A stretch of 64,000 nucleotides of DNA, from assembly GCA_008632985.1 (NCBI GenBank), contig QPGO01000168.1, positions 62,001 to 126,000 on the forward strand, written 5' to 3'. The stretch is from Psammoneis japonica (taxonomy: Eukaryota). Under the pieces are notes generated by a model. That model made no database searches and was not told the origin of the DNA. It saw only the letters and a program-made list of their open reading frames with translations. Made by a program: the position numbers and the translations under genes. Shown here one piece after another: positions 1 to 64,000 of the stretch (positions are counted from its first letter, which is position 1; each line of letters begins with the position of its first letter).

Positions 1-1780
1 CCCAGACGATGGTTGCACTGTTGAACAGTGACACTGCTCTCATTGTTGCCGTGCAAAGATCAAGATGTCGTCTCCAGCACCACCGGCAAAGAAGAGAAAG
101 AAAAATGAGACTGTTGAGCCAATGAGCCCGATGCTTCAGGCAGTGTTGAAGAGAACAGGCACGCAGGCAGCGCATGGTGCATTGAAATCAGAAGCAGAGA
201 AGGTGGCTAGAAATGATCTCTTTCCACAGGTGAAGTTTCTCAGTCCATCAGAATTGGCAAGCAATGGGAGCGTCTCAATGTTTGTCAAGAAACAGATTGC
301 TGGTGGCAACATGAACACTTCAAATTGGTCAGGAACTTGGGAGGAATGGGCAAAAAAGGTGGCAAAAAGGCAAATTGACAATCGCAGAAACACGGTGTGT
401 TCGGCTGTTGGGGCGGAGGCAATGGCCCGTAAGTCAAGTGACCAATGTGTGTGGTTTGAGAGTTGCGCGCATCTCACAAGAAGATGATGGTGATGCTTTG
501 TCCATGTGGGCATTGTCGCCAAGGAAGAGGGAAAGGAAATCAAGGCGGCAGTCAGGAGGAAAAAGCAAAACAGGAAAAAGTCAAGCCGTGACAAGAATGA
601 AGAGAATGATGTCCCGTTTGTGCCGACATGGGATCCGTTTGGCCTGGACACTGTCACCGGCGGCAAACGAAGGAACAAGCAGGCGTGCAAGTGGTTCTGT
701 GATCACATCCCACCTCAAACCAAGCAAAAGCAGGCATGGAGTCGCACCGTCAAAACTGGGAATGCACAGGTCTCACAGTTGTTTGCGGCAGGTGATGAAG
801 CTTTGGCGCCATTGGCCATGGAGAATTGTTGGCAGGTGTGGGCACACAGGAACAAGGAGGAGACGGTGGAAGAATTGGGTGAGGAAATGGAGCCCGAAGA
901 AACAAGGCCTGCCCCTCGGCACACGAAGCCAAAGAAACAACGAGAGTCTTGGGGAGACGACGGAATCATTCGGTTCAACGATTTGTGCACAGAGGTGACG
1001 AAAGACAGAGACTCCAAGGAGGGCAAGGAGTTTGAAAAGTGGCATGCGGAGATCAAGAAAAGCGAGTGCGAGAAGTCCGGAGAAGCAAAAAAGAAGAAGA
1101 AGATGGCACCGACCGGTGATGCGGAGAAGGTGAAGGCAATGAACAGCCCAGTGGTGGAGAGCAGCAGGGACGACAATGGTGATGACGATGAGCAGGAGGA
1201 AGGCACAAAAGGAAAAACAAACAACTGAGGAGACAAATCTGATGAAGACGAGTCCAATGAAAATGAGTCCGATGATGATTGTTGGCTCAGTTTGAGAGAG
1301 TTGCAGCAAGAAAATGTGCACACAGTTGGCACAGCACTCGGTCATTGCACTGCAGATGCAACAAGGAATTGACTTGACCGATGAAATGTTTTTCTCGTTT
1401 AAAATGATGTTTGCAAAAATTGACAAACCAAGGTTTGTGTGGCAATGCAATGACGCATTGGCACATGGCAACAAGGTGGAGGCAGAAATGGTGATGTGGA
1501 CACAGTGAAAAACAGCGCACACAATTCTTGGCAAGTTGTTGCGGCGTTGGTGCACCAAACTTGCAACCAGAGGTTGGCCTGTCATCATGTGACAACAACA
1601 TTTTGCAACATTTTAACAAATTGTCATCACGCAAATCCACACATTTTTGACATTTCGTGCACTCTGATGCGTGTCTTTGTGGCGACTGCATTTGGTGCGT
1701 TTGGCTGGCGGCGACTCAGTTTCTGTGCCTGCGGGGTTTTGAGTGTGTGTCTTCGTTCGAAAAGTGATGCCATGGATTCG
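1..1780. other. TpA-depleted (TG/CA-enriched) repeat/relic domain 1
   Basis: Only a handful of TA dinucleotides in about 1.8 kb (e.g. gtaagt at ~428, tttaaa at ~1398); TA resumes abruptly from ~1790. Boundaries are estimated by eye. Confidence 0.85.
65..1290 (+). pseudogene. Degenerate charged-protein gene, probably transposon-associated, function unknown
   Basis: ORFs 65-487 and 506-1228 read as natural Lys/Glu-rich protein (WGDDGIIRFNDLCTEVTKDR) but contain no Tyr. Possible intron donor gtaagt at ~428. The acidic reading continues past TGA at 1226-1228. Confidence 0.4.
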
Positions 1781-2250
1781 GGTGAAGTCTAAAGAAACAA
1801 TTAAGGTGTAGAAATGTGGCACAAACCTACAGCACGACACATGTGTCATCTACCGGCATATGCTGAGGTCAAGAAAACAAAAGAAGAAATGGCGACATAT
1901 TTTTCTCCTATGTGGCAAAACATAGAAATGTGTGACAATAATTGTTTAGATTTAAAGGGCTAAAAGGCGGACGTTGGAGTTGCTCGACAATGTTTAAGTA
2001 GCTAAAAATGTCACTTATTTTAAATAAAATACATAAAAAGTAAAAAGTGACTCTGTTGTAGTTAATTGTAGCACGCAAAGCAGTCTTTCTGCCAACATTT
2101 TGAGCACGCCAGGCAGCATGTTGCAAAAATCTGTTAAGATCGAAAGATGGATCGGACACACAAGATATCGTATAGCACTCACAGTCGCAAAAACCGTCGT
2201 CTGTTTCACCTCTTGACTCTATTCTCTCCTGTACCGTGCTGTTATTCACG

Positions 2251-2990
2251 ATGCTATTCAACGTCAAAACGCTTCTCCTAGCCACGGTGTTGCCTCTGGT
2301 TTCTTGCACTTACGAGAAGATAGAAAAGGCTTCAAAATACGTAAGATGCTGAAACAGCAGATTCGTTTCGTTGTTGGTTTTTGCACACTCATACGTTTTA
2401 AATCTCACGCTTTACAACGACAGGTTGCTTACCTTGGTCCTTATGGAAGGTTCAAGATGACCATTACGCCAGATGACAGCAAGATGAACTGGAAAGTTCG
2501 CCTCCAGAACATTGACAAGCTTGCAAAAATCTTGGGAGATGAGCCATACGATGAGCTGAACTACCACCTTCATCAGTCGTGGACAAACACGAAAAAAAAC
2601 TGGGCGATTGGAGGCGATGGTTGTGGTCCTGAAGTTTGTGGTGGTCACTACGATCCGTACTTTGGTTGCGGCCCGGCAAGCGGACAACCCTTCGAGTTCT
2701 GCGAGGCAATTGGGAAAGCGAGGGACCCAGTTCGCTACAACTGTTCGGATGCTTACGCCATTCAAGAGTACGACATGTGCGAGGTTGGAGACTTGTCAGG
2801 AAAGTATGGACCGGTGCCGATTAAGTACAATGGAAAAGGCCGTGACAATGTCGTTGGCGATCCTCTTCCAGCTCTTGACTACCAATTCGCGAGCGGAACA
2901 ATGGCGAATCCTCCCAATGAGTTTGCTTCCATTCTCTTTCACTTTGGGTCTCCCCGTAAGCTCTGCGCCCGTCTCTTTAAGGTCGCCTAA
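2251..2990 (+). CDS. Secreted Cu/Zn superoxide dismutase-like domain protein (2 exons: 2251-2340, 2424-2990)
   Basis: ATG at 2251 gives signal-peptide-like MLFNVKTLLLATVLPLVSC. GTAAG...CAG intron 2341-2423 joins in frame to ORF 2304-2990. Motifs YHLH, GGHYDP and CEVGDLSGKYG resemble Cu/Zn-SOD-fold (Cu-only SOD-like) proteins. Confidence 0.75.
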
Positions 2991-5117
2991 ATGCTTTTTC
3001 CTGGCAAGGATGGATGGCGAAGATGTCCAGTCTCCGCCTGTAGAACCCCTTTCTCGCGTTGGGCAGAGTCTGCTAGACCATTGGTGTTGGAGATACAGAG
3101 TAATTATTTTATTAAGCAAAAAGTAATCCTACGGAGCACAGAACAAATCACTTTGGCTTCCTTGTTAGCTGGATTGTGACAAGAATAAGTTGCTCATTGC
3201 GCTTGACACGTGATTGAATAACCGAGAATGCACAGTGGTTTAACCCGTCTAGTTCGCAACGGCTCTTTCGACCACATCAGCACAGAAACAGAGCTCTTGC
3301 AAGACTGTGTTGGTTTTCAAGGCTTCCATTGCAACTGTGGAACTTGACAAATTGGATTTTCGTGATTGATGTGCTGACCCATGGTCAGCCACAGTTTGAG
3401 CAGGCTTTGTGGGTTTTCTTGGACAATTGTTCGGCTTTCTTTCTTTTCATGATGGCAAGTGAGTTGAGTGGATCTGTGAAACTGCACCTGGTTGTCTCAC
3501 TTCTTTGCTTCTCCATTTTCAAAAGGTGTCTCCTTTGTGACTTGTGATCTTGCTTTTGCAGCATTTTTGTGCATGATCGCATGTTGGGAAAGAATTGTGG
3601 CTGCCTCCTTTTGCTTGGGCTGTTTTGCTGGGGGGGACTTGATGTCCAGCATGGTGCTTTCTCTTGCACTCAAGGATCTGCTGCTTGTGGCAGCAATTGT
3701 GGTCCATGCAGGAATGAGGGCCAAGCAATTGGGCAGGTGGAAAGCTTGGGTGTTCTGGTGCAAATTGTGAGACTTTTTCACATGGAACACATGCACACAT
3801 GATGGCAAGATGTGCGGAACTTGAGTCCTCACATGGGCTCAATCACACTCAGTGCTGCGCAGATCCTGTGCAGCCCCCCTTTGCACAATGCACATCAGCT
3901 CTGTGATGACCAGCAGCAGCAGTGTGGCTTGGTTGTGCAAAGCTTTTGCAACAACCAGCTGCACCAGGCTTGCACTGGGAGTCATGTTTTCGGAGCAATG
4001 TGCTTGTGCACAATTGGCTGTCATTTGTGGGCAGCCTGCAGAGACACATGAAGGTGGTGCCACACATGCTGCTGCAGGGATGGCGCCTGCTGTGGGCCCA
4101 ATGTCACAAAATCAAAGGCTTTGCCAGGGTTGACAGGATTGACTCTCTTGGGCCCAGCCAGCCAGCTTTGTCAGCACAGCCACTCCTGGAGTGTGCTTTT
4201 CTTGCACCACCAGCACTTTTTGCGTGCCATTGCAGCCCAGTGTTGCAAAGCCCTGTCCAGAGCAGGAGTGCATTGTGGATGACATTTTGGTGTCCAAGAC
4301 AAGCACGTGGTGCAGGATCTCCTGTGAATTGTTGCAAGTTGTTGCAAACCTGCTTTTTGATTTTGCTCACTTGCTCACCTTAAAAAAAAGGATCCACGAG
4401 TTGTCATGAAAGTGGCTTCTGATGGATTGCTTCAGAAGTCAAAATGTGCACAATTTTTGCAATCAACAAAAACACACAAAATCGACAACAAGGGGGGGGG
4501 GGGGGGCAGAGTCCACGTTCACACACCACACTGGACAAAAATTGCACAGTTTTTGGCTTGGATCATCACAGCTTCTGTTGCAATCTGGCGCACCACCCAG
4601 AGGGAGCTTGGTGTCACACCATTGGCCCCAACAAGCACTGGGAATGTTGCAATGTCCCAACCTGCAGAACCAGATTTGTGAGCATCTGTGAGTGTGTGCG
4701 CAGGATGCATTTTGCTCTTTCTCTGATGCCCCTCTCTTTCTCACCAATTTTGTCCACTGCTCACTCTGCAGTCCAACGGAACTGTCATCAGGGATGGCAC
4801 CTGCCACCCCTCACAAGTTGATGGAGGAGAAACAACACTGCAATTCTCAGGAAGACATGGAACGAACTAAGCTGCGATGTTTTCCTGGCGGGAGTTCTGT
4901 TCATTCACAGCTTGGGTGGGGCTCTTCTCCTGCCAAATTCAAGCCAAACATCCCTTTTGAGCTGGAAAACAGTTGCGCCATTGGGGGGTGCATTGGCTTT
5001 TTCTTCCAACAAGGATCCAAAACAAAGTGGTTGATGTCACAACTTTGACAAACTGCTGTGGTGGGGCTGGAGCTTTGTTGACACGTTCCAGCCCTAGGTG
5101 GGAGCTCGTGGTGCTGA

Positions 5118-5448
5118 CGTGTGACACAAATAATTTTTATCATCCGTCGTATGTTTCGCACGTACATTTCTACGTGTGATATTTAAAAAAAATTGTCCAG
5201 ACTTGCTGTTTTGCGAAGCCCCAGACGTTTTACATGACGCATTTATAGAAACAATGATGCGCCAGTTACATTCTTCAATGTCTGAAGAATGTAACTGGCT
5301 AAGTAAAAATCGATGTACTTCAATCATGTGCGAGTTTGTGCGTTCGCAAAATTGCCTCATTTTCTGTTGGCGAACATTGACATTCTAATTACCGTATAAT
5401 TTTACTACGGAGCTCGCACGTAGAATTCTACGGGCCCAATGTCACACG
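5118..5448. mobile_element. Putative MITE-like insertion with 9-bp terminal inverted repeats
   Basis: cgtgtgaca (5118-5126) and tgtcacacg (5440-5448) bracket a TA- and CG-rich island. Internal inverted pair ttctacgtg / cacgtagaa. No clear TSD. Confidence 0.35.
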
Positions 5449-6351
5449 GATTCCCACCTACGTCTGGAACGCGTCTGTTGCGTGGGACATCTCAGCACCT
5501 TGCCATTGGCTGTTCTTCTCATTCTCTTTGAAAAATGGTGAAATCAACTGATGGGTGTTGTCAAATGCCCTGCACCAAGCATCTGATGCTGTCAACCCAA
5601 GAGAGAGCACAGGCAGCCAACCCAGCCAGCAGCAACAATGCAATGCTGTCACCTCAGCTCCCTGTGCCTCTCCGCAACCAAGATGTCCCAACAGGTGCTG
5701 CAAGTGTGGCCTCAGGCATCCCAAGCAGCACCACTTCAGAGGTGCCACCAGCAAAGACAAAATTTGTGGCAACACGACAAAAGCTGACAAATTTGTCCAT
5801 GAAAAAATGGACCCCCTGCTGTGCAAGTGTGTGCCGGAAGCTGTGGACAGTGTGTCTCTGTGCAGGATCAGCCACACCACACACCATGTTTGACATCATG
5901 ATTTTTTGTTTTGGTGGTGGCTGAAAAGTGTGCTCATTCCTTTTGATCTGTCTGGGATCTGCCCATGCCACAGGAGTGCACTGCACTGGCTGGAGCCAAA
6001 TTTGAGATCACAGCTTTGCCTTGATGGCTAAAAAGGGCTCTCACATGGTGCCCTTTGGTCTGTCCCAGATCTCCCTGTGCACACCATCAAAGAAGTGTGC
6101 TGTGCCACACACAAACTCAAGAGACATGTTGGCTCATGTTTTCAGCCCCAAGCCTTGTTTGTAAAATTGACTTTTCTCTCTCTCTGGTGAGATTTGCACA
6201 AAATGTGCAATGACAAAGCACAGCACACTTCTTTGCTGTTTTGCAAAGCTGGCAAAGTTTCATTTGATCACACATCTGCTGAGAGCTGTTGAGACAGGCC
6301 ATTGATTTGTTTTGTCTGATGATTTTGCTGCACCTGGGGCTGGAATGTGTC

Positions 6352-6435
6352 AACAATGACAACAACAACAATGACAACAATGACAACAACAACAACAACA
6401 ACAATGACAACAACGACAACAACAACAACAACAAC
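6352..6435 (+). repeat. Imperfect (AAC)n microsatellite with AATGAC interruptions
   Basis: aacaatgacaacaacaacaatgacaacaatgacaacaacaac... is seen directly. Confidence 0.9.
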
Positions 6436-8206
6436 TCCAAAAACAAACCCACCCATCTTGTGTGTGGCACCAGCAGTGCTCCTCTCAACAAAGTTGTGCC
6501 CAAAAACAGTCTGCTGTGCTGAAAGAGAAGCGTTGGCTCCCAACTCATGTTTGGTCACTCTTGCTTGTGAGAAATTTTATTTCAAAACCAGGAGGCCAAG
6601 AAGAATGTGCACAACTTCTTCTGCAAGCAAGTGACAAAATGGGTGTTTTTGCACATGTGTGCACGAGCTGAAGAAGAAATGATTGATTTGTTGTGTGCAA
6701 CTTTAGATCTCACTGCGCAGAAAGACCAAGTGTGAAAGTGAGACTTCAGTGTGACCAAAATGGTCCACTTTTGCTGAATCTTTGCATTTTGGTTGGGTGG
6801 CTTGGCAAACAAACAAAAAAATTGCTGGCGCATGCTCACCGCAAGCTCTTCAATGAGTGTGCAGACTTTTGTCCTCAACTTTACAAAATCATTGATTTTG
6901 CAGTGACACGATGCATCTCTTTTGCACACCAAAACTTTGGAGCATTGTGTGCACACACATGCACACACACACACAGCTCTTCTGTGTGCACTGGCGCTGA
7001 GAGCGCAGGAGCTCCTGTGTGACAAAATGGCGCCAACTCACAAAAAGGAAGGATGCACGGCTCTCATGTTTAAAAAAAAACACTGTCAAGCATGCAACCT
7101 CGGGTGTGCTCTCAACAGCTGTCAAGAAACTTTCAACAAGCATGCAACCTTGTGCTGGGGCACACTCTCAAAACAGCTGTCAACAAATTGCAAACAAAGC
7201 GGCACATGACAAAAAGAGAGATCTTTTTTTTTGCACTGGCAAATGCTGCCTGCCATGCATTTGACAGCAAGATGCTGCATGGCAAGAGAGACAGTGGTGT
7301 GTGTGCATTGTGAGAAACGAGCTTCCGCGCAGCAGCAGCTAAAAAAAATTGCCCTGCTTTGTCTTGTGTGTGCTTTTACTCTGCCCCAGCAAGTGTGTTC
7401 TTTTGGGCCACCAAAGTGCCAAGTCAAAAACTGTGAGGGCTGGTGGCTGCTCTCATGTGAGTGTGTGTGTGCAAGAGACACAACACACCTTGGTGCACAG
7501 CTTGCGCCTGCAGGAGCAGAGAGTTGGCACAGCCAGCACCACACCACAACAGAAAAATGCTTTTGCCTTTTTCCACAGAGAGAGGAGAGCACCATGCGCA
7601 TTGTCTTTTTTTCTTTTCTTTTTTTTCTTTTATGCAACAAGAGTCATTCACAACCTTGCACACACAAAATGCATCATGTTTCCACAAAACAGGTCAAACA
7701 CACACAACACAACAACAAGGCACGCGCATTGCAAGACTGGCAGCACACATTTTTTTTTCAAAAAAAGCACAAGCTGGCATGGTGCATAAGGTGTTTCGGG
7801 TCAGTCATTGTACAGACATTTTCGTTTATCATGTAGGCCTTAAACGCTATAAATTTGAATGATGTATAAGTCATTGTGAAATGGACATTTTCGAATTTTT
7901 TCCATGTCGCATCTAGAAAGGAACATTCAAACTATTCATGATTGAATGTTGTGGATACATTTCCCTCCAAAAAATTCACTGGCGCGCATCAATCTCGCGA
8001 GTGCGTGTGGGGGAACACCGAGAAAACAACATGGGAACGCGTTGTACCTCGCATCGCGTTACTGCTGCTGCTGACGACGACTGTATTTTATTAGGTCCAG
8101 CAAGCGACACTGCAGACAAAAACAAAACGCGATATATAGAATAGAGAGAGAGTCAAGTGTGTTTGTGTGAAAAATTGCAAAGTCAAAACTAAATAAATCA
8201 ATCATC

Positions 8207-11200
8207 ATGAAGGCCAAAGAATGCATTTGTGGTCGAGGAGACGAATGCAATGGTGTCAGTGCCGCGTTTTACATTCTCGATGATGCCCGATCGGGTTATA
8301 TGCAAGTACCGGCGTATTGTACGGAGAAGAGGATACGTTGGATATCGAAACGAATCAATTACGTCATGTCCTTTTGCGTCAATTGATTCCCTTTCATCAA
8401 TTAAACAAAATCCATTCCTCAAAAGAAGAAAATCACCCGCTTTACATTGCCAATCATCATTTTCATCCCAAATTGGTGGCAGCCTGTAGCAAGGGATTAA
8501 AGTGCACCTTTCCCATTGCATTGACAAGAGATGAAATATTGTCCAAACTCAAAAATGTCAAGGAATCCGATATCAAACTCTTGACACAAGAACCCGTATT
8601 GGATCCCAAGTCTGGCAAACCCACGGGTGAATATTATGTCGTACCCAATTATAGTTTTCAAAAGGTCACCAAACAATTGAAACGTGAAGCGAAACGAAAA
8701 AAACCAAATCTTAAACACAAAAAGAAAAAAGAGGAAGATGAAGAATTGATTGGAATGGTGGTTTCGGTAGTTGTCGAGCACAATACCAAACCATCCTCCG
8801 AGGCGGTTTTGCAACAAAACAACAACAATAGCAAGAAGGATGATGATGATTGTAATGACAAACTTGCGGTACCACTTGCCCAACCAACTGCTGCTCTTCC
8901 TCCTCCAACTACTGCTCTTCCTCCTCCAATTCCCGATAAGGAGACGAAACGAAAACGAAAAAAGAGCAAGTCGCCCAAACGAGACCGACAACGAGTGGAT
9001 AATAATGACAAGAAGAACGTGTACACAATTCCTGCTGCTCATGATGAGCCACTTCAAGGCATTCTTCAAAAAAAATCCAAACGAAAAACCAAAACCAAAA
9101 CTCGAATGCGTCATCATGAAGAGGACGAGGAAGGAAGCCAACAACAACACAGTCAAGAGGAGGACGAAGAAGAGATTGCCCCGTGGATACCCAAAAGTGT
9201 ACGAGTAGTAGTACCAAGGGAGGATTCCGGCATGAATCTCTTCAAATCGTGTTTAATGGGATCCAAAGCAGCAGCCGCAGCTGCTAGACATGATGATGAT
9301 TCAGATGACGATGATGATACTCTTGGAGCGAAACTCGAAAAACAAGCAAAACGTTGGAATGTTGAAATGAAACAACTCAGTTCAGCAGCCTCGGCATGTT
9401 CATCCAGCAAGAGTCATAAAGTACAACGTGCCGTGGCACGACTTCAAGAACAATTGGCACAAATGGAAGTACAACAACAAATGTATCTTTCGGGACAAGA
9501 AGCACAAAAACAAGAATTATTACAATTGATTAAAGGAGTTGCCGCAAACAAAAACAATGCAACAGCCAAAAGGCGTGGAACATCCATTATGACCGCCCAA
9601 ACGGCAGCGTCCTCTTCTACCATTTCGCAAGCCATTCAAAAACGACGACAGCGACAAGGTGCTGCGTCGTCATTGCAGCAACAGCAACCGCTGCAAGAAC
9701 AAGATGACGACGACGATGAATCGAAAACATCCAGTTATCATCCATCCATGGGAGAAAATTTGATGCGTTTACAAGAACAACTTGAGGATATGGAATTGGA
9801 ACAAGAACAATACTTGTCAAATCGTGAAGCACAAAAACGTGAACTCTTGACCTTGATTGAAGGTGTAGAAGAAGAAGAAGAAGAAGAGTCTCTACAACAC
9901 GAGGAAAGCGATCGTGACATGGTTGCAGAGCATAAAGGTGACGAGACGGATAACGTGAATGACTTGTTGTTTGCACAAGAGTTTGGAGAGGAGGAGGATG
10001 CCAAGCGAGAAACGGATGGGATTCGAAAATTTTCCATTCCATCCGTGGATCGTCCTTCTGGACAACAAGTTGCAGCGTATTCGGCAAAAGGCCCACCTGA
10101 ACCGGATTACGAACCTGCCGACCAATGCGGTAGACGTGGCACTGTTCAACAACCAGGAACTGCTAAAACATTTAGAAGCGACAATGTCAAAGGCCAGACG
10201 TTAAAGTCGATTCTGAGAAACAAACCACCAAGACCACCAGAACTACCCCGCGTCGACGCTACAAAAAAGAATGAAAACACGACAAATGTGCTTGCCACCA
10301 AAGTCGATAGAGGAGCCAAAAAGGAAATGGATACCTTGGAGAAGCGTCGAAAATTCAACCAAAAGCTTCACTTGATGGGAAAGCCAGCTCTCCAGCGACC
10401 GTCGACGGACGATCCCTTGAACGAGACGGCGACACCCGAGAGACACGCAACCGTAGATCATGGCACGACTGCTGCGCCACCATCCTCGTCCTTGCAAGCA
10501 TTAGAGCTCCAAAGAAAGTCAACTTTGATGAGACCCAAGGCAGCCGATACGATTGAAAAGCAAAAGGTGTCGTCCTCGTTCACAAGAGCTGCTGCTGCTG
10601 CTGTCGACAAGGATGTTTCGGTTCGTGCCACCCACGGAATCACAAACAAGAAGGAACCCGAACAACGAGCACCCAAGAATGGTTCACTGCAACCGAAACA
10701 GTTTTCAAATAATGTGCGCGAAGAAACGTTATTTCCTTATTCCAATCTCAGATCGGCTCGAACCCATCGGCGTGGGTTGTCCATTAGTGAAAGGGCGCGC
10801 AGAAGTGCTTCAAGACGTTTCGTAGTGGAAGCGTTCAAAAAGGAAAAGTCGAAAAAGTACTCTCACGTCAATTCTTCTTCGACTCCTCCGCCAGGACAAG
10901 ACACAAAGGAAGAACAGCGGGGGTCTAACGTGTCACACAAGGTTTTTGAGCCTAGTGTTATTGCGGTGCAGTCGTTTGGTCGATCCGTTGTGGCGTCATC
11001 ACGGCTGAAACGACAACGACAGTCATTGATTCGTATCCAAAGCCGTGTTCGGGGGATGCTTGTGCGCAAGCAGTTGAGGATTCGTCGTGTATCAGCTCTT
11101 GCTATTCAATCCAATTTCAGAGGTTATCGAGCGAGGTGTCTCGCCTCCCATAGACGGGATATGGCAGATGTGATTTTTGTGCAGTCGTACGCGAGGAGAT

Positions 11201-14200
11201 ATATTGCTAGAAACACTTCTCGGCGAAGGCAAAGGGCGTGCGTTTTAATCCAAGCGGCAGTTCGGTCGTCATTGATTAGACAGAAAGAGACGGAGGGAGC
11301 TGTCGCTATCCAGTCATGTTTCAGAAGTCATCGAACCAGACGATTCTACCAAACGATTCTTGCCGGCCTCATTGCGTTTCAGGCCGTAACGCGTGGTCGT
11401 ATCGTACGTAACGCAATCGCACGGAGAGAACGGGCGGCCCGAACAATTCAATCTTGTGCTCGCACTTTGGCTGTGCGGTCGTCATTGAGGAGGCAGAAGG
11501 AGGAGAATGGAGCCATTGTTATCCAGTCGTGTGTGAGACGCCATCAAAGTAAATGCATATTCCAAACGGTTATGGTAGGCGTCACCTCATTGCAAGCTAT
11601 AACGCGTGGCAGCATAGAACGAAACGCAAGCATTAGGAGAGAACAGGCGGCGCGTACAATACCGTCTGGTGCCAGCGATTTTCTCAGTTCGCAGGAAGCC
11701 AACGCGGAAGAAGTCGGGGAACGACAAGAACCCCAAACACTTGCAACTGACGAAATGGCGGTTATCAAATTCCAGTCAATCGTGCGGGCGTTTCTTATGT
11801 CTTTGTCCTATCAACGACAGAGGAACGCGTGCATCAAAATTCAAAGTGCTACAAGAGGCATGCTGAAGAGGCTCGAATGGAAAGAGCTCTGTAACCGCGT
11901 TATTCTCATCCAGGCTTTGTGTCGCAAGCATCAGGCGATGCAGGAATATGAAACTTCCACCCGCAGTATTCCGTATGTACAGGCTCTGGTCCGCGGGACA
12001 AACGAAAAAAGGTCGTATGCGAAGAAACGAGCGAGCGTGATTGCAATCCAGTCCATTTCACGAACATTCCTTGAAACGTCGTCCTTTCGCCGCCACAGGA
12101 ATGCGTCGATTATTATCCAAGCAGCTTCCAGAAGATACTTGTCCTTGCTGCGGTATCGAACAATTCTGACTGGTGTTGTGTCACTACAAGCTTCGGCACG
12201 TGGGACCGCGGAAAGAAAGCGCTTCGGTGAGGTGTCCGCCGCAATATTGATGCTTCAGTCAGTGGCCAGGGGATTTCTGGAACGAAGTGTCTTGTTACGA
12301 CAACGGCGTGCTGCCACCCTAATTCAGAGTAGGAGAAGGGGAATGGTACAAAGGAAACAGACAAATGAGCTTCGCTCAAGTCTGATTCTTCAGTCGCTTG
12401 TCCGCAGTTTTGTCGCTTCAAAATCCTTTCAACGACAAAGACAAGCCTCCGTTATTATCCAAAGTTCTGTGAGGGGCGTACTTGCGCGAAAAAACCAAAA
12501 AAACACAGCCGGTTTAGATGTCGCACAGTACCCATTGGAGAGTTTGATCGCTGCACAGTCTATGGCTCGAGCGCTTCTCTGTACAACTGCTTATCAACAA
12601 AAGAAAAAGTCGTGCGTCAGAATTCAAGCAGTCGCGAGAGGATACATGTCGAGACAGAAACTGGAAAAGCTGCACTCTCGTGCGAATCTCAGGTACCAGA
12701 TGGCAATCCGTGGTGTGACCCTTTTGCAGGCTCGTTTCCGCGGAAAAAACGAGAGGCAGGCCATTGCGCGTTTGACGGAGAAGGCGATTGTAGTCCAGTC
12801 CATTGCGCGCGCCTTTATTTGCACTTCGTCCTTTAACCGCAAGAGAAGTTCGTCCATTGCCATCCAAGCAGCCACACGAGGGATGCAGGCAAGGAGTCAG
12901 GATACTGCGAAAAGCTCGAGCGCGGTGCGCATTCAAGCTCTGGCCAGGGGATACCAGGGAAGGCGGGAGTACGAAACAATAAAATACAGAATCGTTCTCT
13001 TGCAGGCTATAGTTCGCGGAATGTCCCAAAGAAAGGTGACATCGACTAGGAGAAAATCTGTGGTTTTGCTGCAGTCTTGCGCCCGTGCCTTTATTTCTTC
13101 AAGAGAGTTCAAACAACAGCGACTTGCTGCGATATCCATTCAGCGGAGAACGCGAAGGATGAATTTGAGATCTTGCTTGAACGACCGGCGCCACTCTGCG
13201 GTTGTGCTTCAGTCTTATGCCCGAGCCTTTATTGCCGCTAGAGCTTTCAAGCAACAGCGACTTGCTGCAATATCCATCCAGCGGAGAACACGAGGAATGA
13301 ACGTGAGACGTTCCGTGAACGACCGGCGCCACTCTGCGGTTGTGCTTCAGTCTTATGCCCGTGCCTTTGTTGCCGTCAGAGCTTTCGAACAACAGCGACT
13401 TGCTGCAATATCCATCCAGCGTTCAACACGAGGAATGAACGCGAGACGTTCCGTGAAAGACCGGCAGCAATCTGTGATATTGCTTCAGTCTTGTGCCCGT
13501 GCCTTTATTGCCACCAAAGCTTTCGAACAACAGCGACTTGCTGCTATATCTATTCAGCGAGGAACACGAGGAATGAACGCGAGACGTTCCGTGAACGACC
13601 GACAGAAATCTGTGATTTTGCTTCAGTCTTGTGCCCGTGCCTTTATTGCTTCGAGAGCTTTCGAACAACAACGACTTGCTGCTATATCTATTCAGCGGAC
13701 AACACGAGGAAGGAACGCGAGACGTTCCGTGACGGACCTGCATCACGCTGCGAGCATTATTCAGTCTGCAGCCAGACTCTACATGCAGAGCCTGCGTGAA
13801 ACTGACATCAGAGACAACGAGTCACGGACAATACCCAGGGACCCTGAAAGCTCCCAGGTAGAGTATCAATCGCAAGAGGTATTCTCCTTTTCACGCACTG
13901 AAATGCATGCTCATCTGCTGGCTCTCGAGTCCAAACGCCGATCAACTTATGAACGAAAGTTGGAATCGTGTTTGCTGCGTTGGCGATCATCACTCCAGCT
14001 GCTACGAGCTGGTGTTTTTGAAACGGAACGAGCCGAACGACTAATTTTGGGATCGGCGATTGTAAACCAAGCCTGCGCCGATGCCATGACTTCCATCTAC
14101 AATGATGTACTCTTCGATGATGATGGAAATGCTGTCGCCGACGAACGAAGACAGATGCAGCTATTGGAAGAACGCAGCAAATCTCGTGGTGGCGACAACG

Positions 14201-15516
14201 AACGGTCTTCCGAAGAACTTAGGTTGCTGGGATCTCTTGTAGAATGTCACGTTGTGCTCGCTGAGCAGTTTGCTGAGAATGCCACCTTTGTGGTGAATGA
14301 AGTGACTGAGGAATTTTCTAATTTTCGCGAACTCTCGGAAGCTAAAGTCGACGATGTCAAGCAAATGGGGGACGCCACGATTAAAGAGTTGAAGGAAGCA
14401 GAGAGCAGGGTCTTGGAAGCCTGGGGTAAGTACAATGAGAGCGCCTTGGGCTGCGTATTGTTATGAAGTTCTCGCTCAGTTGTTGTTTTGCTTCTTTAAA
14501 TTTATTTAGATGCGTACGATGCGGTGGCAGCGGAACAGTTGACACAAGGCAACAACCTGTTAGACAGTCCGTCGGGGTCGGGAAAAAGCAATGCATCTTC
14601 CGAACCTCGCGCCGACCTCTGGCTCGTTGAAATGCGGTATCGCTTTGCTGTGGCTCACCAGTCGTCGATATGGGAAAAGGCATCCGATTTGTTTCAAATT
14701 ATCATCAAAACCGAATTCACTCGTCGAACGCGTCTGAAAGAAGTGTTGATTGACGTTGTTCCTCGGCAGCGGCGTTTGTTTTCAATCACGGCGTCAACAC
14801 AAGCACAAGTCCTTCAAGAGTTGGTTGACCGCGATGAGACAAGAGAACAAATTGAAGTAGAAATGAAGAAGTATGTCCAAAGTGTTGTCGCTAGCGGTGA
14901 TCAAATCGAGAGCTTTGCAGAAGAAGACTATGATTTCGCCGTCCACGGAGGATCAGTGACGGATAGCTCGTTGTCTCCTCTGGCGAATCGACTCGTCCAT
15001 ACTGCGGTCATTGTTGAATTGACAAGCTTTCGAGGGTGTTGGCAGAAAATGCTTGCTGTTGTGACTTTGGATCATTACATGCACCTCTTTGTGATGCCAT
15101 CCAGCGTGGACCCAGCCTTATCGACAAGCGAGATGCTACTGGAACTCCCAACTCCAGAGTCAGACGATGAGAATCACATTACAGGCATTTTAAAAGACAT
15201 TGATCCTGCGGATACCATCTTTTTGCCCAAGAGCGTTGCATCGCCGAATGAGCAGGGCTATATCTTTCTAACCGAAACTCGGGTGGGAAGGTTTGGGAAT
15301 CCGACAGCTCGCAAACTACTGCTCAGGACCGATCTCCAGGAAGACACCCAAAAGCTGTTGTCAGCGATTCATCGTGACAGCCACGCCGCGGAGGTGTCGA
15401 GTGAAACAACGGGAGATTTGAGTGAAAGTGACAGCGACCACTCCGCGTTAGGAAGAATGATGGGAGAAACAAACATACCAAGCAACGATGCATTCCAGTT
15501 TGCACATGGCCATTGA
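8207..15516 (+). CDS. Large IQ-motif repeat (calmodulin-binding) protein with C-terminal coiled-coil/BAR-like and PH-like region
   Basis: 2049-aa ORF 8317-14466 carries many IQxxxRGxxxR motifs. Phase-1 intron 14426-14509 (gtaag...tttag) joins in frame to ORF 14524-15516. The likely true start MKAKECICG at 8207 lies in another frame, implying a frameshift near 8300-8320. Confidence 0.8.
13057..13746 (+). repeat. Coding tandem repeat, about 5 x 138 bp (46 aa, two IQ motifs per unit)
   Basis: gaccggcgccactctgcg recurs at 13183 and 13321 (138-bp period). Unit is S(A/V)(V/I)(V/L)LQS(Y/C)ARAF...QQRLAAISIQR.TRGMN.RRSV.DR. Confidence 0.9.
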
Positions 15517-16435
15517 GAGACGTTTGAAATTGGCATGCCGGCCTGCAAAATTGCTTGCGGTATGAGGCTGTTGCGGATCAGATTTGAGCTGGAAGCGAGT
15601 AATTACCTGGGAAAGATTGCCTGAGCTGGACGACTACAATGAAAGGGATATGAAATCAAGTTCCTGCTAAATACGCATTGTGGTTGCTACGATTTTGTTC
15701 AGCTTTCGTACAAGCCCGCCGACGACGGCTTCGGCCCAAAAATCTCAACCTGCCGCACCGGTGTAGTGCATGGCGGAGGTGTTCCCTGGAAGGGTTTGAG
15801 TGACAATGGACCACGGAATGGAGAAAGTTTGGCACACAAGGATCCAATCGAAAAAGGTTTGCCAGAAAAGAGACATTGGACGCCAGACGTGGCGAAGCGA
15901 ATCGAGAATCTGTCACAGAGTCAACCACTGTTTTTGGCGTTCGCTCGAAACTTGGCAGCCAACAAACTCATAGACTAGGCTGCACCCTTCTGTAACATTG
16001 CTATAATCAGGGCTATAAGGAATTCTCTTGTGGGTGTTATCAGTACTACTCTCTAGAGTAGAGTCACTCTTGATTTGTAGCTACTAAGTAGCTACTACTG
16101 GCTAGAGTAGAGTGTAGAGATGAAGAGACTTGACTTGGGCCGCCCTCTTTTTGCTCCTCTAATGCGCAAGCTTTCGGTTTTGGGCATTTTCAATTTTTGT
16201 ACCTTCCAACATTTTCATGTTCAGGAATGAACATTGTGAAATGATTTTGACTTATACAAGAATGAATGTTTCATTTGCGAGAAACATTTTGGAAAAAAAA
16301 GAAAAAAGCGGCAACGAGAAAGACAGACGGTGCTCAGCTCAGTGCTCAACATGATGCCATCCATGCAGGGATGAGCGTTGTGACTCTGTTTAATTCTTGT
16401 TGTCCCTCTGACTTCTTATAAACATCTTGCATGTT

Positions 16436-18163
16436 ATGATGGACCCCACTTTGGAGGACATTGAATCCAAACGACGAATCTCTTATGCTCCGAAATTAGC
16501 ACACATTTCCGAACAATGGCGTGTCTCTCGCGAATTGTTGAAATCGGGTGTTTCCGAAACGGCCCGAGCCGAGCGAATCATGCTGGGAACGTCCTTGGTA
16601 CATCAAGCCCGTGCCGATGCCATGCAAGCCATGTACATGGATGTTTTGTTTGATGACGAGCTCAATTCTGTGGTGGATGAGCGAAAACAAAAGTCGCTCT
16701 ACAAGCAACGGAGAAAAATGGGATTTGACGCGTGTGGGAAAAAGACGAAAAAGAAAAATCAAAAAGGAGGCATGCTAACGACGCTTGCGCAGAGTCAATC
16801 TACTATTGCCAAGCAGTTTGCAGAAGATGCCTTGTTGGTTACGACACATATTGCTCATGAAACGTCGGCTTTTCGAAAAGAGTACCAAACGCGAGTTCAA
16901 CGGTTGACGCAACGAGGCGATGAAATGCTGGAGCAATTGGAATCTGTGGAAAAAGAAGCTTGTTCTGCGTGGGGTATGTTTCAAGATTGTATATATGTTG
17001 CGTTCATTTCTCTTGGTTTCGCATCTTACGGAGATTATTCTCAACCAACCGCTTGCTTTCTTTCCTCTCTTGCCCACCGCACAGACGCTTTTCATTCAAC
17101 ATCTGTCTCTCTGAACGCAGATGGACAACCCACTCTGAGTAGCGGCAGCAGCAAACGACCTCGATCATGGCGAGGCCTCACATCCATCGAGACAGACTTT
17201 GATGCCGACGACGAGCGAAACGTGTCCGAACCCATTCCAAGCATCCCGGAAGCCAAGGCATTCTGGAAGAAAAAGCCATTGTTGTCGGGCTCTGACCTTC
17301 AAGTCGAGTACGGATTGGCCGTGGTGAAACAAACAAACTTATGGAGTAAACTATCCCCGGAACTATCGGAATTGCTGGAAATGGCGGCCAAGTTGGAAGC
17401 GGAACGGCAAGAAAAAATGTTGGAGTTTTTGCGGGATTATGTTCCCGGACAACGGCGGCTCTTTGGCGCTGCGGCAGCGTCACAATCTCAAGTATTGGAT
17501 GAATTGCAAGCCGATGACGACCACAACCGCTTGTATCCTGACGTGTCGAGTCTGTTGGAGGAAGACGGCTCGATTCTTCGTGAACAAGACAATGTTGATA
17601 TATTTCAAGCCAAGGAAATACCGCTCACCTCGAATTTGGTTTCGTCCATCAAGGTGGTGGAACGAAGTGACTCCAAAACCAAAGACTGGAGCAAGGTACT
17701 GGCGGTTGTCACGCATGATGACTATTTGCATCTTTTCAAATTGCCGCCAACTTCATCGGCATCCGTATCAAATCCAGAAAAAGTCTTTATGGAATTGCTT
17801 CCTAAAAACACACCTCTGTTTCCATCCAAGAAGAGTGATGAAGAAGCTACCGAAACATCGAGTGCATCCAGCCAAAGTGAGAATAGCATCAAGGACTTTA
17901 CTCCATTGGATTCGTGGTTCTTGCCGAATGCTAGTGTCAGTGTGCGAGGAGACCAGGGGCGAGAGATTGAAGTAACGAGTGCAAAGGGCAATGGGGGTTA
18001 CTTTTCACGAAAGAAGAAATTATTGATGCGAATCGATGCAAAGTCTTCCCCGGAAGACAAAGCTGCGTGGATGGATATTTTACGTCTGACAAGGACTCCT
18101 CAAAGCAACGAGGCGGCTACTAGTACAGATGAAGGTGCGCATGCAAAGGTAACTCGAGTTTAA
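16436..18163 (+). CDS. Coiled-coil/BAR-like plus PH-like protein, tandem paralog of the C-terminus of the upstream IQ gene
   Basis: KRRISY...ETARAERIMLG...DVLFDD aligns with KRRSTY...ETERAERLILG...DVLFDD. WSKVLAVVTHDDYLHLF matches WQKMLAVVTLDHYMHLF. A 111-bp in-frame intron 16974-17084 sits at the homologous AW|D position. Confidence 0.8.
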   Translation: MMDPTLEDIESKRRISYAPKLAHISEQWRVSRELLKSGVSETARAERIMLGTSLVHQARADAMQAMYMDVLFDDELNSVVDERKQKSLYKQRRKMGFDACGKKTKKKNQKGGMLTTLAQSQSTIAKQFAEDALLVTTHIAHETSAFRKEYQTRVQRLTQRGDEMLEQLESVEKEACSAWGMFQDCIYVAFISLGFASYGDYSQPTACFLSSLAHRTDAFHSTSVSLNADGQPTLSSGSSKRPRSWRGLTSIETDFDADDERNVSEPIPSIPEAKAFWKKKPLLSGSDLQVEYGLAVVKQTNLWSKLSPELSELLEMAAKLEAERQEKMLEFLRDYVPGQRRLFGAAAASQSQVLDELQADDDHNRLYPDVSSLLEEDGSILREQDNVDIFQAKEIPLTSNLVSSIKVVERSDSKTKDWSKVLAVVTHDDYLHLFKLPPTSSASVSNPEKVFMELLPKNTPLFPSKKSDEEATETSSASSQSENSIKDFTPLDSWFLPNASVSVRGDQGREIEVTSAKGNGGYFSRKKKLLMRIDAKSSPEDKAAWMDILRLTRTPQSNEAATSTDEGAHAKVTRV

Positions 18164-18539
18164 AGCATCAACTCTAGAGTCAACGTGAAAGTTCAAATTC
18201 GATTATGACAGCATCGACACTAAAAAAAAGAGTCTAGGGCCTGAACATCGGGATGACTCGTCTCTAGCTAGTAGAGGCCCTGTTTCTGGGGCTATCCCGA
18301 TCTCTATCTTCCGCGTCAACGCTCCGAGTTTATGAAAAAAAAAAGAAGAGGAAAAGGAGGAGGAAGAGAGAGAGGCGTTCGCAGTGCATGCAATGCGTTC
18401 AACGCTCACGCACGACGCCCAGACGATTGGCGCTTTCGACGCAGTCGCAGCTCCAGCAAACACTCTAAAGAACAGTGACACACCATGAGCCATCCAAGTG
18501 CATTATCCACTGCTTCATTGCTTATAGAAATGCAGAAAA

Positions 18540-21500
18540 AGCTCACACCCACAGCTGACTAACTCCACAGTCGACACACAACAGCACGCTCGCCAAACAT
18601 TTCATCACTTTTCTTCAGCCAGTTCCACATTTTTCCATCCATTTCCTCTCCAGACTGAATGTTTCAGAAACAAATTTCCCCAAAACAACAAATGGTGTCA
18701 AATGACTTATGTCATGCAGAACATTGGCCCAGGAAGCCATTGCAACCTTTGGCAGTCAAAGACACTCACACTGGAAAATGACAGGCAAAATGAAAATGTG
18801 AGCGGAACAACGCACGCGGCAACAATCCATTGGGATCACACATGACAGTGTGCTCATCAGGGCACCTTTTAGAGAGAGAGCTGGGTAGCCTTACCAACTT
18901 TTACGCCCCCAAGCACCACCAGCGGTTTGTGGCATCCGTGCATCCAAGAGGAGGTGATGAGCCCGCCAACACAAGCCTCAGCCTCCCCGTTTTGCCCACT
19001 GCAAAGCCTGGGCTGGTCGTCACACTGCCAAGATCTCCCAAAATAACGTGGACAACATCTTGTCTTTGACTGTGAAGACAATTCTGTTGCATGGTAGAAA
19101 GAAAGGGTCAACACAGACCAAACACCTGCGCGCATGAACGAGGCGCACAAAAAAAGGCTCGCGAGGCATGCAAGTTTCGTCAAAATGAGTCCAATGCTCA
19201 AACAATTGGAGCATGCTCATGGGATTACCTTTTTTGGACTGTGACAAGACTGTCTGACAATTGCCAACATCGCAAGTGTCCTCCAGGCTCCATCGCATCG
19301 TTTTGTTCCCCACGGCGTGCACTTTCCAAAAATTGTGACGGCAGAAACACGACATGCCGTGATTGTGTGCTGACCAAGCCCCCAAGAAGGATGTCAAGTG
19401 CCTCACAAGTCCATGTTAACATGCACAACAGGTGCACCAAAGGACGCAGAGTGGGGCGAAGCATGAAGATCCCAAACGGATGCGCTTTGGCGGCACCAAC
19501 GACTTGAAAAACATGCCAACATCACAGATGTCACAACCAACCACACGAGATGATCAACCCACCTTGTGAGCAGCAACAAAAAACAACAATGGTCTTTGTC
19601 AAATGGGAAAACAAAATAAAATGAGAAAATGCATGAAGAGCTTGCCTCGGCAACGTTGTCGACCATTCAGATGTCACCTGCAGCATGCAGTGATCGAAGC
19701 ACGAGTCGATGAATGCAACCGTTTGCACCGTGTGTTGCAACTGGAGCCCCCCAGGAAACCAAGCCAGTGTGTCAAACTCTTTGCAACAGCAATGGAAAGA
19801 GATCACACATGCAAAATGCGTCCACCCCGCGATGTTTGCCATGCCAAGACACACCAAAGTGCAACGTGCATGGCCGTTTCTTACGGTGCGATGTGCCAAA
19901 TCGGGATCATTTGAGTGGAATGAAGGAAATGAAGAGGATTCCCTCTTTCGTGTCGTCACACAACTTGCGCCATGTTGGACCGTTCATTTCTGCTTGTCGT
20001 CACAGAAATGGAGTTGTGTCGTTGCAGGATTCTGCACAAGTTCCAGCACATTTCTCACACAGTTTATGAAGAGCTGCCTACGCTGCTGGACGATTGCCGC
20101 ATTTTCTCACCTGGTGTGGGCAGCAGGTTTTGATTAACTCGACTCGCTTCTCGCACAAGTAACCCAGATGTTAAAGTGGGGAGAACTGGGACAACTGCAC
20201 AAGCAACCATCATCAAAGGCAGCTGCACTCAAGGACAAGGAACAACATGCAAAGCAAAATGCAACATGCAGACAAGGAGCTTGTGCAGAAACAGAGTGTC
20301 CAACCACACCAGCACAAGCGGAGGAGGCTGCAAGAGGAGAAGCAGAGCAGCACGAGCCAAAAAAGCAAGAAGAGAAGAGCCGCCAGAGGGGGCAAGAGCC
20401 TGCACAGAGGACAGCGGCATGTGTTGTGCCTTGAAGAACCGGGTGGAAGGGGTGAACAAAATGCCAAAAAGGGGAAATTGTGAGACAGTTTTGGGAGCTA
20501 AAAGCAAGCAGTTGTGAGATGCTTTGCAGCACAAAACCCCCAGCAAAAGCTCATTGCTGCCCCAGCAGGCCAGCCAAGAATCTCTGTGTGTTGTCCATGA
20601 CCAAGCATCGCCATGAAAAGTGTTTTCAACACCACTTTGGGGTGTGACCCAGTTGTCATTGAGAGCTGCCTCACAAAAAACTGCTCCAGCGCTTGTTGAC
20701 GAATCTCCAAGCATGTGCGAAAGCACCGGGGGGAGCTTGCTGAAGATGTCTCTCTGCTGCTGTGCATTGCTTCTGTCAAATGAGAGCACAAGCATGTGAT
20801 CCATGCCCTCTTTGCAGAGCTGGGCAATCATCTTTGCTGCTTTGGTGTTGGCACAGAGCTCCCAGCAGCACAGAGCTTTGCTGAGGCACCAACAAGGTCC
20901 TGGGCAAAAGAGCAGCAGTGTCAGCAGCAAAAAGCAGTTCTGCTGTGTGTTGGAGCAGCAAGCAGCCAGAGCAACAACAACAACAAAAAGAAAGGATGAA
21001 AAGAGCAGAACAAGTTCACAGACGAGCAGCATCTGAGGTGGCCAGAAATGATCTCCAGTGTGTGCCAGCCCAAGACAAGCAGCAGCAAAAGCAGGGCAAG
21101 AAAACAAAGGCTTGTTTTGATGAAGATGGCATGGGCAAAGTCAAGAAGCCACACAGAGAAAAGCAAGCCAACTTGGTGCAGTCTTGGCACCAGGTGGTGG
21201 CTCAAGAGTGCACATCATCATGCACAGCCACTGTTTGTGATGTGCCAGCCAAGAGCAGCAGCAGTGCTGGCCAGCTCCCAGCTGCCAGAGCTCTGCAGGC
21301 CTCGTGCATTGCCAACTCAGAACACTTTGTGGCAGAGCTGAAAAGCAAAATGATTTGATCATTGTGTGCAGCATGGTGGCAGGAAGGAAGTGGGTGAGAC
21401 AAGTTTGAAGTGCTGGGCAAGACAAGCTTGCTCTCCTGCACTGCAACAGAAGAAATCACAACAGAGAGAGACAGGAAACAAGCAACAGCTGACAACAGCA

Positions 21501-24480
21501 ATTCTTTCTGCTTGGAATGCCGTCACATTTGCTGTGTTCGCTGTCCTTGTTGCTTGCAATGGACTGGCAACATTTGTGCCACAAGATCTGCCTTCTCCGT
21601 GCGCGCTGCCGCATGAGGATGATGGTTCAAAGCTGAGTTTGATTGGCTTGATTAAAATGACAAAGAGGCAATGTGTGATGACTCAAAAAGTTGCCCCGTT
21701 GAGCAAGCAAAAATTCACCTTTGTGCTTTGTGTGCGGCACAAACTTGTCACATCCTCCACCTCATGTGCAGCACAAAATTCACACTGCACACAAAGAGCA
21801 CGGTTGCTCACAGGGATGACCTTCCACATCAGCGCTGTCGTTGTGTGCAGCATCCCACACTGTTTGATGACCTGCCCAGATCGGAGATGCTGGCAGACCA
21901 ACAAGAGACACTGCTGCCACTTTAGCTGGCTCTGGCAGCAGTGGTCCATGCCCACCCTTGCGCAAGTGGGGTGCATGCACTGCACACAGGTTGGTCGGCA
22001 GGTGGGTGATCGGTTTGTTTTGCATTGCTGCTGCTGCCCATGTCACGCCGTGCTTCACCGTGTGGGAAAAAATGCCAACCAATGCAATGATGGCATGCCA
22101 ACGCCAATGTCTTTTGCTGGAAGGAACATCAGCTGCGCGCAACTGGTGTTTGTGCTTGCTCTGCACACGGATGGCATGTTTTGTGCATTGCATGAAGCCA
22201 ATTTGTCAGAATGGCACCAAAATGACAAACACAACCCCCTCTGGGCATGTGGTGCTCTTGCTGCAAAGCCAAGCTAGAGGAAGAAGAGTTGGAGTTGAGG
22301 GCACTGGGGGGGCAGACAGAGTTGATGTTCTTCTTGCCAGAAGAGTTTGCCAAAATGGCTTTGACCTTTTCATCATTTTCCTCACAATGTCTCCAAGCTG
22401 TTGTTGCCAAAGACACTCTGTTGACACCATCATCATGGCTGTCTGAGACTTTGAGCGTGTTTTGACTTGACCAGGAGAGAGTTGGGAGAGACAGCCAAAC
22501 AAGTCAAAAGTTTGTCTTTGGACTGGGTGTGAGTGACCACAGACTTTTTTGCCTTGATGGTGTTTTTTTCAGGCATTTTTATGTTGTTGCCACTGTCTCT
22601 TTCATGGCTTGCTTCACTTGCCACCACAGCATTGGTGGTGGTTTCAGCAGTTTCAAAGATCTTTTGAATGCCTTGTTGTTTGGGATCCATTGTTTTTTGT
22701 TCTCACTCAGGGAAGTGAGATTGCCTTTGGATTTGTTGCTGGAAGCTTCATTGGTCATGGTTGATTTTGGATGCTGTTTCTGTGCAGGACTTGGTGCTGC
22801 TCCAAGCAGGGCTGTTGGCAACTTTTTTGCATTGTTGCACACTGGAAAAGCAGCTCTGGCTGGCAGCTGGTCAGTCTGCAGCAGCAGCAGAATTCCACCT
22901 GACCAAAAAAAGCCAAGTGTCATGGAGAATCATCAAAGCATTCATGATTGAATCTTTCCAACTTTTCAGTTGTGAAAAAAATCTTTAAAAAATTTGCAAA
23001 TGGCGCTCAAAGGTGGAAAGTCATCATTGAGATGCCAGAGCATGGCAACAATGCTTGTGATGACAAACAGAGCCCCAAAGCTGTTTTCAGAATGTGCTTG
23101 GCACATGTCTGTTTCCTGTGGCCGGCAGTGCAAGGTGACAGGGTGGGGATGCTCATCAACATGTTCTTCATGAATCTGGCAGCACAGAGAGCTGATTTTG
23201 CCTTTTTTGTTGTGTCTTTACAAACTGTGGGTGCAAAAGGTGTGCAACTCAGGAGAATGACTTTGACAAAGCTGCAGATCCCCAGAGCTGCCATCAGTGC
23301 TGTTTTTAAAAAAGAAGCTGTCCAACAGCTGAGAGCCAAGTTGGAAAACTCTTTGTCCTGCACATGCAGACATCACAGAGAGTGCAAATTGACTTCAGGT
23401 TCACACTCCCGCTGAGCAACCAAAAAGCAAACTGAGGCTCTTTTTTGGACATGGACAAGCCTCGTTGGGAGAACAATGTGCAAGCTTGCAAACAGAGCTG
23501 TTTGTCAGAAGAGGAGAAGAATTTGACTCAAGACAACATCTGTGCAATGGGTGTTGCTTCTTTGGAACATTGTTGCACTTTGAGCTCCAATGCTTGTTTT
23601 CGACTGGTGCCTCAATTGAGAGCAAAGAAGATGACCATCTTCATTCCAGCGGCAAACAGCCAAACAGGTGTTGTTGCTGTCATGTGTTTGTCACCTCAAC
23701 TTGGTGGCAAATGCCGCCATGCAATGTCCCGCACAACCAACTTTCCTTCCTGCCAAAGAATCAGTGTCTCGCAAACTCAAAATGGGCGAAAGTCAGAACA
23801 GCGTGCACTTTCATCTGCAAGCAGGGGTTGCGCGGTTTTTGGCAACTTTCTTTTGCCACGCACAGCTTGAGCTGTGTGCAAGGCACACTCACCAACTGGC
23901 AAAAATCGGCTCATTTTCCATGTGATCAGCAAATTTGCGCCACTTGGGACAAGTGCAGGATGGTGAAAGAGCTGGTCAACCAAGCAAACCGCTGTCTTGA
24001 AGAGTGGCTGAGCCACCCCTGAGCAGGAAGGTTCTTGCGTCAGATGCTTCGAGTGTGCAGTGCTTGGTTGATTGCGCGCAACAGCTGCGGCCATTTGTGC
24101 AGAAAGGCTGAGCACCACTTCTTGCGTGCTTGCGACACAGATGCGCGGATGTTCTTTGGTGTGTTCAGTCTCTTTGGACTTTTTCCAGGGTGTTTCATGC
24201 ACGTGGGCATCAGGACAATCAATGTTCGCCAAATGAATGCCGAAAATGTGTCTTGTGGGACGAAGACAACATGAATGTGAGCACGCCCAACTCATTTTTC
24301 ATTTTTCATTTTTCATTTTTCATTTTTAGATGTGCCCCTCTCGGCGTCATTCACACGGCCAAATGTTTGCGTAGATGCCCCGCTCAGGGGTGGTGCGAGG
24401 CTGGAGTTCGCATTTTCGCATCGCGTTTTTCAGCCGCTTTTGCTTTTGCAGCAGCATTGGGCATTGGGGTAAAAAAGAAA
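18540..24480. other. TpA-depleted repeat/relic domain 3
   Basis: Near absence of TA; the central part (~20500-23400) also lacks most CG. No protein family confidently recognised. Confidence 0.85.
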
Positions 24481-24516
24481 TCATCAGGGCCCTAGCTCAT
24501 TGCACGTTGCATCATC

Positions 24517-24960
24517 ATGGGAGGCATTGAATTTACAGACGAAGAAGGTAAAGAACGAAGCGTCTGTCTTGAGGGTGGTTGCATACCGTTTGGTGATGAT
24601 TCCGACGTGGAAGCTTTTTACAGGTGGGTGAAAACTCCTCAAGGCAAGGAGTACTTTGGCGAAGAAGAGGATGAAGACACTCATTATCTGGAGAAGAGTT
24701 ACGATGAATTTGGCGATGAAGACGACGACTATGCTGACTATAGTTGCTACGAAAAATGCCGCTATGGATGTTACAAGCAGTTTCAGTACTCGGGAGAGCA
24801 TGATTGCAGCGTCTGCGGAGTTATTTCCTGCAAGCGTTGTGCCGACGGCAGCGGCAAAGTTTGTGAGGACTGCAAGGCGTGGATTTGTGGAAATCACAAG
24901 ACAAAAGTTTGTCCGGAGTGTCAGGCGGAGAAGCATAAGGACAAGAAAATGAAGGTATAA
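24517..24960 (+). CDS. Small acidic protein with C-terminal Cys-rich (CxxC) putative zinc-binding region
   Basis: 147-aa ATG-TAA ORF with normal Tyr usage. Repeated CxxC pairs (CSVC, CKRC, CEDC, CGNH, CPEC). It sits in a TA-retaining island. Confidence 0.65.
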   Translation: MGGIEFTDEEGKERSVCLEGGCIPFGDDSDVEAFYRWVKTPQGKEYFGEEEDEDTHYLEKSYDEFGDEDDDYADYSCYEKCRYGCYKQFQYSGEHDCSVCGVISCKRCADGSGKVCEDCKAWICGNHKTKVCPECQAEKHKDKKMKV

Positions 24961-25499
24961 AAATGAAGGTATGTGGTAAACAGTCGATGTCACTGACGAG
25001 TGGGTTCGAATTACGTCAGGTCACTTCGAAAACTCCATTTTTTATTTGCTGTAGAAAAAAAAGAGAGAGCGATAAGAACAATTAGGAACAAATTCTTAGC
25101 GGCAGGACAAGGTGTAAATTCAGATTCGCTGCTACTGTAGGAAGGGCATTATTGCTGGCTTTCTTTACCCTCTGCATTTTATTTCTTAAGAGTAGTTAGC
25201 ACCCGCATCGTACGCGCAGACTGTGAATTGCAGAGCAGTGTCATAATATGATGCCCTTTCCTCATCTCTTTCTAACGAGAAGCTTCTCTATTTCAGTAAG
25301 GAACGGACGTCTATCAGACTCATGGCAATCCCAACGAGTGAGTTTGCAGTGAACGATGTTGTCACAAGTTGTTTCGGAAACGATTTCTGCAACCAGTGGT
25401 TTGAATTGAAAGTCCCTCCAAAATTGGGGATTGGCAATTTGGTGTTGCCACTGATTGAAGTTCATCAAATGAATGCATTTTAACTTTCTTGTTCTGGCT

Positions 25500-26330
25500 T
25501 GTGCAACATGAACAGACAAGCCGGAGATGGGACTCCTTGCTTGTCTATGACATTGAGATGCCATGCACCAGGTGCTGCTGCACTCTGATCTGGCAACGAA
25601 ACAGGGATCGCCGTCCCATTTGAAGCACAGGCAAGATTGAGCCACCGTGCATTGCCATTGCAGGCTTGGTGGCCATCACCTTTTCAATGTCCAATGAACC
25701 ACCGCTGACAGTAATTGAAAAAGACATGCCAGATGCAAGAGTGCTGTGGGACAGGTGTCAATCGTTGGATGGGTCGCCAGATTTCCCGGCTGTGCGTCAA
25801 ACAAGCAGCTGCGGTGTCAGACCTGGCATTTGGAAAGGTGAGAAGTCCTGGTGCTCCTCCACCCCCCAAAAAAACGAGCTGTTGGGCATGATGAGTCCAG
25901 AAGAATGACAAAGGCATGGAACATCTTGTGGTGGACCCTTGGTCACGGCGTTTGTAACAGGATCCCATGCTTCAACATGTCTTGCATGGTGTTGACAAGC
26001 ACAGTCACCAGAACCTTGATCTTTGCCGTTCCAAACTCTGGAACCACCATTGATCATGACTCGACCATCCAGAAGTGTCGTCATGGCAGCGTCAATCCGC
26101 AGTGTTGACAGAGGCGCTTTCGGGGCAAAGGTCGAGTTGGAGGCATCGGCGACATTCCACGACCATGTCGTTCCATCTTCGGCATCCATCACAGCAACTT
26201 GATCTACATTGCACACAATGGAAGGAGCCAGCTTGTGGCCCTTGAATGGCTGAGTTCCAACCTTTTCAATCGGTCCATCTCCTTGCGCTCCCACAAGACA
26301 AATCTCGTCGTCATGTTCGTCCACAATCAT
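25500..26330 (-). pseudogene. Galactose oxidase/glyoxal oxidase-like (AA5 copper radical oxidase) C-terminal relic
   Basis: TTLLDGRVMINGG, VEAWDPVTN, CHSSGLIMPN (family consensus YHSxxxLLPDG) and APGAWHLNVIDKQGVPS (C-terminal Ig-like domain) are spread over several frames. Confidence 0.65.
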
Positions 26331-29300
26331 GACAAGAATCTCTCCTTTTCAAGTGGTGCACTGGGAATGCCAAGCACAAGTTAGAGAATGCAAACGATGT
26401 TCCCTTGGGATTTGCACTGGAAAACTTGACTCTCACAGTGCCCGCCAGATGTGGGACACAAAGTGTTTTTTTCATGAAAAGGGAGGGCATTCACACAGTG
26501 GTTGTCTTGTCAGGTTGCCATTGGCGGTGCAGCATAGAATCTTGCTCAACTGGCAAAAAAAGAGCACACTGCATTGATTTTGTTTGGTCTGGTTCGCCAT
26601 GTCCAACTGAGTGAATGCGATGCATTTGAGATGCTGGAAAAAAGATCCAACGAGAGTCTCCCACAGCACAAAAATTGAAAATGACCACTGCAAAGAAGGA
26701 GAGGCTGCCATGTGCACAGCAAGAGCAGCACCAGAGCCATCACCACTCCTTGGCTTTTCTGGAAATAAATTCAAACATGCAGCAGACCATTTGCATGAAA
26801 TTGTTGTTGCATCAAGAAACAAGGAATCCTTTCTGTGCAATTTCAGGCAAGAAGCAAACAAAACATTGAAGTCACTCAAGGACATGACTTGCCTTGTGTG
26901 CAACTTTCAGGTGCTTCTCAATTCATTGGAGAACATGTGGCACTTGGATTGCAGTCATTGTTTTGCTCAAAATGAAAAACAACTGCCATGATGCTTGAGA
27001 AGACATTCCCAGAAAGATTGCACAACTTGGTCAAGACATGTTTTCACAACCATGTTGCTGTGTCCAAGAGGATTGGCACAAGCACTGCAAAGCACCCAAT
27101 CAATGGAATGACATCTCTTGGCTTGCTGGCACATGCGCGCAGCAGTTCCTGGCAAATGGGGCTCCATCTCTCAAGCTGTTTTTGCTGGAACTGTTGTGTT
27201 GTAGATGCCTCACAGAAAGCATCTCAGAGAAGTTTGTGAAGCTTCCACCTGCCAGCAAGAGCAGGGTGTGAGATGTGGCTGTGGACAATGGCCCATCTTT
27301 TGACAACTTTGAAAATCAGGCACTGCCCCAAGCCCGCCATCCAATGCTGGGTGGTGCCAAAGGATCAACAACTCAACTCATCTTTGCAAAGACACCCTCC
27401 TTTGTCTGTCTTGGATGCCATCCAGCCCTGTCCAAGTCCATGTGACAAAATGTGCCCTTTTCATCAACCACAACTTGAGAGTCTTTCATCAAATTGAGGT
27501 GCTCATGGACCATGCCATCTGGCCTTTTCAATTCCTCTTTGATTCACTTCAAAATGATTTTGGGTTCGCAATCATGGGACAAATGCACCAAAGCTGCATT
27601 TGGCATGCTCAAAGTTGCAACAATGAGCTGCCACCAACAAGCTTGGTTCTGGGATGCATCTCATCTTTTGTGTGATCACAACTGGGTTGCCCCAAAAAAT
27701 TGATGACATTGGCTTGCAAACAGCTTCTCTTGGGGGTTGACAAACACAGTCAATCAGCACAGAGAGCTGCTCTTCTTGGGTTGGGTTCACCTTGTGGGGC
27801 CGCTCCATTCCCAACTTTTCAATGCCACAATTTGTGTTCAACACCTCTTCAAGGCAACATGCCATTTCCATGGTTGAATGGAATTTTTCCATTGCTGCCA
27901 GATGTCTGTTGATTGATTGGTGGACAAATGACAGCAGCATTTGTGCTTGCCACAGTTGCTTCTGCCAGTGCTTCAATCCATGTCCAACCATGGACACAAC
28001 CCACTCATGACTGTTTGTGTGCTTTTGATTTTGGCTTGAAGATTTGACTCATGTGCTTGCAGTTTGACATTTTTCTTTAGAACATCATTTGTCTCATTGG
28101 CGTTCTCCATCTGTTTTGCAGCTTGACTGCCATGATGACATAACTCATCAAAACCATTTTTGTTGCTGAGAATCAGTGTTCATTCATGTCCATGCAAATG
28201 AAGGTGCACAGGGAGAGACAAAGAGCCAAACTCTTGATGAGCAGAATGAAGCAACAACTCAACAGACCACCTTCATCTTTGGCTTTGTGCTTTGCCATGC
28301 ACCACTGTCCTTGGTCTAATTGGTGAGATGAACAAAGGATGAGAAGATGAGACAAAACAACAAATTTGTTGTTGGCCATTGTTGGTCATCACCAATCTGA
28401 CCTGCCATGCTCACACACACCTCTTGCAAGGACCAGGCAGCCATTGTCTGTGCATCATCTGTTGCCTCTCATCTCACGGCATCCTGACTTGTGTGATGGC
28501 AGCACTCGTGCAGAAACAGGCTGCATCAACCATGCCAACATGCCTCATCTTGGAAGTGTGAAATGTCATTGTGCAAAGCACGCTCCTCCTCCGATGCAGT
28601 CTGACTTGAGAGGACCTGCTGAAAGAGCAGGCAGCCACATGCTCAAAAAGAAAGCGGTGCTGAAAACCTGCCAAGGTGGGTGCTTTTTTTGCTGAAAAGG
28701 CAGATGGGAAAGGGGGTTGCCTGTCACCCAGCACCACCCACAAAAACCACTTTTGGGACAATTTTCTGCTGCTGGGCTTGGCTTTTTTTGCCAAACCACA
28801 GTTTCCTTTTTGCTGTGGGTCCTGCCGCTGAAGTGCAGTGGGCACATGATGCATGCATGAAATGGCATCCCTGTGGTGACTCTGTGGCTGCTGTTTTCTC
28901 AACATCACCTTCAAGAGCCACAGCAGCCAACAGCACATTGCATCTCTTGAACTCATGTGCAGGAGAATTGGCATGAAGTGAGAGTGTGACAGGCTTGTTG
29001 TTGACTTGTGTGGTTGAAAAGCAACAGGCAAACATTTTGACATTTCAGCTGTTTTCTCTTGAGCAGTGGACTTCAAAGCACAGAAAAGCACACGTGCGTG
29101 TGATGTTGGCTGCACTCTGTTAAAGTGTGCAAGCACCGTGGTGAGTTTGTTGTCATTGAAGAAGCACACTGCATTCATGGCAGTGATTGTCTCATTGCAT
29201 TTTGACAAGTCATGGAAAATTTGGAACTCCAAATGTTTGTGGTTGCAGCTGTGCAAACAGGTGTGAGTTCTCAATCTTCCAGAGGTTGTCAAACACAGCC

Positions 29301-29797
29301 TTCATTGGTTTTTGCACATGACATTGAAATGAGTGAATGAAGCATTTGCGCTGACCATGAAGAAGGGCAATGTGCATCAGCACGCATGCACAAACACTGG
29401 GGGGCTGCTGCCCCAGCAAAAAAAAATTGATGCTCAGCAAAAAAAAACAGGCACAGCTCTGTTGGGCACAACAAAGGGAGTCATTGCAACATGTGCCAGC
29501 ATTGCCAGAGGGCTCATGCACACACACACCACACCACCGCTGCTCTTGTGCACTGCATTGTTTTGTTTTGTTTTGTTTTGTTTTGCAGACTCTCTGCCAC
29601 ACCCAGCAAAACACTGCTGGCAGCCACCCAGTTTGAAGTCTCTCTGCCAAATGCAGCATGACAGCCATGGGAGGTGCCTCCTTGCACCTTTTAGTCTCAG
29701 TTGGTGGCAACCAAGTTGAGCAAGTTGAAGAAAAAGAAGCCTGGGCAAGAAGCCTTCTTTTCAGCCAGCGCCGCCAGAAGAAAAGAAGGAGTCAGTC

Positions 29798-30073
29798 TGA
29801 CAGGATTTGAACAGGATTCAGGTGCGCGCGAAATGTCGCGTGCTGTTTAGTTTGTAGCGCACAGTTTTGTGTGCTTTGGTTCCGCGCGTTCGCGCGCGAT
29901 GCAGTTTGCTTTCGAGCCACAAGGCTCACAAGAATGACAACAGCAGCCCGATCACACTGACTTGCACGTCTTTCGGCTCCTGTGACGGTCTCTGAGCGGA
30001 GACTCATCTGCCATTTAGACAGCAGCAAGGAGTTGTTGTTTGAATTCTTGCCATTTGCCTTCAATTTCTGTCA
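29798..30073 (+). repeat. 5' LTR
   Basis: Ungapped alignment to 36013-36288 with 23 mismatches in 276 bp (manual count). Confidence 0.97.
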
Positions 30074-31030
30074 GATTGACAGTCTTGCTCATTGTCAACC
30101 CATTGAGCAATCGCCATCATCGTCGTTGATTTGCCGACGACGCCACTTCAATTCTGCGTGGACCTCCGTGTGTGTTCTACGCACATCGGCAAGTCCACGC
30201 GCATTCAATGCCAGGCATCGGCAGGAAGTTAACGTCACCGTCAAGTCTCCTCACCGCTGGACATCTGGATTGATTGTGCCACCTTTTGTCGCTGAAGACA
30301 TGCATTCAACGGCCACATCCAATTCCACCCTTGATCCTCATCCCTTGACACACCCATTCAACGGTTAACAGTCAAGAACCCTGCATGTTCAAGGATCTTC
30401 GTCGCTGCAGACATGTGTGCACACAAATCTTCACGGCCAAGAACTTGAACCCACTCTTCGGACTGCGGCTTTGCCACCACTCTACAAGCACGCCAAGTCT
30501 GTTGTGCCTCATCTACCCCAGACCACTGGTGCTCTGCAGTTCTGCCAGGTCCACGAGGACGACTGTGAGAGCAAGCAGCCGTGATCACAGCCTGCGTTGG
30601 GGCGAGGGTGTTTTTCCCACGTTTGTTCGTTCGTCCGTCCACAGCGCCTGACGCCTGCGTCAACTGGCCAGCCTGATCGGGAAATCCAACCAACATAAAA
30701 TGAGAGCGGTTCGGGGGTCTTGTCCACCTCTAGTCAGCTCACCTGCAGGGGTTTACAACCCGCCACTCCGCTCGCAAGCAACCCAAAGTGCCACCAGCTG
30801 CGGGTTCGGACGTGCCGGCACAACTCCACGGACCAGATGGGAAGTTTGGCACTTGACAACGAATGGGATGACACAACCCGGCGACTTCTGATTTTAAGAC
30901 ATTCAAGATTTCAAGTCAAGTCCATTTCAAGTCAAGTCCATTTCCAAGTCAAGTCCATTGTCACCCAAGTTTCAAGTCCACCTTCGCGTCCCAACAAGAA
31001 TCGCCTGTCCTGACACCGCTTTTGTCTGCC

Positions 31031-34000
31031 ATGGTTCTCACTCGTCAGCAACAAGCTCCAGTTGGTCTGTGCATTGTCAAAGCACACGAAGGTCTTGATG
31101 TTGCCAATGACTCCTCATTGTTCACGCATGAGGAGTTCCTTGCCTGCTGCCTCAGCCCCGACCACATGTCGTCTGTGTCTGTCGGAAGCTCACCCCTCGC
31201 ACCTCCGCATGTCACCAACCCGACCAAGGCACGCGACCCGGTGCGAGACTTCAAGCAAGGTGTCAAGCGTGACCCCACTGCTTTCACGGCTCTCAAATCT
31301 GACAAGCAGTGGCACACTTGGCACACCTCACTTGTGGCACAAGCCCGTGCCCAAGACGTCGAGTGTGCTCTAGACTCGTCGTACAAACCGACCAGCCCCG
31401 AAGACAAACTGCTCTTTGCTGAACAGCAAAAGCACGTGTTCGCCATCTTCAAACGCATCCTTCTCACCGACAAGGGCAAGGCTCTCATTCGCGAAAATGT
31501 GGGGTCTTCTGATGCCCAGACCATCTGCCGCGCCTTGTCCGAGCATGCGCTCGCCTCCACCTGCACATCTGTCGAGTCCTCCACCCTGCTCACGTGCCTC
31601 ACCACCGCACGTCTTGGTGATGGCACTTGGAAAGGTCCGACCCACGGGTTCATGCTTCATTGGCAGGATCGGTTGCGCAAGTGCAAGGCACTCATCCCGG
31701 CCAGCGACCACTTCTCTGAAGGACAGAAGCGCGTCATGCTCAAGAATGCCGCACATCCTGTCGAGGAACTCCGCGCCGTCAAGAACCAAGCTGATCAGCA
31801 TCGCACGCAGAGTGGCAAGAGCCTCACACACGATCAACATTGTGGCTTGCTCCTCTCCGCGGCGGCTCAATGCGACAGTGCGTTTCAACCCAAGACGACA
31901 CCTCGAGCTCCCCGACGCGCCATGTGCGCACACGACGTCTGCTCCGAGGAACCATCCGATGATGTGTTCCATGACATCGACAGCGACATTGACGTCCTTC
32001 AGGCTAACGCTGCCTGCACCCGCGGTCCCAGCCTCGCCGGTGACCAATGGAAACGTCTCCCTCCCGACCACCAACGGATTTGGAATTCGTTGCCCCATTC
32101 CTCCAAGGCAATCATCCTTGAGCATTCTCGTCCGCCTCCCCGCAACCCGCGAGCCAGCAACTGCCATGAGTCCGTTGCGGTCAACCTTCACGACCAACGA
32201 CTTGGGAGTGATGGTGATGTCAACTTGTCCAACACGACTCCTGCTGACTCTGGTGACCCCACTCCAAATGTGGATGCCACTTCAGACAATCCCATTCTGG
32301 CGCACCTCACCAAGTGCACGCCACTGCCACCCGGTGATCTGCAATGCCTGTTGTCTCCTTGCCAAGCCCCCAACGCCAGTCGACCGGGCCCATCCGCTGC
32401 TCCCTCTGCCTCGCCTGCTGCTCCAGATGACACAGAACTCAACGGCCGCACTTGCCGCCGCGTCAACAACCACAATGTCATTTGCTCTGCCTCCGCTCAT
32501 CGCTCCACACACACTGGTGCTCTAGTCGATCGTGGAGCCAACGGCGGCATTGCTGGTGACGACGTTCGTGTCATTGCACGCACCTCTCGCCAAGTCGATG
32601 TTCAGGGCATTGACGACCATCAATTGGTGGACATCCCCATTGTCACCGCTGGTGCCGTCATTGAGACACAGCGTGGTCCCGTCCTTGCCATCCTCCATCA
32701 CTCCTGATGGCTGTGTCACCCCAATTGACATCAAGGGTGGCCTGCCTCATGTTGCCATGCGGCCCTGCACTGACGACAAATGGGACGCCCTGCCACATGT
32801 CATCCTTGCTGGTGATGACACATGGGATCCTTCCGTCCTCGATCACTCTGTCACTGACGACGACCAGTGGTGCAGACGCGATCTCTGACCCACAGGATGA
32901 TCCCACTGCCAACCCATTTGATGAACACGGCAACTGCCGTCACCGTGTTGTTGTCAACAAGGCCATCATGTCCGCCTCCTTGTCTGCCGACACCCCTGCT
33001 GTCGACTCTGGTTGCACCAGTGCCCAACTGTTTGTTGGCACGGAGTCTGCTGTCACTGACGTCTGCGGCACCAAAACGGACAAAGAGTTTGTCAACACAC
33101 TCAAGGATCAGATCCGTGAGCGTGGTGCTCCATCCAAACTCATTGGCGACCATGCTCAAGTTGAGATCAGCAACAAGGTGCTCGGGATTCTACGAGCCTT
33201 GTTTGTCTCCAGCTGGCAAAGCGAGCCTCACCAGCAACACCAAACCTTTGCAGAACGTCGACACCAGACCGTGAAGCGCGTGGCGAACACCGTCATGGAC
33301 CGTTTCGGTTCGCCTGCCCACACATGGCTGCTGGCGCTCATGTGCGTGTGCTTCATGCTCAACCACACAGCGTCCCCACGTCTCCATTGGCGCACGCCCC
33401 TCGAGACTCTCACTGGCTCCACCCCGGACATCAGCCCATTGCTTCGCTTTCACTGGTGGGAACCCGTGTGCTTCCACCTCGATGACTCCGATTGGCCATC
33501 CGAATCCCATGAGTTGCGTGGGCGTTTTGTTGGCATTGCTGAGCACGTCGGCCACCAGATGACCTTCAAGATTCTCTCTGACGAGACTCAGAAGATCCTC
33601 TGCCGGTCCAACACACGATCCGCTGCCACTGATCCTGCCGCTTGAAACCTGCGTCTTGATCCTCCTGATGGGGAGCCACCTGAACCCATCATCAAATCTT
33701 GCCATGATGACAACCCCGTCGATTCACCTGGTGGGGAGATCAGGACACCCAAGATGCCAGTTTTTGATCCACAAGACATCATCGGACGCACCTTCCTCAT
33801 GCAGCCACAAGAGGACGGACAACGCCACAGAGCTCGCATCGTCAAGGCCGTTGAAGATCATGAATGGAAAGTGAGCGGCAACCCCGAGCTCACCAAGTTC
33901 ATCTGCTCTGTCAACAATGACGAATGCAAGGAAGTCCTGGCCTGCAATGACATCATGAATCGCATTGAGCAAGAAGACAAAGACACTGCTGTTTGGAAAT

Positions 34001-35960
34001 TTCGACGCATTGTGTCACACGAAGGACCTCTGAAGCCTCATGACCCAACCTGGAAAGGCTCAAGCTACAACATCATGCTTGAATGGGAAAGTGGGGAGAT
34101 CACGTCCGAGCCTCTTGCCATCATCGCCAAGGACGACCCTGTCACCTGCGCCATCTGTGCACGAGAGAATGGACTTCTCGACACTGATGGCTGGAAGTGG
34201 TTCCGCACCATCGCGAGGTGCCAGAAGAAGCTATTTCGCATGGCCAACCAAGCCAAGCTTCGCTCCTTCCGCACTGCACCTCGCTGCAAGTGCGGATGTG
34301 AAGTCCCCCGGAACTGCAAACATGCCATGTCACCAGATGAACGCAACGGCAACCGCAAATGGGGAGATGCAACTAATCTCGAGATGGACCAACTCAATGA
34401 GTGCAAAGTCTTTCATGACTGTGGGCACTCCGAGTCTTCCACTCCTCCTGTGGGACACAAGAAGATCCGAGTGCACCCAGTGCACGACGTGAAACACGAC
34501 GGCCGCCACAAGGCACGACTCGCAGCCGATGGGCACCTCACGGACGTGCCCATCGACAGTGTCTGCTCCGAAGCAGTCTCCCTCCGTGGCCTTTGGTTGA
34601 TGATTTTCCTGGCCGAACTCAACGAGTTGGAGACATGGGCCGCTGACATTGGCAATGCCTGCCTTGAAGCCACCGCCAAGGAGAAGCTGCACATTGCAGC
34701 TGGACCCAAATTTGGCAAACTCAAAGGCCACATTCTTGTCATCCACAAGGCCCTGCATGGACTGCGCAGCTCCGGCCTCCGCTGGCACGAGCGCTTCGCC
34801 GACTGCCTGCAAGCTGAAGGTTTCTTCCCCTGCCGTGCCGAACCCGACATTTGGATGCACAGGAACGGCGACCACTACGAACACATTGCCGTTTGTGTGG
34901 ATGACCTCGCCATTGCCATGAAGGACCCTCAATCTTTCGTCGACACTCTCACAGAAAAGCACAAGTTCAAGCTCAAGGGTGCGGGACCGATTGAGTTCCA
35001 TCTGGGCTGTGACTTTTCCCGGGACCCTGACGGCACCTTGTGCCTGTCTCCGCGCAAGTGCATCGAACGCATGGTCGACAGCTGCACACGACTGTTTGGG
35101 GAGAAACCTGCCACCAATGCCCTGTCACCTCTGGAGAAGGATGACCACCCCGAACTGGACACTTCTGAACTGCTGGGGCCCAATGGCATTCAACAGTTCC
35201 AGTCTCTTGTTGGTTCTCTCCAATGGGCAGTGTCCCTTGGTCGAATTGACATTGCCACGGCCGTCATGTCACTCTCTAGCTTCCGAGCTGCGCCCCGTCA
35301 AGGCCACTTGGATCGTGCCAAACGCGTCTGTGGGCACCTCTCCAAGATGCGACACGGCGCTCTCCGCGTTTGCACGGAAGAGCCCGACTGTTCGGATCTC
35401 CCTGCTCTGGCCTGTGAATGGATGCATTCCGTGTGCGGCAAAACAGAAGAGATGATCCCGAAGGACGCTCCACCGCCCCTTGGCAAGTTCGTCACTGCCA
35501 CCCACTGCGTCGATGCAAACTTGCACCATTGCATGCTCACCGGATGCTCTGTCATGGGAATGCTCCACTTCCTCAACAAATTCCCGGCTGATTGGTTCTC
35601 TAAGAAGCAAGCCACCGTTGAGACTGTGACCTGCGGGTCTGAATTTGTTGCCGCAAGGACTTGTGTCAGCAGATTGTCAACCTGCGCATCACCCTGCGCT
35701 GCCTCGGCATCCCGATCCGTGACACCAGTCACATGTTCGGTGACAACAAGTTGGTTGTAGACAGTGCCACCATCCCGCACTCCAAGTTACACAAGTGACA
35801 CACCGCACTGTCGTTCCACCGTGTGCATGAGGCAATTGCCTCTGGTTGCCTTGAGCTCCACTTCATCGAAGGCTCCCGCAACCCTGCTGACATTCTCAGC
35901 AAGCATTGGGGTCACTCCCAAGTCTGGGACCTTCCCTGCCCCCTCATGTTCTGGAACTTC
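31031..35960 (+). pseudogene. copia gag-pol (disrupted)
   Basis: Start MVLTRQQ; protease ALVDRGANGG; integrase GAPSKLIGDHAQVEIS and SEPHQQHQTFAERR; RT DIGNACLEA, KALHGLRSSG, AVCVDD; RNase H CVDANL, GSEFVAART, MFGDN, NPADILSK. Contains frameshifts, deletions and TGA stops. Confidence 0.95.
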
Positions 35961-36012
35961 ATTCCATCCGAAGTCGAATCTGTTTCTGTGACTCCTCAAA
36001 CAAACTGGGGAG

Positions 36013-36288
36013 TGACAGGATTTGAACAGGATTTGGGTGCGCATGAAATGTCGCGCGCTGTTCAGTTTGCCGCGCACAGTTTTGTGTGCTTTAGTTCCGC
36101 GCGTTCTCGCACGATGCAGTTTGCTTTCGAGCCACAAGGCTCACAAGAACAACAACAGCAGCCCGATCACACCGACTTGCACGTCTTTCGGCTCCTGCAA
36201 CGGTCTCTGAGTGGAGACTCATCTGCTGTTTAGACAGCAGTGAGGAGTCATTGTTTGAATTCTTGCCATTTGCCTTCAATTTCTGTCA
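36013..36288 (+). repeat. 3' LTR
   Basis: Matches the 5' LTR and is followed by TSD CAGTC. Confidence 0.97.
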
Positions 36289-36642
36289 CAGTCTCTCAGC
36301 AGTGTTTTCCTTCTTCCTTTTTGTTGGCATGGTGGATCTTTTGCACTGGCAGATTTGACCCTGTCAACATGGTTTGAGAGCAATGTTGCTGGAATGCATT
36401 TCATCTTTTGATTGCAGGGAGTCACCTCAGATCTGTTGAAAGTCAAAGCTGTCCCATCGCGCTTGTGTGTGTGGACACAGTGCATCTGATTCCCACCGAT
36501 GACTCTGGCAAAATGGACATGTTTGTGCACTGCAACACATGTCCATTGAAGACATCACAATTGCCCTTTCCTTGTGTGACAACATTCAGCAAGACATGTT
36601 GCATGTTGAGATTGCGGTCACATCACAACTCAACGGACAACC

Positions 36643-37860
36643 AACTTTCAACAAAAAGTTGTTGAAATTTAGATCTTTCAACAAAAAAGTTGTTGAAAGT
36701 GCAGATCTTTCAACAAAAATCTGTTGAAAGTTAGATCTTTCAACAAAAATCTGTTGAAAGTTGTGCTTTCAACAAAAACCACATCAAAGACATGTGTCAG
36801 GGTCACTGACAACATTGTTTTTAGGGTTGCACTGCAGTTGGGCAACACACAAGTCAAAGATTGTGACAAGAACAGCGCGGGCAATGCACACCTTGCCAAA
36901 GCCTAAAAGAGAGGCTTGAAGTTGGCTTGGCAGTTCAGCGCTGGTTCAGTGGTTTTAGCAGAAGCAGCTCAACAATTTGTGGTGGCAGTTTCAAAATTTG
37001 TGGCAGTGGCTTCAGTGTGCAAAGCACAGTGATTTCAGAATTTGCGGCTTTGCAATTGTCAATTTCTTGAAATCTGCCAGCAGTGGAGCACCTTCCATGG
37101 TTCCAAGTGAGCCACCTTCCAATGCACTTCGCACCAAGCAAAGCTCCCACCTGGCAGCAATCCACCTCCCATCTCACCCAGTGCATCATCAGGTGCTGTC
37201 TGCAGCTCTAAGTGAGAATCATCCCAGTGCCAAAACACCGGCTGCTCCATCCTCATGCTGCATCTTGTGTGGTTTCATCCTCAGACAAAGCACCAAGTCA
37301 CAAGCAACTCCATCAGTCACACCAAGCTGCGGACATGGCTCAACTTGTCACGTCCCATTGAAGTCAACAAAGGACTTAGAAGTGAGGATGTTGGTGACAG
37401 CACCACTGAGAATCAAGTGGCGCTGACCTGCATGCTTCGTGCGCGCCATTTAAAAAAATTGAAATTGCTTTGAGGTTTCAAACAAAACAGAAATCCACAA
37501 TTCTCAATGACACACAATGGGGCCATTGCTCCCAACAATGAAAAAAGAAACGGGGAAAATGGCGCAAGCATCGTTGAGATGCCGCGCCGCAAAGTGGGCA
37601 CAGTCTGCTCACTTCATTGTGCTCGCTGCAGTTTGCTGAGGAGCAAAGTGGGAATTTCTGCAGCACATGCTGCATCCAACAATGAGTGTTGGTCATGCAC
37701 ACTTGTCTTGGATGACGTCACTTGTTCAATCAGATTTTTGTGCCGACGAGTTTTCTGTTGAAGTTGTTGAAAGTCGCGTTTTTCAACAAAAAGTTGTTGT
37801 TGAAAGTTGCGTCTTTCAACAAAAAGTCGTTGAAAGTCATTTGTTGAAAGTTGTTTGGCA
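36643..37860. repeat. Clusters of short palindromic units (ctttcaacaaaaa...tgttgaaag) at 36643-36780 and 37755-37860, likely subterminal repeats of a non-autonomous DNA transposon
   Basis: Repeated TTTCAAC / GTTGAAA inverted pairs at both ends of a ~1.2-kb segment. Confidence 0.55.
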
Positions 37861-38575
37861 GAAAATGCTGCAATGACTTTCTTGTTGTCAAAAGCCACAA
37901 AGCTGAACAAATGAGCTCATTCGTTTCCAGAGTGCAGCTGTGCACTGCTCACACATGTGGTGTGATGGGCAGCGGGCCAAATTTTGCACAGTCCAAGTCG
38001 CCAGCAGTGTCACAATGCGGACATTTGCAAAATTTTATAAAGCTGCACACAAGAATGAATCATTTCAATTTGAGTCGTAGTTTCAACAACGACTCCCAGT
38101 GGTCAAGCAGCGCGGTTTCTTGGTTTTGAGCCTTGCGCATGAGGTCGCGTTGTACCGGCAGGCAGATGCGCGAGCATGTGCGCAATCCCAACAAAACAGT
38201 CATGGGTCTCGAAGTCATTCTCGGGAGTCACAAAATGACTGTTGTTTCTTTGTATTAAATGTTGAAAAGCAATACATCATATTTTAAAGCTGGATAAAAT
38301 GACTCTTTGTTATAGCCTTTACGAGTCACCAATTAGGAATCACGATCAATTGTGTAGAAGATAGTACTGTGGAGTCCCCCTTTTTTCATTTACGCCCCTC
38401 ATCATCCATGACACTCGCAAAACCAAAAACAATCGTGTGATTGAGGTGTGAGACAACAAAACAAGAAGCCCCTGAGAATATCAGAAAAAGCATTGTCGTT
38501 ATTGTTGTTGTGTGCTTTTGATTGTATTGCATTGAATTGTGATTCAGCAAACCAATAATAGAATAAAGCAAGAAG

Positions 38576-41248
38576 ATGACACAAGAAGAAGAAATAAATG
38601 GCGGTAGCGGCCACAATTCCGGTATGTTGTGGAAACAATATTTACGTAAAATTCTACGTAAATCCGGTACTGAAAAAACAGACACGAGCACGTATTGTGA
38701 GGAGTCTCTCACCCTCATTGTTGTTCCAACCTCTTTCTCTCTATACTTAGCCTCTCGCCGCACCAGGAAAAAGAAAAGTTCTTCAAGAAGCGAGTCTTCT
38801 TCCAATAGTCGTCGCAGTCGCCGCAGCACTTCTCCGGGAATTTCTTCTCCCTCCAATTCGTCGTCTCGAAGAAACAAATCTGCCGCTCTGGCATCGATTG
38901 AACAAGAGTTTCTCGCACAAAAGTCTTTTGCTACTTCAAGACGTCAACATAAACCGACCAATGAAGATGCCATGTTGGCCAGTATGGAAGATGATGCCGC
39001 CAAGAAGCGTGCTGCTGCTGGTAGCCAAGGTCCTGCACGTACGCCGGGTGCCGTGTCCTCGGCTACTGCATCCGTTGCTACAACTGCTTCCACTGCAACG
39101 TCCCATTCCGATTCGGATGCTGCCATGCTCATTAGCATGATGGATGATGATGCTGCCAAGAAACGAGCCGCTGCTGGTAGCCATGGACCGGCTACAACGC
39201 CCGGTGTTGTGGTTTCTTCGAATGAAAATTCCAACCTCTTGGCGGCGGTCGAAGAGGAGAATTTTGACAAGAAACGTCGCAATGGCGGACCGGCAATGAC
39301 GCCCGGAGCTGACCGTGAAGTGGAACCTCAAGATGATGATTACAATGACAACGATTACTACAGCAAATCGGAAAAGCAAGAAAAGTATCAAGAAAATGAT
39401 GAACCTCAAGTGGTATCGGCAGAACCGGGCTTGGTGGGAGCCCCCGACTATCAAGCGGGTACACAAGACGAACGCTTGGCCGTTGCCATTGCCGTGGAAG
39501 ACGATGAGGAGGATGTCTTTTTGCCAGCCGCTATTGAATACGATCCCGATGCCAAACCTCCTCTCTACAAGAACCGACGATTTCGTTTATATGGGTGTTT
39601 GGGGGCATTGCTGTTGTTGGGCATTGTCGTGGGTGCCATTGTCGGTGTTGTGGTAAGCAGCGATGCGGGTCCCCGGACACTGGCACCCACGGGCAGTCCG
39701 ACGCTCATGCCCACCTCGACGGAACGTGGTGAAATTGTGGATCGCTTTGTGGCGCTTGTGGGTGAGGCGGTGGAAGTGCCCGGCACACCCGAATACAAGG
39801 CGGCCAATTGGATTTTAAATCAAGATCCCATGGGACTCAATGAGAATTCAGAAAATTTGACACAACGGTTCTTGTTGGCGCTCTTTTATTTCTTTACGAC
39901 CCAGCAGAGCGATTGGCGCACGTGCGGTATGCCTGCCGACGACGAAGATGAGAATTGCGTCTTTGATGTATTGGGGTTTGCCTTTGATCCAGATGATGGA
40001 TCGGATTTGGAGTTTTATACCGGTGTGCCCGCCATTCGATGGTTGTCGGCCAAGTCTGAATGTGAATGGATTGGGGCCATTTGTGATTCTGTCAGCACTA
40101 TTCGGGCGATTGATATGTGTGAGTAGGGTGTTGTTGCAGTTGTTTGTGTTGTTTAATCATTCAATGACTCATTCTTACCATTCTCTCAACTATTCACAGG
40201 GGGCAACAATGTCACGGGCCCGCTTCCATCCATGCTTTCTAAATTTCCATTTCTCCAATCCATATCCATGGCACACAATCAGTTTACCGGGACCATTCCA
40301 GAAGAGTACGCCAATATGCGGCACCTTGCCAACTTTGAGCTACACTTTAATGCCTTGACGGGAACGATTTCTCCCAGTTTCTTAAAGGCAAACGCTCTCC
40401 AGAATTTCAACGTGGGCGCCAATGATTTGGATGGAGCACTCGTGGGAGTGGATGGAATCAAGATTGACAATTTGGATGAATTGAAGGGATTTCACATTTT
40501 CGACAATGACATTACGGGAATCTTTCCGACTGAGATTGCCAATCTCAATTTTCTATCCTTTATGCGCATTAGTGATAATCAATTTGACGAGCAGCCCATT
40601 CCAACGGAAATGGGTAAGCTCTCGTCTCTCCAAGAAATGTGGATGGATGGAAACAAATTCATCGGCACGATTCCAACTGAATTGAGTTCCATGGAGAAAT
40701 TGAGTGAGTAGCATAGTGCTATGCTGTGTGTATTGGACTGATTGTGGTTGTAATCAGCGGATAGGTATCTAACTCAAAATTCGATTCTCTCTCTTTTCAT
40801 TTTTACAGCCGATTTGCGTGTCAACAACAATCGCCTCACGGGTCCAATTCCAGAATCGCTCTATCAGTTGACGGATTTGGTCTTGTTGTTTTTGGAAAAG
40901 AACCAACTCACGGGACCTCTCAGTCCGTCGGTGGCCAAGCTGAATGATTTGGAACAAATTCGTCTACGCGAAAACAAATTGTCCGGTCCCATCCCGTCCG
41001 AATTGGGACGCTTGTACAAATTGGAATTGGCCTTTTTGCATCGCAATTCCTTTACGGGTGCAGTGCCACAAGAGGTGTGTGGAATTGTCGCGTGTGGACG
41101 ACACTCGTTGGAGTATCTGAATGCCGATTGTGGAGGACCCACGCCACCCAATCCATGCACGTGTTGCACCTCGTGTTGTGATCCCTTTGGGATTCCGCCC
41201 GGGATTTGTCTTCGAACCAACTTTTTGGATTGTGGGCGTGATAAGTAA
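38576..41248 (+). CDS. Single-pass membrane leucine-rich-repeat protein (4 exons)
   Basis: Introns 38622-38750, 40119-40199 and 40704-40808 are all GT-AG and restore the frame. Low-complexity N-terminus, TM helix (LGALLLLGIVVGAIVGVVV), plant-type LRRs (NxLTGxIP) and C-terminal CTCCTSCC. Confidence 0.9.
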
Positions 41249-41553
41249 AAAATGAATAATTGGGAATGAGTAATGAACGAATCGATGCGATGCCTGTATG
41301 CATGCGTTATTTTAATAAATTTAGGAACAAGACTTTATATATCTGTTGTGTTTCTAGTAGTCAAGATTCTGTTGCGGCGTGTATTACTCGCTATCGTCAA
41401 GTCCATGAATCTCGTCAGAACAATGGACTTGATTAGATAAGGCACCCAACATGCGAATGTCAGCCGAGGATACCGAGGATAGAGTATGAGAACAAATGGA
41501 AAGGTGGTCGTCGTCGTCATCGCATGTTCTGCTGCATGCTTGGTCGCTCGGGC

Positions 41554-42892
41554 CTAGCAAACCAAACGCGACGAAGGCCACTCTTCTTTCGAAACGACGA
41601 CGACGACGATGATGACGACTTTTTGAGAATCTTCTTCAAAGGCTTGATAGAACTGCTGGGGACGATTGTTCCTGCTCTGGGAAAACCAAGCATGATTTAA
41701 AGCTTCTGTTGCGCTTAGTCGTTTGCATGGATCGACCTGCAGCAATTGCGAGATGAAATTCTTGGCCGTCTTGGACACGCATGACCACCCCACCGAATCG
41801 AAACGATAGTCGCCCTTTTGAATCTTTTTTAGCAAGCCCCGCTTGGTCTTGTCATAAAAAGGCAGATACCCCACCATGCAAGCATAAAGCACAACACCGG
41901 CACTCCAAACGTCCGCCTAAATCGTACGGTTCACCACGAATCAATTCAGGAGCCACGTAGGACGGTGTCCCACATTGTTCCATCAACTTGGAGCTGCCCT
42001 TGTCAAGTCGTTCCGCCGAGCCAAAGTCACAAAGTATCAAATCCTTCTTGCTGCTACCACTCATTAATATGTTGCTCAGTTTGACATCCCGGTGGCAAAC
42101 ACCCGCCTTGTGAATCGAGTTGAGACTTGTCAACAGAGACCGTGCCATTTCTCGTACTTGATCTTCATCAAACGGCCCACTTGCATGAGACGCACTTGTA
42201 AATTACCACCCTCATAGTAGTCCATGACGAGATAAAAGTGGGTAGCTTCATCAAAGAATTCGTGCAGTCGACAACTGCCATCAGAAGCAGCGAGATGCGA
42301 CAGGATGGCAACCTCCTTGTACACGTCCAGGTCTTCTTGGTGGGTCAATTGGCGGCGATTGATAATTTTGGTGGCATGGCGCTTTCCCGATGGACGATGA
42401 ATCGTGTCCCAAACAGTGGAATACGAACCGCATGCAATCTGAAAAACATACAGCAAAAGGCAAAGTCGCGACAAGCAGTTTAGTTTCAAAAACACACATG
42501 CGATACTGTGAAGCTTCAGTGTAAAACACCGTACACGTTCAAAACTTGCTTACCTGCCGTGTTCGTATATAGACCTGATCAAAGCATTGTGTCTTTTCGG
42601 CTAGGGACTCTCCCTCTAAAATCATTTTATCGTCAAGACTGTAGGAATCAGAAGCAACGCGTTCCAGTGACAACTGCTCCGCTGTTCTCTCGTCTTGTTT
42701 TTCGCTTCGTCGTTTGGAAAACTTTCGTTTTGACTTTTTTTCATACGACAAATTGCGAGTCGTTGCGTCCGAATCCAACATGAGGAGGCAATCGTTAAAA
42801 TGGCAAAGCTCCAAGACATTCAAGTCACAGCATGAGTATTCAGCATCGGTCAAATCGTGAACGACGGGATACAGCGAGTTGTATTCCACCAT
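41554..42892 (-). CDS. CAMK-group Ser/Thr protein kinase with two apparent frameshifts (pseudogene or assembly indels)
   Basis: GSYSTV, ATKII, HRDVKLSNIL, CDFG, CGTPSYVAPE, GYLPF. Intron 42553-42439. Frame breaks near 42170 and 41918. Confidence 0.8.
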
Positions 42893-43569
42893 GGTTGCTT
42901 TTGTGGTGCGTGTGATTATGTAAACAGTGTTCTAGTTCAAAGCAAATGCTCTTTCTGTTTGAATCAAAAACAAGAGCCTTGAATTGCTTTGCGCCTTTGC
43001 TTCAAAATTGTGTTGTTGTCAAGAGGAAGGTTCTATTTTCTATTGACGATAGGATGGGACACGCTCGTGGCTTCTCTTTCCCGAGTTTGAATCGATTTGT
43101 ATCGGTGAGTATGAAGTAGAAGCACGCACTCAGTAGTAATAGAGGCAGAGATCCTGACGGATATCAATCGATTGCATGAGTGAGTAGAAGGGACTGAATT
43201 TTGTGGATGCGTTCCGGACACGGAACATGTACCAGATCCGACGTAGAATTTGGAAGAAGGTCACGACTCAGCTTCTGAATTGATTCGTGGATCGTCCGTT
43301 GGAAGTATTTGATTAAAATGAACTTATTAATGTTTGAATAAGTGTGAGACAAAATATTTCTATCGAGTATGAATAATTATCAATGAAACCGAAAGTGATC
43401 CCGCCAAATCTGATGGCGAATGACAGATTTTTCGTTTTTATTTACGGTCACATACTTCGCAGTTTTCGACGGGACTTGGCAAGTCGTGTTGTCTTCTCTT
43501 TGGCAAATGGGGCTGCTCACACCTCCTACCTCTTCTTCCTGCTCCTCGTCTTCATGGGTTTGTTGCACG

Positions 43570-43875
43570 CTGCAACCTGGACAAGAGATGTCAGCAGCTC
43601 TGACAAATTGAGCAAAGTGAGCAGCAGCAACTCAGAAATTCATGACAAATGATGTTGGAGGACATTGGTGTGACGACAATCAGCAGCACTTCCAGCCACA
43701 AAGTTGTGAGGTTGTTCCATGCCACCCTCTGTTTCAGCGATGCTGGTCATGGTGAAATGGGTGCTGTCACAGCAGCAACCAATGATTCACTCACATTTGC
43801 TCGCACCCACCCCTCGCCCTTTCGAGCAAATCTGCAGCGCTCAGCGTCAGAGTCTGCGAGATGAACAAGTTGCGT
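43570..43875 (+). repeat. Dispersed repeat, diverged copy at ~51262-51572
   Basis: Shared gacaagagatgtcagcagctctgacaaattg...gccaccctctgtttc...gcagcaaccaatgattc. Confidence 0.8.
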
Positions 43876-43899
43876 GTGTGCTTCCATTTGAGAAATTCA

Positions 43900-45600
43900 G
43901 CAGCTGGTGCCACATGCACCCCAGCACTTCACCCCATTTTTGTGGGTGACCACATGTCAGCCAGCCAGATGCACTGACCCTCTGCTGTTTGAGTTGGCGC
44001 CATTGGCTCTTTGCAGCACCTGGTGTTAAAAAAGAGCATCGTGCGCCATCTTGCACCAGCAGAGTGCAGCACACAAGTGTGATGGCAAGATGCTCCTTTC
44101 CAACAACAAGACATCAATGTGAGTGGACTTTTGTTGAAGATGTTCTGCATGTTGTTTGATGGTGTCTTCGGCTTGTTCCCTTCTGCGCGCAGAAACTTGC
44201 GCACTTTCTGTGCACCATCATGCAATGGACAACAACCTGGGATTTCCAAAACTTCCAAACTGCACTCAGAAAGCAAGCTGGGCATCAGTTGAAAGCCACA
44301 CTAGCTGTGCACCAGCAACTGGGCCATGTTGTCCCTTGACATGCTGCAGCTCATGACGGCACTCCTCTCTGCATGTTGAGCTCCAGCGCATCACACATTT
44401 TTCATTGAGTGCCTTGAAAGTGAGGCATTTGTTGTCAGCATGTGTGAGTGTGCATTGGCAAAATTCTTTCTGTGTCTCCACAATGACAAGCAATTCTCTC
44501 TCAGCGGTTGTTGTGTGTGGTTTGGTTGTGCACTGTTGAGCTTTCTGCTGTCGAGCATGGTCGGTTTTTTGTTTTGTCACATCGCTGCTTCAAGTTGACA
44601 TTTAGAGGCACCCCAGCATGCATCTCAAACAGATTGTTGAAGCATGGATGTGCCCCAATGAGATGTCTTCAGACAGCACTCATTTGAAATTCTCAAATGC
44701 TTTGTCTTTGGTGGACATCCACTTCCAGCCAACAGTCTTGCAATGGGTGCCACAACTTCAGAACGTCCAAGCCATGTGTCACAGAAGTGGTTTGCCACAC
44801 CCACAATGCAATGTGCTCAATGGCTTCAACTTTGGCAGGTGTCAGCTGTGTGTCTTCTCAGCCAACAAAACAGCCTCCCAAGTGCTTTGCTTGGGTCTGA
44901 CAGTGGAGCATGCACAACTTCTGGATCTTCTTCTGATTTGTGATCAGCAACCAAGAATTGTCTGTTTTGTGGCCTCACTGCATGCAACCTTGGCACTTTG
45001 GTCTGGGACACCTTCTGCATCCTCAACCTGCTCAACTTGCTCACAAAATGCAACAAATTTTGCCACAGCGGGTCAAAAAGCCCTGTGCAGCATCATGTGC
45101 TTCTGCCGCTCTTTTGGCACACTGTGCTCAAACAAGTTGAGCAGCTTGTTGTTGGGTGACAACTCTGGCACATCTCTGCCATCTGCCACAAGTGGAAACC
45201 AAGAGATGTGGCCATTGATTTCAACTGTGCAGCCCCGCCCTCACACAGTGCCCAAGGGTCTTGATGCCAGCTGGCTTGCACATGAAAGATCTCAGATGAC
45301 ACTTCTGCAGAAGCACCGCCCCACACTCCTTGAGGAAGGTGATGTTGGTTTTGGCATTTTGACTGTTGGCAGCATTCTTGAATGTTGCCAGGGGCATTGC
45401 CCTTGAAAAGCCTGTGTGCAAGTGGAAACTTTGCCAGCCCTGCAGCGACACTTTGTCCCTCCTGGAGCACTTGCTCAGCATTTTTCTCTGAAAAATCTGC
45501 CACTCTTTGCATGTTCCCTCAGAAAAGAGCAGCAAACTCAGCTTGTGCGCGCAACTGTCTGGATCCACAAGATCATCACGCAGCTTGTGCATCCAGCACT
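43900..45600 (-). mobile_element. Ty3/gypsy LTR retrotransposon relic (gag and RNase H fragments)
   Basis: HTTTAERELLVIVETQKEF...HADNKCL...VMRW...ELQHVKG matches gypsy RNase H (YTTTERELL...YTDHKNL...RW...YIKG). Gag-like KLRDDLVDPDS...LFSEGTCKEW. Confidence 0.7.
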
Positions 45601-46899
45601 TGCCCTTCTGAAGCTTCTTTTTTTTTTTCAGAGCACGCGAACGGAGTCAGTGTGGTTGAGCCTGCTTCTTCATGGTTGGCTCCACAGTTGTTGACACTGC
45701 CAGCATGTCACAGCATTGATTCTCACAGATTTGCAACATTGCACAACACACAAAGCAATGTTGCTGTGCCCCACATGCCCAACAGGCAACAGGCAATGAA
45801 AGTGCAGATCTGTCGCCACAGCAGTTGTTGTGAAAATCATGAGCTGGTGTTTGCCATGGAAAAAGTGGCTTGTTTGGATTTTGCATCACATCAAAACTGC
45901 TGCTGTTGGACAATGCAAATCAGGCCACCATGCATTTTCCACAAGTGATGTCATTGTGACAGGCTGTGCTGCTGCTGGGGGGCAGACAACACACCATGCA
46001 TGGATGCTGCAGGTGGTTCTCTGAAATTGCCTGAGTTGAAGAGCCACACCATTTCTTGGATCATGCTTCCCAGGTGCACCTGAGCAGCACTGTGCTGCTG
46101 CACTCCAGAGGCCAATGCACAGTTTTGCTGTGCTGGCCAGCAGATGTGCGCTGCAGTTGATTTTTGTCTCTGGGCAGGTTTGTTGGTTTTTGTGGCACAG
46201 CTGCAAACTTTGTTGTGCCAAAAATGACCTTGCAAAAAGTCAATCATGCAACCTTTTGTCATTGTCATCTTTGAATGCTGCTGGCAATGTGAAAATTAAA
46301 CAGCATTGCTGTGTCAAAGTTGAGTTGGTTGAAGCACATTTTATTTTTGCAGCCTGGAAGAGGGGGCACAGGAAACCATCACAAAAAAAACATCACAAGC
46401 TCTCAGTCCACCACATCATCTTCTGCAGACCCAGTGCACAAATGACATTTTGAAAAAAGCAAATCGCAAATGACAACTCATCACACTTGCAACTGCAGCA
46501 ATGTTGATGCATCTCAAAGACAAAACATTGAGTCCCACCAGTCTGCAGCAAGAATTTCTGTGAGCACAGCAGACAGAGACAGACAGTTTTGATGACACAA
46601 AAAATCATCAGTCCATTCACAAAAAAATGTTGAGATGGTCAACAAAATGACACAGTGTGTCTTGAGTGAGGTGGTCTGCTTTCTCAAAAGAGATTGACTG
46701 GGGTGCATTTTTTGAGCCAAAACATCTTCCATTCTTCACATCCAAGATCATGCTGCACTGCACGCACAATTTTGTGCAGAGTGAAACAAATTTTGTCAAT
46801 TCAGACAAAGGACCACACTGGCGCCACAACAATCAACATGAAGCAATGCTTTGCACAGACCAAACAAAACAACTGTGCACATCATTGACACCAAATTGA

Positions 46900-48340
46900 A
46901 AAAGCAACAAGCCAATGGCAATCCATCTCAGGTTGGCATGCTGGGTGCCAGAGAAATGGCACTTGGCTTGGTGATCCAAATGAAGCATGTGTCCGGAATG
47001 CTTTTGGTGGCCATTTGCAGCCACAGACAGAGTGAAGTGGAAGGTTGTTGCAAAACAGCAGGTCATCAAAGCAAGACAATTCTCATTGCTGAGACTGGTG
47101 TGCAAGTTTGTGGGGCAATTGCAAATGGCACATTGCCACATCTGCTGATTGTCTCTGGACCAGCTCCAAAATTGACATGGTGTTGGATGCAATGAGCTTT
47201 ATCCGTGCATCTTTTGAATGAACTCTTTCTGCCTTAAAGACCAGCAAGAAGGTTGTTTCCTTTGGCACTGAGTTGGGCGCTGCCACGGGGCCATTTTTGC
47301 AGAAAACAGCTTGCAAGTGCAACACCAGGCACACGCTGGGAGATGGAGATCAGCCGGGAGTTGCTTTGAACTTGCATCACCAAGTCAAGGCAATGGGGTT
47401 CACACCTTTGATGGTCTGTGGAAATGTTGAAAGAGGTTTCTTGAACAAGGATTGCAGCTCCAAAGAACAACAGCCACCATGGAGATGGTTGCGTCTTTTA
47501 CAGGTGGAACAAAAGCGGTGCTGGAGCAAGCCTCTGCTGTGAACGCAGTGGGGACGGAAGTTGCAAAACAAGGAATGATCTCTCTTGAGTGCAATGTCTC
47601 TTGAGTGCAAAGGACACACTGATGATTTGAAAGACTGCTGTGTTTTTGAAGAACTTGAGAAGCACGGTGGTGTCATTGAGAAGGTTGTCAGAACAAAGCC
47701 CGGTCCGGGGTGTTCATCTTTGCAGCCACAGATGACGTGGTCTCTGAGGATTCCTTTCACATGCAAGGGTGGAAGATGGGCCCATTTGCCCTTCTGTGTT
47801 CCACACCACTTGCTGTTTTTAGAGCTGCCATTTTCGATTGCATGCTTGGCAGAGTGTGATGATGGAGCCAAGGTTGAAGTCATTGCCATTGCTGAGAGAG
47901 ACCTCAAAGCAGGAGAGACATTGGATGGCATTGGTGGATTCACTCATTGTGGATTTTTGAAAACACTCCCGTTGTCCGTGAAGAAAAGCTGCTTCCATCT
48001 GGCCTTGCCGATGGCAAGGTTCTTCTATGAGACATCCCAAAGGATTCTCCAAAATCCGTTGGGTGGACTTTTTGCCCAAGACAGTCATCCCATTGATGCT
48101 GCCTGCCACATGACATGGTCAAGGAAGCCATGGCAAAGGAAGAGAGCACCGAAGCAGCAGTGCACAAGGAAGAGAAACAGAATGAACGAGTGGACGGAAA
48201 GCTCACCGATTTGAATGTGAACATTGACATCTCGTCTTGTTCTCCCATTTGTCCAGTTTTGAAGCCAACAAATCAAATTAATCGCATCGCCCAACACGGA
48301 AAAGCTGCATTTAAGACAAGTGTCGAGAAACAATTTTGAC
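46900..48340 (+). pseudogene. Relic of NAD(P)-dependent oxidoreductase with C-terminal SAF domain (homoserine-dehydrogenase-like)
   Basis: QVGMLGA.EMALG (Rossmann-like), HTLGDGDQPGV, PFCVPHHL and VEVIAIAERDLKAGETLDGIGGFTHCG, across several frames. Confidence 0.7.
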
Positions 48341-48825
48341 TGCTGCAGCAGACTTGAACATGCTGATGTTTGTTTTCCTCCATGCGTCTTGATTGATGAT
48401 GCGGCGGCAGCTGCTTCTCATCTCGCCTCTTCGAGCTAGTTATGCTCTTAATTAGAGTACACTAGATAGATAAGGAGTAACTAATTAATCCAACTGTTTT
48501 CGTACCTCTGCACTGTGTGGCCAGAAGATTCCGACGTCTTGCATTCCCCTCCGACGTGAATAAATAGAATAACGAATGCTGCATGCATGAAATGGCATCA
48601 GCAATTGTCGTTACCGGTATGGCGTTGCTTCAAAGGCGCCGAGTTGTTCTGTATGTGTGGTCCTCCGCAATGCTGTAGTGGCATTTCCCCGAGTCCAACG
48701 CTTTGTAAAGACATTTTAGTTGTGCGTTGTATCAGCCTAGAGTTTCAGTGCTTAGCATCTCGTAAAAGGCACTACCAATCTAAGCAAGGAAAAGACAAAC
48801 GTCAATTACCGTTCTGGTTTCTCCT

Positions 48826-49686
48826 CTAAACGCAACTCTGAAAAGCACCATTTCGAAATTTTACAGGATGATATATCCCGGGAGCCGGAAAATTTGTGTT
48901 TAAGAAACAGGGACGATACAGAAGCTTGTATTTTGACTGCGTCTTTCCTTGTAGCTCTGCCCAGAGAGCTGAGGTTAGATTCTTGTTGACCGCGACTGTA
49001 GGAAATAGTGCCTCGACATTGTACCATTCATTATCTAATTGTTCAAATGTCCACTCCAACTCGGTCAACATGGTGTTGCTCACTCGGTAGAGATTGAGAA
49101 GCATATGAAACATGTTCTCCACTTGGTATAGTCCATTTGTATCGAGAATGGTTTGGTTATAATAGTACCACGTTGGATCAAAACGGGTGAACGGATCGTG
49201 GTGCAAAAAGTCAATGGATGATGGCGTGGCAACAACTTTTTCCAATTCTGCAATGTCGGTGTAGTACGTGTCATCTTCCATAAACCAAACATGGTCGAAT
49301 TTTTCCTTGTTCTGAACTGCCCAGGTTAGAGCCTTTTCTATGCCGCAACACCTGTCCGACAGTCGCTTCCTTTCGGATAAGGACACGAATTCAACGCACG
49401 TTGTAATGTGCTTGAAGGGACATTCGAGTTCGTTCTTATTGTCCCATACCACCACAAAGTTTTCCTTGAACACCTGCTTCATTTCCGTAATGCGTCTCGT
49501 TTGAAAGCTGTCATTTATAGAAACCAAATAGAGGACAAAGATGCGTTGCTGTTTCACAGTTGCGGCAGCAGTAGAAGCGAGTGTTATCTTTTCAGTAAAC
49601 ATCATCATCCAAGTGATTTGAGCAAACGCCATGAATGTAGCAACAGCAGCAGCAACAAACAGCAACTTCTTTTTCTTGAGAGACAT
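48826..49686 (-). CDS. Type II membrane glycosyltransferase-like protein
   Basis: Start MSLKKKKLL followed by a hydrophobic anchor. HVWFMEDD (DxD-like), EALFPT and C-terminal IYHPVK. Normal Tyr usage. Confidence 0.65.
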   Translation of the reverse strand: MSLKKKKLLFVAAAVATFMAFAQITWMMMFTEKITLASTAAATVKQQRIFVLYLVSINDSFQTRRITEMKQVFKENFVVVWDNKNELECPFKHITTCVEFVSLSERKRLSDRCCGIEKALTWAVQNKEKFDHVWFMEDDTYYTDIAELEKVVATPSSIDFLHHDPFTRFDPTWYYYNQTILDTNGLYQVENMFHMLLNLYRVSNTMLTELEWTFEQLDNEWYNVEALFPTVAVNKNLTSALWAELQGKTQSKYKLLYRPCFLNTNFPAPGIYHPVKFRNGAFQSCV

Positions 49687-50017
49687 GTTCTTGCTTTGAG
49701 GATGTTGTGCTGTTGGACTTTGCCAGTTAGTTCGTCGTACCTGTGGTGTGATGCCAGCATTGTCTCTCAATGAAAGGACTCCAACCAACTTCCAACTTGT
49801 CGAGTGCCGCAGGAAGTTGCATGAAAAATCAAAATTTTCATTTTTCCCTGTTTTTCTTGCGTTTTCAAACATTTTGACCAAGAAGCAGAGTCAGTCGTTC
49901 ATCGGCAGGTCGTCAAACAGTGTGGGATCAACATGCTGACGTGAAAGGCCATCCTTCAAGTAATTGCACCTCATGTGCGGTGTAAATTTTATGCCACACA
50001 TGAGGGGGCTCTTCATC

Positions 50018-51225
50018 TCACTCCCAGATTTTGGACCATGTGACATTTAGAAAGACACGTTGACACATGAAAATGGCGGCGCAGCCTCCTGTTGGCCAGC
50101 AAACCCAAGTCACAAAACCAGCCACCAGCAACGCCAAACCCCCTTTTTGGATTTGATTGCACAGGTGCATCAGAGTCCGCTGCTTGTGATTTGATGAGAG
50201 CCGGGCCAATGCCGCGCAACTGCTCATCACAAACTTCTGACAGCTCCCATCAATGCAGTGGCAAACAGAGCTGCAGAGTGGACTCGCTGCACCAGAGAAC
50301 AGCCAAAGGGGGCACAGATGAAACCACTGGCCACTCTGTCCTTGCATCTGAGGCATCACAACTGGGTGGGTGGGTGGGTGGGTGGGTGGGAAAGAAAAAA
50401 ACAGCTGAAGGCTTGAATCCTCCAAAAGCCATGACAAGACAAGTGAGCTGCAGACTTTGCAGAGAGTCTTTGTGCAGTTTCGAAGGAGCAACTTTTTGTG
50501 AGACCACGCCAGAGTGAAGATCAGGAAGATCTCAAAAAATTGTTTCAAAGGGTTGGATCAGAGCCAGTGCAAAACAAGAAGAGTTGTCAGAACCCCAGCA
50601 ATTGTTGATGATTTGCCAGCGATCCAATGAGAAGGATGACAGCTGTTTGTTTTGAAAGTTCTTCTCCAATCCAAACCCAGACAACATGGCTGTCAAGAGA
50701 GTTCTTCCATCAATTCTCTGCCCACATTGTTGCAAAGAGGTGTGCTTGATGTTTGGCAAGAAAACAGCATGGGAAGTGAGCTGCTGAAGAGAACTCAACC
50801 CCCGGCTGAACCACAAGTCAACATCAAATGTTGAGTTGGGCTGCAGCCCGCAATCCAGATGTTCAACTCAGTGCAAGGGGGGCTCTCTTTGTCTCACTCC
50901 CAGATTTTGGACTGTGCGACATTTGGAAAGACACTGACACATCCGCTGAAAATGGTGGTGTGGCCTCTTGTCAGCCAACAAACCCAAGTCATGAAATTGG
51001 CCGCCAGCAATGCCAACCCCCCCCCCCCCGGATTCGATTGCACAGGTGCATCAGAATCCATCGCTTGTGATTTGATGAGAGCGGGCCAATGCCACATGAC
51101 CACTCATCGCACACTTCTGACAGTTCCCGCCAATGCAATGGCAAGCAGAGCTGCAGAGTGGACTCGTCACACCAAAGAACAACCAAAGGGGGCACAGGCA
51201 AAACTGCTGGTCACTCTGCCCTTGT
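50018..51225 (+). repeat. Diverged direct duplication, ~50018-50340 versus ~50893-51225
   Basis: Shared tcactcccagattttggac...gattgcacaggtgcatcaga...gcttgtgatttgatgagagc...ccaaagggggcacag. Confidence 0.85.
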
Positions 51226-51572
51226 GGTTGTGTGGTGCCACAAGAATCTGGTTCACTGCTGGAGACAAGAGATGTCAGCAGCTCTGACAAATTGGGCAAA
51301 ATGAGCAACAGCAACTGAGAAATTCACAGCAAATGACAGAGAATGTCAGCACAGCAATTGACATGATTTGCAGCCACAAAATTGTGGGGTTGTTCTGTGC
51401 CACCCTCTGTTTTTCAGCAAGAACACTGGTCATGTTGGAGTGGGGAACTCTGCCACCAGCTGCAGCAACCAATGATTCGCTCATGCTTGCCCCCGCCAAG
51501 TTGCGCCCCTCTCCCTTCTCAAGCAAGTCTGCAAGTGCAAAGCATTGGAGCTTGTGAGATGAGCAAATTGCG

Positions 51573-51678
51573 NNNNNNNNNNNNNNNNNNNNNNNNNNNN
51601 NNNNNNNNNNNNNNNNNNNNNNNNNNNNNNNNNNNNNNNNNNNNNNNNNNNNNNNNNNNNNNNNNNNNNNNNNNNNNN
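51573..51678. other. Assembly gap (N run)
   Basis: Run of n. Confidence 1.
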
Positions 51679-52057
51679 CATGTCACATTTTTTGTGACAG
51701 CTGCCCAAAAACTGCCAGACTGTCATGCAAAACCAAGCATTTTCATTTTTGCTCAGTCATTGCGCTGCAACTTGTGGTTGTTTGAACCTGGTGACTGGCG
51801 CACTTTCTGCATGTCACATTTTTTGTGACAGCTGCCCAAAAACTGCCAGACTGTCATGCAAAACCAAGCATTTTCATTTTTGCTCAGTCATTGCGCTGCA
51901 ACTTGTGGTTGTTTGAACCTGGTGACTGGCGCACTTTCTGCATGTCACATTTTTTGTGACAGCTGCCCAAACACTGCTGAGCTGTCATGCAAAACCAAGC
52001 ATTTTGATTTTTGCCCAGTCAATGTGCTGCAACTTGTGGTTGTTTGAACCTGGTGAC
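51679..52057 (+). repeat. Tandem repeat, about 3 x 131 bp
   Basis: catgtcacattttttgtgacagctgcccaaa starts at 51679, 51810 and 51941. Confidence 0.9.
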
Positions 52058-53459
52058 TGCCAAAACAAATCAACTTGAAATCAGTTTGATTGTTGGATGC
52101 TCTCATGGCAGTTGGTGGGTGCTTTGGAAATGTGGTTGCAGCCACAATCACACTTGCAATTTACGAGCTTGAACTTGTGCAAATGTGCTCCAGAGTGTGT
52201 CTGTGCATTTGTGCAGATTTTGCACCAGTCGCATTGTAGAGTGATGTTGTTTGCCAGCCCCAATGAACTCTTTCTTGGACACAAAACATTTCTCATGCCT
52301 GCCGGCTTGGGGGACATGAGTTGGAGGTGCACATTTTCCTGGTGCAAGCACACAGAATTCCATGCAGCTGCACAGATGGTCTCCAGAGAAAATCTGTGCA
52401 GGTCTCTTGGACACACAGCATTTTGTCACACTTGGCAACATTTTCTTAAATGGGTTGATGGTTTGTCTTGAAAAGACACAATTGAGACAAAATGAAACAG
52501 TTGGCAATGAACAGGACAAAAACATTGTAAAATTCAGCAATGAAATGATTGATGTCATTTGTGCACAACATGTGCTTTGGCGATGTCCTTTCAACAAGTG
52601 TTGCATTGAACAAAATTTGGTGAGCTTTTGTCATGGCCAAAAATTTCTGTGACAAATTTTGTTGTGTGTGATTTGTCACGACACGACACGACATGACACG
52701 ACTCACAAAATGAACACCCACAGTGCACGATGAGGACTCATCTTGTTTGCCAGTTGTCTCTTGTGCACGATGATGATGAATCAACATGTTGATGTGATGC
52801 GGCCTGTTCTGGTGGAATTGGGAGGAACAAGCTTTTCCATCAAAGTGTCTGCATTGACATCAGCAATGTGTGGTTCTGCTGTGGCCTCAGCCTGTGCTGC
52901 AGATGCCTCATGGCTTGCATTTGTGTGTTGCACAACAATGCATGACAAAAAGATCCACTGCATTCTGCACATGAGATGCATGGAAGGGAGGAAAAAACAT
53001 GACTGTTCAATCTGCCATGTTTTGTCAGCCATGCGTGGTTCTGCTTTTGCCTTGGCCATTCTCCAGCCACCTTGTGATTTGTGTTTGTAATGACATGACA
53101 CAAGAACAGCACTTTTTTGATGACCGATCTGTTGTGGTGCCAGCCACACCTCACCTTGTTTTGTGATGTGGGTGACATTCAATCAACAGCATCAACTGCA
53201 CTGACTTGTGTCATGATTGACTGGTGAATTCCATCATAAAATGGATTCGAGTGTGCCATTGTGTGCTTGCCACTTTTGTTTGTTGCAGTCTGTAGTCATC
53301 TGGATGGAGCCGGCATTGTCAGTGCATGGCTCCGCAGGGCCCCAGTGTGCAAGTGCATGGGTGGTTTGGCAAAACACACTTTGTTCTGTGAGCTGGTCAC
53401 TTCTGAATGTTGCAATTTTTTGTGACATCAACATGTGATGTGCTGCATGGCAAATGTCC

Positions 53460-53640
53460 ATTTGTTGGCATTTGTCTGCTTTTGTCAGGTTCTGTCTGCT
53501 TTTGTCAGCATTTGTTGCATGCTGTCAGTGTTTGTCAGCATTTGTGTGTGCAGACAGAGTTTGTCGGCATTTGTCACATGCTGACGGAGTTTGTCAGCAT
53601 TTGTTGCATGCTGACAGAGTTTGTTGCATTTGTTGGGCGT
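53460..53640 (+). repeat. Short degenerate tandem repeats (tttgtcagcatttgt...catgctgacagag)
   Basis: Roughly 30-bp unit repeated several times. Confidence 0.7.
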
Positions 53641-55654
53641 GTGACAAAATTGCCAAAAAATCATTCAATGTGCTTGTCTTTGCCAATGGCCAATTTCATC
53701 ATTCATTGCTTGGGTTGACAGCATGTTTGTGAAGGAGACACGGCATCACCAATTAAATGACAAGTTTTGTCTTGTTAATTGCCAACAATTGAAATTTGTT
53801 CAAGTGCATTTTTTCCAACAAATCATCCAACTCATTTGTGGGAATGTTGCAATTGGTGACAAAATGCCATGTGTCCCTGGAGGGGGTTTGTGCATGAGCA
53901 GGGACAAGTTGCAGTGCACTGGCACCAAAAATGTCTCTCAGCAATGAATGTGCAGACAACTGCCAACAGAAAAAGAGGCAATTTTGCAAATGTGTGCATT
54001 CCTCCACACTTGAAGCACCTCATTTCTGCTTTGCCCAGGTGTGCATTCTTCAGACATCAGAGATCACACCCAGCTCATTTTTGTTGTTGCAAGGGGCACA
54101 ATGAAAAGCCTTTGGTTTTGCAAGGCAGGGAGCATGAGACAATTTTGTAGAAGATCACATGCAGAAAACTCTGACATTGCAGCCCAGTGGTGCAACATCT
54201 CACCAAGAGCTGGAACATGTCAAAACACAAGCAGCCAACTTTGAAAATTGCTTTTGGCAGAAAATGTGACCCACAATCACACTCCCAGCATTCAGGAGCA
54301 GAGACTTTCACAGATGCAGACAATTTTGCACTGCACAGATTTCTGTGCAACAAGTGTGCAGGGCATTTTTGCATGGCTTCTCATGCAACCTCCAACCTCT
54401 GACTCCCTCAAGTGTTTGACATGCCACCTGTGGTCTTTTGTGTCAAATCAGTCAAAAGACACAAGCACTGGCATGAGTGGAGTTGGTGCTCTGATCATTG
54501 CATTCAAGTTTTTGTTGTTGGTGTGCCATTGTGACAGTTCATTTGGTTGGAGCAGATTTTTCAGGTCTTTTTGGGATGTTGTCAGATGTGCTTCTCAATG
54601 TGCTGATGGCAAGAGTTGGCTCCACCACATTGTTTTTGTTTGTTTTGGTGTGTTTGTTGACATGGGAGGAGCTGGCACAAGTGTCATGGTGCTCACATCC
54701 TTTCTTGATGTTTGTTTGAGCAAGGAGTTTTTTGACTTGGCTGTCATCCACACATGCCAGCATGGTGTTAATCTCAGATGCCAAGTTGCACAGCACATTT
54801 CATGAGTTTTGTTGATTTTTCAACCTTTTTGTGAAATGCATTTTGAGCTGACTTGGATCAACCAAAAGCATTTTGAAATCTGGGAGGGACAAACAGCTCA
54901 GACACTGATGCTGATGCCAAGGTCAACATGTGCAAGGTCATGTGTGTGGACCTTGGTGTGAATTTTTTGCATGCAATGACAGGAGTCATTGTGGCTCTCA
55001 GAGTCATGGCACAGAAATTGTGCAAAAAGAGTGCCAGAAACAAACGCTGTCAGTTTGTCCACCCATCCGCACATGAATGTCAACTTCTCGGGAGATCAAT
55101 TGAAATGCCATCTGCTCAAAGGCACTGCTCTTTGCCATGCATCAAAATGCCTTTGACCAAATGGCATTTCAGCTGAGAGTTCCCGCAAAGTCAGCAGCTC
55201 CAATCACCCTCTCACATGGCATTGTGCACATTTCTGCATGATTTGGCATTTTTTTCTCATCCAAAATGTCAGCTGTGACTCTCACAACATTTTTGAATGA
55301 CTCCTGTTGATCTGTCGGTGTCTGAGCACTTTCTTCACTCTGAATGCTGGGTGGGAGTGGACACAGGCCTCTGGCAAATCCTTGAAGCAGACAAAGCAGA
55401 TGAGCCCTTTCAGTTTTCAAAAATCAGCCAAACCATGGAACTGCAGAGCACAACAAAATGCACAGCATTCCATGTCTGTGCTTTGCTGTGTTGCAAATCA
55501 AAATCATGTGTTGTGAAAGCATGGCAAAAAGCACAAAAGGTGGACAGCATGCAGTGTGATGCTGTGCATTGTCAGAAACATGGCATGATTGTGCAACTCA
55601 AAACTTTTGCTCATTGCAGTGTTGTCAAAATTTTTTGACAATCCTCATTTTGCC

Positions 55655-56395
55655 NNNNNNNNNNNNNNNNNNNNNNNNNNNNNNNNNNNNNNNNNNNNNN
55701 NNNNNNNNNNNNNNNNNNNNNNNNNNNNNNNNNNNNNNNNNNNNNNNNNNNNNNNNNNNNNNNNNNNNNNNNNNNNNNNNNNNNNNNNNNNNNNNNNNNN
55801 NNNNNNNNNNNNNNNNNNNNNNNNNNNNNNNNNNNNNNNNNNNNNNNNNNNNNNNNNNNNNNNNNNNNNNNNNNNNNNNNNNNNNNNNNNNNNNNNNNNN
55901 NNNNNNNNNNNNNNNNNNNNNNNNNNNNNNNNNNNNNNNNNNNNNNNNNNNNNNNNNNNNNNNNNNNNNNNNNNNNNNNNNNNNNNNNNNNNNNNNNNNN
56001 NNNNNNNNNNNNNNNNNNNNNNNNNNNNNNNNNNNNNNNNNNNNNNNNNNNNNNNNNNNNNNNNNNNNNNNNNNNNNNNNNNNNNNNNNNNNNNNNNNNN
56101 NNNNNNNNNNNNNNNNNNNNNNNNNNNNNNNNNNNNNNNNNNNNNNNNNNNNNNNNNNNNNNNNNNNNNNNNNNNNNNNNNNNNNNNNNNNNNNNNNNNN
56201 NNNNNNNNNNNNNNNNNNNNNNNNNNNNNNNNNNNNNNNNNNNNNNNNNNNNNNNNNNNNNNNNNNNNNNNNNNNNNNNNNNNNNNNNNNNNNNNNNNNN
56301 NNNNNNNNNNNNNNNNNNNNNNNNNNNNNNNNNNNNNNNNNNNNNNNNNNNNNNNNNNNNNNNNNNNNNNNNNNNNNNNNNNNNNNNNNNNNNNN
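55655..56395. other. Assembly gap (N run)
   Basis: Run of n. Confidence 1.
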
Positions 56396-56917
56396 CTCTC
56401 TGCGCAAAGCACAGCTGACTTCTTTCTTCAGCACCTTGCTGGCATTCACAGTGCTGTGCCAGAAATGTCAGGAAAGGCAGGGATGTTTGCACAACTCTGT
56501 GGCTGGAAACAAAACAGGGGGGAACATGGACGAGACATTGAGTTGCTTGATGAGTGTTCTTGTTTGGCACTTGTTGAATGCCAAATGGAGATCACTGAAC
56601 TTTCAACAAAGAAAATGGGCAGTTGTTGGCAATTTTGCAGCAGCGACCGCGGCATTCAGCATCGGATCACATGAAGTGGTTGACACTTTCAACTTTCCAC
56701 TCATCTCTTGGACAAACAACTTTTGGCAGAGCAGCTGTGCTCGCACTTGAGAGGCTTTTTTTTAAGGATGGATCTACGTGCTGCGGTCTGTTTTTTGGGA
56801 GCTCATAATTTTCACAAAAATGGCCCAGATGCATCGCAGCAAATGCACGCGCGTTCGCAAAAAAAAAAAATCAGCGATCGGTCGAACTTTGTCCGTTTGC
56901 CAGACACCCTAGAATGC

Positions 56918-58289
56918 TTGACGCCAATCGCATCAGACGCTTGTTGCGCGATTTTGCGGCCTGCATGTGGGCCGCAAAAATCTTGTTGCAAATTTTTGCG
57001 GCCCGCATGTGGGTCGCAAATTCTTAAAATGACGCTTGTCTTGGAATGCGCACGCAAAACTTGTGTTGCCGACATCCATCATTGCACACGTGCATTTCTC
57101 AGTGGCACGCAACAAACTGCAGCAGCACAATGGTGCCCACCGCCGGTCTCCCACTTTACGGTGTGACATCTCAATGATCCTCTCACACCGATTTCCCCAT
57201 TTCTTTCATCAACATTGGGAGGGAATGCACAATGTGTCCAAACAGATTGGTCCCATCTTCTGTCATTGAGAATTGTGGATTTCTGTTTTGTTCAAAACCA
57301 CACAGAATTTTCAAATTTGGAAAAGCACGAAATGATGGAATGAGCACCAATTTACAAACACTGCACAAATGGTTGTTCTTTTGTGACATGCCAAAATGGA
57401 CAAAACATGGTTGTGCGGAATGTGGTTTCTGATGGCAGTCACTTGGCCACTGATCTAGTCTAGTTCCTCAACCGTGATGACAGATTGCCGCGCCAGCTTT
57501 TTTGTGGAGTCAATGGAGCGGCTGTTGCTGACACGCACTCAGCAACAATGAGCTGCGGATCTCGTGCCTCAACTGTGATGTGATGAATTGCAGACATGCC
57601 AGCTTTGCAAGGAGCAAACACTTTCTTTCAATCTCTGCCAATGCCAACTTGTGTCCTCCTGCAACAGCTCCGTCACCGCGGCGCCTGACCTCTCCTTCGT
57701 CTGCGCCCATCATGTTTTCTTGACACTTTCCCAAATTGATCACATGGGCATGGGCAATGACCTTGAATTGCACTCGAGCTCTCTTGGCCATTGGCGACTC
57801 CACAGGAAGACTTGGAGGGGGGGCATGTGCGGGCACAGATGGTGCTTCGGCAGCAGACTGCGACACCGGATTTCGCGGCATGTCTTGAACAGGCAAAAAA
57901 GGCATGTCCGTTCCCGCTGCAAGCAATGCTGACACATCTGGCACTTCTCCAACGATGTTGTCAGGCGTCCGAGATTGCTGGAGTGAACATCCTTCACCAG
58001 TGTGGCCCGCCGTAGGGTCCGCCATGGTGGAGGGAGAAATCGGCAAAAAAGTGCGCGAAAATGCACACACATTTTAGAGGCTGCGACAACAACCACTGGG
58101 ACTTTTTTGACAGATGAAGTGTCGATTCCCATGTTTTCGGGCATGGAGAATTCGACTGTGGGGTCAATTCATCGATTGTCTCTATCATTGAAGATTTGAA
58201 AAAATTTGCGGCCCATGTGTGGGCCGCAAATCGTTTGCGGCCCACACACATGTGGGCCGCAAACGGGCATCTGATGCGATTGGCGTTAA
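56918..58289. mobile_element. Non-autonomous TIR DNA transposon (~1.37 kb), possibly TTAA-targeting
   Basis: Left end ttgacgccaatcgcatcagacgc versus reverse complement of right end ttaacgccaatcgcatcagatgc. Subterminal palindromes ttgcggccc.catgtgggccgcaa at both ends. Confidence 0.75.
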
Positions 58290-58349
58290 ACGACAGGTAC
58301 GACCATGCGCGAGTTTTACCTTAACGACTGGAGATATGTCTATAGCCAG

Positions 58350-58475
58350 TCAAATGCCACTTATCGGCATTTCCCGGAAAGTTACCGCTAATCTCCCATA
58401 AGAAGCCCGATTTTTTTGAAAATTAGCGGTTTTTTCGACCTGACAACAGGGCACAGGTCGATAAGTGGCATTTGA
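58350..58475. repeat. Small inverted-repeat (hairpin/MITE-like) element
   Basis: Perfect 17-bp inverted repeat tcaaatgccacttatcg / cgataagtggcatttga with inner pair accgctaat / attagcggt. Confidence 0.7.
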
Positions 58476-58893
58476 AGCGCCAAATGTGCAGCTCTTATAG
58501 CCGTCTAACAGCCCCTATGAGGGTTTGACGAACGCACAAGTGTTCGGGGGTGTTCCGAGGCAGGTCAAAATAACACGGTGAAGTGCGGGAAATGCGAGCT
58601 GTTTTAAATTAGACAGCAGCACAAAGAAAATAGCTCTAGCTACTAAGTCAATTGTCAGTAATTTCGTAGTGCCGGTGGCGTCGGATCATGAAGTTAAATG
58701 AAGAGGCGATTGTAGTAATTTTTCGTTGCACCGCGCTTGATAACATCTATCATCGGATCATGAGAAGTAGTTGACACTTTCCTCTAGAGCCCTGCTGTAC
58801 TCGTACTCGAGAGACTTTCTTCTCAAGCAGTCAAAGTGTTGCTCTACAAGTGTTATCAAGACAATTCTACAACGTTAAGATCATTTTCCTTCC

Positions 58894-59934
58894 ATGAAAT
58901 TTTCGAAGATTGGCATCTCGGTTTTGTCATTTTCTCTGCTGGTGGTGGGTTGGACTAGCAAAGAAGCCCCTCAATTGAAAGGAAAGCAACTCGAAGTGAC
59001 CGAAGAAAAGTCAGAACCTGCCACGGGCTTTGTTCATTACAAAACGACACGGAGCTCTGGCTGGAATAACCAGCGCGAGGGTGCCATGATGGCTTGGATG
59101 GTTGCCTACTTTACGGGACACACGCTTGAGCTTAAACCGTTCCATCCAGCTAACACCGGTGTCCTACCGGATCAAGGAGGATACAAGCATGGTGACCTGT
59201 GGAATCTTTCTTGTTTGGAAAAGCATGTCCAAGTGCGAAATATTCCCAGCAACAAAACGTCAGAAGGATATGATTACAATGTCAGCAGATCAAGTGTCTT
59301 CGCCAACTACTCAGAAGTACAGGCTTTGAAAAAATATAACAAAATCACCTATAATGGAGGCTGGGCATGCATCATTCGTGCCTTCCCATGGCTTAATCCA
59401 TCACAAGAGGTGTTCTCCCATCTGATGAATTCCTTCTCCTACAACTTCGACATTCAGAGATCAGCAGATTTGGTGTTGGAAAGAATTGGTCGGCCCTACG
59501 TTGGTTTGCACATTCGAAAAGATAGATTTCCAGCAACCAACTGTTCTGCATTGGGTCTTAACGTCAGTTCCGCGGAGGAATCCAAATTCAATTTGAGACG
59601 TTGCAAGGGATTGAACTGGACCAACGTTGTCGACAGAATGTTTCCGAATCTTGATGATGATTACCCGATCTACATTGCTCATGACAGCAGTAGCAGGATG
59701 GATCCAACCCTACTTGGCCGGAATTTTCTGCAGTCGTTTGACTTTGACTTTGTCCGCCAGCTAAGACCTGCAATCCTGTCTGCTGTGGAACAAGAAGTCA
59801 TGATTCGTGCGGAGTATTTTATTCCATCTATGTATTCTACGTGGAGTGAATATGCAGTCTTCAAGCGAGCCGTTGCAGGCAAAGCTGATGGAATGCAAAA
59901 CTATCAGCACTGGAAGGCCGAGATCTGCCATTGA
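58894..59934 (+). CDS. O-fucosyltransferase-like (GDP-fucose-dependent, GT-B) protein
   Basis: N-terminal hydrophobic segment; SGWNNQR, YVGLHIR, IYIA and VEQEVMIRAEYFIPSMYSTWS resemble the three conserved motifs of the POFUT/alpha-fucosyltransferase superfamily. Confidence 0.75.
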   Translation: MKFSKIGISVLSFSLLVVGWTSKEAPQLKGKQLEVTEEKSEPATGFVHYKTTRSSGWNNQREGAMMAWMVAYFTGHTLELKPFHPANTGVLPDQGGYKHGDLWNLSCLEKHVQVRNIPSNKTSEGYDYNVSRSSVFANYSEVQALKKYNKITYNGGWACIIRAFPWLNPSQEVFSHLMNSFSYNFDIQRSADLVLERIGRPYVGLHIRKDRFPATNCSALGLNVSSAEESKFNLRRCKGLNWTNVVDRMFPNLDDDYPIYIAHDSSSRMDPTLLGRNFLQSFDFDFVRQLRPAILSAVEQEVMIRAEYFIPSMYSTWSEYAVFKRAVAGKADGMQNYQHWKAEICH

Positions 59935-60036
59935 TGCGCCAATGTTTTGGTTCGTGATGGGTGTCGGCTCTCCAATGCCAGGCGAATATAAAATTGAGGT
60001 TCCAAAATCTTGTACCTTTGGCGGTCTGAATGACAT

Positions 60037-60282
60037 TGACAGTGATCAGGTCCGTGCACAAACAGGTTAAGCTAGTAATACCTTGCACTAAAGTGTGTTC
60101 TAGATATTGTGAGAGATTCTGAGCTAGTCTCAGAATCGAAGCTATGGTGGAAATCGGAGGATTTCGAGAGGTTAGCTAAACTCTGCGGAACTGCCGATGA
60201 TTTTCATCACAAACTGACTGGCAGATATGACATCTTCAATCATGAGGTTCCAATGTCAAAAGGGAATGTGGAATCCCTGTCA
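60037..60282 (-). repeat. Probable 3' LTR of the minus-strand copia element
   Basis: TGACAG...CTGTCA ends, adjacent to a minus-strand polypurine tract (aagggggg, 60283-60290) just after the RNase H frame. The partner LTR is not in the window. Confidence 0.6.
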
Positions 60283-63200
60283 CCCCCCTTGAACCGAATG
60301 AGGGAAGATGTTGAAAGCAAGTTGTGAGAGCATGTGAGCTGGAAGATGCCAAAGAGCACGACCAACCATCACCCAGATCTTGTTGGCACTTTGGGTCTTG
60401 GCAGTGCAGTCAGTCGGTTGACTTTCTGCAGGGACCCATGCAAGAAGGTGATGACCAAGTGTTGACCTTCTCAGAGATGCATCGAAAACGTTGCTGGATG
60501 TGTTGGGTTCGTTGGGTCTGTTGGTCATTTTGGGCCATTTGAACAGCTGCCAGTTGTCCAACATGGTGATGCTTGGGGTTGTAGACAGATGTTGAGAGTC
60601 AATGGAACAGTTGCAAGTGACAAGGCAGGAAAAATCACAGGCCAGCATTTGCAGGTGGGCAACAACCATGGCTCCAGCGCATGCACCCATCCATTCAGAT
60701 TCAGCGGTGGACATTGCGGCAGGGGTTGGGACAGCAGAGTTGGCTTCTGCAATTGCCCCATTGAAGAAAGCCACAAATCCAATGGCCAATTTTGCAGTGT
60801 CAGGGAAATCTTGCCAGCTGGCATCAGTGAAAACAACAAACTCAGAATGGCTCATGTTGTGTGCCTCACAAATCATGTGAATTGGACTTGCAGTCAGATC
60901 AGAGCAGAATTTGATGGCAAGGTCTTGATGTTTGTGAAGATGACCAAAAAAATGTGCAAGAGCATCAAAGTTTTTCATGCCCGGGTTGGTGCAGGCCTTG
61001 GCGAGTTTGCAGATGATCTGTGCAATGTCGGCTTGGGTGTTGTGGGCAAGACAGAGGATGGAGCAGACGGCGGAGCAGAAATGAAGGCCAAAGCACTTGG
61101 TTGCAATGACCTTGACATCTGTTTCATCCTTGGCAATCAAAAATTCAGAGAGCTCAGCAAGCAGACCACCAGAGGCCACTGCAAACAGTGCCATGTGTCC
61201 CTTTCTTGAGGTGGAGAGGGACACCAAAATGTTTGGCACATTCAGGGAAGTGCTGCTTGAGGATCAGGTTGAAGCAGACAAAGAGATGGCTGCAAGCAGG
61301 AGCTTGGAGGCAAGTGCCAACAAAATCACCATTCTTGATGCATTGTTTGGCCTGAGCAGTGAAAGCAAGGAATGGTTTGATGGCATGGGACGATGCGTTC
61401 AGGGACCAATTTTCATCGTGGGAGGACTGGCATTGCATGTTGCTGCATGCACAGTGGCAAGCTTTGAGTTTCTCCAAGGAGCCATTGGACTTCTCCTTGG
61501 TGTGGAGAGCAAGGGTGGCGCTGATGATTTTGTCATCGGGGCAAGGACATTCGTGGAGAGTGCAGGTCTTGTTGTCCACAATGAGGTTTTTAAGCTCAGA
61601 GCATGCAGTGCACAGCTGTGCATCATGAGCTGCAGGAGGTTGTCTGAGAATGGCTTGGAAAGAACAAGGGACAGGCAAGCAGTCATCATTTGGCACAGAC
61701 AAGGTGGCTTGGACAGCTTCCAGAGCCCGCTGCAATGGATCAGGGCACTGGCACCAATTGCAGTTGATCCACGGGGATGCAACTGATGATGCGCTGCAGG
61801 CTTGCTCCTTTCAATAGAGTCATTGAACAGGACTTGCTCAAGACAATCAGCTGTGGGTTTGGAGGATGCAGCACAGATGTTTTCTTTGTCAGCAAAGTGC
61901 ACAGCAGTGTGGGTGCCAGCATTGGAGCAAGTGGAGTGATGCAGGACAGGAGGGACAGGGTTGTCTGGGGGGGTTGAAGTGTCGGAATCGGAGTTGTTGC
62001 CATCCGGCTGGGGTGCAGTAGTTTCCAGAGAGGTGTCGGATTGATCGACAGTGAGGAAACCCTTGACAGTGCCTGCATGCTTGTCAGTGGGTGTGTCGTC
62101 ATGGTTGGTGAGGCTGGAGGCATCATTGGAGATGGATCAGATGGGGAGTGTGCCCAAAAAAGAGACATGATCATGCACCAAAGAAGATTTGAAGCATTCG
62201 TCAAAATTGACATCATGTCCTCTTCTGAATCAGCACCATTGTTGTTCACAGAACAGTCTGTCTTGCATGGAGTGTTGGTTCCCTTGTCAATGGATTCTAA
62301 CTCATCCGGAAATTGCCCTCTGTCAGGATCACATTCCAAGGAGGATTGTCTTCATCTTCCTCACCAAAGCAAGAGATGCGCACCTCATGACCATCCTTCC
62401 TTGGCAGCAACAGACAAAAGACAAAGGCCATTCCCACCCAGTGATGAGAGTTTAGAAAGGTCAGTGACACGGTGCTGCCTTTGAAATTGGTGTGCAAAAA
62501 GGCAGAATTGCAAAGGGAGTGGTGGCTGCTGAACATGTTTTCCACAAGTCTGTCAACCTCACTTCTGATGGAGTTGGTCATGCTGTCTACAAACACACCT
62601 GTCTCTCTTTTCAGAGTTCCATTTTCAAACAGGTGCATCATGTTGCTGGCAGTGGAAAGGATGACCCCAAATGGTTTCTCTCTGAAGTCAGCATGAAGCA
62701 AGCAGTTGGTTGCAAAATTGTGTTGCCTCATGTGGTGCAACTGTTCCTCCTGGTGATTCCCTCTCTTTGTCATCAAGACTGTTGTCATTGGCCTTGCCCT
62801 GAACAAGCAACAAATCACAAGCACGGACCAGCTTGCATTCTTTCCAAAGGTCATCCAGCTCATTGCATCCTGTCATGCAAAAACAGGAACACCTTTGGTG
62901 GCAGTTCTTTGTGCCAAGGCAGTCACTGCTCTTTGCGTCCCCGTTGATTGGGATTGTTGTGGGAATCACACAAAGGCAGTGGATTTTGTCTCTGCATTGG
63001 ACACAACACCGAAAGCTGCCACACTCCATTGTGTCAAGCAGTGGCTGAAGTGTCATCTTTAAAACCTTGTGACAGCCACACAGACTTTGCCTCTTCTCCA
63101 ACTTGTGCATTGGGCTGCTGCTCGGCTGCCAATGATGACATTTTTTCCAAGCCAGGAATGTGTCCAAGAACTCTCCACTTTGCCTTGTTGCACCACTTTT

Positions 63201-64000
63201 TGAAGGCAACATGTGCCAATGTCACTGTCACGGGATCTCTGCAAGAAGATCCCATGGAAGCTGTTTTTGTTCTGTTTGTCAACACAAACTGCCAAACACT
63301 CCAGGAACTGTTTTTGTGGATCCTTGACTCCAGCCAAGTGCGTGCTCCTGTGCCACTCTCCAGCCAAAACACATTTGTCATTGATTCCCTTGGCAACATG
63401 CATGCCAAAAAGACAAGTTGGGTCCACAAGATTGCTTTTGTCTGCCCATGTGCAAGTGTCCAACATGTGTGATTGCCACACATCTTCAAAGTTTCAATGT
63501 GGTGCCATCGCTGTTTTCTCACCAAGTTCCCCTCTGGCATTTTCCAGGTTGACTGTGCCAGGAAACGACTTGGAAAGTTTGTCCATCAGTTTGCTCTGAC
63601 AGGGCATTTTTGTTCCCAGCTTGATTGTGCTGCCACAGTGCCTTTTGACAAATCCAACAATGTCATTGCACAAGTGCAGCGGCACTCTGCAATCATCTGT
63701 CAGCTTGCACAGCTCTGCACAGGCACGTTCAGGATGCTCAGCAATGGCAAACCAGCAAAGGCAACCTTGGCAGGGTGTTGGCATGCCTTGCCCAATCTGC
63801 TGTCATCCCCAAGAAAAACATGTCCCCTTGAAATGATGTCAATTTGTTCCTCTGTGCATCAGCAACAACTCCATGGTTGTGTCTGGCAATGCACCAAAGG
63901 AGTTGGCTTCTTACTTGCTGCTTTCCTCCAAAAGCATCTACAGTGACATAAAATGATTCTCCTCTTTGTCACAAATGGAGAAGAGGGGGGAAATGTTGTC
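60037..64000 (-). mobile_element. Second Ty1/copia retrotransposon (different family), heavily degenerate, running off the window end
   Basis: RNase H FTDASWQD...AMSTAESEWMGA...MLDN...DCTAK; RT start GSLEKLKAC and DFVGTCLQA; TA-depleted. Confidence 0.8.

Follow-up and report, generated by a model that had tools for sequence, protein, structure and literature searches.

The full-length Ty1/copia LTR retrotransposon at positions 29798-36288 of the window (the whole 64-kb stretch of Psammoneis japonica DNA that we analysed), together with the gene-poor DNA of the same window, was very probably struck after integration by a targeted mutator acting at TpA. This reading rests on the observed spectrum and direction of the changes, their timing after integration, the use of both strands and their confinement to particular domains.

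The element is a dead insertion with direct LTRs ending in TG..CA, a 5-bp target duplication and an RVT_2 reverse transcriptase (Table 1). The RVT_2 match in the RT ORF is strong (E 1.2e-18, 68.1 bits against a Pfam cut-off of 31.6), and this ORF has 1075 homologues at E <= 0.001. The integrase-side ORF gave no Pfam rve match, and its BLASTP alignment with the N-terminal region of one relative (P0001) spans 223 aa at 63% identity. The C-terminal piece of pol lies in a different frame, and pol is thus frameshifted near 35760-35800. Diatom Ty1/copia (CoDi) elements have been described (Maumus et al., 2009; PMC2806351), in a paper whose available text does not use the terms TpA, hypermut or dinucleotide. 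Our element shares with CoDi the element class (LTRs, 5-bp duplication, RVT_2) and the Bacillariophyta clusters of its relatives; for relative P0117, the closest clusters in the Atlas are listed under Bacillariophyta, a phylum recorded for only 2 members per cluster. In an expression look-up, no RNA data were listed as carrying the element.

Table 1. Features of the copia insertion and TA-depleted domains of the 64-kb window (o/e, observed over expected).
Feature	Position	Strand	Details
Target-site duplication CAGTC, left copy	29793..29797	+	same 5 bases adjoin both LTRs
5' LTR, 276 nt, ends TGACAG...CTGTCA	29798..30073	+	direct repeat, 92% identity to 3' LTR
ORF on gag-protease side, 611 aa between stops, without Pfam match, 1 Tyr	30872..32707	+	
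Integrase-side ORF, 326 aa, 0 Tyr	32665..33645	+	stops at TGA in frame with RT ORF
RT/RNaseH ORF, 704 aa (stop to stop), 2 Tyr	33646..35760	+	RVT_2 at residues 268-477
C-terminal pol piece, other frame (HTALSFHRV...NPADILSKHWGH)	35799..36233	+	fits alignment A1 C-terminal majority residues
3' LTR, purine tract GGGGAG just before	36013..36288	+	
Target-site duplication CAGTC, right copy	36289..36293	+	matches left copy
TA-depleted domain	1..1800	.	o/e 0.04 (segmentation)
TA-depleted domain	3301..5100	.	o/e 0.03, CpG 0.18 (segmentation)
TA-depleted domain	5501..7800	.	o/e 0.06, CpG 0.19 (segmentation)
TA-depleted domain	19101..24300	.	o/e 0.05, CpG 0.37 (segmentation)
TA-depleted domain holding copia	25301..38000	.	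50 TA, o/e 0.07, CpG o/e 0.59 (segmentation)
TA-depleted domain	43501..48400	.	o/e 0.04, CpG 0.25 (segmentation)
TA-depleted domain with two N runs	50001..58000	.	o/e 0.04, CpG 0.32 (segmentation)
TA-depleted domain	60201..63900	.	o/e 0.04, CpG 0.20 (segmentation)

The first-pass annotation had remarked that TA is nearly absent from the element. Indeed, base composition predicts 317 TA and the element has 27 (o/e 0.085), with CG at 396 against 495 expected (0.80), TG at o/e 1.60 and CA at o/e 1.44. The sliding-window check of TpA and CpG that it had proposed, carried out within the 64-kb window, resolved into two states with sharp borders: a two-state segmentation of TA gave 8 depleted segments that sum to 40,400 bases, about 63% of the window, at TA o/e 0.03-0.07, and remaining segments at 0.36-0.74; the genic domains across the borders lie at 0.45-0.74. 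Expressed as counts, the depleted domains hold 122 TA in 37,660 bases (o/e 0.05), and genic DNA holds 831 in 24,007 bases (o/e 0.48). Genes escape the depletion, promoters and 3' ends included. Within the depleted domains CA/TG stands at o/e 1.76, and AA (1.24) and AT (0.83) are not depleted. A second, slower process has acted alongside, namely CpG>TpG/CpA decay, with CpG o/e 0.18-0.37 in the old domains; some of the surplus of TG/CA is due to it, but none of the TA loss.

The annotation had further described the depletion as affecting all repeat domains. The depletion itself extends to all eight domains, but beyond copia and some short duplications internal to the window their repeat nature is unsupported. 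Tandem repeats within the IQ gene are untouched, and the target of a comparable process in Bigelowiella natans is single-copy (Mettrop et al., bioRxiv 10.64898/2026.01.13.699255), so "repeat-targeted" is unsupported. Because DNA free of TA is nearly devoid of TAA and TAG, it carries long false ORFs in all six frames. Accordingly, 97 of the 98 ORFs of at least 110 aa in the depleted domains lack a Pfam match, and false ORFs of this kind will inflate gene counts in similar genomes. One Kringle match below the cut-off, in a depleted-domain ORF, was taken as a side effect of Cys enrichment. As for the window more generally, its ORFs are intron-less and reach 2060 aa; the 64-kb window contains no tRNA genes or Rfam families, and no deaminase was found among its genes. 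An O-fucosyltransferase ORF had 6 metagenome matches, and a homologue search with a 583-aa host ORF returned no match.

The direction of change was read from relatives of the RT ORF, taking as reference the majority residue among 60 of them. The scarcity of tyrosine noticed at first reading holds for the stop-to-stop frames of all three ORFs (2, 1 and 0 residues in 704, 611 and 326 aa). At the 28 columns where the consensus is Tyr, the copy has Cys in 16, His in 6, Phe in 3, Tyr in 2 and Trp in 1. The relatives have YVDD, NAYL and ALYGL where the copy reads CVDD (TGT at 34894), NACL (TGC at 34660) and ALHGL (CAT at 34756), and likewise TYGSEF, GYKKI and YKYGFEVP where it reads TCGSEF, GHKKI and CKCGCEVP. 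These proposed Tyr losses all agree with the majority residues. VHDVKHD had been listed with them and does not belong there, as the relatives read VFDVKHD. Two non-Tyr cases also fit, ARLAADG (GCA) by TA>CA and KGAGP (GGT GCG) by A>G where T and A fall in adjacent codons (T|A>T|G). Catalytic motifs were thus destroyed as had been proposed, YVDD>CVDD among them, with the frames left open and no stops added. Across 364 conserved columns the copy differs at 64, of which 23 are reverted by a single TG/CA>TA step and 11 by a single TG/CA>CG step; the corresponding figures for 12 intact relatives, used as control, were 4 and 15 of 260 differences. TA makes up 0.30% of RT-coding dinucleotides in the copy and 5.0 +/- 1.3% in 43 relatives.

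Active family members that natively carry Cys or His at these positions had been named by the annotation as evidence against its reading. The consensus is Tyr, and 78 of 80 related metagenome loci have a normal TA o/e of 0.43-1.02. The same signature is nevertheless present elsewhere in the metagenomes, at loci L046 (TA o/e 0.02) and L050 (0.33), and in three relatives with Cys or His at many of 25 Tyr columns (P0120 at 19, P0043 at 11, P0115 at 6). Contigs from four sequencing runs (X1-X4), all of one sample and study, possibly the window's own source, give a within-sample comparison and a partial read check. Among the 40 best-supported differences, CA or TG in the window corresponds to TA in 15 and to CG in 13. 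In X1, variant places comprise 392 transitions and 54 transversions; 11,533 contigs of this run cover the copia family and 2397 are at least 99% alike. Of the words sampled from the element, only 43% occur in X1, and at some listed places the window's letter is carried by no contig.

The two LTRs date the changes. They differ at 23 positions, 21 of them transitions and 20 lying within TA/TG/CA/CG pairs. At six sites a TG in one copy faces a CA in its partner, where CpG decay predicts 0.32 such sites (Poisson P about 1e-6), and the pair is also discordant at 2-3 TA sites. Tandem repeats of genic DNA, used as control, had no TG/CA-discordant site and a transition to transversion ratio of 1:1. 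The six discordant sites mean that TA was lost after integration, separately in each LTR and on both strands. The claim that both strands are hit is likewise borne out by the depleted domains, where TG (4301) and CA (4386) are similarly frequent, and TG and CA do not form strand tracts (runs test z = -0.74). Together, the relatives, the LTR discordance, the other copies and the controls agree with the proposal of an A:T>G:C process at TpA in putatively silent or foreign DNA. In the young copia about 90% of TpA sites and about 18% of CpG sites have changed per LTR; CG is present in one or both LTRs at 20 aligned sites, and at 6 of these the other LTR has TG or CA. On these small counts from one 276-nt LTR pair, TpA loss is roughly ten times faster than CpG decay and, by a rough estimate, two orders of magnitude above background substitution.

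The bases flanking TA also appear to matter. RTAY accounts for 1 of the 122 surviving TA in depleted domains and for 226 of the 831 genic TA, whereas YTAR accounts for 64 and 159, respectively, and the gain per 1000 is 13.3 for YTGY and 4.6 for YCAY. Tyr codons that follow a pyrimidine became TG in 13 cases and CA in 1, compared with 7 and 7 after a purine (Fisher P 0.033); in RT alone the TG:CA counts are 12:0 and 4:6 (P 0.003). Judged from these sequences, TAY would be mutated about three times more readily than TAR in the window. We read the excess of Cys over His at Tyr columns (16 vs 6) as a neighbour effect and not as strand bias, given the equal raw frequencies of TG (9.0%) and CA (9.2%) in RT-coding DNA. 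The neighbour rule was not replicated in L046 and L050, and in L046 the Tyr codons preceded by a pyrimidine became CA in 10 cases and TG in 3. Moreover, 6 of the 9 listed read differences of CA against TA lie in YTAY, contrary to the TAY rule; these may be subfamily differences, which are unpolarised.

In the scenario that we favour, the copia element would have inserted into gene-poor DNA that was already, putatively, silent, and a TpA-specific mutation process would then have hit the element and every other gene-poor domain of the window. An A:T pair on either strand would become G:C, turning TA into TG or CA, site by site and without long single-strand tracts. Tyr codons would become Cys or His codons and the catalytic motifs of RT would be destroyed, and reading frames would remain open because TAA and TAG vanish. 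The process may serve to defend the genome from mobile or foreign DNA flagged by silent chromatin, and silencing or foreignness is better supported as its trigger than repeats. Our leading guess for the chemistry, a tentative one, is that adenine in DNA is deaminated to hypoxanthine by a deaminase of the ADAT2/TadA type. The natural tRNA target of ADAT2/TadA is an A with a preceding U. ADAT2 is also a candidate put forward by Mettrop et al., who likewise propose a role in defence.

A chemistry that starts from T seems unlikely to us, even though A-directed and T-directed chemistry are indistinguishable from sequence alone. In silent chromatin, a TET/JBP-type dioxygenase would oxidise the T of TpA, yielding 5-hydroxymethyl- or 5-formyl-uracil, and the oxidised base would mispair with G, giving T>C and, on the opposite strand, A>G. 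All our results are symmetric in this respect, A>G at TAY being T>C at RTA on the opposite strand; CpG and TpA are both self-complementary YpR steps, and in each the pyrimidine would be altered, with TG/CA as the product. Dinoflagellate 5-hydroxymethyluracil is said to favour TpA and TpC, which counts in favour of a T-first route, but the widely different speeds of CpG and TpA change in the young copia do not point to one shared enzyme. Error-prone repair synthesis limited to heterochromatin, for instance misinsertion opposite T at WA by a Pol eta-like polymerase, would likewise yield A:T>G:C at TA on both strands through single, unclustered events, and Pol eta does prefer WA>WG. We nonetheless regard it as improbable: the specificity is extreme, with AA and AT undepleted, near-total removal of TA is hard for a patchy process, and the A>G and T>C mutations of B. 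natans are all on TpA (Mettrop et al.).

An artefact of sequencing, base calling or polishing, in which base modification of silent DNA would cause TA to be called as TG or CA, is very improbable. The platform of the assembly and of X1-X4 is unrecorded, the element is incompletely represented in X1 and the N runs of the window indicate a scaffolded assembly; yet the family recurs in read-derived contigs of all four runs, again with transition variation at TA/CG/TG/CA sites, unrelated metagenome records (L046, L050, P0120, P0043, P0115) show the same signature, a per-strand miscall should give TA/CG consensus calls as frequently as TG/CA, and the B. natans process was measured with Illumina reads (Mettrop et al.). 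Even harder to credit is hyperediting of the retrotransposon transcript ahead of reverse transcription, an ADAR-like A>I change at UA. The preprint's Discussion names A>G with a 5' U as the ADAR neighbour preference, but both LTRs derive from one template and are nonetheless discordant at TG/CA and TA sites, the two strands are equally hit, and gene-poor DNA without retroelement proteins is in the same state. Least credible of all, to the point of being negligible, is that the family itself avoids TA through native composition or selection. Genic TA is admittedly lowish too, but relatives retain Tyr and TA, TA is retained by further copies of that sample at places where the window copy reads CA or TG, the catalytic YVDD has been lost, and no transposition-competent copies with Cys or His at Tyr columns were seen.

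If a targeted TpA mutator is accepted, the window probably shows where such a process ends up in a second, unrelated lineage, here on ordinary retrotransposons and not on giant-virus insertions. It offers testable properties (TAY over TAR, site-by-site action on both strands, and a speed far above that of CpG decay) and enables a comparative enzyme search for deaminase or dioxygenase genes common to both hosts and absent from TA-normal relatives. A bolder proposal, to which we give slightly less than an even chance, is that a chromatin-guided TpA mutator, far from being confined to a single chlorarachniophyte, is a widespread algal defence that erases TA to saturation in all silent domains of the window's genome, prefers TAY there, and outpaces background about 100-fold and 5mC decay about 10-fold; the L046, L050, P0120, P0043 and P0115 copies, mutated in part or in full and drawn from several unrelated metagenomes, would then be its natural footprints.

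To our knowledge, heritable killing of mobile DNA by mutation was for a long time known in two forms only, RIP and CpG decay. A third route, in the opposite direction (AT>GC), comes from the B. natans preprint, so that the process, which the first-pass annotation had thought undescribed, has already been measured (Mettrop et al., bioRxiv 10.64898/2026.01.13.699255). It is the only report that our literature search for the TpA-loss signature returned. As given there, integrated viruses undergo de novo TpA>TpG/CpA hypermutation: two integrated-virus regions gained 231 mutations in mutation-accumulation lines, of which 230 were A>G or T>C, all on TpA, and reverse transcriptase and DDE domains are over-represented among coding sequences poor in TpA. 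By analogy, the process in the window would be of the same kind. Both systems feature near-exclusive A>G/T>C change at TpA to TpG/CpA on either strand, confined to particular, putatively silent or foreign regions in otherwise ordinary DNA. They differ in that the B. natans process was measured de novo, with two viral insertions still at 3.3% and 9.2% TpA, whereas ours is deduced from the sequence of about 63% of 64 kb, is saturated at 0.3% TpA, includes a dated LTR retrotransposon and is coupled to CpG decay. Also, B. natans genes have 8 introns on average and its genome has 12.9% repeats, whereas the ORFs of the window lack introns and the copia family is abundant. The preprint's main text reports no extended sequence context; the window adds the TAY-over-TAR preference, gene-poor saturation, the dated retrotransposon and the absence of strand clustering.

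RIP of ascomycetes, in the available descriptions, converts C:G to T:A, mostly CpA>TpA, and enriches TpA. Our process shares with it a heritable, transition-only hypermutation of mobile DNA at one dinucleotide that kills coding capacity, but TpA is destroyed and CpA/TpG are products (TA o/e 0.05, CA/TG 1.76), and dependence on repeats is unsupported; with TA depleted instead of enriched, the window does not belong to RIP. In the diatom P. tricornutum, the available mutation-accumulation text (PMC6604790) describes a GC>AT bias of the usual kind and names CG/CC/TG as mutable contexts. Deamination of 5mC shares the TpG/CpA end products and the domains, but cannot remove TA and is about ten times slower per site. 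Lastly, animal ADAR and APOBEC3 are likewise deaminase-type editors with a neighbour preference directed against mobile nucleic acids, but they act on RNA or on pre-integration single-stranded cDNA, on one strand, whereas the copia changes arose after integration and on both strands.

The frequency of TA along the window is sharply bimodal, with observed/expected (o/e) values, in 500-base steps, of either 0.0–0.15 or 0.3–0.7. Two-state segmentation gave eight TA-depleted segments summing to 40,400 of the 64,000 bases (TA o/e 0.03–0.07), and the remaining segments (0.36–0.74) are home to the recognisable host genes. With hand-set domains, depleted DNA holds 122 TA in 37,660 bases (o/e 0.05), with CG at 0.40 and TG and CA both at 1.76; genic DNA holds 831 TA in 24,007 bases (o/e 0.48, a TA share of 3.46%), with CG, TG and CA at 1.01, 1.25 and 1.18. 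In the copia element we counted 27 TA against 317 expected, while CpG was mostly retained (o/e 0.80). The near-absence of TA noted in the first-pass annotation was thus borne out, as was the paucity of Tyr in the three large ORFs (2, 1 and 0 residues). In genic domains, e.g. 7801–19100, TA o/e is just 0.45–0.6, lower than the value of about 0.7 that intact copia relatives of other origin typically show; this may be a faint genome-wide imprint of the TpA process, or codon and composition bias alone may explain it. Two small islands of normal TA lie within depleted DNA, and a search of both for tRNA and Rfam matches found none.

The features of the window are collected in the table. Given the in-frame TGA and the frameshift in pol, this copy of the element is dead even leaving aside its lost Tyr residues.

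Features of the copia element and of other parts of the window
Feature	Position	Description
Ty1/copia insertion	29798-36288	exact bounds
LTR pair	29798-30073; 36013-36288	276 nt each; 92% identical; ends TGACAG...CTGTCA
Target-site duplication	both flanks of element	CAGTC, 5 bp
Purine tract	just before 3' LTR	GGGGAG
RT ORF		704 aa; Pfam RVT_2, E 1.2e-18
ORF upstream of RT ORF		63% identity to N-terminal part of longer relatives
In-frame TGA interrupting pol	33643-33645	between integrase-side and RT ORFs
pol frameshift	~35760-35800	before final 144 codons; C-terminus carries on in ORF 35799-36233
Tandem arrays just 3' of copia	36645-36778; 37761-37838	30-33-nt unit, an inverted repeat (CTTTCAACAAAAAG/CTGTTGAAAG)
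131-nt tandem array	51679-52059	2.9 copies, 96%
IQ gene	8284-14466	unbroken 2060-aa ORF; dozens of IQ calmodulin-binding motifs (Pfam IQ, E 2.4e-57)
138-bp tandem array in IQ gene	13055-13732	4.9 copies; TA normal
Normal-TA island	5101-5500	TA o/e 0.74; CpG o/e 1.42
Normal-TA island	24301-25300	TA o/e 0.60; sole ORF 178 aa, without family

The direction of change was read from relatives of the RT ORF, which matches more than 1000 database proteins (top identity about 60%). Aligned with 60 of these, the window copy departs at 67 of the 373 columns that are at least 80% conserved; Y>C is the most frequent change (13), ahead of Y>H, R>C, T>A (three of each) and R>W (two). Where relatives have mostly Tyr (28 columns), it carries Cys 16 times, His 6, Phe 3, Tyr 2 and Trp once; the codons for Cys and His, 22 in total, are without exception TGY or CAY. 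In a second alignment (364 conserved columns, 64 differences), a single TG/CA>TA step reverts 23 differences and TG/CA>CG reverts 11, compared with 4 and 15 of the 260 differences in a control of 12 intact relatives, from which two metagenome loci (L004 and L005) with stops within the stretch were excluded. TA o/e is 0.43–1.02 in 78 of 80 related metagenome loci; for the 44 with near full-length matches, RT-coding dinucleotides were compared, giving TA at 0.30% in the window versus 5.0 ± 1.3% in 43 relatives, with TG and CA each about 1.7 points higher in the window. The Atlas clusters nearest to one relative, the database protein P0117, are recorded as Bacillariophyta, but only two members of each have a recorded phylum, so that a diatom assignment is a lead only.

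Because LTRs are identical at integration, the 23 differences between the two copies arose afterwards. Twenty-one are transitions, and 20 lie inside aligned TA/TG/CA/CG pairs (3 outside). Six sites are discordant: one LTR reads TG where its partner reads CA. CpG is unchanged in both LTRs at 14 sites and altered in one at 6; the resulting loss of about 18% per LTR predicts 0.32 discordant sites from CpG (Poisson P about 1e-6 for 6). With TA kept in both LTRs at one site and in one LTR at two, the data fit a TA loss of about 85–90% per LTR; as a rough estimate, TA decay ran about two orders of magnitude above background and about 10 times faster than CpG decay. The pattern recurs in older duplications within depleted DNA; in one pair, 11 sites are TG/CA, and transitions outnumber transversions 55 to 2. 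The control, tandem repeats within the IQ gene, has no TG/CA sites and a transition:transversion ratio of 1:1, and since TA there is also normal, the mutator spares in-gene repeats.

Both strands are affected equally in depleted DNA (4301 TG, 4386 CA), and the order of TG and CA is random (runs test z = -0.74), so long single-strand tracts are absent. Surviving TA is in RTAY context in 1 of 122 cases in depleted DNA versus 226 of 831 in genic DNA, and in YTAR context in 64 versus 159; measured against relatives, copia TA survival is about 1% for RTAY, 7% for mixed classes and 25% for YTAR. These values fit a simple model in which, on each strand, a pyrimidine directly after an A makes that A about three times more prone to be hit. 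YTAY would then become mainly YTGY; indeed, per 1000, YTGY gains 13.3 and YCAY 4.6 in depleted DNA outside the copia, and 9.2 and 4.1 within it. Likewise, Tyr codons preceded by a pyrimidine became TG 13 times and CA once, and those preceded by a purine 7 times each (P 0.033; RT alone P 0.003). Against the rule, 6 of the listed read differences do not fit, and in L046, a related, hypermutated metagenome locus, Tyr codons after a pyrimidine became CA 10 times and TG 3 times. The neighbour rule is suggestive, limited to the window's genome and not proven. At Tyr columns of L046:284-2311, His outnumbers Cys (12 versus 5), mostly after a pyrimidine, the opposite of the window rule; a different host, a different enzyme or chance could account for this.

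A base-calling artefact was weighed using other copies. The family is present in four sequencing runs of one sample, with 11,533 contigs on the element in the first run, and variant places comprise 392 transitions and 54 transversions. Among the 40 best-supported differences (423 further), contigs read TA at 15 places that are CA or TG in the window, and CG at 13. As a check, these runs go only part of the way: their platform is unrecorded, they are possibly the window's own source, the first run has only 43% of the element's words, and rare variants are lost from contigs. Among unrelated metagenome records, TA o/e is 0.02 in L046, which has a single Tyr over 676 residues and carries the motifs CVDD and ALHGL; L050 is intermediate (0.33, YVDD retained). 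In a survey of 120 database relatives at 27 Tyr columns, the proteins P0120, P0043 and P0115 have Cys or His at 19, 11 and 6 of 25, all others at no more than 3 of 25 (median 0). These five sequences offer independent support against an artefact. Across them, Tyr>Cys/His change and TA loss are graded, the share of altered Tyr columns running from roughly a quarter to almost every one.

RNA-level editing is ruled out by the LTR discordance, and RIP by the direction of change. The first-pass reading of A:T>G:C change at TpA on both strands is upheld by relatives, LTR discordance, other copies and controls. The data show a TpA-specific process that acted after integration, confined to domains and alongside slower CpG decay. 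We infer that silent chromatin rather than repetition would guide it, and that it would work as a defence. ADAT2/TadA-type enzymes target A34 of tRNA, preceded by invariant U33, and the chemistry we tentatively favour, at somewhat under even odds, is that such an enzyme would deaminate adenine in DNA at TpA. Thymine oxidation at TpA predicts exactly the same sequence pattern, and we consider it rather improbable.

The finding is genuine, and a striking one. It also carries a hazard for gene prediction: loss of TAA and TAG in depleted domains opens up long spurious ORFs, which lie on both strands and overlap one another in different frames. Of ORFs reaching 110 aa or more, depleted domains, e.g. 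19101–24300 and 60201–63900, contain 98, of which 97 lack a Pfam family, and the six-frame stops in copia are 16 TAA, 24 TAG and 285 TGA.

The first-pass annotation knew of no described system with this signature; a full-text literature search found it in one preprint only, on Bigelowiella natans (bioRxiv 10.64898/2026.01.13.699255). According to its accessible text, 231 of 302 nuclear mutations in mutation-accumulation lines fell within two integrated-virus regions, 230 of these 231 were A>G or T>C, every one at TpA, and the rate there was about 6e-7 per site per generation, about 1000-fold over the remaining genome. RT and DDE domains were over-represented among TpA-poor coding sequences, the authors suggested an ADAT2 homologue for the enzyme, and the main text, as accessible, mentions neither other species nor flanking context (10.64898/2026.01.13.699255). 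The accessible part of a study of mutation-accumulation lines of the diatom P. tricornutum reports no such effect (PMC6604790). The window is unlikely to share B. natans as host, going by what these sources state: it has unbroken ORFs of 2060, 583 and 519 aa, whereas B. natans genes average 8 introns (PMC13746701); its genic TA is 3.46%, compared with a nuclear TpA of 6.0% of dinucleotides (10.64898/2026.01.13.699255); and its copia family is very abundant, compared with 12.9% repeats (PMC13746701). The process in the window adds a new case to a kind with a single earlier description, from 2026, and is no categorically new system.

Follow-up and report, generated by a model that had tools for sequence, protein, structure and literature searches.

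A Dead Copia Element Flanked by a Target-site Duplication

The window, by which we mean the whole 64-kb stretch of DNA that was analyzed, contains a dead LTR retrotransposon of the Ty1/copia type at positions 29798-36288 (Table 1). The LTR termini read TG...CA, CAGTC directly abuts each outer end of the element, and the boundaries are exact. Target-site duplications in the Ty1/copia group are 5 bp long. The identical CAGTC on both sides represents such a duplication, and both LTRs must thus originate from one insertion event. A Pfam search of the element frames located a reverse transcriptase domain (RVT_2, 68.1 bits with a cut-off of 31.6), and returned no match for the frames 30872-32707 and 32665-33645 in the region before the reverse transcriptase. 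The reverse transcriptase frame has 1074 relatives in the protein collection, mostly from marine metagenomes and with a best identity of 62%, and PF07727 is found on every one of the relatives listed. The Atlas clusters nearest to the element protein are those of diatoms, an assignment that rests on two members only. Alignment with protein relatives extends across 32673-35975, and the frame is broken near 32870 and at 35664-35676; upstream parts of the relatives align at 32673-33009, before the reverse transcriptase. The copy is dead because it carries a stop codon at 33643-33645 in addition to these frame breaks, and because the catalytic YVDD motif of the reverse transcriptase reads CVDD. 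The GC content of the element is 56% versus 47% in its flanks.

Table 1. Features of the window discussed in the text (obs/exp, observed over expected dinucleotide frequency)
Feature	Position	Strand	Remarks
5-bp target-site duplication, left copy, CAGTC	29793..29797	.	same as 36289-36293
5' LTR, 276 bp, ends TG...CA	29798..30073	+	91.7% identity to 3' LTR
Internal region, dead Ty1/copia-type element	30074..36012	+	GC 56%, TA obs/exp 0.08, CG 0.78
704-codon open frame with reverse transcriptase (Pfam RVT_2, residues 268-477)	33646..35757	+	nearly Tyr-free
3' LTR, 276 bp	36013..36288	+	repeat of 29798-30073
5-bp target-site duplication, right copy, CAGTC	36289..36293	.	same as 29793-29797
TA-poor, CG-poor block containing the element	25501..38000	.	
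Other TA-poor blocks	1-1500, 3501-5000, 5501-7500, 19001-20000, 20501-24500		
Further TA-poor blocks	43501-48000, 50001-58000 (with N gaps), 60501-64000		
Normal gene block, internal control	8001..18500	.	TA obs/exp 0.42-0.50, CG about 1.0
IQ-motif frame, 2060 codons, uninterrupted	8284-14463	+	IQ calmodulin-binding motifs, E = 2e-57

Self-comparison and protein alignment revealed no other copy of the element within the 64-kb window, a degenerate LTR-end pattern had no match in the metagenome contigs, and an Rfam search over the whole window returned no match. In public run X1, 11,954 contigs align to the element at 80% likeness or more. The summed contig depth, which does not equal copy number, is 40,000-245,000 inside the element versus about 37-66 on the unique flanks, and we take it to mean only that the element family is very abundant.

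The LTR Pair Differs Only in YpR Dinucleotides

Ungapped realignment of the two LTRs gives 23 mismatches over 276 positions. Six pairs of adjacent mismatches are reciprocal swaps, with CA in one LTR and TG in the other. They start at 29819, 29935, 29983, 30012, 30026, and 30034 and read CA, TG, TG, CA, CA, and TG in the 5' LTR and TG, CA, CA, TG, TG, and CA in the 3' LTR. TA is found in one LTR only at 29848 (TA/CA), 29855 (TA/CC), and 29877 (TG/TA), and the only transversions are 29856 A/C and 29892 G/T. In total there are 8 adjacent mismatch pairs; random placement of 23 mismatches reached at least 8 in 9 of 100,000 trials. When scored by dinucleotide state, the LTR pair contains six CA/TG sites and one site each of TA/CA, TA/TG, and TA/TA, together with 14 CG/CG, four CG/TG, and two CG/CA sites. 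The original prediction had claimed 23 mismatches in 276 bp, six swaps, three sites with TA in one LTR only, two transversions, and survival of CG but almost never of TA in both LTRs. All of these counts were recovered, the swaps at exactly the predicted positions, and 14 CG/CG sites indeed stand against a single TA/TA site. It overlooked the slower decay of CpG, visible at six sites where a single LTR has kept CG and its partner reads TG or CA (29827/8, 29829, 29841, 29895/6, 29958, and 29997), and the regional block structure described below. YpR dinucleotides cover 145 LTR positions and account for all 23 mismatches, with no mismatch at the other 131 positions. A mutation of TpA to TpG or CpA in chromosomal DNA after insertion, alongside the CpG decay, probably explains these LTR differences.

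Positions 29953-29956 and 36168-36171 read CACA in both LTRs, and a contig of another copy (run X4, loose end behind 29952) has TGTG there, i.e. a double swap between copies. As a guess, the TATA of the LTR promoter might once have stood at 29953-29956.

TA Is the Likely Ancestor of the Swaps

In an alignment of the 704-codon frame and 120 relatives, we examined the 397 columns in which at least 70% of the relatives agree. The 22 conserved tyrosine (TAY) columns hold Cys 14 times, His 4 times, Trp and Phe once each, and Tyr only twice in the element, encoded by TGY, CAY, TGG, TTC, and TAC, respectively. Change is thus found in 20 of 22 Tyr columns versus 49 of the 375 other conserved columns (P = 9e-15). 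Only 2 Tyr are left in the 704-residue frame, versus 4.2% Tyr in the relatives, and Cys accounts for 4.96% of its residues versus 1.22%. Conserved Arg was kept in 22 of 29 columns and has changed to Cys (three columns), Trp (two columns), Gln (one), and His (one) in the remaining seven; counted over the CGN-type Arg columns, 7 of 26 now read Cys, Trp, Gln, or His. All conserved His (13/13), Cys (5/5), Gln (5/5), and Trp (11/11) columns are unchanged in the element, which rules out a one-step interconversion of CA and TG. The pattern over the conserved columns indicates that TA became TG or CA and that the decay of CG is real but weaker.

Other copies of the element were compared by placing contigs of four public runs on it. 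In the best-supported 40 of 523 variant places, a non-random sample with no place inside an LTR, the other copies have TA where the element has CA or TG in 18 cases and CG where it has CA or TG in nine. The element itself has CG at two of these 40 places, 11 are of other kinds, and none has TA in the element and a mutated dinucleotide in the other copies.

We also calculated likelihoods for the LTR pair, using one uniform rate per dinucleotide class. Deriving all six swaps from TA yields lnL -21.1, with pTA 0.86 and pCG 0.16, and deriving all six from CG yields lnL -33.9. A two-class CpG model, in which some CpGs are fully methylated and others never, could also yield swaps. The pTA of 0.86 in the LTRs matches the loss of 19 of 22 Tyr codons in the reading frame, which would fit a copy that had normal TA content at insertion and lost it later. 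Three independent lines of evidence thus favor TA, not CG, as the probable ancestor of the swaps. The Tyr columns, the other copies, and the likelihoods (-21.1 versus -33.9) agree with the original proposal that each swap is an ancestral TA resolved on opposite strands; the same proposal had regarded a CG ancestor as less likely, and a uniform CG rate indeed predicts about 0.2 swaps rather than six.

The Changes Appear to Postdate Integration and Distort LTR Dating

The two LTRs of a retrotransposon are identical at insertion, as a consequence of reverse transcription. Given an intact target duplication and the presence of both TG and CA outcomes in each LTR, the changes appear to have occurred after integration, in chromosomal DNA and on either strand. 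The same two observations support the earlier claim of chromosomal mutation as opposed to strand-biased RNA editing. Action after integration is supported provided that the LTRs have been assembled correctly. The abundance of the family makes a mosaic LTR assembly conceivable, in which case the differences would lie between copies and the post-integration argument would be weaker. In a public run, two contigs (records 1 and 8) span the junctions between unique flank and LTR end on either side and match perfectly, record 1 extending over the swap at 29819. They lend weak support against a mosaic assembly, because the assembly itself may have been built from this run.

The hazard per copy is 1.97 for TA and 0.17 for CG. 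The absence of change at 131 non-YpR positions gives a 95% bound of 2.3% pair divergence, and a background bound of about 0.011 per copy. TpA changes at a rate that greatly exceeds this background. The naive LTR divergence is 8.3% (8.8% corrected); set against the 2.3% bound, the age of the LTRs is overstated at least about four-fold. It had been argued before that LTR-divergence dating overestimates the age of this element, and this holds, with all 23 mismatches located in YpR dinucleotides and a background indistinguishable from zero.

TpA Loss Fills Sharply Bounded Blocks and Spares Genes

In 500-bp bins the window is bimodal, with about 37 kb TA-poor (TA obs/exp below 0.2), about 23.5 kb normal, and few intermediates. 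In the TA-poor blocks TA ranges over 0.01-0.15 and is often as low as 0.01-0.07, CG is 0.06-0.3, and CA and TG reach 1.7-2.2. Normal blocks have TA at 0.42-0.55 and CG at about 1, and CA and TG are not raised to that extent. Block borders lie near 1500, 3500, 5000-5500, 7500-8000, 18500-19000, 24500-25500, 38000, 43500, 48000-50000, 58000, and 60500. The copia element, for which the status as a mobile-DNA target is established, lies in such a TA-poor block. Outside the element, this block has TA at 0.04-0.07, CG at 0.26-0.48, and CA/TG at 1.6-1.9. The element has thus lost its TA (0.08) while retaining much of its CG (0.78) inside an older block lacking both, which indicates that TA decays first.

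The normal blocks hold recognizable genes, among them the long IQ-motif frame, for which the protein collection yielded no homologue in the searched length range, and an O-fucosyltransferase (O-FucT) frame with a best match of 50% identity in the same collection. TA occurs 38, 66, and 84 times in the three codon phases of the IQ-motif frame, so that silent positions keep TA, and the non-coding spacers beside genes have TA at 0.43-0.69 (0.43-0.55 between the frames of the control block 8001-18500). The contrast between blocks is therefore not just a matter of selection on proteins. The IQ-motif frame also contains five tandem 138-bp units (repeats 12917-13767).

Swaps are likewise found in other repeats. 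Nine repeat pairs in TA-poor blocks, the LTR pair included, show 22 swaps among 189 mismatches, or 16 among 166 when the LTR pair is left out, versus a single swap among 197 mismatches in five pairs from normal blocks; one mixed-block pair has seven swaps among 61 mismatches. The TpA process is regional and wider than the element, and the gene blocks are spared.

Several repeats in the TA-poor DNA may be recorded here. The dispersed pair 50004-50344/50878-51224 has 57 mismatches, 55 of them transitions, with 11 CA/TG swaps and 12 sites at which CG is found in a single copy. Tandem 131-bp units at 51679-52071 adjoin an N gap, and at 53451-53633 TTTGTCAGCA-like units recur with a 10-bp period.

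The TA-poor blocks outside the element contain 106 open frames of at least 110 codons, spread across all six frames because TAA and TAG are nearly gone. None of these 106 frames matches a Pfam family above the cut-off; sub-threshold matches to Kringle, GDT1, FixH, and PHD_P300 were taken as chance.

TpA Survival Differs with the Neighboring Base

The TA sites that survive in TA-poor blocks are not equally distributed over their 3' neighbors. The obs/exp ratio is 0.013 for TAT, 0.035 for TAC, 0.065 for TAG, and 0.088 for TAA, and all four trinucleotides are found at 0.43-0.56 in normal blocks. Tetranucleotide counts in the TA-poor blocks are 0 for ATAT, 0 for ATAC/GTAT, and 1 for GTAC, and reach 23 for TTAA and 29 for CTAA/TTAG. 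In the reading frame, a purine precedes the T at all four Tyr-to-His sites. Among the best 40 of 523 variant places, a pyrimidine follows the A at all seven A-to-G places, and six of the 11 T-to-C places do not fit a strict T-A-pyrimidine rule. A pyrimidine after the A is a preference, not a rule, and only the survival ranking stands. On the coding strand of frame 33646-35757, Tyr-to-Cys changes outnumber Tyr-to-His changes by 14 to 4 (P = 0.03), a possible strand or neighbor-base effect that the neighboring bases explain only partly. Strand-coordinated clusters of the APOBEC type were considered and rejected, as the two outcomes alternate both within the LTRs and from one Tyr column to the next.

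The Same Signature in a Metagenome Protein

In the metagenome copia protein P0120, one of the 120 relatives, Tyr makes up 0.85% and Cys 3.4% of the residues. The normal relatives that share about 80% identity with P0120 (L001-L008) have TA at 0.47-0.70. Of the 33 Tyr in L002 (81% identity), 13 correspond to His and 11 to Cys in P0120, and of the 33 Tyr in L003, 15 correspond to His and 11 to Cys, with no change in the reverse direction in either case. The next commonest changes in P0120 (Ile to Val, Thr to Ala, Val to Ala, and Leu to Pro or Ser) are those predicted by the conversion of TA to CA or TG. Tyr-to-Cys and Tyr-to-His changes are about equally frequent in P0120, unlike in the element frame. 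At the protein level, the same signature is thus apparent in a separate environmental record.

Proposed Mechanism

We propose the following sequence of events. A Ty1/copia-type retrotransposon with roughly normal TA content would have inserted once at 29798-36288. After insertion, TpA would have been changed to TpG or CpA in chromosomal DNA by A:T to G:C transitions that hit the TpA adenine of either strand, until about 86% of the TpA sites of each LTR, and likewise of the coding region, had been converted. A swap would then mark the same TA attacked on opposite strands in the two LTRs. In parallel, CpG sites may have decayed more slowly by C to T change, with a loss of about 15-27% of them, and beyond TpA and CpG sites the element would have undergone no measurable change. 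The process would fill sharply bounded blocks amounting to more than half of the window, and would spare gene blocks, silent sites, and spacers.

The comparisons presented here appear to establish the signature, its direction, its timing with respect to integration, its rate with respect to background, and its regional limits. As to the chemistry, we tentatively suggest, along the lines proposed for Bigelowiella natans, that a TadA/ADAT-like deaminase guided to silenced chromatin may act on the A of TpA in DNA. The blocks themselves may be selected through chromatin state, small RNAs, or repeats. Such an enzyme is favored because the T before the A is fixed, and the pyrimidine after the A fits loosely. 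TadA/ADAT-type enzymes act in a U33-A34 loop context (U-A-C), and early base editors have a preference for Y-A-C. It is conceivable, if somewhat more speculative, that a eukaryote other than Bigelowiella, whose copia relatives point toward the diatoms, possesses a genome-wide defense that would be the chemical mirror image of fungal RIP. Here, an enzyme would deaminate the A of TpA in double-stranded DNA of silenced blocks with a preference for T-A-pyrimidine, and would erase nearly every TpA, and with it every Tyr codon, TAA, and TAG, in new retrotransposons at hundreds of times the background rate and beside methyl-CpG decay.

A competitor to a TA ancestor is methylated CpG, with deamination of 5-methylcytosine in a highly mutable CpG subset giving TG in one LTR and CA in the other. 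CpG decay is certainly active in this DNA, as seen from the six LTR sites with CG in one copy and TG or CA in the other, from the seven of 26 CGN-type Arg columns that now read Cys, Trp, Gln, or His, from the nine of the best 40 of 523 places where other copies have CG, and from the CG depletion of the TA-poor blocks themselves (0.06-0.3). We nevertheless regard it as a highly improbable source of the swaps, because 14 CG/CG sites and six single decays predict about 0.2 swaps instead of six, because the likelihood falls from -21.1 to -33.9, and because it leaves unexplained the loss of 20 of 22 Tyr beside 22 of 29 Arg kept, the TA found in other copies at 18 of the best 40 of 523 places, and a TA of 0.08 beside a CG of 0.78 in the element. 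If, on the other hand, the changes had been made before integration, by ADAR-type A-to-I editing of RNA or by deamination of cDNA, the LTR differences would have to come from an assembly of mixed copies. The abundance of the family makes a mosaic conceivable and the copies do differ from one another at TA-derived sites; ADAR-type enzymes also favor a U before the edited A, according to the main text of a recent preprint on Bigelowiella natans (bioRxiv 10.64898/2026.01.13.699255). However, the LTRs have exact boundaries and an undamaged target duplication, contig records 1 and 8 join the flanks to the LTR ends with no difference (record 1 across 29819), both directions of change are present in each LTR, and the TA-poor blocks reach well past the element into DNA with no retroelement signal. 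In addition, the preprint's main text describes a B. natans signature that arose de novo in integrated DNA (bioRxiv 10.64898/2026.01.13.699255). Taken together, these points make a pre-integration origin very unlikely.

Post-integration mutation of TpA might also proceed by another chemistry, the main alternative to adenine deamination, in which the T of TpA is modified, for example to 5-hydroxymethyluracil by a TET/JBP-type enzyme, and mispairing with G or faulty repair then converts T to C. TpA is palindromic, so that sequence alone cannot reveal which base is attacked, and 5-hydroxymethyluracil is enriched at TpA in dinoflagellate DNA. T in TpA and 5-methylcytosine in CpG decay in the same blocks, which makes a single pyrimidine-directed pathway possible. 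The survival ranking from TAT (0.013) to TAA (0.088) instead resembles the U-A-C loop context of TadA-type enzymes mentioned above, and we consider modification of the T unlikely, though it deserves to be kept in mind. We attach almost no credence to the view that no special process is at work and that the pattern reflects selection against TA and CG, or a base-calling artifact at modified bases. TA is low even in the gene blocks (0.42-0.55), yet selection cannot act on a dead copy whose YVDD has become CVDD, the gene blocks retain silent TA sites, contigs from a public run reproduce the flank-LTR junctions exactly, and the same signature is present in the separate metagenome record P0120. GC-biased gene conversion was rejected as well, as it is not TpA-specific and is opposed by the change of CpG to TpG in the same blocks.

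Implications

Our analysis suggests a second, independent case of a process described once, in a 2026 preprint, which would thus not be peculiar to a single alga or to inserted viruses. TpA hypermutation may be a general means of killing integrated mobile DNA. If the defense outlined above is real, it would be widespread among marine protists and would have shaped more than half of this genome region. The LTR pair represents a natural before-and-after experiment, from which action after integration, on both strands, and near saturation can be read. It also illustrates that LTR-divergence dating is invalid in such genomes, where a naive divergence of 8.3% accompanies a true background indistinguishable from zero. 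The disappearance of TAA and TAG leaves open frames in all six frames that mislead gene finders, and the mutated elements escape protein searches. Should the enzyme prove to be a natural DNA adenine deaminase, it would be of interest to the base-editing field.

Comparison with Known Systems

The only TpA-specific hypermutation report in the literature we searched is the preprint on B. natans (Mettrop et al., bioRxiv 10.64898/2026.01.13.699255). According to its main text, 230 of 231 mutations in two viral insertions of B. natans mutation-accumulation lines consisted of A to G or T to C changes, every one of them in TpA, at a rate of about 6e-7 per site per generation or about 1000 times background (bioRxiv 10.64898/2026.01.13.699255). 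Reverse transcriptase and DDE domains are reported there to be overrepresented among TpA-poor coding sequences, and the authors propose that a DNA adenine deaminase resembling ADAT2 is responsible (bioRxiv 10.64898/2026.01.13.699255). The large viral target is described as single-copy, which argues against repeat induction in that alga (bioRxiv 10.64898/2026.01.13.699255).

As in that account, the dominant change in our window is TpA to TpG or CpA only, on both strands of chromosomal DNA, here with a minor CpG component, and the rate exceeds background by orders of magnitude in particular regions only. The extent differs. In B. natans, as far as the preprint's main text goes, the two viral insertions still hold many TpA (rho 0.45 in one), and only 5% of 1-kb windows have rho TpA of 0.43 or less (bioRxiv 10.64898/2026.01.13.699255). 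The target described here is an LTR retrotransposon rather than a viral insertion and is close to saturation (0.08), more than half of the 64-kb window lies below 0.2, and even the gene blocks are at 0.42-0.55. The main text of the preprint reports neither CpG loss in the same blocks nor a neighbor-base preference, both of which are seen here, and the words LTR, retrotransposon, trinucleotide, and context are absent from it. Given these TpA levels, and because the gene frames compared with the protein collection had at best a 50% match, the annotated B. natans reference is an unlikely source of the window; Atlas matches bearing on the host were of mixed phyla. We conclude that this is a new case of TpA hypermutation in a host apparently other than B. 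natans, and that its new features are the proof of post-integration action from an LTR pair, the near saturation, the block-wide extent, and the neighbor-base preference.

The slower second process, seen at six LTR sites and seven Arg codons, resembles the decay of methylated CpG in silenced transposons, whereas the swaps and the loss of Tyr are beyond the reach of such decay. ADAR hyperediting of RNA and APOBEC editing of cDNA likewise produce deaminase-made clusters of transitions in retroelements, but they act before integration and on one strand and leave the LTRs identical. In place of one-strand A to G changes and identical LTRs, we found 23 LTR differences, with TG and CA outcomes in each LTR. 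Fungal RIP provides a parallel in outcome, as dinucleotide-specific transitions at the DNA level ruin integrated mobile elements on both strands and inflate LTR divergence. RIP, however, consists of C to T changes, for the most part at CpA, by which TpA is created and GC lowered. In our element, TA is at 0.08 and the conserved columns point to the opposite direction of change, so that TpA is destroyed and GC rises.
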